Shown: one piece after another, positions 1-64,000 of the stretch
Layout of the letters: each line of letters starts with the position of its first letter
How positions within the stretch are numbered: the stretch's first letter is position 1
Origin: an uncultured Candidatus Binatia bacterium
GTDB lineage: Bacteria > Desulfobacterota > Binatia > Bin18
Direction: 5' to 3'
Assembly: GCA_965200965.1 (NCBI GenBank)
Contig: OZ241744.1
Location: 3,520,562-3,584,561 of the forward strand
DNA length: 64,000 nt
Translations under genes and position numbers: made by a program
Notes under the pieces: generated by a model
The model's input: the letters and a program-made list of their open reading frames with translations, nothing else
Databases searched by the model: none
Told to the model about the DNA's origin: nothing

Positions 1-842
1 AGCGCAAGGCCCGCGCGTTTGAGGTCGGCAAGCGGCATTATGACATCGGCAACGACCTGTACGAAAAAATGCTGGATAGGCGTATGGTCTATAGCTGTGG
101 CTATTGGAAGCAGGCCGAGACGCTTGATGAAGCCCAAGAGGCCAAGCTGGAACTCATCTGTCAAAAGATCCAACTCCGGCCTGGTATGCGGGTGCTCGAT
201 ATCGGCTGTGGCTGGGGCAGTTTTGCCAAGTATGCGGCTGAGCACTACCAGGCCGCGGTTGTGGGCGTCACGGTTTCCAAAGAACAGCGGGCGTTGGCCG
301 CTGAGCTGTGCCGCGGGCTGCCGGTTGAAATCATGTTGCAAGACTATCGTGTGCTGCGGCCTGAGCTCAACGGACGGTTCGACGCGGTTGTCTCGGTCGG
401 CATGTTTGAGCATGTTGGCTATAAAAACTACCCGGCTTTTTTTCGGGTCGTTGACGCCTGCCTCCAGCCCGCTGGTCTCTTCTTGTTGCATACGATGGGG
501 GTGAACCAGACCGTCTACAGCGGTGACCCGTGGGTCAACACCTATATTTTCCCAGGCGGCAGCCTGCCCTCCATGCAGCAACTCGGAGAAGCCACAGACG
601 GGCTGCTGATGCTGGAAGACTGGCACAGTTTCAGCAGCGATTATGTCAGAACGCTGCGCGCCTGGTGCGATAATTTTCGGGCCAACTGGTCTGGTTTGCA
701 GGCGCGCTATGACGATCGGTTTCGGCGCATGTGGGAGTACTACCTGCTGTCCTTTGCCGCCGGGTTTGCAGCCCGCCGTATTCAGCTGTGGCAGATTGTG
801 TTTTCCAAGGACAGGCCGCCGGGCTATCAGAGCGTCCGCTGA
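1..842 (+). CDS. cfa: cyclopropane-fatty-acyl-phospholipid synthase (5' end outside window)
   Basis: Frame open from base 3. Has the HYDIGNDLYEKMLD motif, the SAM-binding VLDIGCGWG motif and a C-terminal WEYYLLSFAAGF typical of the CFA synthase family. TGA at 840-842. Confidence 0.85.
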   Translation, partial: RKARAFEVGKRHYDIGNDLYEKMLDRRMVYSCGYWKQAETLDEAQEAKLELICQKIQLRPGMRVLDIGCGWGSFAKYAAEHYQAAVVGVTVSKEQRALAAELCRGLPVEIMLQDYRVLRPELNGRFDAVVSVGMFEHVGYKNYPAFFRVVDACLQPAGLFLLHTMGVNQTVYSGDPWVNTYIFPGGSLPSMQQLGEATDGLLMLEDWHSFSSDYVRTLRAWCDNFRANWSGLQARYDDRFRRMWEYYLLSFAAGFAARRIQLWQIVFSKDRPPGYQSVR

Positions 843-853
843 GCCGCCGGCTT

Positions 854-1108
854 TCAGCCGTCCGCTTGGCCCGAATCCAGCACTCCACGAACCGCCTCGG
901 CCAGCTCGCCGAATCGTGCTCCACGTCCCACGGCCAGACCCAGCACATAGCACAGCAGTGGCGCGTTGGTTCGATTGCCGCTGCTGCGCGCGGCCACTCC
1001 GGCCAGCTCGAGCAGTTCGCGCATGTGGTCCGGCGTCACGACCAGGGAGCCGGCCGGTTGTCCGCTGGTAGCGGCGAGTCGCTCTCCTATCTGATCTAAC
1101 CACGACAT
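854..1108 (-). CDS. small DUF6457-like protein
   Basis: ATG at 1108-1106 preceded by GAGGAGG. MSWLDQIGERL...ELLELAGVAARSSGNRTNAPLLCYVLGLAVGRG resembles small DUF6457 proteins. The longer ORF to 1147 is probably an upstream extension. Confidence 0.5.
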   Translation of the reverse strand: MSWLDQIGERLAATSGQPAGSLVVTPDHMRELLELAGVAARSSGNRTNAPLLCYVLGLAVGRGARFGELAEAVRGVLDSGQADG

Positions 1109-1190
1109 GTATACAACCTCCTCAAGCATACCCCCCAAGCATAGCACGCCGTGGACGGGCGGGCGAGTGAGAACGGGCTTGGCGGCTTGG

Positions 1191-2578
1191 TCACGACAGG
1201 CTGTAGCGTTTCATCCGGTCACGCAGGACATTGCGGCTGATGCCGAGCAGGCGGGCGGCCTGGACCTGATTGTGACGGGCGTGATTGAGCGCTTTGCTGA
1301 CGAGCAGCTGCTCGGCAACGGCAAAAACCTTGCCGGCGTGCTGCTCAAAGAGGGACTCGAGGTTGGTGCCTGAGGGGATCGCCGGAGCCGCTTCCTGAGC
1401 TGTCGGGTACAGCCGCCTTTCGTGCAGCGCCAAGTCCTCGGCCCGGATAACCGGACCCCGGGCCCGCAGCACGGCCTGGGCAATGACGTTCTCCAACTCC
1501 CGCACATTCCCCGGCTAGGCATGGTCGAGGAGTGCCTGGCGGGCGGTTTCAGCAAAGCGGCGCGGCCCCCGCGCGTCACCTTGGCCTTGGAGAAAGCGCT
1601 TGGCCAATAACACAATGTCGTCTCCCCGCTCGCGCAACGGGGGGAGGGTGATCCGCACCACGTTGAGCCGGTAGTACTGGTCTTCACGAAATCGCCCCGC
1701 TTGTACCAAGTCCTCCAGGGCTTGGTTGGTGGCCGCAATGATGCGCACATCAACCAGCCTGGGCTCGCTGGCACCTAGGCGATACATCTCGCGTTCCTGG
1801 AGGACACGCAGGAGCTTTGACTGCAAAACGAGCGGCATATCGCCGATTTCATCCAGGAAAAGCGTCCCCCGGTGGGCCAGCTCAAACTTGCCCGGTCGTG
1901 CCTCGATTGCTCCAGAGAAGGCACCGCGTTCATGGCCGAAGAGTTCGCTCTCCAGTAAGGATTCTGGAATGGCGGCACAGTTCAGCGCCACAAAAGGGTC
2001 ACGGGCACGCCGGGAGTAGGTTCTGAGCGCACGGGCGACAAGTTCTTTACCGGTGCCGCTCTCTCCGGTGATGAGGACGGTCACATTGCGGGCCGCGGTT
2101 TTCCCGATTCTCTTATACACGTCCTGCATCGCCCGGCTCTGGCCAAACAGGGACACGCCCCCGGGCGTTATTGCGTCGGGGCTGGCTGCCTCGTCGGGTG
2201 TCTCTTCTGCGCCGGCTCTGCCGGGATGCTGGAGGGTATCGGCAATCAGGCGCTTGAGCGTCTCTACATCCAGCGGCTTTTCAAGATAGTCCTCGGCGTC
2301 ACAGGTCGTCGCCTGAATCGCGGTCTCGGCCGACACAAAGGCGGTCATGATAATCACAGGCAGTTCGGGGCGCTGCTGCTTGAGTTCCTGGAGGGTCGCC
2401 AGCCCGTCTTGGCCGGCATGCGGACATCCATCAGGACGAGCCGCAGAGCGGGGTCGCCGAACTGGTGCAGCGCCTCTTGGCCCGAGTAGGCCGACAGCAC
2501 CTCGTATTCACCGCCCAAGACGCGCTGAAACGAGTAATGGACATTGCGCTCGTCGTCAACTACAAGAATTTTATCCAT
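1191..2578 (-). pseudogene. sigma-54-dependent response regulator (NtrC family), disrupted by a 1-nt frameshift and an in-frame TAG
   Basis: Three colinear ORF pieces: receiver (MDKILVVDDE...MDVRMP, 2354-2578), AAA+ domain (GESGTGKE, GAFSGA sigma-54 loop, 1515-2357) and Fis-type HTH (1191-1505). TAG at 1515-1517 sits where the WPGNVRELEN motif has Trp. The frame shifts near 2398-2406. Confidence 0.8.
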
Positions 2579-2602
2579 ACGCGGCGTCCATCATGCTCGC
2601 CG

Positions 2603-3793
2603 TCATAAAGGCAGACGGACCATCACCGAGGTGCCTGCTCCGGGCTGAGAGGACAGGCACAGGCGGCCGTTATGGCCCTCGATAATCCGCTGGGAGATCG
2701 ATAGGCTCAGGCCAGTCCCGCCCCGTCTGGTACTGAAGAACGGCTCAAACAGTTTGGCCCGGACCTCGGGCGCAATGCCCTCGCCCTCGTCCCTGATCGC
2801 GGTCAGCAGACTGCCACCACTGACCGCGAGGCGCACGGTGAGCGCGCCGCCGTGGCGCATGGCCTGCATGGCGTTGATCAACAGGTTCAGAAAGACCTGC
2901 TTGATCTGGGACCCGTCGGCCCAGACCGGAGGCAGGTCTTTGGACCAGTCTCTGACCAGCCGAATCCCCCGCGTGCGGGCTTCCGGTCCGATGAGCAGCA
3001 GGGTTTCTTCCATGACTTCTTCGATTCGTTCGCGCTGAAAGTGGGGTGGACGCGGGCGGGCAAATTCGAGAAATTGCTCAACCAGGAGCGACATGCGGGC
3101 CAGCTCGCTCTGGACGATGGCAACATCGGCGGCGAGCGCATGATCGGCTGCCATATCTTGGCCCATAGCATACATGAGCATACTGACCGTGTTGAGCGGA
3201 TTGCGCAGCTCATGGGCAAAACCGGACGATAGGGTTCCGAGTGCGGCCAATTTCTCGGACTGGCGCAGCCGTTCCCGGGTTGCCATTTCGTCGCGGTGCA
3301 GCGTTGCGTTTTCAATGGCGATAGCCGATTGGCTGGCCAGCAGGGTCAGCAGCCGCAGGTCATTATCATCAAAACAGCGCGGTTCGCCCGTATACACATT
3401 GAGCACACCAATGATCGCGGTCTTCGTTCGTAGTGGGATCGCGAGCAGCGTACACAGGCCCTCCTGGCACGCTACCTCAGAGACGCGATAGCGGGTTTCT
3501 TTGCGCACATCCGGGATGTGCAGTGGCCGGCCAGTGGTGATGACTTGACTGATGAGACTCGAAGTGAGCGCTCGGTCGGGTAGGGCCAGATAGGCGTCGC
3601 TGGCACCAGAGGTCGCGGCCGGGCGGAGCGTGCCGCGTTCGGTATCGATCAGCAACAGGGAGGCTACCCGCGCCTCCATCAGCCGGCAGGCGTGGGCCGT
3701 CACCCGGCTGAGGACCTCGTCGAGCTGTAAGGTCGAAGAAATCTCTGTTCCGACCGAAAACAGCGCCTCAAAACGTTCCTGGAGCGCGTTCAT
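2603..3793 (-). CDS. cytoplasmic GAF-domain sensor histidine kinase
   Basis: N-terminal GAF-like region, HisKA H-box SSGFAHELRNPLN, and HATPase N/G boxes (NLLINAMQAM, DEGEGI, GGTGLSLS). No obvious TM segment. Confidence 0.85.
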   Translation of the reverse strand: MNALQERFEALFSVGTEISSTLQLDEVLSRVTAHACRLMEARVASLLLIDTERGTLRPAATSGASDAYLALPDRALTSSLISQVITTGRPLHIPDVRKETRYRVSEVACQEGLCTLLAIPLRTKTAIIGVLNVYTGEPRCFDDNDLRLLTLLASQSAIAIENATLHRDEMATRERLRQSEKLAALGTLSSGFAHELRNPLNTVSMLMYAMGQDMAADHALAADVAIVQSELARMSLLVEQFLEFARPRPPHFQRERIEEVMEETLLLIGPEARTRGIRLVRDWSKDLPPVWADGSQIKQVFLNLLINAMQAMRHGGALTVRLAVSGGSLLTAIRDEGEGIAPEVRAKLFEPFFSTRRGGTGLSLSISQRIIEGHNGRLCLSSQPGAGTSVMVRLPL

Positions 3794-3903
3794 GGTTTGC
3801 TACGCCTTGGGTCTGGCGTGTCCAGGAAGAGCAAGAGGTCCCGCGGGTGGTGCGACACGGGTCCCGGGTGTCTCAGGCCGGCGCAAACCGGGGGCTCCCG
3901 CGC

Positions 3904-5337
3904 TCAGGCATTCGGAGGCGCGGCTGAGGAAAGACCTCCCCTGCCGCCGGCAATGACGCCGCCGCCAACCGACACGGTCTGAAAGTCGGCATAGGCGACA
4001 TTGCCGTGTTCGCCAACGTCAAGCCCTTCAAACTCTTCCTCGTCGCTCACCCGCAGGCCCATTGCGGCTTTGATGATGCTGAAGGCCACAAAGGCAAAGG
4101 CAAACGAGAACACGCCGATGCTGACAATCCCGATGAGTTGACTGATGAGTTGGGTACCACCGGCTAGGCCGCCGAAGAGGCCGACCGCTAAGGTGCCCCA
4201 CATGCCGGCCACTAGGTGGACCGATATGGCCCCGACTGGATCATCAATCTGCATCTTGTCAAAAAAGAGGACCGAGAAGACCACAATCGCCCCGGCGATC
4301 AGGCCAATGACGGTGGCCGACAGGGCCGCCATCTGGTCAGCCCCGGCGGTAATGCCGACGAGGCCGGCCAGAATCCCATTGAGTGCCATTGACAGGTCGG
4401 GTTTTTTCAGCACCAGCCACGAAGTCAGCATAGCCCCGAGCGCGCCGGCCGCGGCGGCCAGACAGGTGGTCAGGAGGGTCAGCGAGACCAAGTTAGGGTC
4501 GGCGCTCAGGACCGAGCCGCCGTTAAACCCAAACCAGCCCAGCCACAGCAGGAACACGCCAATGGTGGCCAGCGGCATATTGCTGGGCAGGATCGGCCGC
4601 ACCCGACCGTCCGCGGCGTATTTGCCCATGCGAGGGCCGAGCAAAATGGCCCCGGCCAGTGCGCCCCAGCCGCCGACCGAGTGGACGATGGTTGAGCCGG
4701 CGAAGTCGTAAAACGGGGTGTCCATCATATCCAGCCAGCCGCCGCCCCATTTCCAGCTGCCGGTAATCGGGTAGGATATGGCCACATAGACCGTGGCAAA
4801 GACCATGAAGGACGACAGCTTGATGCGTTCGGCCACCGCGCCCGAGACAATCGTGGCCGCGGTGGCGGCAAACATGGCCTGGAACAGAAAGTCGGTCCAG
4901 TAGGTGTAGCCGGCGTTATACACATCGGTCTGACCGGCGACCACATCGCTGACCGCAACGCCAAAGCCGGCAAAGGCCAGCAGGCCTGAGGAGCCGTCGG
5001 CAAAGCCCGGATACATGAGGTTGAAGCCGCACAAGGCGTAGGTCAGCAGGCCGATGCTGATGATGAAGGTATTCTTGAACAGGATGTTGACCGTGTTCTT
5101 GGCCTGGGTGAGGCCCGATTCCAGGCTGGCAAACCCCAGGTGCATGATGAACACCAGGGCCGCGGCAATCATCATCCACAGGTTGTGGACCGTAAACACG
5201 GCGTAGGCGGGTGAGGCGGCAAAGGCGTCGTAATCGGCGTATGTTGCCGCCTCCTGGGCGTGGGCGAGCAGGGCGGACGCTTCAAACATACCGACCCCAA
5301 GAACGGTGAGGAGCGCAATTCTCAACCAGCCTTTCAT
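3904..5337 (-). CDS. amtB: ammonium transporter
   Basis: 477-aa polytopic protein with a signal peptide and Amt family motifs (AVAERIK, FDFAGSTIVH, GFNGGS, ISVHLVAGMWGTL). Lies directly downstream of glnK. Confidence 0.9.
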   Translation of the reverse strand: MKGWLRIALLTVLGVGMFEASALLAHAQEAATYADYDAFAASPAYAVFTVHNLWMMIAAALVFIMHLGFASLESGLTQAKNTVNILFKNTFIISIGLLTYALCGFNLMYPGFADGSSGLLAFAGFGVAVSDVVAGQTDVYNAGYTYWTDFLFQAMFAATAATIVSGAVAERIKLSSFMVFATVYVAISYPITGSWKWGGGWLDMMDTPFYDFAGSTIVHSVGGWGALAGAILLGPRMGKYAADGRVRPILPSNMPLATIGVFLLWLGWFGFNGGSVLSADPNLVSLTLLTTCLAAAAGALGAMLTSWLVLKKPDLSMALNGILAGLVGITAGADQMAALSATVIGLIAGAIVVFSVLFFDKMQIDDPVGAISVHLVAGMWGTLAVGLFGGLAGGTQLISQLIGIVSIGVFSFAFAFVAFSIIKAAMGLRVSDEEEFEGLDVGEHGNVAYADFQTVSVGGGVIAGGRGGLSSAAPPNA

Positions 5338-5462
5338 TGTCTGAACCTCCTGCTTATAATCGCCCGGTGTGTATCCTGTCCGGGCAGTCTGTTCGGGCTG
5401 TGTGTGACGGATAACGGGAGGGGCGTATGGCAGTACGCTCCTCCCGTCTGGGGCAACTCGCC

Positions 5463-7242
<1,780 letters not shown>

Positions 7243-7315
7243 GCTTCTACCTCCTTGGGTATAGTGTGACTTCAGACACGCCTGCCCTGTGCCCACAGTC
7301 TTCTCCTCACTAGCC

Positions 7316-7331
7316 AGCAAAGACTGTACCA
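7316..7331 (-). promoter_or_regulatory. sigma-54 (-24/-12) promoter upstream of porin-glnK-amtB-kinase-regulator
   Basis: The minus strand reads TGGTACagtctTTGCT, with GG and GC spaced exactly as in the consensus TGGCAC-N5-TTGCW. It lies about 75 nt upstream of the porin ATG. Confidence 0.55.
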
Positions 7332-7449
7332 GCCGCCAGCGGGCACAAAGTGCTGAATATCCGGCCCTCAGGCGTGGCCGGCCTGCTCAGCAGACAGGCA
7401 TATGCCTAAATTTTAGACACACGGCCGCTGCCAGGGCAGCAGAGCTCGC

Positions 7450-7478
7450 TTGACAAGGGCAGAGCGATTTCCTATGCA
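7450..7478 (+). promoter_or_regulatory. putative sigma-70 promoter for the 7514 gene
   Basis: TTGACA (7450-7455), a 17-nt spacer, then TATGCA (7473-7478), about 35 nt upstream of the ATG at 7514. A perfect 12-bp palindrome AGGCATATGCCT lies about 45 nt upstream of the -35 box. Confidence 0.3.
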
Positions 7479-7513
7479 CAAGCCCACACGAACCACACGA
7501 AAGGAGCCACACT

Positions 7514-8110
7514 ATGGCCACAACAGATTTTGAGGCGCGCCAGTTGCTCAAGGCCTACCGGAAAGGGCTGATCTCGGACGATCTGTTTGAAGAACAGATG
7601 CAAGAACTTCAGACCGGAGTCGGCAGCCGGGGCTATGCCTACAACGGGAAGTCCTATGAGACCGAGAAAGAGTTGGTTCTGGCTGTCTTGGATGAGTTTC
7701 GGTGCGCCGAGGACTTTGCCGCTGAATATCTGAACTGCTGGGTTGAGGTCAGCGATCAGGAGTGTGTCAAAGGCGGTCTGCGGGTGGTCCAGCAGCGCGA
7801 AGCCTACCACGCTCAGATTCTCGAAGAGCGGCTGCGCGAGTTGGGCGGCTCGCCGCAGTGTAGCGTGCCGGCCGAGCGCCGCGAAAAAGAGTTGCCCTAC
7901 TTTGCCTCGGCCGACACCGGCGATGTCGAGAAATTGCAGTCCATCGCCTCCCAGCTCAAAGACCCGGTTGAGGTCCTCAAACCCCTGACCGACGCCATTG
8001 CCCAGATTCAGGACGATCAGCACAGCAAAGAGTTGCTCGGCTCGCTGATTGATGACGAGATGTCGAGCGTCAAGTGGCTGATGGGCGCGTGTGAGACGCT
8101 GAGCAAATAG
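7514..8110 (+). CDS. hypothetical protein (helical, acidic)
   Basis: 198-aa ORF preceded by AAAGGAG, with coding-like composition. I do not recognise a family with confidence. Confidence 0.6.
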   Translation: MATTDFEARQLLKAYRKGLISDDLFEEQMQELQTGVGSRGYAYNGKSYETEKELVLAVLDEFRCAEDFAAEYLNCWVEVSDQECVKGGLRVVQQREAYHAQILEERLRELGGSPQCSVPAERREKELPYFASADTGDVEKLQSIASQLKDPVEVLKPLTDAIAQIQDDQHSKELLGSLIDDEMSSVKWLMGACETLSK

Positions 8111-8199
8111 CCGTCCTCAGCTGCGGAGGGGCAATGCGCCTCTCTGCTATTCTCTATGTCCACCCGCCCGGCCTCCGACCCGCTCCACGATCTTCTGCC

Positions 8200-8623
8200 C
8201 TGGCGTGAAAGCCTGTCTGGCTGGTGGGAGGCCATTGTCGCCGGGGCTGCGGCCGCCCCACTCTCCGGCCTCACCCCGGCAGCGTACAATCCGGCTCGCT
8301 ATCCTGCGTCGCTATCGGACCGATAGGGAATGAGTTGGCCGGCGGCCGGTTTAATATCAAAACCGGCCGTGGCGGCATTGTCGATATTGAGTTCCTTGTA
8401 CAAATATTACAACTCTGGTACGATCAGCCTCCGCACTGACTGTGACCAGTCGGGTTGAGGTGCTGGAGAGCGAGGCGCGCAGTTGCCCCTGTTGGCCAGA
8501 CGGATGGGCTATGGTGGCCAAGACGCGGCATCCCGACTGCTGGCCGACTATCATGTCCAGCGGGAGGCCATTCGAGACTGTTACACGCGCTGGTTTGAAA
8601 GGCAGAAAGGACCCGAAGCATGA
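8200..8623 (+). pseudogene. glnE: 3'-terminal remnant of glutamine synthetase adenylyltransferase gene, frameshifted
   Basis: FNIKTGRGGIVDIEFLVQILQL matches the GlnE C-terminal nucleotidyltransferase motif (E. coli [22 protein letters not shown]). The downstream tail LARRMGYGGQDAASRLLADYHVQREAIRDCYTRWFERQKGPEA* is in another frame. Only about 130 codons remain of a roughly 950-codon gene. Confidence 0.5.
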
Positions 8624-10083
8624 GTGACGAGCAGACACCCCCCACCCCGGGAGAAGAGGCAACAGAGGATTTTGCGGCTCTGCTGGCCCAGGAAGAGACG
8701 CAACCTACGCTGCAAACGGGTCACATCGTCAAAGGCAGCGTGGTTCAGATCGGGGAGGACAGCGTCTTTGTTGATGTTGGCGATAAGGGCGAGGGGATTA
8801 TCGCCCGCGCCGAACTGGAGAACGAAGACGGCAGCCTCCAGGTCGAGATCGGAGATGAGCTTGAGGCCACGGTGCTCTCAACCGAGGGTGAAATCCGTCT
8901 GTCCCGTAAACTGCTGAGAGGTATGCAGGCCCGCCAGCAGTTGGAGGCCGCCTTTTCGCACGGTCTGCCGGTTGAGGGGACGGTGAGCGCGGTCATCAAG
9001 GGCGGCTATGAGGTGATGGTCGCCGGTCTGCGAGCCTTCTGTCCGTTTTCTCAGATGGATATCCGTCGGGTCGAGTCCTCGGACGTTTTTCTGAATCGCA
9101 CCCTGGAGTTCCGCGTCACGCGTTACTCCGACAATGGGCGCAATATCGTGGTCTCGCGGCGCCGGTTGCTCGAGGAAGCGGCGGTCAAAGAAGCCGAAGA
9201 ACTCCGCAAGAAAATTGTGCCCGGTGCGGTCTTGCCAGGCACGGTGACATCGCTGACCGACTTTGGGGCCTTTGTCGAGCTGGGGGGCGGAATTCAAGGC
9301 TTAGTGCATGTCTCCGAGCTGTCCCATTCACGGACAGGCAAGCCGGCTGATCTGCTGACGAGCGGTCAGGCGGTGAACGTCAAAGTCCTCAAGGTCAGCG
9401 AGCAGACGGGAAAGATTTCCCTGAGTATGAAAGCGCTTGAGGCAGATCCGTGGGAGCATGTTGCCGCGCAGCTCAAGGCACGTCAGATCGTCGCCGGCCA
9501 AGTCGTGCGCATGGCCGACTTTGGGGCTTTTGTCGAGGTCTTGCCCGGTGTCACCGGCCTGCTGCACATCGGCGAAATCCCGCGCAGCCAGCAGGGGTCG
9601 CTGAAAGACGCGGCCGCTGAGCAGGCGCAGATCACGGTCATGATTCTGAGCATTGACGCCCAAAAGCGCAGGATTGCCCTGGCCTTGGCCCCTGAAGGGG
9701 TGAGCCCCGGTAAACAGCTTGAAGAAAACGTCATCCAAGTCGGCAGTGTGCTGAGCGGCCGGGTTGACCGGGTTGAGCCGTTCGGGGTCTTTGTCCGCCT
9801 CGGGCCCGGACAAACCGGCCTGATTCCCAATCCCGAGATGGGTACGTCGCGCGGTACCGACCATAACAAAGACTTTGGGCCGGACACCGAGATGAAAGTC
9901 CTTGTCTTGGCGGTTGAAGACAACGGGAGGCGGATCAGGCTGTCGCGGTCCAAAGCCCAGGCCCAGGAAGAGCGGACCGAAGCTCAGGCGTATATGAGCG
10001 ATTCTGGGCCGGCCGGACATGGCTTCAGTACCACACTGGGGGATTTGCTGCGGCAGAAGATGAAGAAGCAGGGGAGCTCCTAG
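8620..10083 (+). CDS. S1 RNA-binding domain protein (ribosomal protein S1-like, about 5 S1 domains)
   Basis: Repeated S1 OB-fold signatures (G.V..i.dfGaFV.l.g..GLvHiSEl). Confidence 0.8.
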   Translation: MSDEQTPPTPGEEATEDFAALLAQEETQPTLQTGHIVKGSVVQIGEDSVFVDVGDKGEGIIARAELENEDGSLQVEIGDELEATVLSTEGEIRLSRKLLRGMQARQQLEAAFSHGLPVEGTVSAVIKGGYEVMVAGLRAFCPFSQMDIRRVESSDVFLNRTLEFRVTRYSDNGRNIVVSRRRLLEEAAVKEAEELRKKIVPGAVLPGTVTSLTDFGAFVELGGGIQGLVHVSELSHSRTGKPADLLTSGQAVNVKVLKVSEQTGKISLSMKALEADPWEHVAAQLKARQIVAGQVVRMADFGAFVEVLPGVTGLLHIGEIPRSQQGSLKDAAAEQAQITVMILSIDAQKRRIALALAPEGVSPGKQLEENVIQVGSVLSGRVDRVEPFGVFVRLGPGQTGLIPNPEMGTSRGTDHNKDFGPDTEMKVLVLAVEDNGRRIRLSRSKAQAQEERTEAQAYMSDSGPAGHGFSTTLGDLLRQKMKKQGSS

Positions 10084-10742
10084 GCTAGGCTCTCGCGCAG
10101 GCGCTTCACCCCCTGGGCCGGGCCGCCGGGCGCACCAAACACGGCTGAGCCGGCTACTAACATCTGGGCCCCGGCGGCGACCACCTGGGGGGCGGTGCTC
10201 GGATCAATCCCGCCGTCGATCTCAAGCAGAGCGCTTGAGTCCCGGGCGTCAAGCAGGTGGCGCAGCCGGCGGACCTTATTGAGGCTGGCCGGAAGAAAAC
10301 GCTGGCCGCCAAAACCGGGGTTGACGCTCATCAGTAAAATCAGATCGACCGCATCCAGCATCTCTTCCAGGCTGGAGAGCGGAGTGCTGGGGTTCAGTGC
10401 TACCCCGGCCTGTTTGCCTAGCTGCTTGATGTGTTGAACGGTGCGGTGCAGGTGGGGGCAGGCTTCCTGGTGGACCGAGATGATGTCAGCTCCGGCCCGG
10501 GCAAAGTCGTCCACATAGCGCTCAGGCTCGATGATCATCAGGTGGACATCAAGCGCGAGCGAGGTGGTGCGCCGGGCCGCCTCAACGATACACGGACCGA
10601 GGGTGATGTTGGGCACGAAGCGGCCATCCATCACATCAATATGAATGCCGTCGGCCCCGGCCCGCTCCACCTCGGCGATCTGCTGGCCGAGGCAGCAAAA
10701 ATCCGCGGCCAGGATAGAGGGCAGGAGCCTTATCGTGCGCAT
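10080..10742 (-). CDS. rpe: ribulose-phosphate 3-epimerase
   Basis: Has PSILAADF, HIDVMDGRFVPN and VNPGFGGQ motifs at the expected full length of 220 aa. Confidence 0.9.
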   Translation of the reverse strand: MRTIRLLPSILAADFCCLGQQIAEVERAGADGIHIDVMDGRFVPNITLGPCIVEAARRTTSLALDVHLMIIEPERYVDDFARAGADIISVHQEACPHLHRTVQHIKQLGKQAGVALNPSTPLSSLEEMLDAVDLILLMSVNPGFGGQRFLPASLNKVRRLRHLLDARDSSALLEIDGGIDPSTAPQVVAAGAQMLVAGSAVFGAPGGPAQGVKRLRESLA

Positions 10743-10748
10743 CCCGGG

Positions 10749-11855
10749 CTAGGCAATCGCGTAGAGTTCGGCAGCGTTGCCGCCGACGATCCTGGCTATG
10801 TCGCCTTCCCGCATAGCGTCAAACGCCCCAGCGATGAACTCGCGCGAGCGCGGCCACGGCGAATCGGTATGGGGATAGTCTGAGGACCACATGATCTGCT
10901 CGGTGCCGACCGCTTGGCGGGTGAACTCGACATTGCTGGTCTCAAACTGAAAGGTGGCCCAGATGTTCCGCGTGATGTACTCGCTGGGCAACATCGACAG
11001 GGTCAGCCCTTCGATGTGACGCAGCCGGTCATAGGCGTGGTCGAGCCGATACATGAAGTGCGGCAGCCACGACACGTCATTTTCTGCTGAGATGACTTTC
11101 AGCCTGGGGAAGCGCTCAAACACGCCACCGGTGATCATGTCGGCCAGGGTGAGCTGGATTTCTTGGGGCAGGCGCATATAGCCGAACAGAACCCGGCGGC
11201 GACTGAAACGGTTGCCACCGCGGCCGGTCAGGATGTGCAGCGACAGCGGCATGTTCAGCTCTTGGGCGGCGGCCCAGAACGGATCATAGACCGGGTCGCT
11301 GTAGGGGCGGTCTTCGGGCGGGGAGCCCCAGATCAGCGTACCCCGCAGGCCCGTGTTGGCGATCCGTTCCAGTTCTTTGACGCCGGCCGGAATGTCTTCG
11401 AGGGTGATGGCCCCAAGGCCGATGAGGCGCTTGGGATCATAGCTGCAATACTCCGCTGCCCAGTCGTTGAAGGCGGTAAAGCTGGCGGCACGCAGTTCGG
11501 CATCGTCAAGACCGAACAGCAGCATACCCATTGAGGTGTACAGAGCCTCAGCGCTGACCCCGTCGCGGTCCTGTTCTTTGAGGCGTTCGGCTGGGTCCCA
11601 GACGCTCTTGGGGGCAACCTCAAAGCCTCTTTTCAGATGTTCGGGCAGTTCCTCAGAACTTTTGCCCGAGCCAAAAAAGCCGCCGACCTGAACCGGTTGG
11701 ATATTCTCACACATGAACCACTCGCCGGGCCGGCCTTTATACCCTTGTTGGGTGTGTGGTGCCCGGTCACGAAACTTGGCGTCAATACGTTCGGCCCACA
11801 TCGTCGGTGGTTCGACAAAGTGCGAGTCGGCAGAAATAATCCGATAAGCTGTCAT
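10749..11855 (-). CDS. amidohydrolase-2 family metal-dependent hydrolase (ACMSD-like)
   Basis: ISADSHFVEP metal-binding start and WSSDYPH near the C-terminus. 368 aa. Confidence 0.8.
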   Translation of the reverse strand: MTAYRIISADSHFVEPPTMWAERIDAKFRDRAPHTQQGYKGRPGEWFMCENIQPVQVGGFFGSGKSSEELPEHLKRGFEVAPKSVWDPAERLKEQDRDGVSAEALYTSMGMLLFGLDDAELRAASFTAFNDWAAEYCSYDPKRLIGLGAITLEDIPAGVKELERIANTGLRGTLIWGSPPEDRPYSDPVYDPFWAAAQELNMPLSLHILTGRGGNRFSRRRVLFGYMRLPQEIQLTLADMITGGVFERFPRLKVISAENDVSWLPHFMYRLDHAYDRLRHIEGLTLSMLPSEYITRNIWATFQFETSNVEFTRQAVGTEQIMWSSDYPHTDSPWPRSREFIAGAFDAMREGDIARIVGGNAAELYAIA

Positions 11856-12339
11856 GGCACTCCCCTCCTTGTGGCTTAGAATCTGGTGAGTTCAGCTAGC
11901 CTAGCGCGCCTAGCGGGAACGGGCAAGTGAGAGGTTCGGGTCCTGTTGGGAGTGATTACCCGAAGAAAGATTGCCATGACTGAACTCGCCATACTCGGTA
12001 CCGGGATCGCGTTCGCTAGCCCTATCCTTGCCGGGCAGCGTAGGGTGCGGTGTTTTGATTAAAAATTTGAAAATCTTTTCCCGCGTTTTGCATAAGTTCA
12101 GATTATAATAAATCCGCGTATCTTTACCCCCCCCCAGAAAATTCAATAAAATCAGTAACTTACACGATTTTGCAAGATTTGTAGATCCTGGTTTTGTGCG
12201 AGGCTGTTGCAGTAAGGCGGGGAGCGGCCTGACAGCCGGGGAGCGGGGCCTCTTGAGCCGAGTTCGTTGTGCGCCGGCGTCTCTTCTAGTATGGTTTTGC
12301 CCCAGCTAAGCCCCCGCCCTCTCACCGTATTTCTGAGTC

Positions 12340-13167
12340 GTGATTTCAAGAACTGACACCCGTCCGTTCTCCTTTCACCTGGATGAAACCTTTGAAAAGT
12401 ACCTGATCGCCCTGTACCGGCGAAAAGACCTGCTTCTCTACTTGGCGACATCTGGGCTCAAAGCCCAGTACCGTAACACTGCCCTGGGCTATCTGTGGTG
12501 GTTGCTTGACCCTCTGCTCGGGGTGCTGATCTATTATTTTGTGATAGCGGTGGTGTTTCGCCAGGGTGGCCCTGACTATGGGCCCTTTCTGGTCATCGGC
12601 CTGATTGTCTGGCAGTGGTTTGACTCGAGCCTGTCCTTGGCCTGCCGGTCTATCGCTTCCCAGGCCGGTATTATCACCCAGGTGTACCTGCCAAAGGCGA
12701 TTTTTCCGCTTGGCGCAGCCCTGTCGCAGTTGATCAATTTTGGTTTTGGTCTGGCGATTATTGCCCTGTTCGGGATTTTTTTTCAGTTCAGACCCGGCTT
12801 GCCCCTGGTGTGGCTGCCGTATATCATCCTGGTGCAGTTTGTGTTCGTGTCCGCCCTTGGCCTTGTGCTGGCCTATGTGTCGGTGTTTGTCCGTGATGCC
12901 GAGAATGTGACGAGTTATGTGTTGCGGTTGTGGTTCTTTGGCTCGCCGGTGATCTGGTCGGAGGAGGTCTTGGCCGGGCGGGCGGGCTGGATCGTGGAAT
13001 GGAACCCGATGGCGTATTTTCTGGCTGCGTATCGCGCGGTGTTCATGGCCCAGTCGCCCCCGGATTATGGGATTTTAGCCCTCATCGGCGGTCTATCGAC
13101 CCTGCTCCTTGTGTATATGACCTACCATTTCAGCCAGCACGAACATAAGATGATCAAGGTCTTGTGA
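12340..13167 (+). CDS. wzm: ABC-2 type polysaccharide export permease
   Basis: N-terminal YRRKDLLLYLATSGLKAQYRNTALGYLWWLLDPLL signature followed by 6 TM-like segments. The stop overlaps the next gene's start (GTGATG). The GTG start at 12340 is tentative. Confidence 0.8.
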   Translation: MISRTDTRPFSFHLDETFEKYLIALYRRKDLLLYLATSGLKAQYRNTALGYLWWLLDPLLGVLIYYFVIAVVFRQGGPDYGPFLVIGLIVWQWFDSSLSLACRSIASQAGIITQVYLPKAIFPLGAALSQLINFGFGLAIIALFGIFFQFRPGLPLVWLPYIILVQFVFVSALGLVLAYVSVFVRDAENVTSYVLRLWFFGSPVIWSEEVLAGRAGWIVEWNPMAYFLAAYRAVFMAQSPPDYGILALIGGLSTLLLVYMTYHFSQHEHKMIKVL

Positions 13168-14720
13168 TGGCCTCCTTCGCGCCTTCCTCTGCCATTGTCC
13201 GGCCTCAAACGGTACCGCCCGAGGTCCTGCTGCAAGCCTCTGGAGTCGGGGTTGAGTATGTCCTCGGCAACAGACGAGAGGATGTGAAATCGCTGACCCA
13301 TAATCTGTTTCGCCTCCACCGGCGGCAGACCTTCTGGGCCTTGCACGATGTCAACCTTGTCGGCCGCGCCGGCGAGGTGGTGGGCATCATCGGGGCAAAC
13401 GGAGTGGGGAAAACGACGCTGTGTCGGACCCTGTCCGGGCTGCTGCGGCCTGACCGTGGCCGGGTCGAGACCGCCGGCAGGGTGCTGGCCCTGCTGTCCC
13501 TGGGCACGGGTTTCAACCACCAGCTTTCAGGCCGCGAGAACATTTTTCTCAATGGCATGATGCTGGGCGTATCTCAACGGCGTCTCGCCGAACTCTTCCC
13601 CCAGATTGTGGCCTTCTCTGAATTGGAGCGTTTTATTGATCAGCCACTCAAGTCCTACTCGAGTGGGATGGTGGCACGGCTCGGTTTCAGCATTGCCGCC
13701 AGCCTGGATCCCGAGATTCTGATTCTTGATGAAACGCTCAGCACGGGCGATCTGGCCTTCTCCGAGAAAGCCGGGCAGAGGATGCATGAGCTGACCCGGC
13801 AGGCAAAGCTGGTCATTGTCGTGACCCATCGGCTCCCGTTTGTTGAGACCTACTGCACCCGGGCGGTGTGGATTGATGGGGGAATGGTCCGGGCGAGCGG
13901 GTCTGCCCGGGAGGTTGTTGGGCGGTATAGACAGGCGCTTCCGCCCCAGGCTCCCGCTAGGCAGCCCGTCAACCTGCCGGAGACCACCTCCATGCCGGGG
14001 TCTAGGCCGGTCGCTGTTGCCCGTCATCTCGGGGTGCAGTTTGCCTTGCGGCCGGCCGGCACGAATGTCAGGCGGTGGTCGTTATTCAGGAAAAAACCCG
14101 TCTTTGAGGCGCTGCGGGATGTGTCTCTTGAGGTATTTGAGGGGGATATTCTGGGCATCATCGGCCCCAACGGTGCCGGCAAGACAACCCTGTGTCGTGT
14201 CCTCAGCGGCCTGTTACGAGCCGACACCGGCCACATCAGTGTTGCGGGCGACATGAGCGCGCTGCTGACGTTGGGTGTGGGGTTTCACGAGCAACTCAGT
14301 GGGCGGGATAACGTGTATCTTAGCGGCATGATGCTGGGCCTCCAGAAAAAGCGGCTGACCGTTCTATACCCCCAGATTATCAAGTTTGCCGGGCTTCAGG
14401 ACGCCATCCATCTGCCCATCAAGCACTATTCGTCGGGGATGCGGGCCAGGCTCGGCTTCAGTGTCGCAGCCATGATCCAGCCGGATGTGTTCATCATTGA
14501 CGAGGCGCTCAACGCAGGCGATGCCGCCTTCTCCGAGCGGGCCAGCGGTAAGCTCCACGACCTCATCGCCAGCGCCAAAGCGGTGATGGTCGTGACACAC
14601 AACCTGGACTTTGTTATACGGGTGTGTACCCGGGCCGTGTGGCTGGAGGCCGGCGCGGTGCGGTTTAGTGGCAGCCCGGCCGAGGCGGTAGACCTGTATC
14701 GGCAGACGGCCCGGTGCTGA
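13164..14720 (+). CDS. wzt: polysaccharide ABC exporter ATPase with two fused nucleotide-binding domains
   Basis: Two complete NBDs. NBD1: GANGVGKTT, YSSGMVARLGF, ILILDETLSTGD, VVTH. NBD2: GPNGAGKTT, YSSGMRARLGF, VFIIDEALNAGD, VVTH. No C-terminal carbohydrate-binding module. Confidence 0.8.
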   Translation: MMASFAPSSAIVRPQTVPPEVLLQASGVGVEYVLGNRREDVKSLTHNLFRLHRRQTFWALHDVNLVGRAGEVVGIIGANGVGKTTLCRTLSGLLRPDRGRVETAGRVLALLSLGTGFNHQLSGRENIFLNGMMLGVSQRRLAELFPQIVAFSELERFIDQPLKSYSSGMVARLGFSIAASLDPEILILDETLSTGDLAFSEKAGQRMHELTRQAKLVIVVTHRLPFVETYCTRAVWIDGGMVRASGSAREVVGRYRQALPPQAPARQPVNLPETTSMPGSRPVAVARHLGVQFALRPAGTNVRRWSLFRKKPVFEALRDVSLEVFEGDILGIIGPNGAGKTTLCRVLSGLLRADTGHISVAGDMSALLTLGVGFHEQLSGRDNVYLSGMMLGLQKKRLTVLYPQIIKFAGLQDAIHLPIKHYSSGMRARLGFSVAAMIQPDVFIIDEALNAGDAAFSERASGKLHDLIASAKAVMVVTHNLDFVIRVCTRAVWLEAGAVRFSGSPAEAVDLYRQTARC

Positions 14721-14746
14721 GCGCGCACGGAAAGCGAGAGGACAGA

Positions 14747-17700
14747 ATGCAGATCATCGTTCTGGGGATGCACCGGTCGGGCACATCCGTCCTGACCCGG
14801 CTGCTCAATCTGATGGGGGCCTCTGTTGGGGTGGAAGGGAACCTGATAGAACCCACCGGGGAGAACGCCAAAGGCTATTGGGAACGCCTCGATATCTATG
14901 CGCTCCATCAAGAGGTGCTGACGGCTGTTGGAGCGGACTGGTACAAGGTCAGTCAGTTTGAACCCGGTCGCCTGAGTGCTGAGCAGCGCGCGGCTTTTAG
15001 TGCTCGGGCGCGGAACATTCTCTCTAAGCTTGATGCCCATCGTCCCTGGGTGCTGAAAGATCCCAGGCTGTGTGTGTTGCTGCCGCTGTGGCAGGAGTTA
15101 CTGGAAGCTCCGATCTATGTGCATATCTGGCGCAACCCACTCGAGGTGGCCCAATCGCTGCGCACCTGGAAGGGCTTCCCGATCCGATTTGGGATAGCGT
15201 TGTGGGAGCAGCATAATTTGGCCGCCCTGCACCATACTCGTGGCTTCCCCCGCTTGCTGGTGAGTCACCGGGACCTGATGCAGCGCCCGGTTCAGACTGT
15301 TCGGACCTTCTATAAGGACCTCGTAGCCCTAGGGGTCCCCAGGCTCGGCTGTCCGGGTGAGCGAGAGATTACATCTTTTATTGAGGCTGCTCTGTACCGG
15401 GAGCGGGGTGGCATCAAGTGCCAGAAGCAGTTCGTTAATCAAGCCCAAGCCAAGCTGCTGCGGGCTTTGGAAAAGCGGCGGGTTCTGCAATGGAAGTCCC
15501 TGCCAGCACTCTCAGCGGGTAGCCACGAGACTCTGGTTGAATATGAGGAACGGGCGGCGGCAGAGGCGCGGCGGGCGGCGGAGGTTGAAGCGTTAGAGGG
15601 GCGCGTAGGGGCGGCGGAGGCGGCGCGGGCGGCGGAGGTAGGGGAGTTACAGGGGCAGGTGGCGGCGGCAGAGGCGCGGCGGGCGGCGGAGGTTGAAGCG
15701 TTAGAGGGGCGCGTAGGGGCGGCGGAGGCGGCGCGGGCGGCGGAGGTAGGGGAGTTACAGGGGCAGGTGGCGGCGGCAGAGGCGCGGCGGGCGGCGGAGG
15801 TTGAAGCGTTAGAGGGGCGCGTAGGGGCGGCGGAGGCGGCGCGGGCGGCGGAGGTAGGGGAGTTACAGGGGCAGGTGGCGGCGGCAGAGGCGCGGCGGGC
15901 GGCGGAGGTTGAAGCGTTAGAGGGGCGCGTAGGGGCGGCGGAGGCGGCGCGGGCGGCGGAGGTAGGGGAGTTACAGGGGCAGGTGGCGGCGGCAGAGGCG
16001 CGGCGGGCGGCGGAGGTTGAAGCGTTAGAGGGGCGCGTAGGGGCGGCGGAGGCGGCGCGGGCGGCGGAGGTTGAAGCGTTAGAGGGGCGCGTAGGGGCGG
16101 CGGAGGCGGCGCGGGCGGCGGAGGTAGGGGAGTTACAGGGGCAGGTGGCGGCGGCAGAGGCGCGGCGGGCGGCGGAGGTTGAAGCGTTAGAGGGGCGCGT
16201 AGGGGCGGCAGAGGCGCGGCGGGCGGCGGAGGTTGAAGCGTTAGAGGGGCGCGTAGGGGTGGCGGAGGCGGCGCGGGCGGCGGAGGTAGGGGAGTTACAG
16301 GGGCAGGTGGCGGCGGCAGAGGCGCGGCGGGCGGCGGAGGTTGAAGCGTTAGAGGGGCGCGTAGGGGCGGCGGAGGCGGCGCGGGCGGCGGAGGTAGGGG
16401 AGTTACAGGGGCAGGTGGCGGCGGCAGAGGCGCGGCGGGCGGCGGAGGTTGAAGCGTTAGAGGGGCGCGTAGGGGCGGCAGAGGCGCGGCGGGCGGCGGA
16501 GGTTGAAGCGTTAGAGGGGCGCGTAGGGGTGGCGGAGGCGGCGCGGGCGGCGGAGGTAGGGGAGTTACAGGGGCAGGTGGCGGCGGCAGAGGCGCGGCGG
16601 GCGGCGGAGGTTGAAGCGTTAGAGGGGCGCGTAGGGGCGGCGGAGGCGGCGCGGGCGGCGGAGGTAGGGGAGTTACAGGGGCAGGTGGCGGCGGCAGAGG
16701 CGCGGCGGGCGGCGGAGGTTGAAGCGTTAGAGGGGCGCGTAGGGGCGGCAGAGGCGCGGCGGGCGGCGGAGGTAGGGGAGTTACAGGGGCAGGTGGCGGC
16801 GGCAGAGGCGCGGCGGGCGGCGGAGGTTGAAGCGTTAGAGGGGCGCGTAGGGGCGGCAGAGGCGCGGCGGGCGGCGGAGGTTGAAGCGTTAGAGGGGCGC
16901 GTAGGGGCGGCGGAGGCGGCGCGGGCGGCGGAGGTAGGGGAGTTACAGGGGCAGGTGGCGGCGGCAGAGGCGCGGCGGGCGGCGGAGGTTGAAGCGTTAG
17001 AGGGGCGCGTAGGGGCGGCAGAGGCGCGGCGGGCGGCGGAGGTTGAAGCGTTAGAGGGGCGCGTAGGGGCGGCAGAGGCGCGGCGGGCGGCGGAGGTTGA
17101 AGCGTTAGAGGGGCGCGTAGGGGCGGCGGAGGCGGCGCGGGCGGCGGAGGTAGGGGAGTTACAGGGGCAGGTGGCGGCGGCAGAGGCGCGGCGGGCGGCG
17201 GAGGTTGAAGCGAGTGAGCAGACGGCGGCAACGGAACGTGAGGCGATCATCGCCCTGTTCCACAATTCGCATAGCTGGCGCATAGCCGCTCCACTCCGAG
17301 TCATAGGGCGAGTCTGGCGAGCGATAGGCTGGCGGGGCCGCGGGCTTTTGAGCCAGATCGCCCGACCAATCTATTATCGAGCCCCCCTCCCGTTTGCTAC
17401 CAAGGTCTGGCTCAAGGAAAGCCTTTTCACCGTTGCCCCGCTGCTGTTCCGGCATACTATTGCCTACCGGGACTGGACGCAGAGCCGGGCAGCGGAGGTG
17501 ATAGCATTACGCGAAGAGTTAGCAACGAGTGAAGCGCGGCGGGCGGCCGAGGAGGAAGCGCGGCGGGCGGCCGAGGAGGAAGCGCGGCGGGCGGCCGAGG
17601 AGGAAGCGCGGCGGGCGGCCGAGGAGGAAGCGCGGCGGGCGGCCGAGGAGGAAGCGCGGCGGGCGGCCGAGGAGGAAGCGCGGCGGGCGGCCGAGGAGGA

Positions 17701-20700
17701 AGCGCGGCGGGCGGCCGAGGAGGAAGCGCGGCGGGCGGCCGAGGAGGAAGCGCGGCGGGCGGCCGAGGAGGAAGCGCGGCGGGCGGCCGAGGAGGAAGCG
17801 CGGCGGGCGGCCGAGGAGGAAGCGCGGCGGGCGGCCGAGGAGGAAGCGCGGCGGGCGGCCGAGGAGGAAGCGCGGCGGGCGGCCGAGGAGGAAGCGCGGC
17901 GGGCGGCCGAGGAGGAAGCGCGGCGGGCGGCCGAGGAGGAAGCGCGGCGGGCGGCCGAGGAGGAAGCGCGGCGGGCGGCCGAGGAGGAAGCGCGGCGGGC
18001 GGCCGAGGAGGAAGCGCGGCGGGCGGCCGATACGACTTTATCCGCCTTGTACGTCGCGGAAGCGGCGGACTCGATCAATCCGAAAACTCTGCCCGTGAAA
18101 TTGATCGCGTTTTACTTGCCGCAATACCATCCGATTCCTGAAAACGACGAGTGGTGGGGGACAGGCTTCACCGAGTGGACGAACGTCACCAAAGCTAGGC
18201 CGAACTACGAAGGGCATTATCAGCCACGTCGACCCGCGGACCTGGGCTTCTACGACCTGCGGGTGCCCGAGGTGATGGAGCAGCAGGCCGCTCTGGCGCG
18301 TCGCTACGGCCTCTCTGGGTTCTGTTACTACTACTATTGGTTCGAAGGGAAACGGCTGCTGGAAATGCCGCTGGAGCGCATGTTAGCGACCGGCCAGCCG
18401 GACTTTCCTTTCTGCCTGGCGTGGGCCAACGAGAACTGGACCCGCCGCTGGGATGGTACCGAACGCGAGATTCTGCTCGCCCAGCACCACAGCGACGCGG
18501 ACGATATGGCTGTCATCCGTGATCTGATGCGGTATTTCCGACATCCCAACTACATCCGCATCAACGGCAAGCCCTTGCTCCTGATCTATAGAATTGTCTT
18601 ATTTTCCGATATCCGGCGCACGGTGACGCGCTGGCGGGAGGTGTGTCAACGGGAGGGGATTGGCGACATCTACCTAGCCATGAACGCGACATTTGAATAC
18701 GTCGGTGCCGATGTAGACCCTGCTGTCTACGGCCTGGATGCCGTTGTTGAACATCCTCCCCATTACAGGGAGACGCCTATTGAAATACCTGGCCGACGAC
18801 TCAATCCAGACTATGTTGGGCGGGTTGTTGATTACTCAGAGTTCGCCAAGGTTTTTTTTGAAAGAGAATTCCCGGACCATGTCATAAGATTCCGCGGGGT
18901 GATGTCAAGTTGGGACAACACGCCTCGTCAGCAGAATAGGGCTAATATTTTTCACGGGTCCGACCCGGAGGCTTACCAGGCTTGGCTCCAAGCTGCCATC
19001 CGGCAGACAACTACCCGGTACTCGGGGGACGAGCGCTTGGTGTTTATCAACGGCTGGAACGAATGGGGAGAAGGATCGTACCTGGAACCGGATCGCAGAT
19101 ATGGGTTCGCCTACCTGGAGGCGACCCGAGCGGCACTCCTGGCCACGGGCGCGAAATTGCTGCCTGTCACTGTCCGGGAAGACCCGACGGGGTCTCCTGA
19201 AACGGTCGCTTGTCCTCGAGTCTCAATTATCGTCCCGAACTATAACCATGAAAGATTCCTCAAACAACGGCTCGAAAGCATCTACTCGCAGCAGTTTACG
19301 GATTTTGAGGTCATCATCCTTGACGATGCATCCACCGATGGAAGCATGGACATTATTGCGCAATATCAGGAGCGGTTTTCGAACAAGACAAGGGTGATCC
19401 GCAACCAGAAGAACTCCGGGAACCTGTTTTCACAGTGGCTCGCCGGACTCGACTTGGCTCAAGGAGAGCTTGTCTGGATCGCGGAAAGCGATGATTTCGC
19501 AGATGAGAATTTCCTGAGAGACATGGTTGCGGAGTTCTCTGACGAGGCCGTACTTCTGGCCTATGGAGACACCCAATATGTTAATACGGAAGGGGAGTTC
19601 GTTCCGGGCATATCCTCCTATCTTGAAGGCACTGGCTTCAATCAATGGAAAGACTCCTACAAAAAGTCTTCCTGGAGCGAATTCAATGGTCCCTTTGGCG
19701 TGAAGTGCATTATCGCCAATGTGTCTGGGACCGTTTTCAGAAAGCCTCTCCTTTCACCCCAGGAGCGCGAAACATTGGTCAAGTTTTTGATCTGTGGCGA
19801 TTGGTATTTCTACAGCCTGATTGCAAGAGGGGGATATATATCCTTTGTCAAGAGCGCGAAGAACCATTTCCGCCTTCGTGACGACAGTAACTCGAGGAGT
19901 TCCTATGGCGGAAGACAGTTTTACAGTGAACATTTCGACATCCTATCAAATATCAAGAAGATCTACGGCGTTTCCGAGGCTATCGTCGAGCGGCATTTTC
20001 ATGCGTTAGAGGAGGTGTATGCCGCCTGTGTGGAGCCGGGGCGATTCAGTCTTCACGAGGTCTTTCCATACCACGAGATAGTGGAGAAGCAAGATGGTTT
20101 CTTGCGGATATGCATTGCGAGTTTGGGCTTCTATTCTGGAGGCGGCGAGGTCGTGTCCATCGACCTTGCGAACAGGTTGCGTGCTTTGGGCCACAGTGTG
20201 ACCTTCTTTGCCTTGGGATGGGAACTTGGTCAATTCAGTCAGGAACAGCGGAGGCGACTGCGTAGCGACATCCCCGTATGCTATCGGGAGACCATGCAGG
20301 GCACTTTCCAGGACCTGCAAGAGGAACTCGGTTGCCAGATTCTGAATACGCACTGCATCAGCGTGGATCTCTTCTTATTTGAGGAGATGTACAACCCGCT
20401 GGGTCTTTGGGTACTGACCCAACACGGCTCATACGAGGCCCTTTTGAGTCCCGCGAATGGCCAGGCTGCGGATTTTTTCAGAAACTACGAGAAAGCCTTT
20501 CAGTTTGTGGATTTTGTCAAAAACAAGGTGGATCACTGGGTACTCGTGTCGAAAAAAAGCGTAGACATATTGTCATCTATGGGTATAGGCTCGACAGCCT
20601 CCACACACATACCAAATGGAGTCCCTGATCCCGTGAACAGCCTTTCTCTTAGGAAAATCAGCCGAGACGCCTTGAATATTCCAGCCGAGGCATTTGTTTT

Positions 20701-21325
20701 CATTATCGCTTCCAGAGCAATCCCGGAAAAAGGATGGGAACACGCCATTTGCGCAATGGAGGCAACTCAAAAGCAAGCAAACCAAGAACTGTATTTGATC
20801 CTGCTCGGGGAGGGTCCAGAAGCCGATCGGCTCCGTAACGAGAACATCGATCAACACCATCTTCGTTTTCTCGGTTATCAAGCCGATGTAGCGAGTTTCA
20901 TTCGGCTCGCCGACGCCGGGGTGATGCCAACATATTATCAGGGAGAAACCAGCTCGCTTTTTGCGATGGAATGTCTCATGGAGGGGATTCCCGTTATTAT
21001 CAGCGACGTATCCGATTGCCGGGATACGGTATCCGACGCCACCGGGAGGAGCGCCGGCATTGTGATCAGGCCCAAGAAATCGTCTGCGACATTTGAGAGC
21101 GATCTCTCCAAGGCAATGATTTGCCTTGTGAATTCACGCCAGGCTTACCGGGAGATGTGTTCCGTGGCGGTCAGGATGAAGCAAAAATTTCTCCTGGATA
21201 CAAATGTCCAGCGCTATGAAGAACTCTTTTCCAAACTCCAATCAGGCGCTTCTTGTAACTTGAACTCAAGAAAGCAAGCAGATTGGGAGGAGATGGCAGA
21301 GGTGAATAATGCGAAATCTGCGTAG
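14747..21325 (+). CDS. 2,192-aa multidomain glycan assembly protein: sulfotransferase, two tandem-repeat helical arrays, WbsX-type domain, GT2 and GT4
   Basis: ATG at 14747 after GAGAGGA. Domains in order: sulfotransferase with PAPS loop GMHRSGTS and VLKDPR (to about 15470); 18-aa repeats 15557-17212; linker with SWRIAAPLR; 8-aa repeats 17531-18030; WbsX-type domain ([39 protein letters not shown], about 18090-19190); GT2 ([24 protein letters not shown], about 19210-19900); GT4-type ([16 protein letters not shown], about 20100-21250). TAG at 21323-21325. Confidence 0.85.
   Translation: [2192 protein letters not shown]
15557..17212 (+). repeat. about 30.7 tandem copies of a 54-bp (18-aa) unit in two alternating variants (108-bp super-unit)
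   Basis: Variant A is [18 protein letters not shown] and variant B is [18 protein letters not shown]. The 108-bp period was verified (gcgcgtagggg at 15601 and 15709). A 270-bp block AAB'AB is duplicated (gcgtaggggt at 16251 and 16521). The array is in frame within the giant CDS. Confidence 0.95.
17531..18030 (+). repeat. about 20.8 perfect tandem copies of a 24-bp (8-aa, EARRAAEE) unit
   Basis: gaagcgcggcgggcggccgaggag repeats without any visible substitution from 17531, and the last copy is truncated at 18030. In frame within the giant CDS. Confidence 0.95.
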
Positions 21326-21593
21326 AGCAGAGGGTCAACGGGCTGACAGCGGGCTGATATTGCGCCCGGCTTGCGCACGTCACCAGATAATCTCCGATCA
21401 GGCATGGACTGATTTGTTGATCCGCAGCATTAGTGAATCAGTCATTGACGGAACCCGCTTTCCGGCGTTTTCGAAAGAGGAGCTACAAGATGTGGGTTGG
21501 GGTCGACACCTTCGTTTTTTGGCGTGATATCGACCCTAATAACCGGGTTGCGTTTTTATCGGCACCACGAACACAATCCGCTATATCGACTGG

Positions 21594-22739
21594 ATGGCTT
21601 CTCCGGACAGGGAAATAAACGAATTGAATCTCCGGTACCTGAAGATCGCAAGAGACGCCGCCGGAGATATTGATGTGTTGAAAGAGAGATTTAACGCCGG
21701 TCAGCATGTGTTTATTCCGAAGTGCCCCAGACCCAGATCTCAAACCCTTGGAACATACGAGGAAGCGATTATTTCAGCAAAGCACATAAAGTCCAGATGG
21801 TGTTCGTTCTTTTCCGTCCACGAATATATCGACGATCCAGAGCCATGCGACGAAACCGTGGCCATTTTGTTAGAAAGCGCTCTCCAGATAAAAGAAAATC
21901 AGCGTCCAGATTCGGGTACATCAGCGAAGAAGCCTGGGAATCGGGAGAGAGCAATACATAAACTCATCAACCTGCCCGCACTGCGGACCGCTTTTGAAAG
22001 TTTCAGCGGGAATACGCCTTTCAACCATTGCGTGTGCGATGGATTTTTTCGGAGCGAGATCGTCCACGCCCTCGAACAAGACTTTCCCCCCTACGAAGAT
22101 ACAATCTGGCACGAGTACGACAACGCCGTTGAGAAGAAAAAGTCGACAAATATCTGGAACTTTTTTCCTCCTACAACCTATAGGATATTCTCTGTCCTCA
22201 CTAGTCCAGAGTTTCTGCGTGTCATTGCCGAATTGACCGGCATCGTTCCCCTCTTTGCCGACCCGGGCCTCAACAGCGGCGGGTGGCATATCCTCAAAAA
22301 AGGCGGGAAGCTCAACCCTCATCTCGATTTCAATATCCATCCGAAATCAGGCTTGCAGCGAAAACTTAATCTCGTCGTTTTTCTGCCCCTGGAGTGGCGG
22401 TCGGAGTGGGGCGGTGAACTCGGCTTCTGGGAGGCAGACCAGGCAAAAAGTGCCCCGGGCCGGCTGCTCAAAACTATTCCTCCCCAATTCAATCGGGCCG
22501 TGTTCTTTGACACCACCCAGCAGAGTTGGCACGGCCTGTCCAGCCCGGTCCAGTGCCCAGAGGGTGTTTTTCGCAAAAGTCTGTCGGTCTGCTATCTCAC
22601 CGACCCCCCACCTGAAACAGACCACAGGGGCAAAGCGCACTTTGCCCCGACACAGGAACAAGAGGGCGACCGAGCGGTGGCCGAGTTGATTCAAAAGCGC
22701 GCCTCAGTCTCGACCGCATCGTCGGTCTACAAGCCCTGA
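21594..22739 (+). CDS. 2OG-Fe(II) oxygenase family protein with an unrelated N-terminal extension of about 130 aa
   Basis: The C-terminal 250 aa carry PFNHCVCDGFF, the HxD-type motif GGWHILKKGGKLNPHLDF, a distal SWHG and RKSLSVCY. The N-terminal part and the true start are uncertain. Confidence 0.65.
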   Translation: MASPDREINELNLRYLKIARDAAGDIDVLKERFNAGQHVFIPKCPRPRSQTLGTYEEAIISAKHIKSRWCSFFSVHEYIDDPEPCDETVAILLESALQIKENQRPDSGTSAKKPGNRERAIHKLINLPALRTAFESFSGNTPFNHCVCDGFFRSEIVHALEQDFPPYEDTIWHEYDNAVEKKKSTNIWNFFPPTTYRIFSVLTSPEFLRVIAELTGIVPLFADPGLNSGGWHILKKGGKLNPHLDFNIHPKSGLQRKLNLVVFLPLEWRSEWGGELGFWEADQAKSAPGRLLKTIPPQFNRAVFFDTTQQSWHGLSSPVQCPEGVFRKSLSVCYLTDPPPETDHRGKAHFAPTQEQEGDRAVAELIQKRASVSTASSVYKP

Positions 22740-22913
22740 GCGTCTCTCTTCCCAGCACACAAAATTGCCTGCGCCAACGGTCCGGATTATGGGCGAGGCC
22801 TCCGTCTCATTCAGGGGAAAGATATTGCCCCTCTCGCCGGTATAGGCGAGCCGTGGGGCTTGGGGCGATGCTGCGGCGGCCATAGACCCTCCCGTTCAGT
22901 CAGAACAATGACA

Positions 22914-23606
22914 TCAGCGTTTGGCTCCCTCCAGGACGATCAGCGCTTGTCTGGGCGCGTGCTCGTGGCGCAACAGGATATATAGCGCACCCGGCCCCCC
23001 GTCGTAGGCCCGGGCGGTGGCAAAGGCCAGCACGACCTTGGCCAGCAGGCCGCTGGTCAGCCAGTATTTCAGCCGGTCTTTCAGCACCGGCGTCTGGCCG
23101 GGCGAGTTGCGGCCGCGGCCGTGGATGACCAGAATACAGCGCAGGCCGGCGCACAGTGCCCCAAGCACAAAGCGTTTGACCTCGGCCTCGGCCTCATCGG
23201 CCGTCATGCCGTGCAGGTCCAGCGAGGCTTGGCGGGAAAAAGCCCCCTGGCGAAGTTTATGAACCAGCCGGGTATCCAGACCCACCACACAGCCCTCGAT
23301 GTATTCGTCGGTATCGGTGACATCAAACTCAGACCGGCCGGCAACCAAGTCATACAGTTCGGCCAGCGCCTCGTTTTCCTCATCAATCAGGCTGCGGCGG
23401 ACAATGGCCGGGGATGGACGGCTGACCCGTGCGCAGTCGTCCTTGTTGAGCGGGGTCACATCTTTCATTTCTTGCTGGAACAATTCGGCGTCGTCGGCCG
23501 CCTTTTGGACCCGGAGTATAGGAGAGCGCGGCTTAGGAGTGGCCTGGGCCTGCCGTTTGCGAGCCTGCTTGCGCAGGCGACGAAAAGGAGCGTTGAAGCC
23601 TGCCAT
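22914..23606 (-). CDS. Smr domain protein
   Basis: ATG at 23606. C-terminal Smr motifs LDLHGMTADEA and LVIHGRGRNS. The upstream part of the 323-aa ORF belongs to a frameshifted cutA. Confidence 0.75.
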   Translation of the reverse strand: MAGFNAPFRRLRKQARKRQAQATPKPRSPILRVQKAADDAELFQQEMKDVTPLNKDDCARVSRPSPAIVRRSLIDEENEALAELYDLVAGRSEFDVTDTDEYIEGCVVGLDTRLVHKLRQGAFSRQASLDLHGMTADEAEAEVKRFVLGALCAGLRCILVIHGRGRNSPGQTPVLKDRLKYWLTSGLLAKVVLAFATARAYDGGPGALYILLRHEHAPRQALIVLEGAKR

Positions 23607-23661
23607 GCGTGTGGATACTACACCCGAAGGAAGGCCAGAACAAGCGCGCCGCGCCCGGCCC

Positions 23662-23988
23662 TCAGCCCATTTCTTTGAGCATCCAGGCCAGATAGCCGGC
23701 CGACCCGGCAGCAGCGGCGGGCTGATGACCTCCGGTACCTCGTAGGAGTGCAGGGCACGCACCCTGGCTTCAACCGCGGCAAATCGCTCTGGGCGGGTTT
23801 TCATCACCAACAGCCACTCGCGGTCGTCCGCATAGTGCCCTCCCGGAGGTACAAGGAGCGGACGGGGCTGAGTATGTTGACACACGCCACCAGCCCTTCT
23901 TTGAGCAGAGCGGTGGCGATCGTTTCGGCCTCGGCCTCTGAGCCGGTAGTGACCAGGACGACGCAGGCGTGGCGTGAAGGTCTGTCAT
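23662..23988 (-). pseudogene. cutA: divalent-cation tolerance protein CutA, about 3 frameshifts
   Basis: Pieces lie in three frames: MTDLHATP / ACVVLVTTGSEAEAETIATALLKEGLVACVNILSPVRSLYLREG / HYADDREWLLVMKTRPERFAAVEARVRALHSYEVPEVISPPLLPG / SAGYLAWMLKEMG*. Together they are colinear with a CutA of about 108 aa. The shifts are near 23965, 23840 and 23704. Confidence 0.65.
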
Positions 23989-24238
23989 GGGGCTTGTGTC
24001 TGTTCCTGGCTGAGCCGCTGTCTGAGTTCGGCAGCCTCAGCCCATACCTGAAGGCGCGCTGACCATTGGTGCACAGCAGCGGGATCTCAAGGCCAAAGCG
24101 GGCGCTCAGCTCAGGGTCGGCTGATATGTCGATAGTCTCCAGCCGAAACGGCGTATCGGCCTGGACTTCAAGCAGGGTGGCTGTCATGGTCTGGCACAGG
24201 GAGCAGCCGGGGCGGGTGTCGAGCGTCAGGCGGGGCAG
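23985..24238 (-). pseudogene. glutaredoxin-like (DUF836-type) protein, frameshifted, start unclear
   Basis: LTLDTRPGCSLCQ...LETIDISADPELSARFGLEIPLL, then a shift near 24050-24060 into ...LQVWAEAAELRQRLSQEQTQAP*. Its TGA overlaps the cutA ATG. No ATG or GTG start lies between the upstream TAG (24281-24283) and the CxxC motif. Confidence 0.4.
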
Positions 24239-25583
24239 GGTGGTGCCTGCTGGAGCGGGGCGGCCGTTGGACCGCGGCGGCTAGGCTGTGTTCAATCCGC
24301 ACCTGCTGGGCGTGGTGGTTGTCGGTCTTGAGCACGGTAATACGCAGCCCGTCCCGTTCGCACGCCTCAGAGACTTCCGGAATACGGCCAAACCATTTGT
24401 TGATCAGGCCGTTCAGGGTAGTGTAGTCGCTGGCCTCGGGCAGCTGAAAGGCGTCAATCCGATCGTTGACATCCGAGATGGTCAGCGAACCCTGGACGAC
24501 ATACTGCCCCTCGGCCAGCCTCTCGACCCCGGCCGCTTCGTTATCGTACTCATCCTGGATTTCGCCCACCAGCTCTTCCAGGATATCTTCCATTGTCACC
24601 AGCCCGGCAGTGCTGCCGAACTCATCAACCACAATCGCCAGATGCTCCTTACGACGCTGGAACTCGCGCAGCAACCGCGAGATCGGTTTGGTCTCGGGCA
24701 CAAAAAAGGCCGGTCGCAGGATGTCCTGGAGGACGATCAGCTCTTTGTGCTCCAGCAGCGGAAACAGGTCCTTGGCGTGGACAATGCCGCAGATGTCATC
24801 GAGGCTGCCGTCGTACAGGGGCATCCGGGTATAGCCCTCTTCAACCATCGTCCTGAGGAGCTGGCTGGAGGAGGCGTGGATGTCGAGGGCGACGATATGC
24901 GTCCGGGCCACCATGATCTCTTTGACGACCGTCTCGCTGAACTCAAACACGTTTTCGATCAGCTCGTGCTCGGCCTCCTCAATCGCTCCGTCCTCGCGGC
25001 CCCGCTCCAGCAGCAGGCGGAGTTCCTGGCCCGATCGGTAGTGTGACGCCTCGCTGGCCGGCTCAATGCTGAGCAGCCACAAGACCGTGTTGGCCGTCCA
25101 GTTGAGAGCGCTGATGACCGGAAACAGCAGCATCGAGAACAGCCACAGGGGGAAGGCCACGGCCAGGGCGGTAGGTCGCGGCCGCTGGATGGCCAGCGCT
25201 TTGGGGGCCAGTTCACCAAACACAATATGCAGAAAGCTCAGTAGCAGAAAGGCCACCGGCAGAGCCAGGGTATGGGCCAGTTGGGGGTCGGGGTGCAGGC
25301 CGACCAGGGCGGTGGCACCAAGAATCAGGCCGGCGACGACCGGCTCGCCGATCCAGCCCAGACCGAGCGAGGCCAGGGTGATACCGAGCTGGATGGCCGA
25401 CAGGTAGCCGTCCAGATGGTCAATCAGGTGTTGGGCTAGGCGTGCCGTCCTCTTGCCGGTCTGGACCAGCAGTTCGATCTGTGAGGCGCGGACTTTGACC
25501 AGGGCGAACTCCGCGGCCACAAAGAAGGCGTTGGCCAACACCAGCAGCAGGGTAAGAAGAATGCCGAGAAGCGGACTGTTCAT
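24168..25583 (-). CDS. CNNM/HlyC/CorC family transporter (DUF21 + CBS pair + CorC_HlyC)
   Basis: N-terminal DUF21 TM region, CBS pair and a CorC_HlyC end ...LRITVLKTDNHHAQQVRIEHS. The last 40 or so aa (a P/R-rich tail overlapping the glutaredoxin-like ORF) look like read-through. Confidence 0.8.
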   Translation of the reverse strand: MNSPLLGILLTLLLVLANAFFVAAEFALVKVRASQIELLVQTGKRTARLAQHLIDHLDGYLSAIQLGITLASLGLGWIGEPVVAGLILGATALVGLHPDPQLAHTLALPVAFLLLSFLHIVFGELAPKALAIQRPRPTALAVAFPLWLFSMLLFPVISALNWTANTVLWLLSIEPASEASHYRSGQELRLLLERGREDGAIEEAEHELIENVFEFSETVVKEIMVARTHIVALDIHASSSQLLRTMVEEGYTRMPLYDGSLDDICGIVHAKDLFPLLEHKELIVLQDILRPAFFVPETKPISRLLREFQRRKEHLAIVVDEFGSTAGLVTMEDILEELVGEIQDEYDNEAAGVERLAEGQYVVQGSLTISDVNDRIDAFQLPEASDYTTLNGLINKWFGRIPEVSEACERDGLRITVLKTDNHHAQQVRIEHSLAAAVQRPPRSSRHHPAPPDARHPPRLLPVPDHDSHPA

Positions 25584-25774
25584 GGCACTCTTTCATCAAA
25601 GACGCATCGTCGTATCCGGTCAAGAGGAAGGCAAGGCGATACGCCCTTTCTCCCACGGGGAGGGGGACACCAGCGCAGTCAGCCTCGGGCGGCTACTTTG
25701 AGATGGAGGGTCATCCATAAGCTGAGGTTCAGCGTAGTATGAGAGGCGCTTTTCTTGCAAGAGGGCCGGACAGG

Positions 25775-27913
25775 CTACGGCCCGTCCCCCTCAGCGGCCA
25801 GAAAACCGCGGATGTCGGCTTGGCTCAGCTCGGTCCAGCATTCGGCCAGCAGCACCGCGGCCTGAACCGAGCTGCGTTCGCTCTCGCCAATGAGTTCCCG
25901 GCCCACCGGGTATGTGTGCGCCGGGCTGCGCAGGACCAGCCCGCGGCTGTTCAGCGACCAAGCCGCCCGCCCGAGCAGGACCGGGCCGGGAGGCGAAGCA
26001 AATGACGCGGCCAAGCCGGCCAGCAGCGGATCATCACCGTCAAGGATAAACCGACACCGGGGGCCGACCGTGTCGCGCAGGACCCGGATTTCGTCCTGGA
26101 GGGCGTCGAGCAGCTCGACATCGGCGCTATAGCTGGGGGTCAGGGTATTCACAATTGCAATATCGGGCCGCACGGTCCGCAGCAGGCGACGCATGTCGCC
26201 GCGCTGGCGGATCCCCAACTCCACCACCAGAACGTCCAGGGGCGTGGCCGAAAACAGCGCGCTCCAACTCGCCCGGCCCAGCGCGTGGAGGACCGACCAG
26301 ACCGATTTGGGCGCAATCTCGATGTTGAGCACGGCCAGCGGCAGGCCGATCTCGGTATTATACGAGCGCGGGTTGGTCTGGACCCGGTAGCGAGCGGCCA
26401 GCAGCTCGGCCAGCAGACGCTTGGTGACAGTTTTGCCCCGACTGCCGGTAATAGCAATTATCAGCGGTTTTTTGCGACGCAGAAAGAGCCGGGCCAGCAG
26501 GTGCAGATAGGGGATGGCCAGACTGCGCAAGCAGGGAACGGACCGCGGCGGAGGCGTCTGGGACCTTGACTTGGCGTGAGCCGGCCGACCCGTAGCGGAC
26601 ACCTGGGCCGGGCGGGCCGGATATGCGGTGGGCTGGAAATAGCGGGTCAGGCGGGCAAACGCCCGCTCAATATCGGCCGGCTCACGGCCGCAGTTGATCC
26701 GCACATGCGCCTCCCCGCTCGGCCCAAAGGCCAGGCCCGGGACCAGGGCAACTTTTGCCTGTTCGAGCAGCTCGCGGGTGAGCCGCCGCGAGTCGTGTGC
26801 CCAGCGGACCGTGTCTTTGACCCGGGGAAAGACAAAATACGAACCTTCGGGTTTTTGATAGTCAAAGACGTGCGACAAGCGATCGAGGTGTTCCAGGCTG
26901 AGGTCGCGCCGCTCTTTGAAGGTCCGGCGAAACCGGGCGATGTGGTCGGACCCATATTTGAGGGCGGCAATGGCGGCATACTGCGAGACAACCGGGGCGC
27001 AGGTGACTAAGGCGTCGTGGACCTTCAAGATTTCTCGGGCGCAGAGGGCGGCGGTATGCAGGTAGCCGACCCGCCAGCCGGTCATGCCGTAGGCTTTGGA
27101 GAAGGTAAACACCCGCACTACCCGATGGCGGACGGCCGACACCTGGGCCGGGCTGAAATACGGCTCCGGGCCGTAGACAAAATCTTTGTACGCCTCATCG
27201 ATCAGCAGCAACAGATTGTGCCGCTCGGCCAGGGCGATCAGCGCCCGGGTCTGGGCCTCGGAAAAGACTGTGCCGGTCGGATTATTGGGGTTGCAGTACA
27301 GAATCAGGCGTGTGCGGGCCGATATACACGCCTCAAAGGCGTCGGGGTCAAAGGCAAAGTTGTGCTCTTCGTCCAGGGCGGCAAAGCGCGGGATACAGCC
27401 GGCCAGGCGGACTGCCTCCTGGTAGGAGGCATAGCTCGGCGAGGCCAGGATGACCTCGTCGCCGGGCTGGGTCAGGGCCAGCAGGCTGGCCGTAATAGCC
27501 TCTATTGAGCCGCACGAGACGATGATCTCGTTGTCCGGGTCATAGTGCATGCCCTCGCGCAGCAGGGACTCGGCAATCAACTCACGGAGCTGTGGCAGCC
27601 CCGGGGTCAGCGAGTATTTGGCGCAGGCACCCTCGGCTATTTTCTGCTGAACAAAGTCTTTGATCGGCTCCGGTGTGTCAAAACTGGGAATCCCCTGGGC
27701 CAGCGACACCACGTTGGGAATCTGGCCGGCGGCCAACTCCATCTCCTTGATGGGCGATAGCTTGAGCCGGGTGGCGCGGGCGGATTTCCAGTGTTTCACC
27801 TTGGGTAGCGACTCCTCACCGGAACGGGGCACGCCGGCCAGCCTAGCGAGGCGAGCCGGGCTTTGCAATGTGAGGGCCTTGGGGGTATACCCGGCAGAGT
27901 GAATGATGTTCAT
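25775..27913 (-). CDS. fusion ORF: class I/II PLP aminotransferase + MurF-like Mur ligase central domain
   Basis: ATG at 27913. Aminotransferase part to ...ERAFARLTRYFQ (NPNNPTG, FSKAYGMTGWRVGY). A P/A/R-rich linker of about 45 aa follows. The Mur ligase part has the P-loop IAITGSRGKTVTK, NTEIGLP, VVELGIRQRGDM and IAIVNTL. No stop codon separates the halves. Confidence 0.7.
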   Translation of the reverse strand: MNIIHSAGYTPKALTLQSPARLARLAGVPRSGEESLPKVKHWKSARATRLKLSPIKEMELAAGQIPNVVSLAQGIPSFDTPEPIKDFVQQKIAEGACAKYSLTPGLPQLRELIAESLLREGMHYDPDNEIIVSCGSIEAITASLLALTQPGDEVILASPSYASYQEAVRLAGCIPRFAALDEEHNFAFDPDAFEACISARTRLILYCNPNNPTGTVFSEAQTRALIALAERHNLLLLIDEAYKDFVYGPEPYFSPAQVSAVRHRVVRVFTFSKAYGMTGWRVGYLHTAALCAREILKVHDALVTCAPVVSQYAAIAALKYGSDHIARFRRTFKERRDLSLEHLDRLSHVFDYQKPEGSYFVFPRVKDTVRWAHDSRRLTRELLEQAKVALVPGLAFGPSGEAHVRINCGREPADIERAFARLTRYFQPTAYPARPAQVSATGRPAHAKSRSQTPPPRSVPCLRSLAIPYLHLLARLFLRRKKPLIIAITGSRGKTVTKRLLAELLAARYRVQTNPRSYNTEIGLPLAVLNIEIAPKSVWSVLHALGRASWSALFSATPLDVLVVELGIRQRGDMRRLLRTVRPDIAIVNTLTPSYSADVELLDALQDEIRVLRDTVGPRCRFILDGDDPLLAGLAASFASPPGPVLLGRAAWSLNSRGLVLRSPAHTYPVGRELIGESERSSVQAAVLLAECWTELSQADIRGFLAAEGDGP

Positions 27914-27944
27914 TTTGGCCAGTTGCCAGACAGGAGAGCAGACT

Positions 27945-28649
27945 ATGGCAGAACGATTTTTTTCTGAGGATGAGCTGTGCGAGATGGGCAAACGCTCGGT
28001 CGATCGGCTGACCGAGGCGATTGAGGCCGGGGAGAGCGAGGCGGCCAAACGTATCGGTCAGCGGATGTATAAGGAGTTTCTGAGTATGCACGACCTGTAC
28101 CGTAACTGGACGACGGCTATGCTGAGCGAGATCGGCCGCCGATTCGGGGATGAGGTGCTTGATGAGATCATGACCGCGGGGGTCAAAGCTTGGTGGCTGC
28201 CCAACCTGGACAAGATGCCCCAAGGGGCGGATAAGCTGTCCCAGCGGATTAAGATGTTCGTGGCCGGCCTGCGCGGCCATCTCCAGCCGATGGAGATCAC
28301 AGAGGACGACGACAAGGTCGTCATTCAAATGCAGCCCTGCGGCAGCGGTGGACGGCTGGTTCTGGAAGGCAGATATGACGGGCCGGACGGCTTTCTGAAG
28401 GTTGAGAAACCCCAGCGAATGACCTATAACCGGGCCAACTTCCCGGTCTACTGCGCCCACGAACCTCCGATGGAGTTGGTGGACATTGAGAAGAACGGCA
28501 AGCCGTTTGTAGTGGTTGAGCCGGCCGCGGTGTTGGGCAAGCAGCACTGCTCGTTCATTATCTACAAAGACGCGAGCAAGGTGCCGGCCAAATACTACGA
28601 ACGGCTGGGTTTGCAGAAGCCGGAAACAGCCGAGGAGAAGGCCGATTGA
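27945..28649 (+). CDS. hypothetical protein
   Basis: ORF of 234 aa from MAERFF. Coding-like composition, with Cys/His-containing motifs QPCGSGGR and PVYCAHEPP. Family not recognised. Confidence 0.6.
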   Translation: MAERFFSEDELCEMGKRSVDRLTEAIEAGESEAAKRIGQRMYKEFLSMHDLYRNWTTAMLSEIGRRFGDEVLDEIMTAGVKAWWLPNLDKMPQGADKLSQRIKMFVAGLRGHLQPMEITEDDDKVVIQMQPCGSGGRLVLEGRYDGPDGFLKVEKPQRMTYNRANFPVYCAHEPPMELVDIEKNGKPFVVVEPAAVLGKQHCSFIIYKDASKVPAKYYERLGLQKPETAEEKAD

Positions 28650-28711
28650 CGCACGGCAAGATGATGACTGAGGGAAGAGAGCATCGTTCATTGTGGAAAA
28701 AGGAACAGGCT

Positions 28712-29079
28712 ATGATGCAAGCGGGAGTGGGGCTGTCAACCCACAAGGACACATCCGAGGCGGCGCGGGAGGCAAGCCAGACCGACCTCAGCCGGGCCGG
28801 GATTGATCGCGCGGACTTGGCCCTCGTCTTTGCCACAGCCGATCATGGAGCCGGCTACAGCCGGCTCTTGCGCACGGTGCAGACCTCCCCCAGACCCCCA
28901 ATGTCTGGGCTGTGTATATTGCCCAGTATATCGGCGGTGTGCCGATTGTCGGGTTTTTCTCGGGGTGTGAGATTGCGCCCATCCAGCGGGTCGAATCTCT
29001 GCTCCAGTACACTACTGGCGTGCTTGTCCTGGCTGGTGAACGCTCAGCGCCGTTCCACGAGGCGGGGAGCGACCTATGA
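28712..29079 (+). pseudogene. FIST-domain protein remnant (internal deletion plus frame change)
   Basis: A FIST_N-like start MMQAGVGLSTHKDTSEAAREASQTDLSRAGIDRADLALVFATADHGAGYSRLL is joined, out of frame, to a FIST_C-like end VPIVGFFSGCEIAPIQRVESLLQYTTGVLVLAGER. About 120 codons remain where roughly 380 are expected. Confidence 0.5.
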
Positions 29080-29282
29080 GCAGAGACGAGTTCATTCAGA
29101 AAATTGCCAAGGGTATGGACCTGCCTGTTGCTTTGCTCAAACGGCTGACCGCGCCGCGCGCCCAGGGTGACACATAAGACAGCGGCTGTGGCTGTTGCGT
29201 ATGCCGCGCATGGACGAAATTGAGGAGTTTCACCTTGAAGTGCGCTTTGCCTCCTCCGGCTGGCGCACCGCCCTGCGCTCGT

Positions 29283-30533
29283 TCATTGAGGACTAGGAAG
29301 GTGCGTCCCGTCTCGGCCGGTGCAGATCGCTTGGTTGTGCTTCAGGTATTCCAGCAGGGCTTCCGCAGCCCACTGATGGCCGGCAGGGTTCCAATGCGTG
29401 TCATGGGCCCAACGGGACTCCTGCCACACAATGCCCCGGCTGGCCAGGTAGTCATTCAGGTTGACGATGGGAATCTCCCGGTCCGTGGCCAGGGAAGTCA
29501 CAAGCGTCCTCATCTGGCGATCCAACTGGATCTGGAGCAGGAGCAGCGCAAAATTATCATGGGCGGCGCGTTGCTTGAATTGATCCAAGGCGAAAGCTGT
29601 GAAGTCCACGGCGTCTTTGAAGGCAGACGGGGGGTCGTCCATAAAGAATTCGTCGGCCAATTCTACACTCCCTATATAGTCGTCGGCAGGTTGCCAGTCC
29701 CCGAATGCATCACGGTACTGGGGATACAGGTTCTTGAGCGCTTCTAGGCGAGCAAACACTCCCATGGCCCACAGGTTGTTATCGGGGGGAAGTAGCTGAA
29801 GGTCGTGGGCTAGGATATGCGAGGACCTGAATAGCGAGGATATTTTTCCCATCAGAGTGTCTGCAGAAGGCTGAGATTTCCGGAGAGGCATCTTTTCCGG
29901 CTCATGGTAGGGTGGTATCAGCATGATCGTTCCGTTGAGGCTTCTTTTCGCATAGGAACGCGGCATCCTGTCCGGCCTCCAGCCCATTGCCGCTGCTGTC
30001 AGAAGGTTGGAATTGTCGACCAAATCGTTGTAGGTGACGGCCAGGACCACCAGCTTCGGACTCAGCCACCGCGCGTATGCGTCGTACAACCGCAGTTGAG
30101 CGACTTGCCCGGTGGCGTTCACCCCGAAGGCCGAGGTGGTTACATTCAGATGGGGCAACTCTCGGGCAGCGAGTTCTTCGAGCCGAACATGGGATTTGTC
30201 CGCAATGAACACTTCGTATGCCGCTACGAAGGAATCACCGATCAGGGAGATGTGGCAACTCCTGGCGGCTTGCTCAGGGCTGATGGGTTCACGGTCGAGA
30301 AAACCCAGGCTGTTGGTCCGAGATACAGTCCAGTAATCAAGTCTGTTCGTATAGTTCACCTCTGCGTTGGGTTCAAGACCAATGCCCACCCCCGGCCGGA
30401 AACGTATGGGCAGAAACGAGTCTGTGAACGGCATCGTCTGCCAGTGGTAGAGTTCTTTCGCAAGCAGAATCCCGCCCACGCCCACGATGATGAACATGGT
30501 GTTCCAGCCGATCACTCGCAACAGAAGGGCCAT
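29283..30533 (-). CDS. membrane-anchored SGNH/AlgJ-like hydrolase or O-acyltransferase (catalytic motifs intact)
   Basis: ATG at 30533. N-terminal TM helix, block I ISLIGDSF, and a C-terminal AHDTHWNPAGH (AlgX/AlgJ-type D-x-H-W). Confidence 0.65.
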   Translation of the reverse strand: MALLLRVIGWNTMFIIVGVGGILLAKELYHWQTMPFTDSFLPIRFRPGVGIGLEPNAEVNYTNRLDYWTVSRTNSLGFLDREPISPEQAARSCHISLIGDSFVAAYEVFIADKSHVRLEELAARELPHLNVTTSAFGVNATGQVAQLRLYDAYARWLSPKLVVLAVTYNDLVDNSNLLTAAAMGWRPDRMPRSYAKRSLNGTIMLIPPYHEPEKMPLRKSQPSADTLMGKISSLFRSSHILAHDLQLLPPDNNLWAMGVFARLEALKNLYPQYRDAFGDWQPADDYIGSVELADEFFMDDPPSAFKDAVDFTAFALDQFKQRAAHDNFALLLLQIQLDRQMRTLVTSLATDREIPIVNLNDYLASRGIVWQESRWAHDTHWNPAGHQWAAEALLEYLKHNQAICTGRDGTHLPSPQ

Positions 30534-30564
30534 GTTCCCTTTTAGGCTGTGTATATTCAATTCT

Positions 30565-31740
30565 TCACCCAGTGCAGATCGTCGGGTTGTGCTCCAGGTA
30601 TTCCAGCAGGGCTTCCGCAGCCCACTGATGGCCGTCGGGGTTCCAGTGCCTGTTATGGGGCCACCGGGCCCCCTGCGGCGCAATGCCCCGGCTGGTCAGG
30701 TAGTCATCCAGGCTGACGATGGGAATCTCCCGGTCCGTGGCCAGGGAAGTCACAAGCACATTCAGTCGGAAATCCGGCAGCTGGTCGGGCAACAGTATCA
30801 GCAGGGCAAACCCATCACGGGCGGCACGTTGCTTGAATTGATCCAAGGCGAAAGCTGTGAAGTCCACGGCGTCTTTGAAGACAGGCGGGGGGTCGTCCAC
30901 AAAGAATTCGTCGGCCAATTCTGCACTCGACGAGTCACCGTCACGAGGTTGCCAGTCCCCGAATGTGTCACGGTACTGGGGATACACGCTCTTAAGCAGT
31001 TCCACTCGCCTACGATACTGTTGTTGATTTCCTGCGGGGCCGGAGGGCTCGGATTCGAGAGGCTCATAGTACTTGTCAAAGTTCCATTCTGGATGAGAAA
31101 CGGGCGGTGTCAGCTTGATCGTTCCGTCTGGGCTTCTTTCCGCATAGAAATACGGCATCCTGTCCGGCCCCCAGCCCTTTAGCACTGCTGTCAGGAGCTT
31201 GGAATTGTCGACCAAATCGTCGCGAGAAAATTCCAGGACTACCAGCTTCGGGGTCAGCCTGCGTGCGTATACATCGTAGAGCGCCAGTTGATTGATCTGC
31301 CCGGTGGCCCCTAGCCCGAAGGCCGATGTGGTCACATCCAGATTGGACAGTCGCTGAAGAGCGAGTTCTTCGAGCCGAACTTGGAGTTTGTCCGCAATGG
31401 GCACTGACGGTGCCTCCACATTGCTGCCGAGGATGGTGATGTGACAAGTCCCGGCGGCTCGCTCAGGACTGATGGGTTCACGGTCGAGAAAACCCAGGCT
31501 GTTGGTCCGGGATATGGTCCAGAAATTGTGCCCGTCCGTCCAGCGCACCTCCTCGTTGGGCTCAAGAATATAGCCCACCTCCGGAACGAAACGCATGGGC
31601 CGCTGTTGGTCTGTGAACGGCGTCTCCGGACGGAAGTGGAGTTCTCTGGTAAGCAGAGTTAAGCCCACGCCTACGGCTATCCAGAATGCGCTCCAGCCAA
31701 CTGTTCGCACTATACGGGAGGGGGGTGAGGAATCCGTCAT
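30565..31740 (-). CDS. paralog of 29283-30533 with degenerate catalytic motifs
   Basis: ATG at 31740 after GGAGG. Same architecture, but block I reads ITILGSNV and the C-terminal motif reads PHNRHWNPDGH, so both the Ser and the Asp are lost. Confidence 0.65.
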   Translation of the reverse strand: MTDSSPPSRIVRTVGWSAFWIAVGVGLTLLTRELHFRPETPFTDQQRPMRFVPEVGYILEPNEEVRWTDGHNFWTISRTNSLGFLDREPISPERAAGTCHITILGSNVEAPSVPIADKLQVRLEELALQRLSNLDVTTSAFGLGATGQINQLALYDVYARRLTPKLVVLEFSRDDLVDNSKLLTAVLKGWGPDRMPYFYAERSPDGTIKLTPPVSHPEWNFDKYYEPLESEPSGPAGNQQQYRRRVELLKSVYPQYRDTFGDWQPRDGDSSSAELADEFFVDDPPPVFKDAVDFTAFALDQFKQRAARDGFALLILLPDQLPDFRLNVLVTSLATDREIPIVSLDDYLTSRGIAPQGARWPHNRHWNPDGHQWAAEALLEYLEHNPTICTG

Positions 31741-31902
31741 TTCATAGTACCTCCGCTCAAAATTGGTCTTTACAATCATAGAGAGTCTGTGAGCGAACTG
31801 TCAATACCCCAAGGCACGGACCAGAATGATCAGCCACGCCGCGGTAGTGACTCAGATGCCCTTGTTCGTCCCCTCCAGGGCGGCGCGGTGCCTCAGGCTG
31901 AC

Positions 31903-34056
31903 CTACCGCCGACCCGCGGCGGCGTCTAATGTCGAGCCGAATCGTGCCTGTCCGCAGTTGGGACCGTCGCGGAGGTCCGGCCGGTTCGGGGCGTCCCTGA
32001 GCAATTGAGACACATCGTTGATTACTGATACTGTTTCTACGCGAACCGGCTGTATGGCCTCTTTGGGCAACAGAAGGGTGTCCATGCAGAAACGCGGATG
32101 TCTCTTCCTTGCCGTCGTCCACCAGTTCTCACACGGATTTGAGATGCCGGTGATCCTGCCTTCTCGATCAAGGAGGACAAGTAGTGACGATTCCTCTTGT
32201 CCAGCCTCACATTCCCTGGCAAAAATCTGTATCATTCTTCCGTCAACGACGCCTCCTATCTTATCCGTTTTGAAGTCGAAGTGCGGCTCCATTCGGCTCC
32301 AGAACCAGTGTGCTGGATCACGCCCGTTTTGCGGCATTCGTGGCGACTCTGCCGACCAGAGCATGAAGGCGTAGGGAAGACGATTCTTAAGGGTGAGGAA
32401 GGGAGCAGTTTCAAAATGGATGTTCTCAAAATATGATCTGAGGCGACCAGCGTTAGCGAAATGCGTGATCCCGAACATCCGAACGAAAAACTCGACGTTC
32501 CTCGTGAAGTGTATATTGCTACTTTTCGGGAGGAGCGTTTTCCACACGCCTCTCTCACGCTGCACCCGTAGATACTCGTATGAATTGACTACTCCATCGA
32601 GATTGACGACTGGAAACCGGGAGAAGTATCCTAACACGCCGGCGTCCCACGCACCGATTAGACTTCCCTCGGGCAGGATTCTGTTCATCAGCAGTGTGCC
32701 GGCATAGGAAGATATAGTCCAGTTCAATTTGCTGTGCTTGCTACGGTCTTCAACGTACTGCCATGGAGCGGAGAAATCCGTGCTTGCGAAGAGAACAACC
32801 GCAGTAGAAACAAGAATACCTGTCTTCAACACGTTCGCAACACGAGGATTTTTCGGCCCGATAACACAGCGGATGAAGAAAACGGCAATGTAACATCGCA
32901 TGGGGACAATCAGCGCCATCATGAGATAAGCTGGGCCGTAATACCAGTCTCTGATTCGGCTGGGGTGCAGCGTCAGCACACTCTGCCCGAATTGGGCGAG
33001 ATGCCCTGCGGCCAAACCGAACAGGCCGACCAGAAAGACCAGAACTAAGCAATCCTTGTTGTTGAATCGCCGGCAGACCCCCCAGACCAGCAGGAAATAG
33101 GCACAGCATTCCAGGGCCACGACAAGTTCCCCATCAAAAAAGCGGCTCGCCATGACTGCTTGGAAGTTCCGGACAAAGCTGTATCCGCCCTCCTCCTGCT
33201 CCCACAGTGCCTGACTTAGAAGTTGTCCGGTCATGCCGCTCACGGGGACGAGGCCGCCGAAGACGAGACCGTTCCAGGCGAAGTACAGCAGGAGGCCCGC
33301 GCCCGCGCCGAGCAACGGGGGGAATGCAGCAAGCGAGGGGGTAGCGCGAACCGCGCCGGCAAAGAGCCGTCCATCTGCTGGTCCAGCTCGCCCCGCCCAT
33401 TCGATGCAACACAAGGCCCCGGTCGTCGCCAGCGAGATGGCGACATACTCCAGGCGGACCCACGGCAAGACGAAAGCCACAGTGGTCAGCACCCACCGCC
33501 ACCGCAGCGGATTCCGCGCAAAAAGCCCGAGAGCAACAAAGAGCAACCCCAGCATGAACAGCCCCGCCGCGGTTTCTAATCCCAGAAGGAGGCCGTTGTG
33601 ATGATACAGCGCCGGTAACACGGCAAACAGCAGGAGCCAGGGCAGGTGCGCCAAGCGGGCGGCCACTACAACCAACGCCGCGGTGCCGGCGAGCAGCATG
33701 ATTTCGATGACCTTGATGGCGAACAGCGCGGTATCCGGGTCGCATATCCAGTAGACCGGTGTGATGAGCAGCATCCACACCGGATGATAGCCGTTGGTTC
33801 GGGTGAGGCCGCGGTCGAAGGTGGAGAAGTGGCCGTCCGCAAGGTTTTTCGCAATCTGGAAATAATAGAAGGCATCATCCATGTATGTATGGATGATGGT
33901 GAGAAGGTCGAAGCGCCAGAGCAGGTAGCCGGCAAACGAAGCCCCGTAGGCCAGGATGCCGAGCAGAAACAGGACAAGTGGCAGATGCCGCGTCGTCCGG
34001 TGGTTGGAGACCGCAGGGTGCAACGATGATGTAAGGTCTTTGATTCGGCCTGCCAC
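31903..34056 (-). CDS. GT-C-fold-like polytopic membrane glycosyltransferase candidate with a large C-terminal soluble domain
   Basis: About 12 TM-like segments. First-loop motif YMDDAFYYFQIAKNLADGHFSTFDRGLTRTNGYHPVW. The ORF is open to 34254 but would overlap the upstream peptidase gene; a GTG at 34056 with GGAG 9 nt upstream is proposed as the start. Confidence 0.55.
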   Translation of the reverse strand: MAGRIKDLTSSLHPAVSNHRTTRHLPLVLFLLGILAYGASFAGYLLWRFDLLTIIHTYMDDAFYYFQIAKNLADGHFSTFDRGLTRTNGYHPVWMLLITPVYWICDPDTALFAIKVIEIMLLAGTAALVVVAARLAHLPWLLLFAVLPALYHHNGLLLGLETAAGLFMLGLLFVALGLFARNPLRWRWVLTTVAFVLPWVRLEYVAISLATTGALCCIEWAGRAGPADGRLFAGAVRATPSLAAFPPLLGAGAGLLLYFAWNGLVFGGLVPVSGMTGQLLSQALWEQEEGGYSFVRNFQAVMASRFFDGELVVALECCAYFLLVWGVCRRFNNKDCLVLVFLVGLFGLAAGHLAQFGQSVLTLHPSRIRDWYYGPAYLMMALIVPMRCYIAVFFIRCVIGPKNPRVANVLKTGILVSTAVVLFASTDFSAPWQYVEDRSKHSKLNWTISSYAGTLLMNRILPEGSLIGAWDAGVLGYFSRFPVVNLDGVVNSYEYLRVQRERGVWKTLLPKSSNIHFTRNVEFFVRMFGITHFANAGRLRSYFENIHFETAPFLTLKNRLPYAFMLWSAESPRMPQNGRDPAHWFWSRMEPHFDFKTDKIGGVVDGRMIQIFARECEAGQEESSLLVLLDREGRITGISNPCENWWTTARKRHPRFCMDTLLLPKEAIQPVRVETVSVINDVSQLLRDAPNRPDLRDGPNCGQARFGSTLDAAAGRR

Positions 34057-34108
34057 CGCTAGTCGGCTCCATGTGGTGGGAATGATTGCCGGTGCCGCTC
34101 TTCCCTCG

Positions 34109-36028
34109 TTACAGATTTTCAATGTGGACCGACTCAACCGGCTCGGCCAGCTCAAAGCCGAAGATGCGTGAATAAAAATACAGTTCGCCGTCCAGCGCCC
34201 GCCTGATGTTCTCGGCCCGGCGGAAGCCGTGCTGCTCGCCGGCAAAGGCCACATGGGCGACCGGCAGCCCTTTGGCCCGCAGCGCGGCGGCCATCAACTC
34301 GGCCTGATTGGGTGGGACAACTCTATCCTCCAGCCCCTGGAACAGGATTAGTGGGCAGGACAGGCGGGCGGTAGAATGGATCGGCGAGCGCTGCCGATAG
34401 AGCGCCCGCTGTTCGGGGTAAGGGCCGATCAGGCTGTCAAGATAGCGGGACTCAAACTTATGCGTGTCCCGGGCCAAGCCCTCCAGGTCGCAGATGCCGT
34501 AGTGGCTGGCCCCGGCTCGAAACAGGTCCCGAAAGGTAAGCGCGCACAGCGTCGTATAGCCGCCGGCGCTGCCGCCGGTGATGGCCAGGCGCTGGCCGTC
34601 AACCCGTCCCTGCTGAACCAGATGGCGCGCCCCGTGCACGCAGTCATCCACATCGACAACGCCCCACTGGCCGTTCAGCCGCTGGCGATAGGCCCGGCCA
34701 TAGCCGGTGCTGCCGCCATAGTTCACGTCCAGCACGGTAATGCCGCGGCTCGTCCAATACTGGATAGCCAGACTGAGGGTCGAGCCGGCAGCCGCGGTTG
34801 GCCCGCCGTGGCTCTTGACTACCAGCGGCGGGCGCTCGTCCGCGGGCGCGCTGTAGTCCTGGTTACATGGCGGGTAAAACAGCGCGTGGGCGGTGCGGCC
34901 GCCCTCGGTCGGGAACTCAAGCGGCTGCGGACGGGAGAGATAGCCGGCGTCAATCTCGATATCGCTGGAGCGACGCAGTACGCTCAGCCGTTGCGAAGCC
35001 AGTTCAAGCTGGACAATACAGGCCGGCTTGGTCGGTGAGCCGGCGCTGAAGACCACCCGGTCGGGAGCTACCCGCAGGCCGGAAATAGCGGTGTAGGGGA
35101 TGGCGATGTCTTCCAGACGCCTGGTGCGGGTATCGAGGCTGGCCAGCCGCCAAGTTCCGTTTTGCGTGTAGGCGCAAATAATGCGCTCGGCGCTGGCAAA
35201 GCCATAGGTAGACATGCCAAACGCCCATTGGGGTAGGCCAAACTCGGCCGCGATGTCACACAGGGCTTCGACCTGCCCATCCCGGAACCGATAGATATTC
35301 CACCAGTCGGTGCGGTCGGAGACAAAATACAGCTCGCCGTCCGGCGACCACTCGGGCTGGAAGATGGATTCGTCAGCCCCGCCGGCAATGCGCTCCAAAC
35401 CGCCCGGCGAGCCGTCGGCCTGAAGCCTTGCGTACCACAGTTCAACGCCGTCCCAGGGCATATTGGGATGGTTCCAGCTCAGCCAGGCCAAGTGCCGGCC
35501 GTCAGGGCTGAGGCGCGGGCTGGAGTAGAAATCATGGCCGGAAACGAGTATCCGACTGGTGCCCGAGTCCAGGTCAAGGCCGACAATGGTGTTGACCGCT
35601 TCACGCTCGGCCTGACGGTGATCTTCCCGCACGCAGAGCAGACGGTTGTGCGTCCGGTCGATCACACTATCGGCATAGCGCAGGTTGTCTGCCTGGCTGA
35701 GGGGCTGGGGCGCGTCAGCCCCCTGCTGGCGGTACACGCGCTGGTCGGCAAAGTTGGAGAAATAGAGGCTGCCGTTCTGGACAACATAGGCCCCGCCGCC
35801 GTACTCGTGGACCCGGGTGCGGGCATTGAACGGCGGTGGGGTGCGGTCTAGCGTCCGACCGTCCGGGGTACGCTGGACGACGACATTGCGCCCGTCCTCG
35901 GTCGGACGCTGCTCAATCCAGTAGACATCGTTCCCGTCAAACGCAAGCTGCCCCAGATCAACCACTGCCGACACGATCAGTTCCGAGGTGATGGGCGATT
36001 TCCAAGAGCCATACGGCGCACTTGTCAT
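34109..36028 (-). CDS. S9 family serine peptidase (prolyl oligopeptidase / acylaminoacyl peptidase type)
   Basis: N-terminal beta-propeller region and a C-terminal alpha/beta fold with the nucleophile elbow GGSAGGY. Confidence 0.85.
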
Positions 36029-36072
36029 AGTGCTCCCTTCGATGTGGAGGACGCGCTGAAGCCGTGCCGCGT

Positions 36073-39000
36073 CTAGGCGAACAACTCCAGTTGGGTGTCT
36101 TTCCTGGGCTTTCGGGCAAGCTGCGAATGCCGGCGCTCCAGCAGCCGCTCTTCAATATCGGCCAAGTAGGGGGAGGGCGGCAGCTCACGGATTGTGCCCC
36201 ACCAGCGGCGTTTCCTGGCCCGACACAGGTACAGCTTTGTCTTGGCCCGGGTGACGCCGACATAGAAGACCCGGCGCTCCTCGTCGAGGTCGGCCTGCGC
36301 GGTCGCCCCCCACCGCAAGGGCAGGAGGCCATCCTCACAGCCGACAATAAACACCACCGGAAACTCCAGCCCCTTGGCGGCGTGCAGGGTCAGCAGCGAA
36401 ATCCGGTCGGCGCGCGGGTCCCAGCTGTCAATCTGGCTCTCCAGGGCCAGTGCGGACAGGAAGCCTTGGCTGTCTTTTCCACACGCCTCGGCCAGCGGCT
36501 TGAGGAGTTCATACGCCTCGGCTTGGTGCCCGAGCTGCTTGTGCGCCGCTTGAAGCTGCTCACCAACGGCCCCGGCGTAGGGCTGCGCGCGGAGCTGCTC
36601 AATCAGCGCACTCACGCCTGGATGGTCCAGCAGGCGGTTGTGCGAGCGTTTCTGAAACGGCATGCCGGAGCGTTGCAGGGCTGTGACCAAGGCCACGGCC
36701 TGCCCCTCGGTACGGTACAGCACCGCAAAATCGGAGAACGACACGTCCTGCCCCTCGGCGTCCGCGGAGCGACCGCTGTCAATAGAGAAGAAACTATGCC
36801 CGCCCAGCGTGTGTTCCAGTGCCTGAATGATGAACTCAGCCTCGGCTTGTTCGGTCGGCGCTTCATGGACGGTAATCAGGTTGGGCGCGTTGTCGAGAAC
36901 CGGGACAGAGTGTTGAGCCGAGGTCGCCATGACCTGGGCCGAGAACCTGACGATATTCTGGTCGGAGCGATAGTTGCGGGTCAGCCGCACCACCTGAGCT
37001 GTCGGAAAGTCGCGCTGAAACTCCGAGAAAAAGCGCACATCCGCACCCCGGAAGCTATAGATGGCTTGGTCGGGGTCGCCAATGGCGCAGATGTTGCCGT
37101 CCGCGGGAACGAGTTGTTTGATGAACCGGACCTGCCGCTCATCAACATCCTGGTACTCGTCGATACACACCCACCGATAGCGCTGCCGATAGTGGGCCTG
37201 GAGGCCGGGGTTGGACTCCAGGGCGTCGGCAGCCCGGATTACGAGGTCATCAAAATCGATCCAGTTGCGTGCCTCCAGCGCTCGCTGGTAGGCCGCGTAG
37301 ACGGCATTCAGCTTCACGTCGATTGCCGCTGTCGGCGTCCGTTTGGCGCGGGAGAGAGCGGCGATTTGGCCGCGGGCCGTTTTTTCAGATACGCCCAGGG
37401 CGTCTTGGAGCAGGTGCAGCCGTTCGGCCTCCGAGGCCAGCCGAAAGCCGCGCTGTAGACCAGCCGCGTTCCAGTCGGCCTGGAGGATGGACAGGGCTAC
37501 CGAGTGAAAGGTTCCCACGGTGAGCTGCCGCCACCCGTCGGGCAGCAAGGTTTGCAGGCGAGCGCGCAGTTCGTCGGCCGCCCGTCTGGTGAAGGTGAGG
37601 ACCAGACAGTGGGCCGGCGGGACGGCATGCCTGGTGATGAGAGCGGCGAGACGGTGGGTGAGGGTTGTGGTTTTTCCCGATCCAGGACCCGCCACAATGA
37701 GCACCGGACCGGAGGTGATTTCGGCTGCCCGGCGCTGCTCGGCGTCGAGCTCGACCAAAATATCGGCCGGCGGGTCGGCCGGAATCGCTCGGCTTGGCGG
37801 CTGAGGACGCGGAGCGTCCGGGCGGACCGGGCGGTTGATGACCGCCTGTCCCTCGGCCACCGGCGGAACCGGCGATCTGGGGTGTTCGTCTTGAAACAAT
37901 GTCGCCCCGCCCGCCTGCCGGCGCAGTTCGGCGTCTCGGAAGAGCCGAATGGTGCCGTACACGCCGTCGTAGCCGGCCTCTCGGATCACTTCCTGCTTGC
38001 GTAACCGAGACACCGCCTCGGTGAGGAGCGGCGCGTTGGCGTGCTGAACGTCTTCCAGCGGCAAGCTGGTGAGGAGTTGGAGTTCGGGCCCCAGCCGACC
38101 TAACAGGCTTTCATACTGGTGGCTGATTTTTTTACTTTTGGGGCCGACCTGATAAATTTCGGACAGCATCTCGGACAGTGGAACCAAGCCGCGGGCGCTG
38201 CCGGCCGTCTGGGGTGGCGTTGTCTTTTCTCCGCGGTCGGCCAAGTCTTCAACCCGGTGCATGACGCCGACGGTCAGCGGCTTGCCGCAGGCCGGACACC
38301 GGCCCTGGTGGTGACGGGTCTCAGCCGGAGAGAAGCGGATATTGCAGTTGCGGTGGCCGTCGAGATGATACTTGCCCTCTTCGGGGAAAAACTCCAGCGT
38401 ACCCTCATAGCCTTGACCCGTTTCCAAGGCCCGGCGCAGGGAAAAATAGTCCAGTTCAGTGTTGAAGACGCACACCTCCCGGCCCAGCTTTTCGGGCGAG
38501 TGGGCGTCAGAGTTCGACACCAGCCGAAAACGGTCCAGAGACGACACCCGCCAGTTCATTGCCGGGTCTGAGGACAGCCCCGTCTCAACGGCAAAGATGT
38601 GGGGGGCCAAGTCGGCATAACAGTCGTCAATGGCGTCAAAGCCCGACTTTGAACCGAGGGCGGCAAACCACGGCGTCCAGATATGGGCCGGCACGAGGTA
38701 AGTGCCCGGACCCGACTCCAGGGCGATCTCCAAGAGATGCCGGGAATCCAGACCCAGGATCGGTCGACCGTCCGATCGCAGGTTGCCGATTTTGGACAGG
38801 CTGTGAATCACCCGCTCGGTCGCTTCAAAATCCGGGGTATAGAGCAGATGGTGGATTTTGCGCGTCTTGTCACTCTTTTTGTAGATGGTCGAGATTTCAA
38901 CCGACAGCATAAAACGGGTGGCCGTCTGACCGCTCCGGCAAGCTAGTGGCAGTTGTTGCTCAACCGCTTTCTCCAGCTCGGGCCGCAGGCGAAACAGGCC

Positions 39001-39183
39001 CGGCTCGGCCGGCACGAGCTTGTCTTTCAGTTCGGCGTTCCAGGCCGGATGGGTAAAATCGCCGCTGCCGACGAGGCTGATGCCTTTTTTGCGGGCCCAT
39101 ATCGCCAGGTGTTCGAGGTCGCAGTTTTTGCTGGTGGCGCGGGAGTACTTGGAGTGGACATGCAGGTCGGCGTAGAAAGCCAT
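36073..39183 (-). CDS. EndoQ-like PHP nuclease domain fused to a UvrD/PcrA-type SF1 helicase
   Basis: N-terminal 420 or so aa: [39 protein letters not shown], zinc knuckle [22 protein letters not shown] and [11 protein letters not shown] (endonuclease Q / TIGR00375 pattern). C-terminal helicase motifs: [46 protein letters not shown] and YVGVTRAK. Confidence 0.8.
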
Positions 39184-39201
39184 GTTGTCCCTCTCTCTAG
39201 T

Positions 39202-40089
39202 CTAGCGCCGCAGAAAACGGACAATCGCCTCGGCAATCGCCTGTGGCTGCTCGGGCAGCATGGCATGGCCGGCCTTGGCGATTTCGACCAGGCTGACGCG
39301 CCGGCCGTACTGGCGTTTGAAGCGCCGGGCATTCTCGGGCGGGGCGATTTTGTCCTCGGTACCCTGCAACAGGAGGATCGGAGCGCTGCCGGCGGCGACC
39401 CAGGCTTGGTCTTCGGTCGCCAGGCTCGCCGCCATCTGCATCCGTGTGGCTTTCTGATACCAGCCGTCCTGCCAGCCGACCGGATCGTTGCCAGCGGCAA
39501 AGAATGCTTGCTGAATGGCCTGCCGTCGGACGCTTTGCGGCAGGCTTGGATCGTAGGACATCAGCCGGGCGTGCAGGACCTCGGGGCGCGCGGGCTGACG
39601 CTCTTCGGCCGCCAGCAGCACCAGGGCGCTGACCAACCGCGGGTGATCGCGAGCCACCACGCGGGCGAGACGGCTGCCAAAGGCGTGGCCGACCAGCGTG
39701 ACCGGGCCGCTGTCCAGGGCGCGAATCACGGCCGCGATATCGTTGCCGAGGTCGTGCAGGGTCAGCCCGCTCGTCGGTCCCGTGCTGGCACCTAGGCCGC
39801 GTGGTTGGGGCCGGACGACCTGAAAACCGGCGGCAACTAGACGCGCGCTCAGGTCACTGAAGTCTGCCGCGCCGCGACCGAGGGCCGGCAGGAGGACAAT
39901 CGGCCGGCCCTCGCCCTCAATGAGAACGTGGATAGTGGCCGCCCCGGCCTCAATCAGGGCCGGCTCAGCCACCAGCGGGTCTTGAGTCACCGGCGCGGCC
40001 CACGCGGTCGGGACAAACAGCGATACGAGCCAGACAAAGACGGGCCAGGAGCGGTGCGTGGTGTGGCGATCAGCATCAAGTATCGGCAT
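39202..40089 (-). CDS. secreted alpha/beta hydrolase
   Basis: Signal-like N-terminus, alpha/beta-fold length, and GHAFG in place of the nucleophile elbow G-x-S-x-G. Confidence 0.7.
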   Translation of the reverse strand: MPILDADRHTTHRSWPVFVWLVSLFVPTAWAAPVTQDPLVAEPALIEAGAATIHVLIEGEGRPIVLLPALGRGAADFSDLSARLVAAGFQVVRPQPRGLGASTGPTSGLTLHDLGNDIAAVIRALDSGPVTLVGHAFGSRLARVVARDHPRLVSALVLLAAEERQPARPEVLHARLMSYDPSLPQSVRRQAIQQAFFAAGNDPVGWQDGWYQKATRMQMAASLATEDQAWVAAGSAPILLLQGTEDKIAPPENARRFKRQYGRRVSLVEIAKAGHAMLPEQPQAIAEAIVRFLRR

Positions 40090-40277
40090 TGCGCATTCTT
40101 CTTATACTACCCGGACCGGGCGGCGCAAGAACTCGCCGATAGGCGACGGCATTGCATCCGGGCCGGGGGCTGGGCAATATGGGTCATCCTGACCTGTGGG
40201 AGCAGGAAGAGAGGACGAACCATTGGAGGTGTTGTGGCTGAACGCGGAGGCCGCGATGCAGACCGAAGGAGGAGCCC

Positions 40278-42653
40278 ATGCAAACCCGGACAGTTGATCC
40301 GTCAATCTCCCGAACGCCAATCCGGCTGAATGCTACAGACCAGGCGACGGTGTGTGTGCTGTGCAGCCATAACTGCGGTCTGCGGGTTGATGTGGTCAAG
40401 GGGCGGATTGAGCATATCCGGGCGGACCAGACCAACCCGATCTCGCACGGCTACATCTGTAACAAAGGCTTCAGCATTCCCGCCTATGTGAACCATGCCC
40501 AACGGGTCTCACACCCGCTCAAGCGCCGGCCCGAGGGAGGCTTTGAGCGGGTCGGCTGGCAGCAGGCCGTGGCGGAAATCAGCGCCAAGCTCAAGCGCAT
40601 CAGAGACCGGCATTCGCCGCGCTCCATCGGCCTCGTCGGGATTGGCGGCCAGGCCAACCATATGGATGCCCCCTTTGGGGTGACGTTTCTGTCGCTGCTG
40701 GGCTCGAGGCGCTTCTTTAACGCCCTGGCCCAGGAAAAGTCCCAGCACTGGCTGGTGTTGAAATGGATGCTGGACGGCTCATCGGGCACGGCCTTGCATC
40801 CCGACCACGACCGGTCCGATTTTGTGCTGGTGCTCGGCACCAACCCGCATATCAGCAACCGGGGCCACAACCCGACCGATGGGCTCAGAGCGCTCGCCCG
40901 TGATGCCAAGCGCAGGATGGTGGTTGTTGATCCGCGGGTGACGGAGACCAGCCGGCAGGCCGACCGTCACCTGCGCCTCAAGCCCGGCACGGATGCCTAT
41001 CTGCTGCTCGCCCTGGCCGCGAGTATTATTGGCCGCGACCTGGGCGACGCCGAGTTCATCCGGGATAAGACGCTGGGCTACGAACAGGTCAAAGCCCAGT
41101 TGGCCGAGGTCAGGGTGCGGGACATGGCTGCCCGCTGCGGTGTGGAAGTGAGCGATATCGTGGCGACCGCCGAAGAACTGGCCGCGGCCGGGCGCGCCTC
41201 TCTGTTGTGGGACCTGGGTGTTGAAATGACCCGCTTCTCAACCCTCAACTCATATCTCCTCCACCTGCTGAGTGCGGTGACCGGCAACCTGGGCCGGGCG
41301 GGCGGCAATGTGTTCACCACCACCCTCAACCCGCCGACGCCCGACCCGCGCCGCCACGACGAGCCGGAGCGCGCCCTGGCGTCTGGCATCCCGGCGGTCT
41401 CGGCCTTGACCCGGCTGGGGATTTTTTCGCCGGTGCTCATCCCCGAAGAGATCACCCTTGACCATCCAGAGCGCCTGCGGGCGCTGATTGTCGAGGGGGC
41501 AAACCCGCTGCTGTCCTATCCAGATACCAAAGCCTGGCTGGCGGCCCGGCAAGAGTTGGACGTGCTGGTGGTGATTGAACCGGCCATGACCGAGACGGCC
41601 CGCCTCGCCGACTATGTCCTGCCCACCCCGGTCGGCTACGAAAAATGGGAGATGGCCAGCTTCCCGCGTGGCTTTCCCAGCGTGCCGGTCCAGGTCCGCC
41701 CACCGATTGTTCCGGCCTTGGGAGAAGCCCTGCCCGAAGGCGAAATCTATGTTCGTCTGGCCGAGGCGATGGGGCTGGTGCCCGAAGCGCCGGCCGAGTT
41801 GCACGAACTGGCCGCCGCGACCGGCCGGCCGGCCGGCGCGGATCGCTATCTCAGCGCCCTCCAGGCCGCGGCCAAACAGGCTGGGTTCGGCGCTCCGCTG
41901 TACTGGGCGTATCGGACCCTGGGCCGCTATTTGGACTCCCCCGTGCTGTCTTCGATCTGGTTTCAGGCGGTGATGAACGGTCGGGTGCGGGGCGAGGCAG
42001 TGGCGCGCGCGTTTGGCCCGGAGTGGCAGGACAAAGACGGCTTCAGCCTGGGCCTTGAGGTGTATCGGCGTCTGATGGCCCATCCCCAAGGGGTGGAAAT
42101 TGCCCGGCTTGACCCGGCGACAAATCTGGACGAGCGGATCGGCTTTACGGACAAAAAAATCCGTCTGGCCCCCCAGCAGATCCAGACCGAACTGCGCCGC
42201 GCCATCCACACCCCGCCGGCCTACGACCCGGACTACCCGACAATTCTGGCCTCGGGTCTGCGCACCCGCTGGACGGCCAACACCATCCAGCGTGACCCGG
42301 CTTGGCGCAAAGGGCGGGGGCCGCACTGCGCCCTCAACCTGTCGCCCGGTGACGCCGCGCGCCTGGGGGTGACAAACGGCGAGACCCTGCGGGTTGTCAC
42401 CAAACGCGGCAGCGTCGAGCTGCCGGCCATGATTGACGCCAAGCTCATGGACGGCCATGTGTGGATGCCGAACGGTTTTGGCATGCAATATCCTGCCGGC
42501 AAGGGCGGCCACGACGGCCCCACCGAAACCGCCGGGGTGAATATGAACGCCTACACCGATGTTGCCGACCGTGACCCCTTCAGCGGCTGTCCACACCATC
42601 GCTATGTCGCGTGCCGGCTGGAGCCGGTAGCCACGTCCTCAGAAGCGCCCTGA
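40278..42653 (+). CDS. molybdopterin-dependent oxidoreductase (DMSO reductase / formate dehydrogenase superfamily)
   Basis: ATG after AGGAGG. N-terminal Cys cluster CVLCSHNCGL. 791 aa with a C-terminal molydopterin dinucleotide-binding-like region. Confidence 0.8.
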   Translation: MQTRTVDPSISRTPIRLNATDQATVCVLCSHNCGLRVDVVKGRIEHIRADQTNPISHGYICNKGFSIPAYVNHAQRVSHPLKRRPEGGFERVGWQQAVAEISAKLKRIRDRHSPRSIGLVGIGGQANHMDAPFGVTFLSLLGSRRFFNALAQEKSQHWLVLKWMLDGSSGTALHPDHDRSDFVLVLGTNPHISNRGHNPTDGLRALARDAKRRMVVVDPRVTETSRQADRHLRLKPGTDAYLLLALAASIIGRDLGDAEFIRDKTLGYEQVKAQLAEVRVRDMAARCGVEVSDIVATAEELAAAGRASLLWDLGVEMTRFSTLNSYLLHLLSAVTGNLGRAGGNVFTTTLNPPTPDPRRHDEPERALASGIPAVSALTRLGIFSPVLIPEEITLDHPERLRALIVEGANPLLSYPDTKAWLAARQELDVLVVIEPAMTETARLADYVLPTPVGYEKWEMASFPRGFPSVPVQVRPPIVPALGEALPEGEIYVRLAEAMGLVPEAPAELHELAAATGRPAGADRYLSALQAAAKQAGFGAPLYWAYRTLGRYLDSPVLSSIWFQAVMNGRVRGEAVARAFGPEWQDKDGFSLGLEVYRRLMAHPQGVEIARLDPATNLDERIGFTDKKIRLAPQQIQTELRRAIHTPPAYDPDYPTILASGLRTRWTANTIQRDPAWRKGRGPHCALNLSPGDAARLGVTNGETLRVVTKRGSVELPAMIDAKLMDGHVWMPNGFGMQYPAGKGGHDGPTETAGVNMNAYTDVADRDPFSGCPHHRYVACRLEPVATSSEAP

Positions 42654-42702
42654 TCTGCCCGGCGATTTTCAGGGATAACGATTCTTCGGTATGGCACGCG
42701 AG

Positions 42703-43959
42703 CTAGGGGATTTCTCCGCGCTGGCGCATGTCGGCCACCAGCGCTTCCTGGACCAGCACCCCGCTGTCGGTCAGGCTGGCGACCCGATCGGCCGAGTAGC
42801 CCAGGTAGCGGTCCAGGACCTCGGCGTTGTGCTGGCCCAGCAGCGGGGCCGGACGGCGAATCTCAACCCGGGTGTCAGAGTAGCGAATCGGCGTCTTGGG
42901 AATGCCGATTGGGCCCATGCCGGGGTGGACGATCTGCTGCATGGCCCCGCGGGCTTTCATGTGCGGGTGGTTGATGATCTGGCCGATGTCCAGGACCGGT
43001 GCACTCAGGATACGGACCTCGTCCAGGAGTGCCAGCGGCTCGTCGCGGCTGGAGAAGGATTGCAGCCAAGCTTCGATCAGTTCAACCAGGACAAAGCGGT
43101 TCTCGGCCCGGTGCTGGTTGGTGGTAAAGCGGGGGTCGTTGATCCACTCGGGTTTGTTGACGGCCCGCGCAAAGGTCTTCCACTGGTGCTCCAGCACGAC
43201 GATGACCACATAGCCGTCGCTGGCCTTGAAGATGCCGCACGGGGCGACTGCGTAGTGGTGTGAGCCGAAACGGGTCGGGTTTTCTTTGCCCTCGCTCAGC
43301 GTGTAGAACTGCACCGCGGTGTCGTGCAGGTGAAACAGACACTCCAGCAGGGACAGGTCAATGTACTGGCCGCGGCCGGTTTTCTGGCGGTAATACAGGG
43401 CCGCGCACACCGAGGCCAAGCCATGGACGCCGGCGTTTTCATCGGCAATGAACAGGCCGACATAGGTCGGCGCTTTGTCCGGGTCGCCGGTCAGGTGCAG
43501 CAGCCCGCTCATGGCCTGGGCCAGGGTGTCAACGCCGGGTTTGTGGACCAGCGGGCCGTCCTGACCAAAGCCTGAGATGGAACACATGATCAGGCGAGCG
43601 TTGAGCGCCTTGAGGTCGTCATAGCCGAGGCCGTAGCGGCTCAGGGTGCCGGGGCTGAAGTTTTCTATGACCACATCGACCTTGGGTACCAGCTCTTTGA
43701 CGATCTGGACCGCTTCGGGCCGCTTGATATCGAGGCACACGCTGAGTTTGCCCCGGTTGTGCTGGATATAGCCGCCGCTCTGGCCGGCCCTGAAATACGG
43801 GTACAGGCGCGAGTTGTCGCCGCCCGGGGCGAGTTCGAGCTTGATGATCTCGGCACCCATGTCGGCCATCATGCGGGTCAAGACCGGGGCGGCAATATAC
43901 TGACCGAAGTCGAGCACGCAGACGCCTTCGAGCACGGACGGTGTGGCTGGCTGTGACAT
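42703..43959 (-). CDS. CaiB/BaiF family III CoA-transferase
   Basis: LEGVCVLDFGQYIAAP start, and a central GSHHYAVAPCGIFKASDGYVVI typical of the family. Confidence 0.85.
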   Translation of the reverse strand: MSQPATPSVLEGVCVLDFGQYIAAPVLTRMMADMGAEIIKLELAPGGDNSRLYPYFRAGQSGGYIQHNRGKLSVCLDIKRPEAVQIVKELVPKVDVVIENFSPGTLSRYGLGYDDLKALNARLIMCSISGFGQDGPLVHKPGVDTLAQAMSGLLHLTGDPDKAPTYVGLFIADENAGVHGLASVCAALYYRQKTGRGQYIDLSLLECLFHLHDTAVQFYTLSEGKENPTRFGSHHYAVAPCGIFKASDGYVVIVVLEHQWKTFARAVNKPEWINDPRFTTNQHRAENRFVLVELIEAWLQSFSSRDEPLALLDEVRILSAPVLDIGQIINHPHMKARGAMQQIVHPGMGPIGIPKTPIRYSDTRVEIRRPAPLLGQHNAEVLDRYLGYSADRVASLTDSGVLVQEALVADMRQRGEIP

Positions 43960-43980
43960 GTTTCCTCCCTCGTGTACAGT

Positions 43981-44571
43981 CTAGTTCTCAAAATGCACAA
44001 AGTCAATCAGGAATACCGCGCCGAGCAGGACGCCCTTGTGGTCAAGTTGGAGTTCGGCCGGAAAGTTCAGGGCGAAATTATCCGCATCGCTCAGGCTCTC
44101 CTTGACTAAGCCGGTCCATTTTTTGGTGATGCGTCCAATCTCCCGGCCGCCGGCCCGGATCAGAAACGTCCATGGCCTGAGCAGCGGACCGAGGAGTTGA
44201 AAGCACTCCTGGCCGGTGGCGTCGTACACTGCATAGACCCGTCGCACAAGAGAAAAGCGCTTTTCAACCCGGCCCAGCCGCCGGCCGTCCGGGCTGCGGA
44301 CCTCCAGGGTGTGAAAATACAGGCGGAAGGGTCTGTCCAGGCGCAGGATCGGGCCTCCTCTGGCATCCAGGATATGGATAGTAAAGGGCCGCAGCGCCTT
44401 GAGGAAATGCCGGAAGAAGAGCGAGCGGCCGGCTTCGGCCGCCACATAGACCTCGTCGCCGGTCCCATCTAGGACGGCATAGGCGTTTTTTGTTTCCCAG
44501 CTGGTCAGGAGTTCGCCCCATTCTATACGTTGCTGAATCACCAGGGTGTCGAGAGCGGCCAGTTTGTCCAT
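43981..44571 (-). CDS. phospholipid scramblase-like (scramblase/LURP1 fold) protein
   Basis: 196 aa. N-terminal LVIQQRIEWGELLTSWETKNAYAVLD and a hydrophobic C-terminal LLGAVFLIDFVHFE match the scramblase family pattern. Confidence 0.6.
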   Translation of the reverse strand: MDKLAALDTLVIQQRIEWGELLTSWETKNAYAVLDGTGDEVYVAAEAGRSLFFRHFLKALRPFTIHILDARGGPILRLDRPFRLYFHTLEVRSPDGRRLGRVEKRFSLVRRVYAVYDATGQECFQLLGPLLRPWTFLIRAGGREIGRITKKWTGLVKESLSDADNFALNFPAELQLDHKGVLLGAVFLIDFVHFEN

Positions 44572-44586
44572 TGGAGGGTCACTCCT

Positions 44587-45918
44587 TCAGTCGTGGAAAA
44601 AGCGGTTGGGGGGGCGGGGTAGGCCCAGGTTTTCACGCAACGTCCTGCCCTCGTACTCGCGCCGGAACAGCTCGCGGCGCTGGAGTTCGGGCACGATCCG
44701 GTCGACAAAGTCGTCCAGCCCGCCGGGCAGGTAGGGGAACATGATGTTGAAACCGTCGCAGCCCTTGTCGAGCAGCCATTCCTCCATCTGGTCGGCAATA
44801 GTGGCCGGGGTGCCGATCAGCTCCAGGGCGCTGAAGCTGCCGCCCACATACTGGGCGAGCTGGCGGACGGTCATGTTGTCTCGCCGGGCCAGGTCAAGCA
44901 GTTTTTGTCGGCCGCTCTTGCTGGCGTTACTCTCCGGGATAGCGGGCAGTGGGCCGTCCAGTTCAAAGCCCGACACGTCGTGGCCGAGCAGAACGGACAG
45001 GGTGGCAAGCGCGCTGTCGGGATGGACCAGGCTGTCCAGCCGGGCCTTTTTGGCCCGCGCCTCGGCCAGGCTGTCACCCACTACCACAAACGCCCCAGGC
45101 AGAATTTTGAGATGATCGGGCGAGCGGCCGCAGACCTCCATCCGGCCTTTTACGTCAGCGTAATAGCGCTGCCCGTCGCTCAGGGTGCTGGGGCTGCTGA
45201 ACACCACCTCGGCCGTCTCGGCCGCCAGTTGGCGGCCGGCCTCCGAGGCCCCGGCCTGGACAATGACCGGCCAGCCCTGGATGGGTCGGGCAACGTTGAG
45301 CGGCCCGCGAACCGACAGCTGGGGGCCGGTGTGGGCCAGGATGTGCATTTTGTCCGGGTCAAAATACGTCCCGGTGTCCACATCGCGGATAAAGGCGTCG
45401 TCGGCCCAACTGTCCCACAGACCGGTCACTACGTCAAAGAACTCGCGCGCCCGCCGGTAGCGCGCGCCGTGCTCCAGGTGGCGCTCACGGCCAAAGTTGC
45501 GCGCCTCCTGGGGGTTGGCCGAGGTAACCACATTCCAGCCGGCCCGGCCGCCACTGATGTGGTCAAGCGAGGCGAACTTGCGTGCCACATGATACGGCTC
45601 GTTATAGGTCGTGGAGGCGGTGGCGATCAGCCCCAGACGCCCGGTCACGACGGCCAGCGCCGGCAGCAGGGTCAGGGGGTCGAAAGACGTGACCGTGGCG
45701 CTGCGTTTGAGGGCCGCCATCGGCATGTTCATCACCGCCAGGTGGTCGGCCATGAAAAAGGCGTCAAAGCGCCCCCGCTCCAGGGTGGCGACAAAGCGCC
45801 GGTAGTGGGCAAAATTGAAATTGGCGTCCGGGAAAGCGCCCGGGTAGCGCCAAGCCGCGGTATGAATGCTGACCGGTCGCATGAACGCACCGAGTCGCAG
45901 TTGTGGTGAGTCAGCCAC
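44587..45918 (-). CDS. LLM-class flavin-dependent monooxygenase (NtaA/SnaA/DszA type)
   Basis: 443 aa, with LGAFMRPVSIHTAAWRYP... typical of the nitrilotriacetate monooxygenase component A family. Confidence 0.85.
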   Translation of the reverse strand: MADSPQLRLGAFMRPVSIHTAAWRYPGAFPDANFNFAHYRRFVATLERGRFDAFFMADHLAVMNMPMAALKRSATVTSFDPLTLLPALAVVTGRLGLIATASTTYNEPYHVARKFASLDHISGGRAGWNVVTSANPQEARNFGRERHLEHGARYRRAREFFDVVTGLWDSWADDAFIRDVDTGTYFDPDKMHILAHTGPQLSVRGPLNVARPIQGWPVIVQAGASEAGRQLAAETAEVVFSSPSTLSDGQRYYADVKGRMEVCGRSPDHLKILPGAFVVVGDSLAEARAKKARLDSLVHPDSALATLSVLLGHDVSGFELDGPLPAIPESNASKSGRQKLLDLARRDNMTVRQLAQYVGGSFSALELIGTPATIADQMEEWLLDKGCDGFNIMFPYLPGGLDDFVDRIVPELQRRELFRREYEGRTLRENLGLPRPPNRFFHD

Positions 45919-46083
45919 ACGTCCCTCCCCTTGCTTGCAGACTGCGCGTTCAGGGTAGCAAATCGGCGACGAATGAACAGTCCGGACTTTTTCACCAGCT
46001 TCAGGATTGCAGCGGGCGAAGACGGCCTTCTGCCTGCTCGTCTCGGACCCACTGCCTGATTTTCCGAAGTCAGCTTGCCCGTC

Positions 46084-46670
46084 TCAGGGTCTGGCCCGCC
46101 TCAACAAGTTCAGCGAGAACAGTTGCGGTAAGCCGTGGGTGTCGCTGGCCTCATATTCTCCGTCGGTCAACTTCAACAAACTCACCTGCCTCCCGTCATA
46201 ACGCCACACCTCCGGGACGCCGACCGCGGCATAGATAGGGAGTTTATTGAGGGAAGGACTGCTGGTGTCGATTTCAATCACGAGCTCGGGTGGCGGGTCA
46301 GTGGCAAGATCACCGTCTTCCCTGCGCCGGATATGGTCGGCTTTGGCAATGTAGAAACAGGCGTCGGGATCAAAGCCGCGTACAATGTCTGCCCGGCGGA
46401 ATGTGGTTGAACCCACGCCCTCAATGTCGATATCAAGCTCGGCCGCAGGAACTCAACCAAGGTCTCAAGAATATGCTTGAGTTTTTCATGGCGTAAAGGC
46501 ACAACCATAATCTCCAGCACCCCCTGATCGTAAGTGCAATGCGCGGCGTGGCTGTTGCTGAAATCGGCGAGCAGCCTTTCATAGGTTGCCCAGCTCACGC
46601 CAAGTAAGATGAAGCGCCGGTCCGCAGCCGGCGCTGAGGGTGAGGAGGGAAGGGACATTTGGGCGTTCAT
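46084..46670 (-). pseudogene. Uma2 (DUF820) family endonuclease, one frameshift
   Basis: The N-terminal piece ...RFILLGVSWATYERLLADFSNSHAAHCTYDQGVLEIMVVPLRHEKLKHILETLVEFL and the C-terminal piece ...FRRADIVRGFDPDACFYIAKADHI...PELVIEIDTSSPSLNKLPIYAAVGVPEVWRYDG are in different frames. The junction is near 46440-46450. Confidence 0.65.
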
Positions 46671-46778
46671 GGCATCGCTCTGACGCCGATGTGTGTCTTT
46701 CACCTGGACAGACTATAGCCACTAGTGAAGGCAATATTGTCGCTTGTCTACCGTCTGCATCAACAAGGAGGGTCACCC

Positions 46779-48308
46779 ATGACTGCCGTACAGATTTCCA
46801 AATCAAAACAGGTCCGGGCCCGGCTGAGTCATTCCGTTATCGACTCCGACGGCCATACCGTAGAGTTTGAACCCGCGGTGATGGACACCCTGCGCGAGCT
46901 CGGCGGGCCGGGCATTGTTGAGCGCTACAAGGTCAAACGCACCGAGGGGCCGACCGCCTCGCTGGGCGGAATGCTGAACTGGCACAGGCTGTCGCCTGCG
47001 GAGCGGCAGACCCAACGCCTGACCGTTCCGCCCTGGTGGGCGCTGCCGGCCGCAAACACACTTGACCGGGCAACCTCAATGCTGCCCAAACTGCTCTACG
47101 GACGCCTGGACGACATGGGCATTGACGTGTCCATCCTGTATCCGACCTTCGGGCTTCTGGCCCCGCACCTCGACGATCAGGAGATTCGCCTGGCCGCCTG
47201 TCGGGCCTTCAACACCTACCACGCCGATATTTTCAAAGAATACGCCGACCGGCTGATCCCGGTAGCGGTGATTCCGATGCACACCCCGGACGAGGCGCTT
47301 GCCGAACTCGACCATGCGGTTGGCCAGCTCGGCATGAAGGCGGTCATGCTGGCCGGCCATGTGCTCCGTCCGGTCCCTGCCGCAGAGGCCGTGTCCTCAG
47401 AAGCCGCCCGCTACAGTTATTGGCTGGATACCTTTTGTCTGGACAGTGACTACGACTATGACCCAGTGTGGGCCAAGTGCGTTGAACTGAAGGTCGCCCC
47501 GACCTTTCACTCCGCGGCGATGGGCTGGGGCAGCCGCACCTCGACCTCAACCTGTATGTATAACCACATCGGCCATTTTGCCGAGGCCGGCGAGGCGATG
47601 TGCAAAGCCCTGTTCTTTGGCGGCGTGACCCGGCGCTTCCCCAGCCTGAAGTTTGCCTTTCTGGAGGGCGGGGTGAGCACCGGGGCGCGGCTGTACGCCG
47701 ACTTGGTCGCTCGCTGGCACAAGCGCAACCCCGAGGCGATTGAGAACTACAATCCGGCCAACCTGAACCCCGAGATGTTGCTTGATCTGTGCCGGAAGTA
47801 CGGCGGCAGGGTCACCGAGGGCCGGCTGCAACACCTCAGCAACGCCAGCGGGGCAACGATCAACACCCGGGCCGCCCCGGACATCAAGAACGACTTCCAC
47901 CGCACCGGCATCGAAAAAGCTGAAGATATCAGAGACCTGTTTATTCCCCACTTCTAATTCGGGTGCGAGGCCGATGATCCCATGAACGCCACCGGCTTTA
48001 ACACCAGGGCAAATCCGTTCGGCGAGCAGGTCCGCTCGGTCTACAGTTCCGATATTGGCCACTGGGACGTGCCCGACATGACCGAGGTGACGGAAGAGGC
48101 GTATGAGCTAGTCAAACACGGGATACTGAGCGAAGAGAACTTCCGCGACTTTGTGTTCACCAACCCGGCCGCCCTGTGGGCGGGCATGAACCCGGACTTC
48201 TTCACCGGCACGGTAGTCAAAAAGAGGTTGGTCGGCTCTTGGCCGAGGCCGTCCACCAGCCTCGCGGGGCGGGGGAGCGCAGGAGGAATCTGGAACCGGC
48301 CACTGTGA
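46779..48308 (+). pseudogene. amidohydrolase-2 family protein interrupted by an in-frame TAA (and possibly an A-run frameshift near 48220)
   Basis: ATG at 46779 after AAGGAGG. ORFs 46725-47957 and 47982-48308 are in the same frame. The sequence reads IPHF*FGCEADDPMN where homologs read HFYFGCEADDP. Downstream has SSDIGHWDV. Confidence 0.75.
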
Positions 48309-48376
48309 CAGCCGCCCTCAAGACGGCCCGCGACTGAACACGGCCCCTCCCCATCAAGGGGGGCGGGAAGGGACCG

Positions 48377-48664
48377 CTAGACGCCTTCAACCACGATCAT
48401 CTGGGCGCGCGAGGCGCTCTGACGCAGTGCCTTGGGTTCACGGTATTCGTCGGAGTTCCACCACGCTTTAGCCTGTTCGACACTCTCAAATTCGAGCACA
48501 ACCACCCGGCTAGGCTGCCAGTCGCCCTCCAGCGTTTCGGCTTGGCCGCCACGCACAATGAACTTGCCGCCATACGCCTCGACCGTTGCCGGGACGAGCC
48601 TGGTATAGCCCTGGTAGGTCTCAGGATCGGTCACGCTGACATCAACAATGATATAGGCTGACAT
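48377..48664 (-). CDS. DUF1330 domain protein
   Basis: 95 aa, MSAYIIVDVSVTDPETYQGY...ARWWNSDEY-type pattern (AKAWWNSDEYRE). Confidence 0.8.
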   Translation of the reverse strand: MSAYIIVDVSVTDPETYQGYTRLVPATVEAYGGKFIVRGGQAETLEGDWQPSRVVVLEFESVEQAKAWWNSDEYREPKALRQSASRAQMIVVEGV

Positions 48665-48805
48665 CGCTCTCCTCCTTGGGAACTCCCCGCCCGCGCCGGA
48701 ATGCTCTACTCCTTCCTATCTGCGCACTTCACCAAATGCAATCGGGCTGGCGTTTCGGGGGAGCCTCGGCTACAGCCGCGTGTATGACAAGAGGGGGAGA
48801 CGCTC

Positions 48806-49281
48806 ATGGCCCGACAGCACGGCTTGCTCTCTGAGCCGACGCCGGCCAGCGCAGCCGGCATTCCCGCCGCCCACCGGCGGTATGCCCTGCTCATCCTGCT
48901 GATGGTCCCGTTTGGCTTCGCCACCTACCTGACGCCGGCCACCCGCCTGGCGCTGGCCGCCTTCATTGTGCCGGCCTTTGTCGGGGGGGTGTTTATCGCG
49001 CCCAGTTTTGCCCTGAATCAGGGCTTGGTCGGTGCGTATGCGGTCGGTGGCTTCGGCCCTGCTGCTGTTCATCCTGAACAGCAGCGGCCTGGGATTTGGG
49101 CCACAAACGATAGGCGTGGTCAGCGATCTGCTCCGGGCCCCGGTATGGCGTTAAGTCCTTGCGGTATGCCCTGGTGGGGGTGTCGTTGCTCAACGTCTGG
49201 GCGGCGTTTCATTACTTCATGGCCGGGCGGACGCTGCCGGCCGACTTGGCCCGGGCCAAGGCCGCGGAGGCGGCTGACTGA
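48806..49281 (+). pseudogene. 3' remnant of an MFS transporter gene with frameshifts
   Basis: Only the last four or so TM helices are present, read across three frames: ...FIAPSFALNQGLVG / RMRSVASALLLFILNSSGLGFGPQTIGVVSDLL / YGVKSLRYALVGVSLLNVWAAFHYFMAGRTLPADLARAKAAEAAD*. Confidence 0.5.
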
Positions 49282-49290
49282 CCGGGGACG

Positions 49291-50163
49291 TTATCCGTCC
49301 TGCTGTGAGGGGGGAGAAGCGGTGTCTGCCAGCCGCCGCTGTATCGAGCGGTACATCCGCCGGCTCAGCCACAGCATGAACCTTGGGGACAGGCGGTTCA
49401 GCCACCACAGCAGCTTCCAGCCGCCCGGGACGATAATGATAGCCGCATTGCGGGCCACCGCGCTAAGCGCCTGCCGGGCAAACTCGGCCGGGTCCAGGGG
49501 CCGGGGCCACCTGACCAAGCTGTCTTGCTGCTCGGGCGACAGGCGCATGAGGTCTTTGCCATAGTGTCCGCCCCCGCGCAGAATCGGGGTCTGGATCAGG
49601 CCCGGACACAGGACGCTGACCCGTACCCCGGTCTCCGCGGCTTCGATGCGCAGCGAGGTCGAGAGGCCGACCACCGCGTGTTTGGTGACGGCATAGCTGA
49701 CGGCCAGCGGGGCGGGACACAGGCCGGCCATTGAGGCGGTATTGACGATATGCCCGTAGCCCTGTCGCAGCATCAGCGGATAGGCGGCCTGGACGCCGTT
49801 GATCACGCCGTGCAGGTTGACCTCAAGCACCAGCCGCCAGTCCTCAGGCTGGTACAGGCGGGCTTCGCCGCCGACGGCCAGCCCGGCATTATTGAAGATG
49901 TAGTCCACACGTCCGTGGGTCTGGACGGTGTCCCGGAGCAGCCGCTCAACCGCGGCGAAGTCGGTGACATCGACCTCAACCGCGTCGGCCGTCCCCCCGC
50001 CGGCGGTGATGCCCGCGGCCACTTCATGGGCCAGCCCAATCTGCCGGTCGGCCAGCACGATATGCGCGCCGCGCCGGACCAACTCTTCGGATACGGCCCG
50101 GCCAATGCCCGAGGCCGCGCCGGTGACAATGGCGACGCCGGCCTGAAAGGTGCGCAGTGGCAT
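49291..50163 (-). CDS. SDR family oxidoreductase
   Basis: The ATG at 50163 overlaps the upstream stop (TGATG). Has TGAASGIGRA, NNAG and YAVTKHAV motifs. Confidence 0.85.
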   Translation of the reverse strand: MPLRTFQAGVAIVTGAASGIGRAVSEELVRRGAHIVLADRQIGLAHEVAAGITAGGGTADAVEVDVTDFAAVERLLRDTVQTHGRVDYIFNNAGLAVGGEARLYQPEDWRLVLEVNLHGVINGVQAAYPLMLRQGYGHIVNTASMAGLCPAPLAVSYAVTKHAVVGLSTSLRIEAAETGVRVSVLCPGLIQTPILRGGGHYGKDLMRLSPEQQDSLVRWPRPLDPAEFARQALSAVARNAAIIIVPGGWKLLWWLNRLSPRFMLWLSRRMYRSIQRRLADTASPPSQQDG

Positions 50164-50663
50164 CAGATCAGAAAAGTCAGGTTGGGCAAGGGTTCTGCCG
50201 CGTTGACCAGCAACACCTGCTTCCAGAACATCTTGAGTTCGCCGTTGACCCAGCGCAGCTTGTGGATCGTCCGCCCGCCCCACTGGCGCAGCTCGTGTCT
50301 GGCCTGGACGGATAGCTCTAACAACAGGAAGTTTGAGCCGACGATACACTCGCCGGCGTCGGTCTTTTCGACCTCGATGTTCGAGATCAGCCGGCGCATG
50401 ACCGAGGCCGGCTCCTGGCTATAGCGGAAGCCGCTTTGGAGGAGCTTGATGCGCGTCGCAATCCGGGATCGGTTGTCGTAGATGTGCGACATCTGGCATC
50501 TGGGGTCGGTGTCGCCGCGTGGCTGGGCCGGCACCCAATAGGTGGCGTCGTCCTCCCACAGGGCTTCCCATTCGGCGTAGCAGGCCTCATCGGCCAGCCG
50601 CGCTTCCTTGTAGAGAAAAGCCTCAACCGCACGATAGTCGGTGTCTGACAGCATGGGGTTCAC
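50163..50663 (-). CDS. aromatic-ring-hydroxylating dioxygenase beta subunit
   Basis: 166-aa SnoaL-like fold with FLYKEARLADE... Overlaps the alpha subunit stop by 4 nt. Confidence 0.8.
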   Translation of the reverse strand: MNPMLSDTDYRAVEAFLYKEARLADEACYAEWEALWEDDATYWVPAQPRGDTDPRCQMSHIYDNRSRIATRIKLLQSGFRYSQEPASVMRRLISNIEVEKTDAGECIVGSNFLLLELSVQARHELRQWGGRTIHKLRWVNGELKMFWKQVLLVNAAEPLPNLTFLI

Positions 50664-51934
50664 CGGCTCATCACCGCGCGGTAGTGTTTCCAGAAGGCGC
50701 GGTTGGTGACCTCATCGGTGACGTGGGCCACGATCCGCCCCTGCTCGTCACGGTGTTCGCGGTGCTGGCCGCGGCTCAACTCCAGCCACTCGGGCTGGCG
50801 GGCGTACAGGCCGGCCTGGTTGCGGCTGGCAATGGTGATGTCCTCGGGCAGCAGAAAGGAGGCCGGGCCCATAGCCGCTTCGCTCTGGCGCAGCAGCCGG
50901 GCGTTCAGCTCTGGTGCGCCCTTGAGAAACATGGGCGTATGCCACTGGATCGATTCCTCGGCGCTGAGCGGATAGAACAGGGCGATGTTCATCTCGGCCA
51001 GGAACAGGTTGGGGAAGATCAGGGCGTGGGGCGGGCCTTCAAACACCCGTCGCTGGGCTTCGGCCTTGCCGCACCTGTGCTCCAGGGCCGACAGGTAGGC
51101 GGCGTATTTGTCAGGAGCGGCACCAAACCACTCAAACGGTTTTTGGTAGCCCAGCGCCCATTCAATCTCGGTATGGCCGTTGCCCCAGTCGCGCACAATG
51201 CCCTTATTGCTGCCCTCGTCGCCGACAAAGCGCTGATAGTGGGAGCCGGCCGCCTTGAGAATGGCGCTATGCACAAAGCCCAGATGATAGCCGTCGGTAT
51301 CGTTCTCGGGGATCATCTTCCAGTTTGACTGGTAGCGGTGTTTGATCCAGCCGGCGCGGAGATCAAGCTCGCCCTCGGGCGACAGGTTACAGGCGCGGTC
51401 AATGATCAGGCTGGCGCTGCCCAGGTGCTCGGCCAGCGACGGGCCGTGGAGGCTCAGGCTGGCGAACACAAAGCCCCGGTAGCTGTCGCAGCGAGCGACC
51501 CGCGACAGGCCATAGTCGGCCTTGTTGAAGTCCGGGCCATAGGCCCCGGGGTAGGGCACACCGGTCAGCCTGCCGCTCAGGTTATACGTCCAGCCGTGGT
51601 AGGGGCAGGTAAACGCCCGGGCGTTGCCCGAGTCTGCCGGGCAGACCATGGTGCCGCGGTGGGCGCAGCGGTTGAGAAAGACCGACACGGCGGCGGCTTT
51701 GTCACGGACCATGAGCACCGGTTGGCGGCCGATCTGACGGGTCACATAGTCGCCCGGCTGGGGGATCTCGCTCTCGTGGCCGACAAACACCCACACCCGG
51801 TAGAAGATTTTTTCGAGTTCCTGCTCAAAGATGTGCGGGTCGGTGTAGAGCGAGGCGTGAACTTTGTCGTCGTGAACCAGGGTCTCAACGACCGGTGTCT
51901 CAAACTGGCTTCCGTTGTGTGTGGCCTGCTGCAT
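50660..51934 (-). CDS. Rieske (2Fe-2S) aromatic-ring-hydroxylating dioxygenase alpha subunit
   Basis: Rieske motif CAHRGTMVC...CPYHGWTY, and a catalytic-domain DGYHLGFVH. Confidence 0.85.
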   Translation of the reverse strand: MQQATHNGSQFETPVVETLVHDDKVHASLYTDPHIFEQELEKIFYRVWVFVGHESEIPQPGDYVTRQIGRQPVLMVRDKAAAVSVFLNRCAHRGTMVCPADSGNARAFTCPYHGWTYNLSGRLTGVPYPGAYGPDFNKADYGLSRVARCDSYRGFVFASLSLHGPSLAEHLGSASLIIDRACNLSPEGELDLRAGWIKHRYQSNWKMIPENDTDGYHLGFVHSAILKAAGSHYQRFVGDEGSNKGIVRDWGNGHTEIEWALGYQKPFEWFGAAPDKYAAYLSALEHRCGKAEAQRRVFEGPPHALIFPNLFLAEMNIALFYPLSAEESIQWHTPMFLKGAPELNARLLRQSEAAMGPASFLLPEDITIASRNQAGLYARQPEWLELSRGQHREHRDEQGRIVAHVTDEVTNRAFWKHYRAVMSR

Positions 51935-52062
51935 GGGCGGTCTCCTTGTGCTATGTGGCGGGCTACTGGCCGGCCCCCCGCGCCTGTCTGCTGCTCTGGC
52001 AAGCAGCCTAGCACACTCGGCGAGCAGGACCTAGCCGCCCGGCGGGCGTTTTTCCCTCACAT

Positions 52063-52098
52063 GCAGGGCAGGTCGGCGTAGCCGCGCGTAAGCCGACA
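52063..52098 (+). repeat. left copy of an imperfect direct repeat flanking the defence islet
   Basis: gcagggcaggtcggcgtagccgcgcgtaagccgaca compared with 55705-55745 gcagggcgcagatcggcgtagctgtcaggcgtaagccgaca. Shared blocks are gcagggc, tcggcgtagc and cgtaagccgaca. Confidence 0.6.
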
Positions 52099-52150
52099 GG
52101 ACGCTTGACCATATATTGAGCAGGTGTGTAGCCTGGCATTCGGAGTAAAG

Positions 52151-52507
52151 ATGATGCACATCACTGAGGCGTTGATTGCCCGGATGGTGCGGGTCATTGT
52201 GGCCGAGGTAGACCCCGAGCAGGTGATGCTGTTCGGCTCCCGGGCCCGGGGCGAGGCGCGGGCGGATTCGGATGTGGACCTGATCGTTGTCGAGGCCGAA
52301 CCCTTTGGGCCGGGCCGCAGCCGCCGCAAGGAGTTGACCCGCGTCAGCCTGGCGTTGTTCGATTTCGAGATCCCTGTTGACGTTCTGCTCTACAGCCGCG
52401 ACGAAATAGACTATTGGCACAATTCCCCCAACCATGTGATTGCCCGTGCCCTGCGGGAAGGCAAGCTGCTGTATGAGCGACCTGAAACAGGCCAGAATGC
52501 TGCTTGA
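52151..52507 (+). CDS. minimal nucleotidyltransferase (MNT antitoxin-type), copy 1
   Basis: GSRARGEARADSDVDL (the GSxxxG...DxD NTase motif). GGAG upstream. Confidence 0.75.
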   Translation: MMHITEALIARMVRVIVAEVDPEQVMLFGSRARGEARADSDVDLIVVEAEPFGPGRSRRKELTRVSLALFDFEIPVDVLLYSRDEIDYWHNSPNHVIARALREGKLLYERPETGQNAA

Positions 52508-52609
52508 GGCCGCTGGACGGGACCTTTCGACCGTGAAGCCGCTCTGGACTTGGCGCAGTCATTATTTGACCGTGTGCAACGCCTCTTGGGCGAGACGGAA
52601 GGAACCTGA
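52473..52609 (+). pseudogene. HEPN toxin gene remnant (core deleted)
   Basis: A HEPN-like start MSDLKQARMLLEAAGRDLS is joined out of frame near 52530 to a HEPN-like end EAALDLAQSLFDRVQRLLGETEGT*. The core, where the R-x(4-6)-H motif would lie, is absent. Confidence 0.45.
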
Positions 52610-52614
52610 GCGGG

Positions 52615-52977
52615 ATGCACGTCACTGAGGCGTTGATTGCCCAGATGGTGCGGGCCATTGTGGATGAGGTAGACCCCGAGCAGGTGATGCTGTTTGGCTC
52701 CCGGGCCCGGGGCGAGGCGCGGGCGGATTCGGATGTGGACCTGATCGTTGTCGAGGCCGAACCCTTCGGGCCGAGCCGCAGCCGTCACCGGGAGATGGTC
52801 AGGCTCTATCATGCGTTGGCGGGTTTTCGGGTTGGCATTGACGTGCTGGTCTACTCGCGTGACGATGTGGCGTACTGGCGCGATTCGCTCAACCATGTGT
52901 TGGCGCGCGCACTGCGGGAGGGGAAGGTGCTGTATGAGCGACCTCCAAGAAAGAGCATGGGCAAAAACGTGGCTTGA
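52615..52977 (+). CDS. minimal nucleotidyltransferase (MNT antitoxin-type), copy 2
   Basis: Same motifs as copy 1. The first 180 or so nt are nearly identical to copy 1. Confidence 0.75.
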   Translation: MHVTEALIAQMVRAIVDEVDPEQVMLFGSRARGEARADSDVDLIVVEAEPFGPSRSRHREMVRLYHALAGFRVGIDVLVYSRDDVAYWRDSLNHVLARALREGKVLYERPPRKSMGKNVA

Positions 52978-53011
52978 TGCAGGGGTTGCTTACCGGCGAG
53001 TGGTGAGTTAG
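52934..53011 (+). pseudogene. second HEPN gene stub (25 codons)
   Basis: MSDLQERAWAKTWLDAG... starts like copy 1's HEPN and terminates at TAG 53009-53011, just where GC content drops. Confidence 0.4.
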
Positions 53012-53143
53012 AGTGCGGCTGAGCTTGGCGAGTATAAAGCAGAAAGACGGGTCTCATGCGAAGATCTTGGGACGGGTTGCCCCGCTGTAGCCAGTGAATG
53101 TATAAATCCACAACCTCCAATAAGACGACCAAAGACGGGGTAG

Positions 53144-54205
53144 ATGAGCTTGAGCGTATCACAAATTTTTCCAGGAATCGAAACCGGCTTAAACAACATG
53201 GGATTCCTTTTCGGTGCGGGTACGTCAAAAGAGGCAGGGTTTCCGCTTATGCAAGATATTACCAGGACAGTGGTCGGCAATCTGTCTCGCGTGAATAGAG
53301 AAACACTGGACAATCTCCTCAGCCAGGAAAGGTTGAGCTACGACGAGACCACTGGAGACCCGAACATCGAAATCCTTTCAGATTCTGTAAGGAGGTATTT
53401 TGTGGATACACAGAACAATAGCTACAGTGAGCTAGAAAGCGAAATTCGTAGAGCAATCGTTGGAACGATTCTCGATGTTAGAAACCCTGATCTGACCTAC
53501 CATATCCAATTTCTCAAGGCTCTAAAAAAAAGAGCAGGCGGTATGCCGCCTAGTACGCCTATTATCACAATCTTTACTACAAATTACGACATTCTTTTTG
53601 AGCTTGCTGCTGGAGAAGTGGGAGTTCGGATCGAGACGGGATTCGATGGCCCCTTGAGTAGATTTTTCAACCCCACAGTTTTCAATCTGCACAGGGGCGA
53701 AATAAGTAGTGGTGGAAGGAAGACAACCTTTGAGGAGAGCCACAAATTATGGATCAATCTCATCAAACTTCACGGCTCGATATCTTGGTTTAAGAAGGGA
53801 AATGCAACAATTGAGAGTGGGATTAACCTCCTTGACCAATGTCGATCACGAGAGATGATTCTTCCTCGCCGCCAAAAGATCATGGACACCTTAGCCCCGC
53901 CTTTCGATTCCTTATTCACTCGCTCTTCGCAGATGCTTGGATCGATCTGTAAGTATCTGGCAAGTTGTGGATTCAGTTTCAGTGACCAACATATCAACGA
54001 TCAATTGATTTTTCCAAAATTGCGGGAAGGAAGGATTCAACTAACCGCGCTTTGTGGAGAAACTCCCGAATGTTTGAACGATCTAAGACAGTTTGGGGCG
54101 TTTTGTGGGGCATTTCCCGATAACTGTTATATTGACGGCAAGGATACAAACAAAGGAACAGACCTTTGGAAATTCAGCGAATTTGTTCGCCTCTTGGAAC
54201 CATAA
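53144..54205 (+). CDS. SIR2-like (SIR2_2 family) defence-associated NADase candidate
   Basis: Motifs FLFGAGTSKEAGFP, IFTTNYDILFE, KLHGSISW and CGFSFSDQHIND. Low-GC segment. Confidence 0.75.
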   Translation: MSLSVSQIFPGIETGLNNMGFLFGAGTSKEAGFPLMQDITRTVVGNLSRVNRETLDNLLSQERLSYDETTGDPNIEILSDSVRRYFVDTQNNSYSELESEIRRAIVGTILDVRNPDLTYHIQFLKALKKRAGGMPPSTPIITIFTTNYDILFELAAGEVGVRIETGFDGPLSRFFNPTVFNLHRGEISSGGRKTTFEESHKLWINLIKLHGSISWFKKGNATIESGINLLDQCRSREMILPRRQKIMDTLAPPFDSLFTRSSQMLGSICKYLASCGFSFSDQHINDQLIFPKLREGRIQLTALCGETPECLNDLRQFGAFCGAFPDNCYIDGKDTNKGTDLWKFSEFVRLLEP

Positions 54206-54225
54206 TGACAAAAGGGGTTTGCAAT

Positions 54226-55725
54226 ATGAGCGACTATAAAATCGGAGAAGTGATAAGCGTTTCTGGCGAAAGAGTCTTCATCACCTTACTTGACTATGAC
54301 GATAAATCGGAGACAGGCGTTCCTTCGACCATGATGGTAAATGTTCTAACAGAAAACGGCCCGACTCCGTTACTGATCGGTCAGCCAGGAACTTTTGTGT
54401 CCATTGCACTATCCTCCGGTAAACTTCTGGCGATGATTACAACAATTGACATGAAGGAGACAGAATTGTTACAGGCTGAAATCAAGCTGCGGGGTATGAA
54501 CGCGGAGGCGGTAGACCTGATCTACTTGGACCCGCCCTTCAACAGCAATCAGACCTATGCCGCACCCATCGGCTCCGAGGCGGCAGGTGCGGCCTTCAAA
54601 GATACCTGGACGCTCGATGATGTAGACGTGGCTTGGCACGGCGAGATTGCCGAGCAGGAGCCGGCCCTCTACGCGATTATTGATGCTGCCGGCCTCAGCC
54701 ACTCGCCGGGCATGAAGAGCTACCTGATTATGATGGCGGTGCGATTGCTGGAGATGCGCCGGGTGCTCAAGCCGACCGGCTCCATCTACTTGCATTGCAA
54801 TCAAGATGCCGGCCACTACCTGAAACTCCTCATGGATGCCGTGTTCGGGAAGAAGGCGTTTATCACAGAAGTGGTGTGGAATTACGGCACTCCATCCGGG
54901 GGGCGCTCCGCTGGGAAAAAGCCGATCAAAGTGCATGACGTGCTGTTGGTCTATGCAAAGCGGTATGGGCAACACCTGTACAACCGGCAATTCACGCCGT
55001 ACAGCGAGCAATACAAAGCTTGGTTCCGTCACGACGATGGCGACGGGCGATTGTATCAGACCCGTTCACGGAAAGGCAAAATCGTCAAGCAATACCTTGA
55101 TGAAAGCCCTGGAATCCCTCTTTCAACCTGTTGGTCAGACATTATGCAGATATACGGACAGCAAGGCTGGTTTCCCACCACACAAAAGGAGCGCACCGGC
55201 TACCCCACCCAGAAGCCCCTTGCGCTGTTAGAGCGCATCATCACCGCCAGCAGCAATCCCGGCGACATCGTGCTGGACCCCTTCTGCGGCTGCGCCACGG
55301 CCCTCGTCACCGCGGAACACCTGAACCGCCAATGGGTCGGCATTGACCTCTCCCCGGTGGCCGCCCGGCTGGTCAAGAGCCGCCTGGAGAAAGAGATGGG
55401 GCTGTTCTACGATGTGCATCACCGCCAGGACATCCCCCGGCGGAGCGACCTGGGCGAACTGCCGCACTACAAGACGCATAAGCATAGCTTGTTCGGTCGG
55501 CAGGAAGGGCTGTGCGGCGGGTGTGGTGTGGCCTTCCCGTTTCGCAACTTCACCATTGACCACATTGTCTCCCGGGCCAAGGGCGGCACGGATCATTTCG
55601 ACAACCTGCAACTGCTGTGCGGGGCGTGCAACAGCGCCAAGGGGCGGGGCACGCAGGCGGAACTCAAGGCGCGGCTGCGGGCGCAAGGGGTGATTGGGAA
55701 GGGGGCAGGGCGCAGATCGGCGTAG
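54226..55725 (+). CDS. chimeric ORF: HerA-type N-terminal HAS-barrel (about 82 aa) fused to a beta-class N4/N6 DNA methyltransferase and a C-terminal HNH nuclease
   Basis: MSDYKIGEVISVSGERVFITL...GQPGTFVSIALSSGKLLAMITTIDMKE (HerA N-terminal pattern, low GC). From about 54470, at higher GC: VDLIYLDPPFNSN (motif IV), DPFCGCATALVTAE (motif I), and HNH CGGCG...IDHIVSRAKGGTDHFDNLQLLCGACNSAKG. An alternative ATG at 54205 overlaps the SIR2 stop. Confidence 0.75.
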   Translation: MSDYKIGEVISVSGERVFITLLDYDDKSETGVPSTMMVNVLTENGPTPLLIGQPGTFVSIALSSGKLLAMITTIDMKETELLQAEIKLRGMNAEAVDLIYLDPPFNSNQTYAAPIGSEAAGAAFKDTWTLDDVDVAWHGEIAEQEPALYAIIDAAGLSHSPGMKSYLIMMAVRLLEMRRVLKPTGSIYLHCNQDAGHYLKLLMDAVFGKKAFITEVVWNYGTPSGGRSAGKKPIKVHDVLLVYAKRYGQHLYNRQFTPYSEQYKAWFRHDDGDGRLYQTRSRKGKIVKQYLDESPGIPLSTCWSDIMQIYGQQGWFPTTQKERTGYPTQKPLALLERIITASSNPGDIVLDPFCGCATALVTAEHLNRQWVGIDLSPVAARLVKSRLEKEMGLFYDVHHRQDIPRRSDLGELPHYKTHKHSLFGRQEGLCGGCGVAFPFRNFTIDHIVSRAKGGTDHFDNLQLLCGACNSAKGRGTQAELKARLRAQGVIGKGAGRRSA

Positions 55726-55745
55726 CTGTCAGGCGTAAGCCGACA
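55705..55745 (+). repeat. right copy of the imperfect direct repeat flanking the defence islet
   Basis: See 52063-52098. This copy spans the MTase-HNH stop codon. Confidence 0.6.
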
Positions 55746-55778
55746 CGGCGGGTGATGTCGGATTACGCTACGCTGATC
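55715..55778. terminator. REP-like long imperfect palindrome between convergent genes (possible bidirectional terminator)
   Basis: Inner stem gcgtaagccgaca (55733-55745) pairs with tgtcggattacgc (55756-55768): 13 bp with 1 mismatch and a 10-nt loop. Outer stem gatcggcgta (55715-55724) pairs with tacgctgatc (55769-55778). No U-tract. Confidence 0.45.
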
Positions 55779-55845
55779 CGCCCTGCTGTGAGCGAGGGGA
55801 GAGGGGAATCAGGGGAATATCATCAGATGAATCCGGGTTCAGACA

Positions 55846-55974
55846 TCAGCGGGCGGCGTGATCGTCGGGCGGCGGTGCTTCTGTGCCGGTCAGCACGCGG
55901 TAGAAACAGAAGCCGACAAGCCCGACGACAAAGCTGACCGATACCAGCATGGAAATCCACCCTCCGGCTGTCAT
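55846..55974 (-). CDS. 42-aa single-TM small subunit downstream of the NSS transporter (MetS / MaAIMP_sms-like)
   Basis: Not in the ORF track because it is under 60 aa. ATG at 55974 after GAGGAGA, 13 nt past the transporter stop. Sequence MTAGGWISMLVSVSFVVGLVGFCFYRVLTGTEAPPPDDHAAR*. Confidence 0.5.
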   Translation of the reverse strand: MTAGGWISMLVSVSFVVGLVGFCFYRVLTGTEAPPPDDHAAR

Positions 55975-55986
55975 TGGCGTGTCTCC

Positions 55987-57618
55987 TCAAGGACGGAATG
56001 TGTCATCAGATCGCACGGCAGGCGAGGCGTTCCGTCCTTCGTCATCCATCGGCAGACGCCCGTCAATATCCAGGCCGGCGGCCCGCCAGCGTCGCTCGCC
56101 GATGCGGGTTATGACGGCGAGCAGGAGCAGGACGACGGCGATAAAGCCCACGGTCCAGCGGGCGACGGCGTTCTGGCTCAGGCCGTGGAGGTAGTCGGGG
56201 AGGCTCTGGAAGCAGAAGCCAACGATAACGACGAGCAGGTAGGCCGGCGAGAGATATTTGATGATGAAGCGGAAGAAATGGGGGATGCGGAGCAAGGCCC
56301 CGCGGTGGGCCTCGGCCAGACCCCGGTCAATGCCGAAGACCCAGCCGAAGCAGATAATCAGCGCGGTGGCCATGACGAAAATGCCAAGCGTGCCAACCCA
56401 GAAGTCCATCGTGTCGAGGGCGACGAGGTCCTGGCTGAAGTACAGCACCCACAGCGAGCCGAAGGTGGACAGCAGGCCGAGACAGGCGATGGCGGTGGAG
56501 CGGGGCATAGCCAGGGCTTCGGACAGGAAGGCGAATATTGGCTGGAGCATGGACAGGGAGCTGGTGACGCCGGCCAGGAACAGCATGAGGAAGAAAATGG
56601 CACCGATGATCTGCCCGAAGACGCCCATGTGGGCGAAGACGACCGGCAGGGTGTGAAAGCCGAGGCCGAAGCTGCTGCCGACGGCGATGCCGGCCCCCAG
56701 AAAGATGAAGGCCGCAGGGATGGTAATCAGGCCGCCGAGGGCGACTTCAACGAACTCGTTGGTGGAGGAGGCGGTCAGCCCGGACAGCACCACATCGTCT
56801 TTTTTGCTGAGGTAGGAGGCGTAGTTGATGATGACGCCAAAGCCGACCGACAGGCTGAAGAAGACTTGGCTGGCCGCGGCTAACCAAGTCTTGAAGTCGC
56901 CGAGTTTGGAGAGGTCGGGGTTCCACATGAAGCCGAGGCCGCCCAGGACATTCTGGTCGGGCAGGCTGGGGTCGGGCGTGCCCAGGGTCAGGACGCGGGC
57001 GAGCACAATCAGGGCGCAGACGAGCATGGTCGGCATGGCGATCTTGCAGAAGGTCTCGATGCCTTTGGCCAGACCACGCCAGATGAACCACAGGTTGAAG
57101 GCGACGGTGGCCAGCAGAAACAGCACGCCGGGGTGCAGGCTGCCGTTCAGGGTCAGGCCGTTGGCCTTGTCGCCGGTCACCGCGGTAAAGAAGTCGCCCG
57201 ACTGGGCGGTGTACCGGGTCGGGTCTGGACCAAGGTCAATGCTGCCGGTCAGGTAGGCAACAAAGTAGCGCAGGCACCACGATTCGATCAGCACATAGTA
57301 CATGTAGACGATGAGCGGGACGAGCAGGCCGAGGACGCCGCTGTAGCGGGCCGTCGATCCCCTGCCGACGATGCCCAGAATGGCCGGGGCGGAATGCAGG
57401 CCCTTGCGCCCGCCGTAGCGGCCGAGGCTCCACTCCGCCCAGCAGATCGGGATGCCCAGAAACAGCAGGGCGCAGAAGTAGGGGATCATGAACGCCCCGC
57501 CGCCGTTCTGGGCGACTTGGCCGGGAAAGCGCAGAAAATTGCCCATGCCTACCGCGGACCCCGCTACGGCTAAAATGACCCCGACCCGACTCCCCCAACG
57601 CTCCTGCTGTTCAGTCAT
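55987..57618 (-). CDS. sodium-dependent transporter, NSS/SNF family
   Basis: Start at MTEQQERWGSRVGVILAVAGSAVGMGNFLRFP, with the canonical NSS TM1 motif. 12 TM-like segments. Confidence 0.9.
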   Translation of the reverse strand: MTEQQERWGSRVGVILAVAGSAVGMGNFLRFPGQVAQNGGGAFMIPYFCALLFLGIPICWAEWSLGRYGGRKGLHSAPAILGIVGRGSTARYSGVLGLLVPLIVYMYYVLIESWCLRYFVAYLTGSIDLGPDPTRYTAQSGDFFTAVTGDKANGLTLNGSLHPGVLFLLATVAFNLWFIWRGLAKGIETFCKIAMPTMLVCALIVLARVLTLGTPDPSLPDQNVLGGLGFMWNPDLSKLGDFKTWLAAASQVFFSLSVGFGVIINYASYLSKKDDVVLSGLTASSTNEFVEVALGGLITIPAAFIFLGAGIAVGSSFGLGFHTLPVVFAHMGVFGQIIGAIFFLMLFLAGVTSSLSMLQPIFAFLSEALAMPRSTAIACLGLLSTFGSLWVLYFSQDLVALDTMDFWVGTLGIFVMATALIICFGWVFGIDRGLAEAHRGALLRIPHFFRFIIKYLSPAYLLVVIVGFCFQSLPDYLHGLSQNAVARWTVGFIAVVLLLLAVITRIGERRWRAAGLDIDGRLPMDDEGRNASPAVRSDDTFRP

Positions 57619-57723
57619 GCTGCTGTCTTCCCTCTGAGACACAATGAGGCAGGCCGTATGTCCACTGCCCGAAGCCGATACCGATTTGTATACCGCCTCG
57701 GGCGGCACGCATCCGACTAGCCA

Positions 57724-58695
57724 CTAGCCACACGCGAGCAGCGCTTGTTGGAGCGCGTCGCGGTCAAAGCCTTTGCCGATGAACACCACATGCTCCGGCG
57801 GCTCGGGCAACAGGTCGATCCATTCCATGTCAAACTCACCCGCAACGTATTGGAACATCCACTGTTCCTCCGAATCGGTAAAACGGACAAAGCCCTTGGC
57901 CCGCCAGACGGTGGACGGCAGAGCACGCATCAAGGCTTCAAACCGGGCGCGGACCAGCGGAGCCTGACACAGGTGGGTCAGGGTATGAAAGTGGTCGTGG
58001 ACAGAGAGGACGGAACGTGTCGCCTTCCGGTCATGTGGGCTGGCCGAACGGGCAAGTGTTCCCGTTGTCGCCAGAATACGGTCGTAGTCCAGTGCTCCCC
58101 GCTCGGTCAGGACAATTTGGGCGCGGGGGTTGAGCCGGCGAATCTGGGCCCTCAGGTCTGCCAGGGTGTGGTCATCGGCCAAGTCGCGCTTGTTGAGCAC
58201 CACAAAGTCGGCCAGCTCGGTCTGTTGCTGAATCCCGGCGTGCAACTCTTCGGCCAGCCGGGCAAAATTGTGCGGGTCAAGCACGGCGATCAGCGACGCC
58301 AGCCGGACCCGGGTCAGGACTTCTTCCTTGGTGGCCTGATCGATCAGTTCGACCGGGTCGGCCAAGCCGGTGGCTTCCACAAAGATAAGGTTCGGCTTGA
58401 GCGCGGCGACTTCCTGGAGGGCCAAGCCGAGCGTGCTGCCGATTGTGCAGCAGATGCAGCCGTTAGTCATCTCGCGGACGCTAAAGCCCTGGCCGCGTAG
58501 CAGTTCGCCGTCGATATTGACCTCGCCGTACTCGTTCATCATCACCGCCGGCTTGAGCCCGACTGCCAGGCAGTGGTCCAGCAGCCGCTTCAGCAGGGTG
58601 GTTTTGCCGCTGCCCAAAAAGCCGGAGAGCAGGTGGAGCGGAATCCGATCGGCCTCGGTGAAGACCAGGCGTTCCTTGTGTGGACTGTCCGCCAT
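57724..58695 (-). CDS. COG0523 / CobW-family GTPase metallochaperone
   Basis: P-loop GFLGSGKTTLL, the metal motif GCICCT, and a C-terminal CobW_C-like domain. Confidence 0.85.
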   Translation of the reverse strand: MADSPHKERLVFTEADRIPLHLLSGFLGSGKTTLLKRLLDHCLAVGLKPAVMMNEYGEVNIDGELLRGQGFSVREMTNGCICCTIGSTLGLALQEVAALKPNLIFVEATGLADPVELIDQATKEEVLTRVRLASLIAVLDPHNFARLAEELHAGIQQQTELADFVVLNKRDLADDHTLADLRAQIRRLNPRAQIVLTERGALDYDRILATTGTLARSASPHDRKATRSVLSVHDHFHTLTHLCQAPLVRARFEALMRALPSTVWRAKGFVRFTDSEEQWMFQYVAGEFDMEWIDLLPEPPEHVVFIGKGFDRDALQQALLACG

Positions 58696-58768
58696 ACGGC
58701 CAGTATTCCAGGATTCTCCAGGCGAGGGAAGGCGGGCTTGGCTCTCCGTCTGTGAGAGATAGGGTTAT

Positions 58769-59968
58769 CTAGCGCTTTAAGCGCTTGAGGGCGGCCTCGA
58801 TCTGGTCCATGCCTTTTTGCAGATTGGCCATCGAGGTGGCATACGAGATACGGACATTGTCGGGTGCGCCAAAGCCCTCGCCGGCGACCAGGGCGACGCG
58901 GGCCTCTTCCAGCAGGTACAGGGCGAGGTCGGTCGCCGATTCAATGCGGCTGTCCGGCCCTGTTGCTCCAAAGTAGCCGGACACATTGGGGAAGACGTAG
59001 AACGCGCCTTCGGGCAGGGTACAGGTGAGGCCGGGAATGGCGCGCAGGCGGTCAACGATGTAGTTGCGGCGTGTGGCAAACTCGGCGGCCATCACGCCGA
59101 CCGGCTCCTGGGTCCCGGTCAAGGCCGCTACTGCTGCGGCTTGGCTGATAGAACTGGGGTTTGAGGTGCTCTGGCTCTGGAGCGTTTCGATCGCTTTGAT
59201 CAGCTCTGCCGGACCCGCGGCATATCCCAGACGCCAGCCGGTCATAGCGTAGGTCTTGGACACCGAGTTGACTAGCAGGACCCTGTCGCGGAGCTCGGGT
59301 TTGCGGGCCAGAATCTGGGCGCACCGCGGTGAATCGTATAAAAACTTCTCGTATACCTCGTCCGAAATAACGATCAGGTCTGTCGGCTCAATCACCTCAA
59401 TCAGCCGGTCCAGCTCGTGTTCCGTATAGGCTGCGCCGGTTGGGTTTGAAGGGCTGTTGAGCAGGAGGGCCTTGCTGGTGGGACCAATGGCCGCTTTGAG
59501 CTGTGCGGCGGTCAGCTTAAAACCGGTCTCCTCGGTCGTTGTCAACAGCTTTGGCCGCGCACCGGTCAGGATCACCATGTCCGAATAGCTGACCCAATAT
59601 GGGGTGGGGATCAGGACCTCGTCGTCCGCTCCAAACAGAGCGTGGAAGGCGTTGAACAGGGTGTGTTTCCCGCCCGAGTTGGTGGTCACCTCGGACAAGG
59701 CATAGCGAAGCCCATTATCCCGTTCCAGTTTGGCGATAATCGCCTCTTTGACGGCCGCGGTCCCGCCGACCGGGGTGTATTTGGTCTGGCCCTGGTTGAT
59801 GGCTGCCACGGCCGCGGCCTTGATATGCTCGGGCGTGTCAAAGTCGGGCTCTCCGGCACCAAAATCAATCACGCTGATGCCCTGGCGACCGAGGGCGGCG
59901 ACCTGGGCGGTGACGGCGAGGGTGGGAGAGGGCTTGATGAGCGACAGGCGTTCGGCAAGCTGTGTCAT
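58769..59968 (-). CDS. PLP-dependent aspartate/aromatic aminotransferase (class I)
   Basis: Has NSPSNPTG and SVSKTYAMTGWRLGY motifs. 399 aa. Confidence 0.85.
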   Translation of the reverse strand: MTQLAERLSLIKPSPTLAVTAQVAALGRQGISVIDFGAGEPDFDTPEHIKAAAVAAINQGQTKYTPVGGTAAVKEAIIAKLERDNGLRYALSEVTTNSGGKHTLFNAFHALFGADDEVLIPTPYWVSYSDMVILTGARPKLLTTTEETGFKLTAAQLKAAIGPTSKALLLNSPSNPTGAAYTEHELDRLIEVIEPTDLIVISDEVYEKFLYDSPRCAQILARKPELRDRVLLVNSVSKTYAMTGWRLGYAAGPAELIKAIETLQSQSTSNPSSISQAAAVAALTGTQEPVGVMAAEFATRRNYIVDRLRAIPGLTCTLPEGAFYVFPNVSGYFGATGPDSRIESATDLALYLLEEARVALVAGEGFGAPDNVRISYATSMANLQKGMDQIEAALKRLKR

Positions 59969-60492
59969 GGTTCTGCTGTATGTGGGGTTGAGGGCACGGA
60001 GGAGTTTTCGGCCAGCTTTTCCCGCAGCCGTTTCTCAACGTGAGGCGGGACCAGCCCTTGGACCGATCCCCTGAAGCTGGCAATTTCTTTGACCAAGCGC
60101 GAGGCGGTGTAGAAATGGGCGGCACCGGTGGCCAGGAAAATCGTTTCAATGTGTGGTTTCATGTGCCGATTCATGAGAGCCATTTGAAACTCGTACTCAA
60201 AATCGGAGGCCGCCCGCAGGCCACGAATCACAAGGGAAGCTCGCATTTTCTCGACATAGTCAACTAGCAGGCCATGAAAACTATCGTAGAGCACCCGGTC
60301 GCCGGCCTCTTTGAACTCCTCGCGGAACATGGCGAGGCGTTCCTCGGGGGTGAATAGATAGTTTGACTTCTGCGGGTTGTACACCACCGCCACGACGACC
60401 TCGTCAACAAGCTCCAGGCTGCGACGGACAATGTCGATATGTCCGTAGGTCGGTGGATCAAAAGAGCCTGGGTAAATACCCCGACGTTTCAC
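59965..60492 (-). CDS. coaD: phosphopantetheine adenylyltransferase
   Basis: GIYPGSFDPPTYGHIDIV at the N-terminus and ISSTLVRE-like ASRLVKEI. Has a longer C-terminal tail than usual. Confidence 0.9.
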   Translation of the reverse strand: MKRRGIYPGSFDPPTYGHIDIVRRSLELVDEVVVAVVYNPQKSNYLFTPEERLAMFREEFKEAGDRVLYDSFHGLLVDYVEKMRASLVIRGLRAASDFEYEFQMALMNRHMKPHIETIFLATGAAHFYTASRLVKEIASFRGSVQGLVPPHVEKRLREKLAENSSVPSTPHTAEP

Positions 60493-61061
60493 GCTGCCTC
60501 CTCGTCCCGGTCCTCATAGAAGGACACCCTGGTTTTGCCGTAACGGCGGCGGTCCGTCAATACCAAACCGCCATAGGCACCAGCCCCGCTCTCACCGGGG
60601 TCATGCTCAACCACGACCCAGGCATTGGGGCTGAGGAGCGGGCCGGCGGCTAAGGCCCGGAGCATCTTGTCCACCCAACCCTGGCCGTATGGCGGATCGA
60701 CGAAGACGCCCTGGAAGCGTAAGCCCTGCTGGACGGCGATTTTCAGCCCGGTTGTGGCATAGGTGCGCAGAATGCGGCCCCGCTGGCGAAAGCCGGTTGT
60801 GCGCAGATTGGTCCGAAGCGTACGCTGGGCTTCCGGGTGCGGATCAATAAAAACGGCCGACTTGGCCCCTCGGCTCAGGGCTTCGAGACCCAGCGCGCCG
60901 GTGCCGGCAAACAGATCAAGGATGGCGGCCCCCTGGAGCGGAAAGCGGCTGGCCAGGATATTGAAAATCGCTTCTCTGACCTGATCGGCCGTTGGCCGGA
61001 CGGTGTAGCCCTTGGGCGCTTTGAGTTGGAGGCCGCCATGGGAGCCGGCAATGATACGCAC
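60489..61061 (-). CDS. rsmD: 16S rRNA (guanine966-N2)-methyltransferase
   Basis: MRIIAGSHGG..L..P....RPT.D.VREAIFNIL, then FAGTGALGLEALSRGA and VFVDPPY. Confidence 0.85.
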   Translation of the reverse strand: MRIIAGSHGGLQLKAPKGYTVRPTADQVREAIFNILASRFPLQGAAILDLFAGTGALGLEALSRGAKSAVFIDPHPEAQRTLRTNLRTTGFRQRGRILRTYATTGLKIAVQQGLRFQGVFVDPPYGQGWVDKMLRALAAGPLLSPNAWVVVEHDPGESGAGAYGGLVLTDRRRYGKTRVSFYEDRDEEAA

Positions 61062-61207
61062 GACGCACTCAGAGTATGGACGGCCACCACGGTGGCCCCC
61101 AGTGTGGTCTGGCTGACGCCGGGCGGGTTTAGGCCGGCGTCAAGCACGCCACTATAGGCACACACGCCCTTGTTCAGCAAGCGGAATTTCGTCACTATGA
61201 GACTATT

Positions 61208-61867
61208 GTGAACTTCGTACTGGTGCCGGTGAAAGCCCTGGCTGAGGGGAAAACCCGCCTGTCGATTGTGCTGTCCGAGACGGCCCGCCGAGCCCTGTCA
61301 CGGGCCATGCTGACCGATGTGGTGACGAGTGTTTTTCAGGTTCCGACGGTCGATCGGGTCGCGGTGGTCAGTTCCGACCCGTCCCTGCTCGCCCTGGCAC
61401 GGGGGCTGGGAGCGTTGACCGTAGATGAGGGGCATCCGCGCGGGCTGAACGGGGCGACCGGGCTGGGGACAGACTTTTGTCTGCGTCACGGGGCAACAAC
61501 GCTCCTGGTGTTGCTGTCCGATTTGCCGCTCATCCGCCCACAAGACATCGCCCATCTGTTCGCCCAGCTGAGCGGCCGGCCTGAGATCCTGCTCGTGCGC
61601 TGTAAGTATGGGGACGGGACCAATGCCTTTATGCGCGTGCCGCCACTAGTCATGCAGCCGTGTTTTGGTGGGCCAAGCCTGGCCGCCCATCAACAGGCCG
61701 CCCGCCGACAGGGTATTGCGTGTCGTGTTGTCGAGGCACAGAGTATTCGCTTTGATCTGGACTCGGTGGAAGACCTCAAACAGTGTGAACACAAACAGCT
61801 CGCCCCGCATACCGCTCGAGTACTACGCGAGTCTGGTGTCTTTAGCATTGACCGACCGAAAGCGTAA
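61208..61867 (+). CDS. cofC: 2-phospho-L-lactate / phosphoenolpyruvate guanylyltransferase (F420 biosynthesis)
   Basis: VLVPVKALAEGKTRLS..L....R..L..AML.DV N-terminus and a LLSDLPL motif. 219 aa. Confidence 0.7.
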   Translation: MNFVLVPVKALAEGKTRLSIVLSETARRALSRAMLTDVVTSVFQVPTVDRVAVVSSDPSLLALARGLGALTVDEGHPRGLNGATGLGTDFCLRHGATTLLVLLSDLPLIRPQDIAHLFAQLSGRPEILLVRCKYGDGTNAFMRVPPLVMQPCFGGPSLAAHQQAARRQGIACRVVEAQSIRFDLDSVEDLKQCEHKQLAPHTARVLRESGVFSIDRPKA

Positions 61868-61878
61868 ACCGGTGGAAC

Positions 61879-62799
61879 ATGGGGAAGCCCAAGCTTGTGG
61901 TGATTGCTGGGCCAACGGCCAGCGGAAAAACAGCCCTGGGGATTGAGTTGGCCGGCCTCTGTAACACCGAAATCGTGAGCGCTGATTCCCGTCAGGTGTA
62001 CCGCTATCTCGATATTGGGACGGCCAAACCCACGCCCCACGAACGGCGCGCCGCCCGCCACCACTTGCTTGACGTGGTTGAGCCGGATGCGGGCTTTGAC
62101 GTGGCGCGTTTTCGTCAGCTGGCCCAGACCGCCATCGCCGATATTGTGCAGCGCGGAAAACACGCCTTGGTGGTCGGCGGGACGGGGCTCTACATCCGCG
62201 CCCTGACGCGCGGGCTGTTTGATGGACCGCCGGCCGATAGCGCGCTGCGGGCCCGTCTGCGGCAGCAGGAAGACGATGTGGGCGGCAGTTTTTTACACCG
62301 CCAGTTGCAACAGATCGATCCGCCGGCCGCCGCCCGCCTGCATCCGAACGATAGGCCGCGCCTCATCCGGGCCTTAGAGGTGTTTCTGCTCAGCGGTACC
62401 CCGCTCAGTCAGTGGCAGGCGCGGCACGGCTTTCGAGAGCGCCCTTTTGACACCCTGACGATCGGACTCGAACGAGACCGTGCCAGCCTGCACGAACGAA
62501 TTGGCCGGCGCTGTCGGGAGATGGTACAGAAGGGGCTAGTGGAAGAGTTGCGTGGGCTGTGGCAGCTGGGCTATAGCCCCGACCTGCCCGTGCTGCAGAC
62601 GATTGGCTATACCCAGATGCGGCGTGTCCTTGAGCACCGGTGTGGGCTGGAAGAGGCGCTGACCGACATGGCGCAACACACCCGGCGGCTGGCCAAACGG
62701 CAGATGACGTGGTTTCGCGCTGAGCCGGCGGTGTGCTGGTTTGGGCCAGACCAAATTGACCAGATTCGGACCACGGTCGCAAAATTTTTGCACCTTTGA
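61879..62799 (+). CDS. miaA: tRNA dimethylallyltransferase
   Basis: P-loop GPTASGKT, SADSRQVYR..DIGTAKP and HHLLD. 306 aa. Confidence 0.9.
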   Translation: MGKPKLVVIAGPTASGKTALGIELAGLCNTEIVSADSRQVYRYLDIGTAKPTPHERRAARHHLLDVVEPDAGFDVARFRQLAQTAIADIVQRGKHALVVGGTGLYIRALTRGLFDGPPADSALRARLRQQEDDVGGSFLHRQLQQIDPPAAARLHPNDRPRLIRALEVFLLSGTPLSQWQARHGFRERPFDTLTIGLERDRASLHERIGRRCREMVQKGLVEELRGLWQLGYSPDLPVLQTIGYTQMRRVLEHRCGLEEALTDMAQHTRRLAKRQMTWFRAEPAVCWFGPDQIDQIRTTVAKFLHL

Positions 62800-62812
62800 T
62801 GAGGGGAGAGTC

Positions 62813-63811
62813 GTGCAGACGACCTATCTGGATTTTGAGCAGGGGCTGAGCGAGCTTGATAAGCGGATTGAAGGACTAGGTCGCCGGGAAGACTGCTCAG
62901 CCGAGGAGTTGAGCGAGCTCGCCCGGCTGACCGAACGGCAGCAGACTCAGGAAGCGGAGATTTACAAGGCTTTGCTGCCCTGGCAGCGTGTCCAACTCTC
63001 ACGCCATACCGACCGGCCCTATAGCCTGGATTATATTCGGTCCTTGAGCAGCGAGTTTGTCGAACTCCACGGCGACCGGACATTTGCTGATGACCCGGCC
63101 ATTGTCGGCGGTCTGGCCCGCTTCCAGGGACGAGCTATCGTTGTCGTCGGACACCAGAGGGGCAGAACGGTCCGGGAAAAGGTCTCCCGGAATTTTGGCA
63201 TGCCGCGTCCCGAAGGGTATCGAAAAGCGCTGCGGCTGTTTCATCTGGCGGAACGCTTTGGCCGGCCGGTGGTGTCCTTTATTGACACCCAAGGTGCCTA
63301 CCCCGGGGTGGGTGCCGAAGAGCGTGGCCAAGCTGAAGCGATCGCCCGCAATATCCGCGAGCTGGCCGGTCTACGGACGCCGGTGATTGTAGTGGTGATT
63401 GGCGAGGGGGGCAGTGGCGGAGCCTTAGCGCTGGGGGTCGGTGATCGGGTGTTGATGCAGGAGAATGCGTGTTATTCGGTCATTACCCCGGAGGGCTGTG
63501 CCGCTATTCTGTACGGCGAGCGGACTCCCGAGCGGGTGGCCAAGGCGGCTGAGGCGATGAAAATCACCGCCCCCGACCTGTTACGTCTGGGGATGACTGA
63601 CGATATCATACCTGAGCCGCAGGGCGGAGCGCATCGCCATCCGCAGGCGGCCATGACCGCGGTTGGTCAGGCCATCGCCCGTCATCTGCACGAGACCGTT
63701 CACCTGTCGTTGGATGAACTGCTGGCCCGCCGCTACGAAAAGTTCCGGCGCATGGGGACAGAGGCGGTGCGCGACACCGGCGGGCCAAACACCGATAGAC
63801 GCGGACCCTGA
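62813..63811 (+). CDS. accA: acetyl-CoA carboxylase carboxyltransferase subunit alpha
   Basis: GTG at 62813 after GAGGGGAGAG. Has LDFEQGLSELDKRIEGL, RPY..DYI, FIDTQGAYPG and GEGGSGGALA. Confidence 0.9.
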   Translation: MQTTYLDFEQGLSELDKRIEGLGRREDCSAEELSELARLTERQQTQEAEIYKALLPWQRVQLSRHTDRPYSLDYIRSLSSEFVELHGDRTFADDPAIVGGLARFQGRAIVVVGHQRGRTVREKVSRNFGMPRPEGYRKALRLFHLAERFGRPVVSFIDTQGAYPGVGAEERGQAEAIARNIRELAGLRTPVIVVVIGEGGSGGALALGVGDRVLMQENACYSVITPEGCAAILYGERTPERVAKAAEAMKITAPDLLRLGMTDDIIPEPQGGAHRHPQAAMTAVGQAIARHLHETVHLSLDELLARRYEKFRRMGTEAVRDTGGPNTDRRGP

Positions 63812-63831
63812 ATCGTAGTACAAAACGAGCC

Positions 63832-64000
63832 GTGCCGAAAAAACGTCCCGCCGTCTCGCTCGCTCCCTTGCGTGAAAAAATTGACCGGATTGACGCCCAG
63901 ATTGTCCGCCTTATCAACCGCCGGGCGAGCGTGGCCCAACGCATCGGCCGGGCCAAGCACAGCGAGCAGGCCGCGGTCTATGTGCCGAGCCGTGAGTACC
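63832..64000 (+). CDS. chorismate mutase domain protein (3' end outside window)
   Basis: The GTG start is tentative. LAPLREKIDRIDAQIVRLINRRASVAQRIGRAK is the typical AroQ-type chorismate mutase helix 1. Confidence 0.6.
   Translation, partial: MPKKRPAVSLAPLREKIDRIDAQIVRLINRRASVAQRIGRAKHSEQAAVYVPSREY

Follow-up and report, generated by a model that had tools for sequence, protein, structure and literature searches.

The window analysed here, a stretch of 64,000 nucleotides from an uncultured Candidatus Binatia bacterium, carries the genes of a glycan exporter followed by one very large multidomain open reading frame (ORF); all features described below lie on the + strand unless stated otherwise. 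The first gene, wzm (12340–13167), encodes the ABC-2 type permease of the exporter (Pfam ABC2_membrane, 45 bits) and is 92% identical in a related genome (L095). The second, wzt (13164–14720), encodes two fused nucleotide-binding domains (NBDs; two ABC_tran stretches at approximately residues 30–260 and 285–518), both halves having Walker A, signature, Walker B and H-loop and being 52% identical to each other. The C-terminal half of this Wzt is thus a second NBD, and the Wzt_C CBM is absent from it. None of 37 Wzt proteins near sulfotransferase loci shares the double NBD, and colinear double-NBD proteins are rare, only a few having been recovered in an exhaustive search.

Directly behind these ABC2_membrane and ABC_tran genes, where the sequence-only reading had placed it, lies the multidomain ORF (14747–21325). 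Its start is either a GTG at 14714 or an ATG at 14747, and the latter (MQIIVLGMHRSGTS) agrees with the N-termini of dozens of homologs, which supports the proposed length of 2,192 aa. A look-up of recorded proteins gave no match to the exact 2,192-aa protein, and the best match in a genome scan reached 57% identity. Further downstream, a 2OG-Fe(II) oxygenase gene (21594–22739, Pfam 2OG-FeII_Oxy_3) is a possible fourth gene of the island; it shares the low GC content of the glycosyltransferase part, has homologs within 7 kb of two Pseudomonas MAG loci (L061 and L086) and is absent at the variant locus L095. Genes for PAPS synthesis, an initiating transferase or a ligase were not found within the 64-kb window. 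Promoter-like sites at 11812–12152 and a terminator-like hairpin at 21531–21550 are weak hints only.

The N-terminal 265 residues of the protein (14747–15541) are a predicted PAPS-type sulfotransferase, as had been proposed, with profile, motifs and fold all in agreement. Pfam Sulfotransfer_3 (PF13469) matches residues 3–190 at 29.4 bits, a small margin above its cutoff of 27, and GMHRSGTS, WE46, K104-D-P-R107 and R129...S137 are invariant or nearly so among 64 homologs. We take GMHRSGTS, K104/R107 and R129...S137 to be the 5'-phosphosulfate loop and the 3'-phosphate Arg...Ser motif, after EST and TPST. The AF2 model of the head has a pLDDT of 92, and its top 30 PDB matches in Foldseek are all PAPS sulfotransferases, including CurM ST, OLS ST, TPST1/2, Stf9, Stf1 and SULTs (E down to 1.5e-5, TM approximately 0.45–0.48). 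A search of the PDB sequences with the sulfotransferase profile returned nothing significant and turned up no close relative with a solved structure or a characterised activity.

Behind the head follows the first of two long in-frame tandem arrays, both of which had been recognized from the sequence and are confirmed by the repeat analysis. Array 1 (15542–17212) extends over 557 aa as 31 units of 18 aa (AAEARRAAEVEALEGRVG / AAEAARAAEVGELQGQVA); TRF places it at 15553–17212 with a period of 108 bp, equal to two 54-bp (18-aa) subunits, in 15.4 copies with 92% matches. It is predicted to be helical (AF2 pLDDT approximately 80) and contains 17% large hydrophobic residues, with glycine making up a further 11%. 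The periodicity of its large hydrophobic residues peaks at 3.60, as opposed to 3.50 in the linkers of relatives, and so departs from the 3.5-residue a/d periodicity of a canonical heptad. Long antisense ORFs within the arrays (15435–17304, minus strand) were dismissed, since repeats so rich in GC produce such frames incidentally.

Between the arrays lies a conserved junction module (residues 823–923, 17213–17515) that combines an SxSWRIxxPLR motif with a basic aromatic segment. The junction is kept in P0169, P0170, P0192, P0210, P0232, P0254 and other homologs, and it also forms the C-terminus of stand-alone homologs. Within it, residues 845–872 (17279–17362) are predicted as an amphipathic helix, also helical in AF2, with the top hydrophobic moment of the protein (muH 0.66, above its 99th percentile) and a net charge of +5. 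Given that TM segments are found nowhere in the 2,192 residues, this helix is the best candidate in the protein for the membrane association suggested earlier for the inter-array segment. A profile of the junction, a very short query, gave one marginal match against a set of 5.8 billion proteins, and a search of metagenomes with the segment gave five weak partial matches and no close relative.

Array 2 (17531–18030) consists of approximately 21 units of 8 aa (EEARRAAE), for which TRF reports a period of 24 bp and 20.8 copies that are 100% identical. With 37% Glu, 26% Arg and 38% Ala it is 62% charged and contains no large hydrophobic residues; there are 0.49 attractive and 0 repulsive i/i+4 charge pairs per residue, and the heptad test reveals no hydrophobic seam. 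The array lies inside one long predicted helix (AF2 pLDDT 52–84) and, by both composition and structure prediction, looks like an ER/K-type single alpha-helix (SAH). Such spacers are known from myosin VI/X and caldesmon, which array 2 resembles in its dense opposite i/i+4 charges and seamless surface. It differs from them in being bacterial, in being built of perfectly identical 8-aa units and in lying inside a glycan synthase.

Taken together, the spacer comprises two helical segments, the 557-aa array 1 and a 171-aa stretch with array 2, amounting to approximately 730 residues. AF2 predicts helix rather than disorder for both arrays. The earlier suggestion that they form a coiled-coil spacer is however unproven, because array 2 lacks a hydrophobic seam while array 1 follows a non-heptad period of 18 residues (3.60); nor is an oligomeric coiled coil established, given the 17% of large hydrophobic residues and 11% of glycine in the one and the seamless surface of the other. 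The unusual length of the spacer, in turn, stands: the sulfotransferase and the junction are separated by approximately 600 aa here as opposed to approximately 100–400 aa in about 25 relatives, which makes this spacer the longest found, and the C-terminal domain of WbdD has less than 250 aa. In the relatives, approximately 30 aa separate the putative membrane anchor from the polymerase, and nothing there corresponds to the additional helix of the window protein. Tandem repeats do occur in the coiled coils of the family, with a score of at least 20 in 17 of 168 as opposed to a null maximum of 5. The sequence-only reading had proposed to look for homologs with the same order of modules and other repeat numbers, and repeat numbers do differ among related genomes: array 1 has 6 units (108 aa) in L095, and array 2 has 15 units in L006, a second genome carrying the complete ORF.

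The C-terminal part had been read as three glycosyltransferase modules, of which two hold. These are a GT2 (GT-A) core (residues 1493–1623, 19223–19615; Pfam Glycos_transf_2, 90.8 bits) and a GT4 (GT-B) glycosyltransferase (residues 1798–2124, 20138–21118; Pfam Glyco_transf_4 and Glycos_transf_1). The third, a WbsX-type module (residues 1119–1460, 18101–19126), matches Pfam Glyco_tran_WbsX (PF14307) at 447 bits. Its Foldseek matches are 5ngw, MANEA and Bacteroides GH99 (E 1e-9 to 1e-11, TMt 0.56–0.62) and its NEWxEG motif is invariant; the model thus predicts a glycoside-hydrolase-like (beta/alpha)8 barrel and no known glycosyltransferase fold. Because WbsX is GH99-like, a count of three glycosyltransferases is overstated. 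A literature search for WbsX retrieved only unrelated filarial antigens.

The same sulfotransferase head is encoded at more than 587 loci in species-representative genomes. Among the best 80 of these, a coiled-coil-like tail comes after the head, and wzm-wzt lie within 10 kb in approximately 35 cases. At least 30 of the proteins are longer than 1,000 aa and include fused GT2 or WbsX modules. A recurrent order in other bacteria is sulfotransferase, short heptad coiled coil, SxSWR junction and glycosyltransferases. There are also stand-alone, WbdD-like forms consisting of sulfotransferase, coiled coil and membrane tail (P0008, P0049, P0061 and L089), the tail being hydrophobic in Rhodanobacter geophilus (L089) and of the amphipathic SxSWR type in others. 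Most Wzt proteins near homologous sulfotransferases are NBD-only, and five sulfotransferase-linked Wzt proteins carry a Wzt_C CBM; no other candidate terminator was seen in the two CBM-Wzt clusters that were scanned (L089 and L071). The head position on the junction-WbsX-GT2-GT4 scaffold is occupied by a methyltransferase in P0219 (Aminobacter sp. HY435) and P0225 and by a GT2 in P0193. These three are true homologs in the junction and polymerase parts (33–40% identity, same SxSWR and order), and they differ from the window protein in their heads, their shorter linkers and the lack of an ER/K array between junction and WbsX.

A modifying enzyme, a long helical spacer and polymerising modules encoded in a wzm-wzt cluster are the plan of WbbB and of ORF6-O7 of K. 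pneumoniae, and the WbbB-style order of modules proposed for the window protein matches both (PMC11231755). Like WbbB (Raoultella terrigena and K. pneumoniae O12) and ORF6 (K. pneumoniae O7), it is a single-chain, peripheral protein clustered with wzm-wzt. The heads of the known proteins are a beta-Kdo transferase or a methyltransferase-kinase, whereas that of the window protein is a sulfotransferase. Unlike them, it also has a spacer of approximately 557 + 171 aa made of non-heptad 18-aa and 8-aa repeats, an amphipathic junction between its helical segments, a GH99-like module and a CBM-less Wzt. WbdD of E. coli O9a/O8 is a stand-alone terminator with a coiled-coil ruler and a C-terminal membrane helix, and its layout of head, coiled coil and membrane or polymerase-recruitment element is mirrored by the sulfotransferase, array 1 and junction of the window protein as well as by the stand-alone homologs. 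The two are however unrelated in sequence, WbdD adds methyl or methyl-phosphate rather than sulfate, and its polymerase is recruited rather than fused.

[quoted passage not shown] Aeromonas salmonicida has a gene with a sulfotransferase domain between wzt and wbbB, yet its O-antigen has no detected sulfate (PMC4483657). In animals, sulfation of the terminal sugar ends the extension of matriglycan, according to Sheikh et al. (2020) as cited in PMC12514197. The HNK-1 sulfotransferase follows the chemical logic proposed here, terminal sulfation halting a processive glycan polymerase, but it is a Golgi enzyme from an unrelated context that is neither fused nor spaced. In the literature covered, we found no paper tying a sulfotransferase to a terminator, a ruler or a CBM, though earlier bioinformatic work may mention sulfotransferase terminators.

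Reading the protein as terminator, ruler and polymerase is well supported by analogy, since the architecture, the WbdD-like forms, the CBM-bearing Wzt neighbours and the alternative heads all recur. That it is specifically a single-chain terminator-spacer-polymerase of an ABC-transporter-dependent pathway, for O-antigen or a similar surface polymer, we hold to be about evenly poised between right and wrong; that the cap would be sulfate we purely infer. The junction helix would anchor the protein at the cytoplasmic face of the membrane, and the C-terminal modules would lengthen a lipid-linked chain from its non-reducing end. Array 1 would hold the sulfotransferase tens of nm away until the growing end of the chain reaches it, whereupon the enzyme would sulfate the terminal sugar on or close to the acceptor hydroxyl, bringing extension to a stop. 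The finished chain would be exported by Wzm-Wzt, and gain or loss of DNA repeats would tune the length of the spacer and thereby that of the product. Since a CBM is missing from this Wzt, classical recognition of a cap probably does not gate export. Several observations count against this reading: the CBM-less Wzt itself, the weak hydrophobic character of both arrays, the lack of PAPS-synthesis, initiating-transferase and ligase genes in the window, and the O-antigen of A. salmonicida, in which sulfate was not detected. The additional helix between the putative membrane anchor and the polymerase further complicates a simple ruler geometry.

The absence of a CBM also lends weight to a different role, in which the sulfotransferase decorates the polymer internally or stochastically, the helices serve as a scaffold or for oligomerisation, and length depends on how polymerisation and export offset each other, which is the case in K. 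pneumoniae O2a. The prevalence of NBD-only Wzt near homologous sulfotransferases agrees with such a role, as does the terminal pyruvate of K. pneumoniae O1, a structural diversification that is dispensable for length control or export (PMC11231755). An enzyme needed at every repeat unit would however be badly sited approximately 80 nm from its polymerase, the position of the head is shared with methyltransferases and glycosyltransferases, which are known types of terminator, and the five related systems couple a sulfotransferase head to a CBM-bearing Wzt. We regard decoration as fairly unlikely.

It could also be argued that the arrays are recent, slippage-driven expansions of low complexity that are tolerated as flexible tethers and measure nothing, which we consider quite unlikely. 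The perfect identity of 20 of the 24-bp units in array 2 and the sets of 12 + 9 + 5 identical 54-bp copies in array 1 do indicate very recent expansion, near-identical strains differ in copy number, and the relatives work with 100–400 aa and no second array. Nevertheless, both arrays are in frame and favour helix, and array 1 totals 557 aa in both the window and L006 despite a different order of unit variants. The dependence of chain length on coiled-coil length in WbdD and WbbB (PMC11231755) likewise speaks against arrays without a measuring role.

An assembly chimera had been named beforehand as a possible outcome, with the shift in GC content near 19.2 kb as its potential join. GC content is extreme inside the arrays (76–81%) and falls to approximately 50% beyond 18.5 kb. 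At this locus, scaffolds built from short reads are interrupted or collapsed within the arrays: that of L004 has an N-gap there, and contigs L009, L010 and L011 end inside or just beyond the start of array 1, with 279 aa called in L009 and L011 and 324 aa in L010. In L006, an independent contig of 3,603,827 bp from another sample, the ORF is nevertheless intact (2,144 aa), with 4 residue differences from the window outside the arrays. P0169 and P0170, homologs that are 57% identical to the window protein over the WbsX-GT2-GT4 part, have the same order of modules, so the drop in GC near 19.2 kb marks no join. However much the GC profile and the interrupted scaffolds invite it, the idea that separate genes were joined, or the ORF otherwise created, by faulty assembly is therefore highly improbable, as the ORF runs in frame and unbroken on two independent Mb-scale contigs from different samples and distant homologs encode sulfotransferase, coiled coil, junction, WbsX, GT2 and GT4 in a single ORF.

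The terminator-ruler-polymerase reading can be extended to a naturally tunable ruler, in which a sulfate capper would sit atop an approximately 84-nm rod of 18-residue period, an ER/K helix of approximately 25 nm would link anchor to polymerase, strain-specific repeat numbers would set chain length, and the double-NBD Wzt would export the product without a CBM. In this complete form the proposal is speculative and, on balance, unlikely; if true, it would add a new terminator chemistry and a new type of physical ruler to the ABC-transporter pathway. Relative to the known WbbB/WbdD plan, the protein stands out by its sulfotransferase head and by far the longest spacer found in the family. Serum resistance, phage access and the properties of the envelope all depend on how long the chains of surface polysaccharides are. 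To our knowledge, the coiled-coil ruler is the sole known mechanism for measuring a glycan, and experimental tests of it are confined to a handful of enterobacterial systems.

The size of the clade, at least 587 loci, suggests on sequence grounds that chain termination by sulfation may be widespread, and spacers of a non-heptad or ER/K type may fill a role so far described for classical coiled coils alone. The locus also poses the question of how termination is coupled to export by a transporter that has no CBM. Sister genomes with the same transporter and head, and with rulers of 108 as opposed to 557 aa and second arrays of 15 as opposed to 21 units, amount to a natural experiment. Because these genomes differ in array length, related strains, or simple repeat deletions, could directly reveal the relationship between ruler and glycan length.

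The sulfotransferase-headed ORF of 2,192 aa is a real feature of the window, and its placement directly behind wzm-wzt by the sequence-only reading is borne out, with wzm (12340-13167) and wzt (13164-14720, plus strand) lying directly upstream. It is a single plus-strand ORF that ends at 21325 and could start at 14714 (GTG) or 14747 (ATG); since the ATG at 14747 yields MQIIVLGMHRSGTS, an N-terminus shared exactly by dozens of homologs, we adopt this start and with it the 2,192-aa protein. A 2OG-Fe(II) oxygenase gene (21594-22739, plus strand) follows downstream. Because the flanks are housekeeping genes and no further glycan genes occur elsewhere in the 64-kb window, the locus is a compact island of 3-4 genes. 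GC content reaches 76-81% in the arrays and drops to ~50% between 18.5 and 22.5 kb, compared with 60-64% for the flanks. Antisense ORFs inside the arrays (598, 621 and 204 aa; 15435-17304 and 17464-18078, minus strand) were rejected as by-products of GC-rich, stop-poor repeats.

The oxygenase (381 aa) has a prolyl-hydroxylase-like C-terminal domain and an N-terminal 230 aa without domain assignment. Its gene shares the low GC of the glycosyltransferase part of the large ORF, homologs lie <7 kb from sulfotransferase-junction loci in two Pseudomonas MAGs (L061, L086), and the variant locus of a sister genome (L095) lacks it. Elsewhere in the window, the gene for a SIR2-like domain protein slightly overlaps the next one, which encodes an N6/N4 DNA methylase joined to an HNH endonuclease (53144-55725, plus strand), a pair that may form a defence or restriction-modification island, and a 757-aa ORF (25775-28048, minus strand) is an unusual fusion of a class I/II aminotransferase with a Mur-ligase middle domain.

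The exact 2,192-aa protein has no database record, and the window Wzm is encoded on ten other contigs. An independent 3,603,827-bp contig from another sample (L006) carries the ORF intact at 2,144 aa; the sequence outside the arrays differs by only 4 substitutions. Array 1 is as long there as in the window (557 aa, 31 units), with its unit variants in a different order, and array 2 has 15 units vs 21. In short-read scaffolds of the locus, array 1 is interrupted by an N-gap and array 2 is reduced to 3 units, and the contigs L009 and L011 (279 aa called) and L010 (324 aa) run out in or shortly after the start of array 1; such breaks and collapse are the expected behaviour of short-read assemblies at such repeats. 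An assembly chimera is ruled out by the intact ORF in L006 and by the homologs P0169 and P0170, 57% identical in the WbsX-GT2-GT4 part, which keep the same module order in one ORF.

The N-terminal domain, previously read as a PAPS-type sulfotransferase, matches Sulfotransfer_3 at aa 3-190 (Pfam, 29.4 bits vs a cutoff of 27). Among 64 homologs compared, GMHRSGTS, W45-E46, K104-D-P-R107 and R129...S137 are invariant or nearly so; we take the first to be the PAPS 5'-phosphosulfate loop and the last to be the 3'-phosphate motif, spaced as in eukaryotic enzymes. A profile search of PDB sequences with the head returned no match. The AlphaFold model of the head (pLDDT 92.2, pTM 0.91) has PAPS sulfotransferases as 30 of its 30 best PDB fold matches (CurM ST, olefin-synthase ST, TPST1/2, Stf9, Stf1, SULTs, StaL). 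Pfam, motifs and predicted fold thus identify the head as a sulfotransferase, which would transfer sulfate to the chain terminus.

Both repeat arrays are in frame (Tandem Repeats Finder). Array 1 (15553-17212) has a 108-bp period (15.4 copies, 92% matches) made of two 54-bp subunits of 18 aa, is free of proline and is composed of A 35%, E 20%, R 12%, V 11%, G 11% and L 5%. As each 18-residue unit completes 5 turns, its large hydrophobic residues (V10, L13 and V17) repeat every 3.60 residues exactly and line up in one narrow straight seam, whereas the linkers of relatives peak at 3.50, the classical heptad value, with internal repeats mostly in multiples of 7 aa. Array 2 (17531-18030; 24-bp period, 20.8 copies, 100% identical) repeats EEARRAAE, is 62% charged without large hydrophobic residues, and has 0.49 attractive and 0 repulsive i/i+4 charge pairs per residue, a signature that points to an ER/K single alpha-helix and not to a coiled coil. 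The AlphaFold model of aa 700-1470, a monomer and silent on oligomerisation, runs continuous helices across both arrays (pLDDT ~80 in array 1, 52-84 in array 2), in agreement with the earlier view of the repeats as helical, not disordered; at 0.15 nm per residue they would span ~84 and ~25 nm, close to the 80 + 25 nm first estimated. The spacer (~600 aa vs 100-400 aa in roughly 25 relatives) is the longest seen in the family. Identical DNA units account for 12 + 9 + 5 of 30 54-bp units in array 1 and 20 of 20 24-bp units in array 2, so the expansions are recent.

The segment between the arrays is a conserved module, S-x-S-W-R-(I/L/M)-x-x-P-(L/I)-R followed by ~60 basic and aromatic residues. 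It is present in sulfotransferase-headed relatives (P0169, P0170, P0210, P0232, P0254, P0270, P0273) and under other heads (P0192/P0197, P0193, P0205, P0219), and in shortened form it is the C-terminus of stand-alone sulfotransferase-coiled-coil proteins (P0008, P0049, P0061). No transmembrane segment was found anywhere in the 2,192-aa protein. Residues 845-872 have its maximal hydrophobic moment (0.66; 99th percentile 0.54) and a net charge of +5, which fits an in-plane membrane anchor comparable to the C-terminal amphipathic helix of WbdD (PMC11231755); a possible role in membrane association had been suggested for this aromatic, basic segment. Relatives have ~30 aa between junction and WbsX; the 171-aa insert at this point (15 units in L006) is confined to the window lineage.

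Of the three glycosyltransferase modules previously proposed, two are canonical by their Pfam matches, Glycos_transf_2 (aa 1493-1623) and Glyco_transf_4 plus Glycos_transf_1 (aa 1798-2124). The third, Glyco_tran_WbsX (aa 1119-1460, window 18101-19126, plus strand; 447 bits), is modelled as a TIM barrel like that of GH99 endo-alpha-mannosidases (5ngw, MANEA, Bacteroides GH99; E 1e-9 to 1e-11), and three glycosyltransferases are therefore not established. Its invariant NEWxEG resembles the GH99 catalytic motif EWxE, and its putative activity in a cytoplasmic polymerase may be transfer or hydrolysis. The WbsX-GT2-GT4 trio is very common (>7,900 matches at 1,000-1,900 aa), and the WbsX-type module occurs in thousands of large synthases.

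The sulfotransferase clade has 833 matches in the protein set; in species-representative genomes it was found at 587 or more loci, spread over many phyla. In the best 80 of these loci, ORF length varies between 240 and 2,618 aa; at least 30 of the ORFs are longer than 1,000 aa and carry GT2 or WbsX modules, and wzm-wzt lies within 10 kb in ~35. ORFs of 2,618 aa in a Parvibaculum sp. MAG (L046:9869-17725) and 2,058 aa in a Hyphomonas sp. MAG (L054:9941-16117), both sulfotransferase-headed and with GT2 or WbsX, indicate that the giant architecture is not limited to the window lineage. In a second architecture, seen in Dokdonella and Rhodanobacter, the sulfotransferase is C-terminal. The sulfotransferase head is present in 13 of the 120 best WbsX-GT2-GT4 homologs; on the same scaffold, P0219 and P0225 carry a methyltransferase and P0193 a GT2, and methyltransferases and glycosyltransferases are established terminator chemistries (PMC11231755).

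In the window Wzt, two complete NBDs are fused in tandem; they share 52% identity, each has an intact Walker A, signature, Walker B and H-loop, and there is no CBM. This form is rare: none of the 37 Wzt near homologous sulfotransferase loci is doubled, and an exhaustive search yielded only a few colinear doubles, among them P0289 (56% identity) and P0290 (47%), plus a class of proteins of 770-920 aa in which two NBD stretches occur. Five sulfotransferase-linked Wzt do carry the Wzt_C CBM (Tahibacter soli, Pelagicoccus mobilis, Rhodanobacter geophilus and two MAGs). The clusters of R. geophilus (L089:7757-14457) and P. mobilis (L071:7859-14859) are ordered wzm, wzt-CBM, sulfotransferase plus coiled coil, and GTs, the sulfotransferase-coiled-coil proteins have a hydrophobic or aromatic tail, and no methyltransferase or kinase is visible in these two scanned clusters. 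Both thus show the two published capped-glycan hallmarks with the sulfotransferase as the only candidate terminator seen, and they look tractable for sulfate-cap testing.

Taken with their order, conservation, helical prediction, repeat-number variation and exporter association, these parts are best explained by a single-chain terminator-spacer-polymerase. The junction helix would place the protein at the membrane, the GT modules would extend a lipid-linked chain, and the distal sulfotransferase would sulfate the non-reducing end, and so terminate the chain, once it is long enough to reach; we infer a measuring function in which repeat gain or loss tunes the polymerase-to-head distance. Module order, exporter context and family comparisons support the WbbB/WbdD-style terminator-ruler-polymerase envisaged by the sequence-only reading, in which sulfate would be a possible cap. 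Against a strict WbdD/WbbB model stand the CBM-less Wzt, the extra ER/K helix, with which polymerase and anchor could be as much as ~25 nm apart, and Aeromonas salmonicida, in whose O-antigen no sulfate was detected although wzt and wbbB flank a gene with a sulfotransferase domain (PMC4483657). In the main rival explanation, the sulfotransferase decorates the polymer on a scaffold and length is set by the balance of polymerase and exporter. A further possibility is that the arrays arose by slippage and are tolerated, a reading favoured by their recent expansion and weakened by their predicted helices.

The fused WbbB and ORF6-O7 are functionally closest to the window protein, and WbdD is the functional counterpart of the stand-alone homologs; none is a sequence relative. 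As this relationship and the Wzt CBM of the capped-glycan (WbdD/WbbB) class are both lacking, the single-chain protein is better said to work like these systems than to belong to their class. Our literature search found no paper in which chain termination, a ruler or a Wzt CBM is connected with a sulfotransferase; an earlier listing in a 2019 bioinformatic terminator survey or a 2020 review is possible. An animal precedent for sulfation ending polymer growth is HNK-1ST on matriglycan (Sheikh et al. 2020, cited in PMC12514197). Distinctive here are a sulfotransferase as the head, a spacer longer than any other seen in the family and of non-heptad and ER/K nature, the second helix inserted after the anchor, the CBM-less double-NBD exporter and a natural allelic series of ruler lengths.

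That series includes L006 and the sister-genome locus L095 (L095:10001-20765, ENA ERZ26050812, a 780-kb contig). In L095 the flanking proteins are 89-96% identical to those of the window, and wzm (92%), the double-NBD wzt (85%) and the sulfotransferase head (76%) are kept. Its spacer has only ~6 units (vs 31) of an 18-aa repeat, LEKRLATSEARRVREVQS, clearly related to the window unit (9 of 18 positions identical). Beyond it lie unrelated GT2 and GT4 modules, and the downstream genes also differ (GHMP kinase, nucleotidyltransferase, RgpF), so that the polymerase half is replaced in a serotype-like manner. This pattern resembles that of a serotype-variable glycan island: exporter and head are conserved, and ruler length and polymerase vary.

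Follow-up and report, generated by a model that had tools for sequence, protein, structure and literature searches.

A tandem-repeat helix as candidate chain-length ruler in a glycan polymerase with a predicted sulfotransferase terminator

A gene for a 2192-residue multidomain protein lies beside a polysaccharide exporter in the window (the whole 64,000-nucleotide stretch of DNA that was analyzed), and the long run of 18-residue repeats that follows its first domain, here called array 1, is probably a spacer that serves as the molecular ruler of a glycan polymerase and terminator joined in one polypeptide and working with the Wzm/Wzt ABC exporter, a reading that is drawn by analogy with characterized systems. 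Array 1 most likely determines how long the chains of a surface glycan grow, because an unusually long helical spacer here parts a sulfotransferase domain from three sugar-polymerizing domains, next to genes for polysaccharide export. By the same analogy, the locus would be an extreme variant of the WbdD/WbbB coiled-coil rulers, with a sulfotransferase as the predicted terminator and tandem repeats as the spacer. The ruler function, the terminal sulfation, and the oligomeric state of the protein are inferences.

Results

Domain organization of the 2192-residue protein

The gene runs from an ATG at 14747 to position 21325 on the plus strand, as read from the ORF list and its translation; the mechanical ORF start is a GTG at 14714, and homologues of the protein begin MQ(I/L)IV. 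Its product, which is identical to database protein P0246, comprises in order the sulfotransferase domain, array 1, a module that we call LINK, a second repeat region (array 2), a WbsX domain, and GT2 and GT4 glycosyltransferase domains. Since the sulfotransferase domain begins at the very N terminus, the protein has no space for a signal peptide.

The N-terminal domain (14747..15556, plus strand), a predicted chain terminator, matched Pfam Sulfotransfer_3 (PF13469), scoring 29.4 bits where the cut-off is 27. Compared with PDB sequences, the domain showed no similarity to any chain, and a PDB sequence search with a 108-residue stretch of array 1 also returned nothing useful. Because these PDB sequence searches were unproductive, the fold was assigned using AlphaFold (pLDDT 92.9) and Foldseek. 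The best 33 PDB matches to the model were all sulfotransferases, the first being CurM ST (4gbm; E 1e-5), and TPST2 was among them. Across 50 homologues, residues H9, R10, G12, T13, and S14 of the GMHRSGTS motif were invariant, as were W101, K104, P106, and R107. According to the model, the domain has a PAPS-sulfotransferase fold with a P-loop-like 5'-phosphosulfate-binding motif; the assignment establishes the fold, and the substrate is no part of it.

The enzyme domains that follow the repeats were recognized by Pfam, all on the plus strand. The WbsX (GH99-like) domain (18101..19126) matched PF14307 over its full length (9.3e-134), the Pfam-matched core of the GT2 glycosyltransferase domain (19223..19615) matched PF00535 (1.2e-25), and the GT4/GT1 (GT-B) glycosyltransferase domain (20138..21118) matched both PF13439 (9.5e-10) and PF00534 (2.4e-17). 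PDB sequence matches of the GT2 domain were to chondroitin synthase and TarS-like GT2 enzymes, among others.

Genes for an ABC exporter and an oxygenase

Directly upstream of the 2192-residue gene, on the same strand, are a wzm-like and a wzt-like gene, an arrangement that is kept in L001, L002, and L083–L088. The first gene of the operon (12340..13167) encodes a 275-residue ABC-2 permease (Pfam ABC2_membrane, 9.9e-12); the NCBIfam models for KpsM and the Wzm/RfbD galactan permease also matched it, each scoring under its curated cut-off. The second gene (13164..14720) encodes a 518-residue ATPase with two fused nucleotide-binding domains, visible as two ABC_tran stretches in Pfam. The two halves are 52% identical, each holds a Walker A, a signature, and a Walker B motif, and the TagH and Wzt/RfbE models of NCBIfam match each half. 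Neither Pfam nor NCBIfam found a Wzt_C domain or carbohydrate-binding module in this ATPase, and the second nucleotide-binding domain sits in that place. A fused wzt-like ATPase of similar size (516 residues) is encoded in L088.

Downstream of the 2192-residue gene, and separated from it by a terminator-like hairpin (21531..21550), is a gene for a 2OG-Fe(II) oxygenase (21594..22739, plus strand; PF13640, 1.1e-15), found at the same position in L001, L002, and L083–L087. The oxygenase is a conserved neighbor, and its membership of the glycan system is uncertain. Rfam gave no match anywhere in the window.

Array 1 is an in-frame array of 54-bp units

Array 1 (15557..17230, plus strand) consists of 30 units of 54 bp and one partial unit, encoding 558 residues of 18-residue repeats, a predicted helical ruler. 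TRF made a single array call (15553..17212) with periods of 108, 162, and 270 bp, 88–92% matches, and zero indels; when the frame was cut into 18-residue units from 15557, 30 full units were obtained and the 31st diverged past 36 nt, at 17212. Both results agree with the original prediction of about 30.7 units of 54 bp in two variants with hybrids between them. Type A (AAEARRAAEVEALEGRVG) is present in 17 copies and type B (AAEAARAAEVGELQGQVA) in nine, the copies of each being DNA-identical throughout, whereas variant b (two copies) is B with a single C>T change. The remaining full units are hybrids, one with a B head and an A tail (h, unit 10) and one with an A head and a B tail (k, unit 23). 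Of the 54 sites, 12 distinguish type A from type B, and the breakpoint of both hybrids lies between sites 14 and 30. The order of units is ABABABABA h B A A b A B A A b A B A k A A B A A A B, in which the strict alternation claimed for the first nine units is seen in units 1–9. An exact duplication of 270 bp had also been claimed and was found, units 12–16 (16151..16420) being repeated as units 17–21 (16421..16690) with each counterpart pair DNA-identical; the diagnostic change described as Gly-to-Val is in fact Ala-to-Val (GCG>GTG), in the first codon of the B unit.

Judged by their sequences, the identical copies, the hybrid units, and the 270-bp duplication are footprints of recombination, and the near-perfect DNA identity of the units indicates that the expansion was recent. 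They are compatible with the ongoing unequal recombination that had been proposed; gene conversion, a process that leaves length unchanged, explains the reshuffling equally well. The units are in frame and multiples of 3 nt in length, as also anticipated, so that array 1 is no on/off switch. A phase-variable on/off contingency locus was ruled out for both arrays, as the 54-bp and 24-bp units are multiples of 3 inside the ORF, and the L002 allele, which has six fewer 24-bp units, is in frame. Two antisense ORFs over array 1 (15435..17231 and 15439..17304, minus strand) were rejected as by-products of the repeats, because it is the plus frame that connects conserved domains. Array 1 is not a chance occurrence: within the 64-kb window only two tandem arrays scored at least 80, the 54-bp and the 24-bp array, both inside the 2192-residue gene.

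Predicted helices and the LINK module

AlphaFold predicted a helix (H257–395) that is unbroken across the first seven units of array 1, with pLDDT mostly >90, despite the two Gly in each unit. The helical assignment, which had been offered with a caution about these Gly, is thus upheld by the model. The predicted helix before LINK has ~585 residues, 558 of which the 54-bp units encode; with 0.15 nm allowed for each residue, these span ~84 nm. On a helical wheel at 100° per residue, A2, L13, V17, and V10 of the unit form one stripe with R6 within it, at a 4-4-3-4-3 spacing that reproduces the proposed 7+11 pattern. The hydrophobic moment of the unit is low (µH 0.10), making it weakly amphipathic, and Fourier analysis of its hydrophobicity gave peaks of similar height at 3.0, 3.6, and 4.5 residues. 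As 3.6 is not singled out, periodicity alone does not support a coiled coil, and coiled-coil oligomerization of array 1 is unproven given the weak amphipathicity, the Arg in the putative core, and the two Gly.

LINK (17231..17530, plus strand) combines an amphipathic cationic helix, SxSW(R/K)xxAPLR, with the motif YRxxPLPxxxKxxLKxxLFxxxPxLFRHTxxYRxW; it is conserved in homologues, where it comes immediately after the coil. No match to it was found in Pfam, NCBIfam, or the PDB, and 79 representative clusters matched it at E<=1e-3, mostly in mid-protein. Residues 843–858 are predicted to be helical, with µH 0.47, a mean hydrophobicity of 0.65, and a charge of +4 to +5, and AlphaFold placed helices H52–86, H91–104, and H113–121 in the region. 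LINK is predicted to be a membrane-proximal anchor or a junction with the polymerase.

Array 2 (17531..18030, plus strand; TRF 24 bp × 20.8, 100% identical) encodes (EEARRAAE)n and forms the spacer from LINK to the polymerase domains. Counted over 160 residues, it contains 60 E, 60 A, and 40 R, with 0.86 acid–base i/i+3 and i/i+4 pairs per residue, and it has no hydrophobic seam. AlphaFold predicted a single helix (H123–316; ~190 residues, ~25 nm) with pLDDT 92–97. In both its sequence and its modeled helix, array 2 conforms to an ER/K single alpha-helix and is described here as an ER/K-type, SAH-like spacer. In homologues the same position is taken by a P/S/T-rich linker of ~40 residues. The distance from LINK to WbsX is 110–134 residues in most homologues, 165–176 in a few, and 40 in one, and array 2 adds ~150 residues to it.

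Spacer length among homologues of the sulfotransferase domain

The sulfotransferase domain has 4458 homologues, and the best 120 of these are mostly 300–490 residues long. Those inspected consist of a sulfotransferase domain and a coil, often with a C-terminal SW(R/K)I helix. Roughly half of 80 genomic loci of the sulfotransferase adjoin Wzm/Wzt, many are fused to glycosyltransferases, and the same polymerase block elsewhere carries methyltransferase domains instead of the sulfotransferase. In its sequences and loci, the family behaves like a terminator family.

Between the sulfotransferase and LINK lie 572 residues in the window protein versus 30–312 in homologues; the closest relative outside the species (P0247, locus L088), which has the operon in common, has a spacer of ~35 residues. 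In-frame DNA repeats stand right behind the sulfotransferase domain in 16 of 83 sulfotransferase ORFs, and the spacers of P0122, P0123, and P0236 are built from unrelated 14- or 42-residue units. Tandem-duplication spacers thus recur independently in the family, which suggests that it is length that evolves. No close relative of the sulfotransferase domain turned up when JGI metagenome contigs were scanned, and the organism appears to be absent from them; the best identity in a scan of species-representative genomes was 57%, which places the source species outside that set. The S1 protein was no more than 63–68% identical to its counterparts in named lineages (Methylomirabilota, Ca. Binatia, and Thermodesulfobacteriota).

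Comparison of strains and assemblies

L002, an independent contig of 3.6 Mb, has the ORF intact with 31 array 1 units, in an order that differs from that of the window. The flanks of array 1 are 99.75–99.9% identical between the two, and a different unit order in so close a strain shows that array 1 is being reshuffled. Copy-number polymorphism, which had been expected of array 1, was not seen there, with 31 units in both long-contig alleles; the difference in length lies in array 2, which has 20 exact copies in the window and 14 in L002. Selection on length and gene conversion cannot be separated, from these sequences, as reasons for the equal array 1 counts in the two strains.

In short-read scaffolds of the same locus, array 1 is collapsed to 2–4 units or broken by a 100-N gap. 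The original prediction had named a much smaller or different count in reads spanning the array as a sign of an assembly artefact. The independent long contig, with its intact ORF, likewise has 31 units, and on present evidence array 1 is no such artefact. Short-read polishing could have changed the unit order in either assembly. The 2192-residue gene as a whole is collapsed or broken in short-read assemblies, and its true architecture is visible only in long contigs.

Discussion

The arrangement of domains can be read as a working cycle by analogy with WbdD and WbbB. LINK would anchor the protein to the inner membrane on the cytoplasmic side, and the glycosyltransferase domains would lengthen an undecaprenyl-linked glycan at its non-reducing end. 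A sulfate taken from PAPS would cap the chain, but only once its end can come within reach of the sulfotransferase, which the rod carries at its distal end. The count of 18-residue units would then fix the minimum, and hence the modal, chain length, and the 8-residue repeats of array 2 would govern the range over which the polymerase domains swing from the anchor. Since both arrays keep the reading frame and their repeats match almost or completely at the DNA level, recombination could add, remove, or reorder units and leave the enzyme intact, which would make chain length heritable and quantitatively adjustable. Chain length would thereby be what the quantitative knob of the original prediction measures, a point that the prediction did not make.

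We put forward only tentatively the wider proposal of a naturally tunable glycan ruler of new design, in which a membrane-anchoring module lies between two recombination-prone repeat helices, a ~84-nm terminator arm of non-heptad 18-residue units and a ~25-nm single-alpha-helix polymerase leash, and changes of copy number in either may adjust the modal chain length of a surface polysaccharide with a sulfate cap, in a heritable, strain-variable manner. No homologue among those examined has a ruler of 84 nm, and such a length could have come about through neutral, runaway expansion. To our knowledge, coiled-coil glycan rulers are established in a few enterobacterial O-antigen systems only, the evidence being engineered insertions and deletions.

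Coil length is described as the ruler in O9a and O12 (PMC11231755). WbbB of Klebsiella pneumoniae O12/Raoultella terrigena is like the window protein in uniting an N-terminal terminator, a long helical spacer that is described as the ruler, and C-terminal polymerizing glycosyltransferases in one polypeptide, with Wzm/Wzt alongside (PMC11231755). Its terminator is a GT99 β-Kdo transferase, whereas that of the window protein has a PAPS-sulfotransferase fold. The window protein further differs from WbbB in its spacer of 558 residues of near-identical 18-residue tandem repeats, in the presence of LINK and a second repeat helix between spacer and polymerase domains, and in a Wzt with a second nucleotide-binding domain and no carbohydrate-binding module. 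In characterized terminator systems the carbohydrate-binding module of Wzt is described as reading the cap (PMC11231755), and since the Wzt here lacks it, there is no support at this locus for a link between capping and export.

WbdD (Escherichia coli O9a/K. pneumoniae O3), a kinase–methyltransferase terminator, has catalytic domains and an extended coiled coil that ends in a C-terminal, membrane-associated amphipathic helix with a site for recruiting the polymerase, and it is a trimer through a helix bundle (PMC3482155; PMC11231755). The position of LINK after the spacer resembles this layout. Many standalone homologues of the window sulfotransferase have the same layout, their coil linking the sulfotransferase domain to a C-terminal SW(R/K)I helix. 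WbdD is separate from the WbdA polymerase, whereas terminator and polymerase are fused in the window protein, and the whole C-terminal domain of WbdD has ~250 residues (460–708; PMC3482155) compared with the helix of ~585 residues before LINK. ORF6 of K. pneumoniae O7 joins a methyltransferase-kinase terminator, a coil, and two GT2 modules in one protein, with further enzymes separate; its terminator chemistry is different, and the passages of PMC11231755 that describe it report no tandem-repeat spacer.

The second long helix between anchor and polymerase is a geometry without a characterized counterpart. ER/K single alpha-helix domains, such as the lever extensions of myosin VI/X, resemble array 2 in their dense i/i+3 and i/i+4 acid–base pairs, the lack of a hydrophobic seam, and one long predicted helix. 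Array 2 differs from them in being bacterial, in lying inside a glycan synthase, and in being a 100% identical 24-bp array with 20 versus 14 copies between strains. In phage tape-measure proteins and in YscP, the needle ruler of type III secretion, the residue count of an elongated segment sets the size of a structure, and internal duplications alter that size; these proteins measure protein assemblies rather than glycan and are unrelated to the window protein in sequence and mechanism. A literature search for sulfotransferase terminators or for repeat copy number in glycan rulers produced nothing relevant, and earlier bioinformatic cataloguing of sulfotransferase terminators may exist. If true, the proposed ruler would be the first case known to us of a sulfate cap combined with a non-heptad rod.

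Array 1 could also be a passive oligomerization or scaffold helix, its 31 units a neutral, recombination-driven runaway from an ancestral coil of ~35 residues, with another factor governing chain length, such as transporter-to-synthase stoichiometry in the manner of K. pneumoniae O2a, where chain length is described as being set without a terminator (PMC11231755). Such a helix would fit with the ~35 residues that suffice in the closest relative, the recent expansion signaled by near-perfect DNA identity, the Wzt without a carbohydrate-binding module, and the weak amphipathicity of the unit. We nevertheless regard it as unlikely, as the ORF is intact across a 1.66-kb recombinogenic repeat in two strains with the unit count equal despite reshuffling, the spacer occupies the exact place of established rulers, from a terminator-type domain to a membrane-proximal module, and independent tandem-repeat spacers recur in the sulfotransferase family. 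It is quite improbable that the sulfotransferase is a decorating enzyme, placed by rod and tether for internal sulfation of the emerging polymer or of another acceptor, with the array tuning sulfation pattern or reach. Internally sulfated bacterial polysaccharides do exist, for example the capsule of Cobetia marina, the evidence on the domain establishes its fold only, and no module that would read a cap is present; but a decorating enzyme would have no obvious reason to sit tens of nanometres from the polymerase, and the methyltransferase domains that replace it on the same polymerase block represent a known terminator chemistry.

The suspicion that the copy number, unit order, or frame of array 1 arose in assembly or polishing draws on the shortened or gapped versions of the locus and on the sensitivity of repeat order to polishing. 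All of the collapsed versions are short-read scaffolds, where collapse is expected, and two independent contigs of >3.6 Mb each have 31 in-frame units with conserved domains in the same frame on either side, so that an artefact is very improbable. An unstructured linker of low complexity, or a variable surface antigen comparable to the streptococcal M-protein repeats, would suit the low complexity of the sequence, its abundance of Ala, Glu, Arg, and Gly, and the two Gly in each unit. We give this next to no credence in view of the continuous helix predicted with pLDDT >90, the sulfotransferase domain at the very start with no space for a signal peptide, and the enzyme domains on both sides of the array, whose nucleotide-activated donors are used in the cytoplasm. 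In particular, a repeat antigen that is secreted or displayed on the surface was ruled out, as a signal peptide is lacking and the flanking domains are cytoplasmic enzymes.

For array 1 as a glycan ruler, the spacer is the one part that varies wildly between relatives, from ~35 to 558 residues, and unrelated repeat units make it up in independent lineages; array 2 already differs between near-identical strains. This suggests that nature may build and retune glycan rulers through tandem duplication. If copy number maps to chain length, these loci would already form a natural series on which the ruler model could be tested and, if the proposal is true, would offer a possible scaffold for the production of polysaccharides of defined length.

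Repeat structure of array 1

The 54-bp repeats (array 1) were examined by tandem-repeat-finder analysis (TRF). A single array was returned (15553..17212), in which periods of 108, 162, and 270 bp are nested; matches were 88–92%, and there were no indels. Cutting the sequence into 18-aa units in the ORF frame from 15557 gave 30 complete units and a 31st that diverges past 36 nt, in good agreement with the ~30.7 units in two variants of the original prediction. Only two basic DNA units were present, A (17 copies) and B (9 copies); the copies of each are identical at the DNA level, and 12 of the 54 sites distinguish A from B. The other four units are two hybrids, each with a breakpoint between sites 14 and 30, and two B copies carrying one C>T each. 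Units 1–9 alternate strictly between A and B, giving the 108-bp period, and units 12–16 are repeated exactly as units 17–21 (270 bp); the alternation, hybrids, and block duplication had all been anticipated. This C>T change, the diagnostic one previously described as Gly-to-Val, is in fact Ala-to-Val, as the codon changes from GCG to GTG. Across the 64-kb window, just one further large tandem array was present: array 2, a run of 20.8 perfect 24-bp copies located 300 bp further downstream in the same gene. On the minus strand, long ORFs (598 and 621 aa; 15435..17304) cross array 1; these were rejected as genes, being a mechanical by-product of the repeat.

The core spacings of the 18-aa unit are 4-4-3-4-3, equivalent to 7+11. 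On a wheel of 100° per residue, A2, L13, V17, and V10 lie within 80° of one another, in a sector that also contains R6; the opposite face, recorded as all Ala/Gly, comprises A7, G18, E/G11, A4, G15, A8, and A1, together with A12 in the A unit. As originally proposed, such an 18/5 periodicity (3.6 residues/turn) would give an essentially straight bundle. AlphaFold modelling produced a single helix from residue 257 through all seven units included, with pLDDT dropping only near the artificial end. The hydrophobic moment of the unit is low (0.10), and its Fourier spectrum peaks no more strongly at 3.6 residues than at 3.0 or 4.5. The unit may form a coiled coil that is weakly held, a both-face bundle, or a largely single helix.

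Domain organization of the gene and its operon

The ORF around array 1 spans 2203 codons (14714..21325). Translation very likely begins at the ATG at 14747 (MQIIV...), a start that matches P0246, the database copy of the window protein, and all homologues. Pfam assigned Sulfotransfer_3 at the N terminus, followed by WbsX (1130–1471), GT2 (1504–1634), and GT4/GT1 (1809–2135; all in ORF numbering). No match to the sulfotransferase domain was found among PDB sequences. Because its assignment by sequence was weak (29.4 bits; cut-off, 27), residues 1–396 were modelled using a 50-sequence alignment. The model had a mean pLDDT of 92.9, and its top 33 Foldseek matches in the PDB were all PAPS-dependent sulfotransferases, including CurM ST, TPST1/2, and SULTs.

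Directly upstream on the same strand lie genes for an ABC-2 permease and a Wzt/TagH-type ATPase. The latter (13164..14720) is a fused pair of nucleotide-binding domains (NBDs), 52% identical to each other and each with Walker A, signature, and Walker B motifs; no carbohydrate-binding module was found in it. A fused ATPase of similar size (516 aa) also occurs at L088, a related locus sharing 64% identity in its sulfotransferase domain. GC content across 14001..22000 is mosaic (~76% in the arrays, 51–54% in the glycosyltransferase part, 60–65% in the flanks, and ~57% in the wzm region), a pattern that fits horizontal acquisition of a glycan cluster together with repeats of GC-rich codons.

The LINK module and array 2

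Directly 3′ of array 1 is a 100-aa module, LINK (17231..17530; ...FHNSHSWRIAAPLRVIGRVWRAIGWRGRG...YYRAPLPFATKVWLKESLFTVAPLLFRHTIAYRDW), with the motif SxSWRxxAPLR ... YRxxPLPxxxKxxLKxxLFxxxPxLFRHTxxYRxW. It matched nothing in Pfam, NCBIfam, or the PDB. A single-sequence search of 1.84 billion representatives gave 79 clusters, most with the match placed centrally in proteins 600–2000 aa long, and in the homologues inspected LINK is kept each time immediately behind a coil. Its first segment, a predicted helix, is cationic and strongly amphipathic (µH, 0.47; mean hydrophobicity, 0.65; charge, +4 to +5), and a similar SW(R/K)I helix forms the C-terminal end of many standalone sulfotransferase-domain homologues.

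LINK and WbsX are separated by 110–134 aa in most homologues (165–176 aa in a few, 40 aa in one), a stretch that includes a Pro-, Ser-, and Thr-rich linker of ~40 aa. The place of this linker is filled in the window by array 2, (EEARRAAE)n at 17531..18030, whose 20.8 copies of 24 bp are 100% identical. It is composed of E, A, and R only, with 0.86 acid–base pairs per residue at i/i+3 and i/i+4, and was modelled as one helix of ~190 residues (pLDDT 92–97); together these features are the signature of an ER/K single α-helix.

Relatives of the sulfotransferase domain

A total of 4458 homologues of the sulfotransferase domain were found; most of the best 120 are 300–490 aa long, and those inspected consist of the domain and a coil. 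Wzm/Wzt genes lie within 10 kb at about half of 80 loci from species-representative genomes, and many of the domains form the N termini of 900–2000-aa proteins that also hold glycosyltransferases. The same sulfotransferase is paired with the WbsX–GT2–GT4 block in, among others, P0122, P0123, P0140, and P0198; in other cases of the block, methyltransferase domains take the sulfotransferase position. The distance from sulfotransferase to LINK is 572 aa in the window as against 30–312 aa in genomic homologues. In-frame DNA repeats directly behind the domain were seen in 16 of 83 sulfotransferase ORFs, mostly with periods of 7, 14, 21, and 28 aa (also 11/22, 17, 45, and 80 aa); P0122, P0123, and P0236 have unrelated 14- or 42-aa units, and none of the repeat-bearing homologues approaches 31 copies.

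The closest relative outside the species is P0247 (L088 8001..10505); its identity to the window protein is 64% over the sulfotransferase domain and 52% in the region of LINK. Its operon is as in the window: DegT-family aminotransferase, ManC, Wzm, double-NBD Wzt, and sulfotransferase–LINK–WbsX. As its coil is only ~35 aa, with a 7-aa duplication (TSEVAHL TSEVAHL), and array 2 is absent, both arrays are lineage-specific expansions. Elsewhere in the window, ribosomal protein S1 (8620..10083) shares only 63–68% identity with its nearest named relatives, from Methylomirabilota, Ca. Binatia, and Thermodesulfobacteriota, and as much as 86–90% with metagenomic proteins; the source lineage is uncultivated.

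Alleles of the gene

Seven proteins fall into the 90% cluster built on the C-terminal part. P0246 (2192 aa) is the window protein; P0245 (2144 aa) is encoded on L002, an independent contig of 3.6 Mb whose flanks are 99.75–99.9% identical, and the non-repeat parts of the two proteins differ by 5 residues. Array 2 has 20 exact copies in the window and 14 in L002, a difference of 6 copies (48 aa, or ~7 nm of helix). For array 1, the suggested copy-number polymorphism in related strains was not seen: the only two resolved alleles both have 31 units. Their order differs, being ABABABABAhBAAbABAAbABAkAABAAAB in the window and aBAhhBABAB...AB in L002 (h and k, hybrids; b, one-change B copy), and array 1 therefore appears to undergo reshuffling. 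The equal length, in two alleles of unstated polishing history, fits either selection on length or length-preserving gene conversion. Six short-read scaffolds of the locus (L001, L083–L087) show 2–4 units or a 100-N gap in array 1, with the gene split into separate calls, and contain unit variants absent from the window (RRVAEV, EAEARR, EVKALEG). These scaffolds are most simply explained as assembly collapses; truly short alleles are possible.

About 10.5 kb downstream of array 2 (~28600..31800), identity between the window and L002 falls from 99.9% to ~96%, with indels. Two neighbouring GDSL-lipase-like ORFs lie here (29283..30683 and 30565..31779), and blocks cross-match from one to the other, suggesting that the paralogues have recombined.

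Comparison with known chain-length rulers

The established model for ABC-transporter-dependent glycans with terminated chains is summarised in PMC11231755. In that account, the polymerase modules are membrane-proximal, either fused (WbbB and O7 ORF6) or recruited (WbdD/WbdA), and coil length is the ruler, capping being restricted to chains long enough to reach the terminator. WbdD trimerizes via a helical bundle, with a C-terminal domain of residues 460–708 (PMC3482155). The architecture of the window protein is that of this model with three changes: the distal enzyme is a sulfotransferase, the spacer is a ~84-nm tandem-repeat helix, and the proximal end carries a conserved amphipathic module. 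On the basis of this architecture, array 1 would act as the ruler arm, and array 2 could be a semi-rigid leash from the anchor to the polymerase domains. Alongside the observed gene order, folds, helicity, repeat structure, and strain differences, we infer that LINK would anchor the protein to the membrane, that the protein would oligomerise, that chains would be terminally sulfated, and that their length would depend on copy number. Wzt in the characterised systems has a cap-reading carbohydrate-binding module, whereas the window Wzt has a second NBD in that place. This is what speaks most against placing the system fully in the WbdD/WbbB class, and the cap may consequently not gate export.

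Terminator–polymerase systems with a coiled-coil ruler are a kind of system already known. As far as could be checked, the predicted sulfotransferase-fold terminator domain is new (a prior bioinformatic mention is possible), as are the fused double-NBD Wzt that lacks a carbohydrate-binding module, the second, strain-variable array of single-α-helix type beyond a conserved putative anchor module, and the proposed ruler, whose 31 non-heptad repeats are nearly identical and which exceeds that of any homologue examined several-fold in length.

Follow-up and report, generated by a model that had tools for sequence, protein, structure and literature searches.

A chimeric HerA-methyltransferase-HNH gene beside SIR2 in a Candidatus Binatia bacterium is very probably the scar of a recent deletion in a SIR2-HerA island

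Genes and features of the locus

The window, that is, the whole 64,000-nucleotide stretch of contig OZ241744.1 that was analysed, contains a chimeric gene in which the start of a HerA gene is fused to a DNA methyltransferase (MTase)-HNH nuclease gene, and this gene is real in the sequence and lies downstream of an intact SIR2 gene (Table 1). GC content is 61% window-wide and 59-70% in the flanks, and it is low, about 46%, in the SIR2-HerA cassette. The left edge of the cassette was placed where the match to a relative without it (L002) stops, at 53044. The slot is flanked by a pair of MNT-type nucleotidyltransferase genes and an SNF transporter gene; HEPN remnants adjoin the nucleotidyltransferases. 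Scanning the window for Rfam families and tRNAs returned nothing, leaving no tRNA or integrase-type signature of integration, promoter and terminator scans gave background level only, and neither plasmid nor phage collections contained a match to the cassette DNA.

Table 1. Coordinates of the features at the SIR2-HerA-MTase-HNH locus (positions in the window)
Feature	Position	Strand	Basis
SIR2-HerA cassette, retained left part	53045..54486	+	GC profile, comparison with L001/L022/L002
SIR2, SIR2_2-type NADase effector of SIR2-HerA systems, intact, 353 aa	53144..54205	+	PADLOC, Pfam
Fusion ORF, single uninterrupted frame	ATG 54226 (or ATG 54205, TTG 54166) to 55725	+	
HerA 5' remnant, incomplete N-terminal beta-barrel, without ATPase	54226..54486	+	Identity to L001/L022 HerA
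Deletion junction	54486..54487		BLAST and direct three-way sequence comparison
MTase-HNH gene without its first 25 codons (MVRKQTTGAANWQNRTLWTGDNLDI), own start and RBS	54487..55725	+	Family alignment
Beta-class N4/N6 DNA methyltransferase domain	54511..55374	+	Pfam PF01555, E=2.2e-37, profile positions 1-219 of 221
MTase variable middle, putative target-recognition segment	54795..55185	+	Differs from conspecific L002, L025
C-terminal HNH nuclease domain	55513..55647	+	Pfam HNH (PF01844) E=9.7e-13; HNH_5 E=2.6e-12

The first-pass annotation had read the upstream gene as a defence SIR2 with SIR2_2 motifs, and profile searches bear this out. The product matches the SIR2 of SIR2-HerA systems over its full length (PADLOC PDLC04081, E=1.8e-136; reported as 1-351 of 345 profile positions) as well as Pfam SIR2_2 (E=5.5e-8), and it carries the catalytic N/D…H motif, in the form of TTNYD (residue 145) and KLHGS (residue 208). 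A search of genome contigs with this SIR2 returned distant relatives only (at most 32% identity), among them neither a cassette donor nor a representative of the host species.

The downstream frame stays open through 506 codons. As had been pointed out, it may begin at ATG 54205, which overlaps the SIR2 stop codon TAA as TAATG, or at the later ATG 54226, and the start of its relatives aligns with query residue 8, which corresponds to the latter. The proposal that the gene begins as HerA also stood: its N-terminal ~94 amino acids match HerA only (PADLOC PDLC04105, E=7e-4) and are identical to codons 1-94 of the 576-codon HerA in the sister contigs described below. The remainder was correctly recognised as a beta-class MTase with a C-terminal HNH nuclease. 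In the 506-aa frame, motif IV (DPPF, residue 109) precedes motif I (FCGCAT, residue 360), and the relatives of the MTase in the PDB are CcrM, M.MboIIA, M.RsrI and EcoP15I Mod. All family-invariant residues downstream of residue 96 are kept in MTase and HNH, and the conserved HNH residues DH…N…CN are present. The variable middle of the MTase has no DNA match to two conspecific contigs (L002 and L025), with flanks that are 90-99% identical, and in the protein alignment one relative (P0003) has a different, longer insert there.

Comparison with sister contigs

The comparison set consisted of near-identical conspecific metagenome contigs. One of them, L022 (234 kb), is 99.87% identical to the window over 43249-54486 and 99.6% identical over 54487-62632, and between these two blocks it holds exactly 1,570 extra bp (L022 11239-12808, equivalent to L001 1757-3326), which complete HerA and the 5' end of the MTase gene. 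L001, the product of an independent assembler, shows 100% identity to L022 across 3,347 bp, and both carry at the same place SIR2, a full 576-codon HerA and an MTase-HNH gene of complete length (lesions in these genes are given below), the full cassette measuring 2,921 bp (L022 9797-12717). The window equals L022 minus these 1,570 bp, and the join is blunt (…ATCAAG/CTGCGG…), with neither a repeat nor microhomology at the two breakpoints. HerA codons 95-576 with all ATPase domains, a 46-bp spacer and the first 25 MTase codons have been lost; in L022, MTase-HNH begins 75 nt ahead of the junction position, and in the window the HerA start now sets the frame for what remains of the gene. The switch had earlier been placed after about 82 codons, near 54465-54480, where GC content jumps; the jump is there (from about 0.41-0.47 to about 0.54-0.62 at 54400-54600), but the exact site is 54486/54487, after 87 codons counted from ATG 54226 or 94 from ATG 54205.

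These alignments directly support an origin of the fusion by a single 1,570-bp deletion from an ordinary SIR2-HerA plus MTase-HNH arrangement. The direction is clearly loss rather than gain, because the L022 HerA fits the full profile (PDLC04105 positions 8-346 and 364-573 of 576) and the HerA proteins of solved SIR2-HerA complexes (PDB 8ziq, 9c1m, 8xau and 8wiv; E=1e-73 to 1e-93), and because the L022 MTase N-terminus fits the family consensus. The deletion is recent: L001 and the window have 1,756 bp in common up to the junction (52731-54486), with one synonymous difference, and no difference occurs within the first 660 bp of the MTase. Within the retained cassette, a single synonymous base (53608) separates the window from L001 and L022, and the SIR2 proteins are 100% identical. 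The deletion allele is found in one assembly only. That the two genes were joined in frame is within chance, as a random deletion gives this outcome one time in three.

Truncation of HerA and of the methyltransferase

The RecA-like ATPase (Walker A/B, DUF87) and the helical bundle are absent from the window, DUF87 and HerA_C being found only in L001 and L022, in agreement with the first reading that the ATPase core is missing. That reading had also taken the N-terminal piece as a HAS-barrel, the part of HerA expected to mediate assembly with SIR2. The piece is indeed HerA, and the beta-barrel of HerA is the SIR2-docking part in solved complexes, but only part of the barrel is left, and docking in those structures uses complete barrels arrayed on the HerA hexamer (PMC11472057, PMC11514289). 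The barrel of Paenibacillus HerA spans aa 1-132 (PMC11472057), and the break (residue 94) maps to about its residue 73, so that about 45% of the barrel is gone. The conserved barrel strands PVGT…FERG…LPTV and the SIR2-interface residues I100 and Q110 (interface: PMC11472057) fall in the deleted part. In the Staphylococcus aureus complex, a beta3-beta4 hairpin of the early barrel contacts SIR2 (PMC11514289), and the retained segment may include these early strands. AlphaFold2 (AF2) modelled residues 1-90 of the fusion at pLDDT 34-58, which is weak evidence as the alignment there is only three sequences deep.

The MTase had been estimated to lack some 10-15 residues; measured against the L022 gene and the family alignment, the loss is 25. 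It removes a conserved strand and helix, NWxNxT(L/I)WTGDNL, that precede the DPPF strand. WTGDNL occurs in 51 of 51 family members whose called N-terminus reaches the motif (67 aligned), and in the AF2 model of an intact relative (P0001) the corresponding region forms a strand (10-13) and a helix (16-22) at pLDDT 86-96; the deleted N-terminus is thus predicted to be structural, comprising a strand and half-helix next to the DPPF strand. The idea that it is dispensable, given 16 ‘short’ members, was rejected: the three that were checked (four loci) encode the motif in frame upstream, which indicates that their starts were miscalled. The possibility that MTase-HNH works together with an upstream ATPase in a Septu-like manner was likewise rejected, as the upstream neighbours vary (PDC-S06, an OLD-like ATPase, GmrSD or none). 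The MTase core of the fusion was modelled at pLDDT >90, and an internal start is available for MTase-HNH, for example ATG 54496.

Search for the fusion elsewhere and decay in sister strains

An exhaustive phmmer search with the HerA N-terminus against 1.84 billion representative proteins yielded no second case of its fusion to an MTase, all 24 hits continuing as HerA. Among the 120 MTase-HNH relatives listed, not one extends over the N-terminal 100 amino acids. At 19 distant SIR2 loci in GTDB, a HerA gene follows downstream in 16, largely full-length with a few fragmented, and the fusion occurs at none. Exact look-up of the fusion protein, allowing for 12 alternative starts, found it absent from a collection of 15e9 proteins (the look-ups with non-ATG starts, rendered L/V, being uninformative), and a word search with the 94-aa N-terminus in 5.8e9 clusters gave two fragments only and no fusion. 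Judged from these collections, the HerA-barrel::MTase-HNH architecture appears to be unique and does not recur in independent genomes, and the recurrence beside SIR2 that would have argued for a functional pairing was therefore not seen.

The same genes are damaged in sister strains. In L022 and L001 an in-frame TAG stop interrupts HerA, the MTase-HNH gene has suffered a -1 frameshift in L022 and, in L025, the replacement of a Gln codon by a stop, and L002 has an alternative PDC-S06 cassette with an internal deletion. With three alternative low-GC cassettes and at least five independent inactivating lesions in four conspecific genomes, the locus is a strain-variable defence hotspot in decay.

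Discussion

We consider it very probable that the chimeric ORF is the scar of a recent deletion in an ordinary SIR2-HerA island and not a new defence system. A low-GC, horizontally acquired two-gene SIR2-HerA cassette would have come to sit directly upstream of a stand-alone MTase-HNH gene, and an illegitimate, microhomology-free deletion in the lineage of the window would have joined the HerA stump to the MTase stump, in frame by chance. What is left is a SIR2-HerA system without the HerA ATPase/helicase and without a complete beta-barrel ring, and SIR2 would therefore be neither assembled nor activated. As SIR2 alone has minimal NADase activity and requires assembly with HerA (PMC11472057, PMC11514289), the orphaned protein would show basal NADase activity at most. 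The MTase-HNH, deprived of its own start, a conserved strand and a half-helix, would most likely be inactive or crippled, and we regard the chimeric ORF as a pseudogene-like scar, probably not a designed fusion. Of the two possibilities raised in the first-pass annotation, the one sustained is the loss of a SIR2-HerA system through recombination, of which the fusion is the scar, since a near-identical sister contig keeps the undeleted SIR2-HerA-MTase/HNH arrangement, one deletion apart. SIR2 is fully intact, and the HerA remnant may retain early barrel strands that touch SIR2, points that run counter to a scar. So does the preservation of the open frame and of the MTase and HNH invariants, through which a stable fusion product, or MTase-HNH initiated internally, could still be made.

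It is unlikely, yet the least unlikely of the alternatives, that SIR2-HerA is dead while MTase-HNH remains active, produced either as a fusion in the SIR2 operon or from an internal start, and methylating and/or cutting DNA. The Pfam MTase and HNH domains are complete, the invariants and the confidently modelled core persist, and there is no secondary decay yet; however, the 25 deleted residues hold the universally conserved WTGDNL and a confidently predicted strand and half-helix beside the DPPF strand, and the gene is broken independently in two sister strains, which suggests that MTase-HNH is dispensable or costly here. An assembly artefact or minority allele, with a junction that does not belong to the dominant genome, is improbable. 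Every relative comes from metagenome assembly, the fusion protein is on record nowhere, and the Logan contig L001 ends 21 nt past the junction position, so that the assembly graph branches near there; yet an assembler would meet no misleading repeat or microhomology at the breakpoints, collinearity with L022 extends more than 8 kb to either side, and the junction lies mid-way in the 64-kb window.

We give very little credence to a functional neo-fusion, in which the HerA barrel fragment would dock SIR2 and tether an active MTase-HNH as a new defence module, the second possibility of the first-pass annotation. The in-frame junction, the preserved TAATG translational coupling to SIR2, the intact SIR2, MTase and HNH motifs and the SIR2-binding role of the barrel speak for it, but the architecture is unique among billions of proteins, its origin is a very recent blunt deletion of the canonical arrangement, confidence in the predicted N-terminal region is low, the MTase misses a conserved structural strand, other lesions inactivate the same genes in sister strains, and along with nearly half of the barrel the hexameric scaffold that places two barrels around each SIR2 helix is gone. 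Least credible of all is that the fusion is expressed and its early HerA strands bind the SIR2 alpha1 helix, decorating a SIR2 oligomer with MTase-HNH units; if this were so, a SIR2-methylase/nuclease effector complex would have been captured at birth.

The deletion scar can be set against what is known of its parts. The SIR2-HerA anti-phage system is reportedly the type of Garb et al. 2022. Like such systems, represented by the cryo-EM structures 8wiv, 8xau, 8ziq, 9c1m and 8j4u, the window has a full-length member of the PADLOC SIR2-HerA SIR2 family, which lies in the same direction as a HerA start and is translationally coupled to it, and the 576-codon HerA that goes with it is found in a sister strain; unlike them, the window keeps 87-94 HerA codons, without RecA-like ATPase, helical bundle or complete barrel, and could probably not assemble as in the solved complexes (PMC11472057, PMC11514289). 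The MTase-HNH part, 75% identical to its best relative and with the same order of elements (DPPF … TRD … FCGCAT … HNH), belongs to a large, uncharacterised family of stand-alone beta-class N4/N6 enzymes (318-492 aa among 120 listed relatives, nearly all about 395-490), whose members sit singly or, as here, in defence islands; our literature search found no experimentally characterised beta-MTase-HNH fusion. Unlike the family, the window gene has a HerA fragment in place of its start and first 25 residues, with the WTGDNL strand.

Gene fusions and pseudogenes made by deletion are a general phenomenon in defence islands. The present case resembles them in that two neighbouring genes of the same orientation were joined by a blunt internal deletion, and in the nonsense, frameshift and deletion lesions of defence genes in sister strains; what sets it apart is access to the progenitor before deletion, at 99.9% identity, which makes the event unusually well documented. 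The locus is a broken copy of the known SIR2-HerA system, joined through the deletion to the methylase-nuclease gene beside it, and it carries little weight for the discovery of new systems. Its value, which is modest, lies in a base-pair-resolved case of defence-island decay and of the origin of novel-looking chimeric ORFs, and it is a caution for the mining of domain architectures: singleton fusions in defence islands should be checked against sister strains before a new system is named.

Architecture of the chimeric ORF

Across 53000-54490, the GC content of the window drops from ~60-68% to ~41-48% (GC profile), and this region holds two ORFs in the same direction. The first encodes a SIR2 with TTNYD and KLHGS motifs, and its stop is overlapped by the upstream ATG of the second (TAATG). 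From residue ~103 on, the second ORF matches Pfam N6_N4_Mtase (E=2.2e-37) and then HNH (E=9.7e-13), and the sole match of its first ~100 residues is the PADLOC HerA model (E=7e-4). The Pfam and PADLOC matches, the ORF calls and the GC step thus bear out the first-pass annotation, which had described a SIR2 gene followed by the start of HerA fused to an MTase-HNH. The phmmer relatives of the 94-aa N-terminus begin at query residue 8, which suggests that the native HerA starts at ATG 54226.

Features of the locus in the window and state of the hotspot in conspecific contigs
Sequence	Feature	Coordinates	Details
Window	Tandem MNT-type nucleotidyltransferase (NTase) genes and HEPN stubs	52124-52507, 52473-52538, 52615-52977, 52934-52944	
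Window	SIR2, defence type, full-length, 353 aa	53144-54205	Pfam SIR2_2 E=5.5e-8; PADLOC PDLC04081 E=1.8e-136
Window	Chimeric ORF	54166-55725 (open frame)	ATGs at 54205 and 54226
Window	Hotspot cassette: SIR2 and HerA 5' remnant	52945-54486 and 54487-55725	MTase-HNH: 5' deletion, fused in frame to HerA remnant
L022/L001	Hotspot cassette: SIR2 and HerA with in-frame TAG	L022 9797-12717	MTase-HNH: -1 frameshift in L022; L001 ends ~95 nt into the gene
L002	Hotspot cassette: PDC-S06-like AAA_13 ATPase split by internal deletion	8166-9984	MTase-HNH intact (P0003)
L025	Hotspot cassette: HEPN and OLD/AriA-like ATPase	5529-7930	MTase-HNH: Gln-to-stop nonsense codon

The undeleted sister locus

Exact look-up of the SIR2 protein located two conspecific sister contigs: L001, a 3.3-kb Logan contig with an identical SIR2 protein, and L022, a 234-kb ENA scaffold located via a SIR2 version starting at Met36. 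The two are 100% identical to each other. L022 matches window 43249-54486 at 99.87% identity (15 mismatches, 0 gaps) and 54487-62632 at 99.6%, and between these blocks it carries 1,570 extra bases (11239-12808), which hold the rest of the HerA gene, a spacer of 46 bp and 75 nt at the 5' end of the MTase-HNH gene. This HerA is canonical: it matches positions 8-346 and 364-573 of the 576 in PADLOC HerA PDLC04105, contains Pfam DUF87 and HerA_C and, with E-values of 1e-73 to 1e-93, aligns with HerA in the cryo-EM structures of SIR2-HerA complexes (8ziq, 9c1m, 8xau and 8wiv). A canonical HerA, together with the extra bases that complete both genes, indicates that the window is the derived state, in which a single deletion brought MTase codon 26 directly behind codon 94 of HerA if ATG 54205 is taken as its start, or behind codon 87 with ATG 54226. 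One blunt deletion of 1,570 bp in a canonical SIR2-HerA plus MTase-HNH arrangement produced the chimeric ORF; a recombination scar of a SIR2-HerA system was one of the two readings that the first-pass annotation had proposed. The in-frame outcome would be a matter of chance, one in three.

Consequences for HerA, SIR2 and the MTase-HNH

All ATPase, helical-bundle and C-terminal elements of the window HerA are gone. Since query residue 109 aligned to residue 88 of Paenibacillus HerA (8wiv), whose beta-barrel spans aa 1-132 and whose SIR2-binding residues include I100 and Q110 (PMC11472057), the break maps near residue 73 and the barrel of the remnant is incomplete; the PVGT…FERG…LPTV strands, common to all PDB homologues, are deleted. 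In published structures, each SIR2 alpha1 helix is held between two adjacent barrels of a HerA hexamer, and SIR2 without HerA has minimal NADase activity (PMC11472057; PMC11514289). The SIR2 of the window would thus be left as an orphan that cannot be activated. In an AlphaFold model of the fusion, pLDDT exceeds 90 over most of the MTase-HNH core and is 34-58 at residues 1-90; given the shallow alignment there, this low N-terminal score carries little weight.

The MTase-HNH part is a member of a large family, 5'-truncated in the window. A search of 5.8e9 protein clusters gave thousands of MTase-HNH proteins; among the 120 listed, relatives are 318-492 aa long (nearly all ~395-490 aa), the best is 75% identical, and all 120 cover only ~60-82% of the query, the part after residue ~95. 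In the family alignment, relatives start with M…NWxNxTLWTGDNLDI(M/L)RGMN, and the window joins at LRGMN. Short annotated N-termini occur in 16 of 67 aligned members; the three that were checked (four loci) were rejected as genuine, because WTGDNL is encoded in frame just upstream of the called start, which is therefore miscalled. For P0001, an intact relative, AlphaFold predicts a strand at residues 10-13 and a helix at 16-22 (pLDDT 86-96), exactly the element missing from the window protein. Loss of this conserved strand and of its own start would cripple the MTase-HNH, and we consider it unlikely that this moiety is still active.

The middle of the MTase (putative TRD, 54795-55185) has no DNA similarity to L002 or L025, despite 90-99% identity in its flanks; recombination seems to have exchanged the specificity domain. 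In other organisms, MTase-HNH genes have homopolymeric C tracts immediately 5' of their conserved N-terminal motif: ~27 C in L026 (~2915-2945), and C9 in one and C10 in the other of two copies on a single 2.2-Mb contig (L028 and L029, ~2925-2935). Only the C10 copy shares its frame with an ATG upstream. From the sequences, this looks like slipped-strand phase variation of this uncharacterised gene family. In addition, a GmrSD type IV restriction gene of another organism (L023 1483-7278) is flanked by three paralogues of MTase-HNH (459, 219 and 425 aa), so that clustering of these genes in defence islands is seen there too.

The deletion junction

At the junction, the sequence is …GAAATCAAG|CTGCGGGG…. 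On their deleted sides, the two breakpoints have different bases, and therefore neither microhomology nor a repeat that could mislead an assembler is present; an assembly or minor-allele artefact is very improbable. The deletion is recent: up to the junction, a single synonymous change separates L001 from the window in the 1,756 bp they have in common (52731-54486), and the window and sister sequence show none in the 660 bp that follow. L001, with the undeleted allele, ends 21 nt beyond the breakpoint (L001 3327-3347 = window 54487-54507), which hints at a branch near the junction in the assembly graph of its sample and possibly at co-existing alleles.

Uniqueness of the fusion

An exhaustive phmmer search of 1.84e9 representative proteins with the 94-aa N-terminus gave 24 matches, none of which continues into an MTase; all that extend beyond the breakpoint go on as HerA (…PVGTID…FERGTDVLPTVN…). 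Among 19 distant SIR2 loci in GTDB genomes, 16 have the canonical SIR2-HerA pair (HerA largely full-length, a few fragmented) and none has a HerA-N::MTase fusion, and a collection of 15e9 proteins does not contain the fusion protein from any of its ATG starts. With no second fusion in any of these searches, and uniqueness being what the first-pass annotation itself had named as refuting it, the other reading of that annotation, a new pairing in which the fusion is a genuinely functional tether, is scarcely credible. At other loci, members of the MTase-HNH family stand singly or next to other defence genes with no constant partner; nothing therefore points to a functional link between SIR2 and MTase-HNH, and their adjacency is that of a cassette inserted beside a resident gene.

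A strain-variable defence hotspot and its decay

The insertion slot lies between the second NTase gene and the MTase-HNH/SNF flank. Conspecific flanks are 98.5-99.9% identical, and three different low-GC cassettes occupy the slot: SIR2-HerA, a PDC-S06-like AAA_13 ATPase, and HEPN with an OLD/AriA-like ATPase. The undeleted HerA itself carries a TAG at codon 347 (L022 11995-11997 = L001 2513-2515), aligned to Leu in the PDB HerAs, so that SIR2-HerA may have been inactive already before, or independently of, the window deletion. Three strains each have a different lesion that breaks the MTase-HNH (a base at window 55147 missing at L022 13469; the nonsense codon of L025 at about 8877-8879; the window at 54487), which suggests relaxed or negative selection in the host species; it is intact in L002, P0123 and P0124. 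In L002, the AAA_13 gene (8262-9886) is split into ORFs of 213 and 328 aa that match profile positions 1-167 and 409-724 of 732, with ~168-408 missing, another deletion-damaged defence gene of this hotspot. The two tandem NTase genes of the window are ~83% identical in DNA, and the HEPN partner, full in L025, is reduced to a stub after each (22 codons remain behind the first gene and ~4 behind the second). The host lineage is uncultivated; the nearest named relatives of its AccA (~75-78% identical) are Methylomirabilota, Binatia and Thermodesulfobacteriota MAGs.

The genes of this locus are of already known kinds, in a degraded state. Their worth is that of a well-documented case of defence-island decay, and a warning that singleton fusions should not be taken for new systems.
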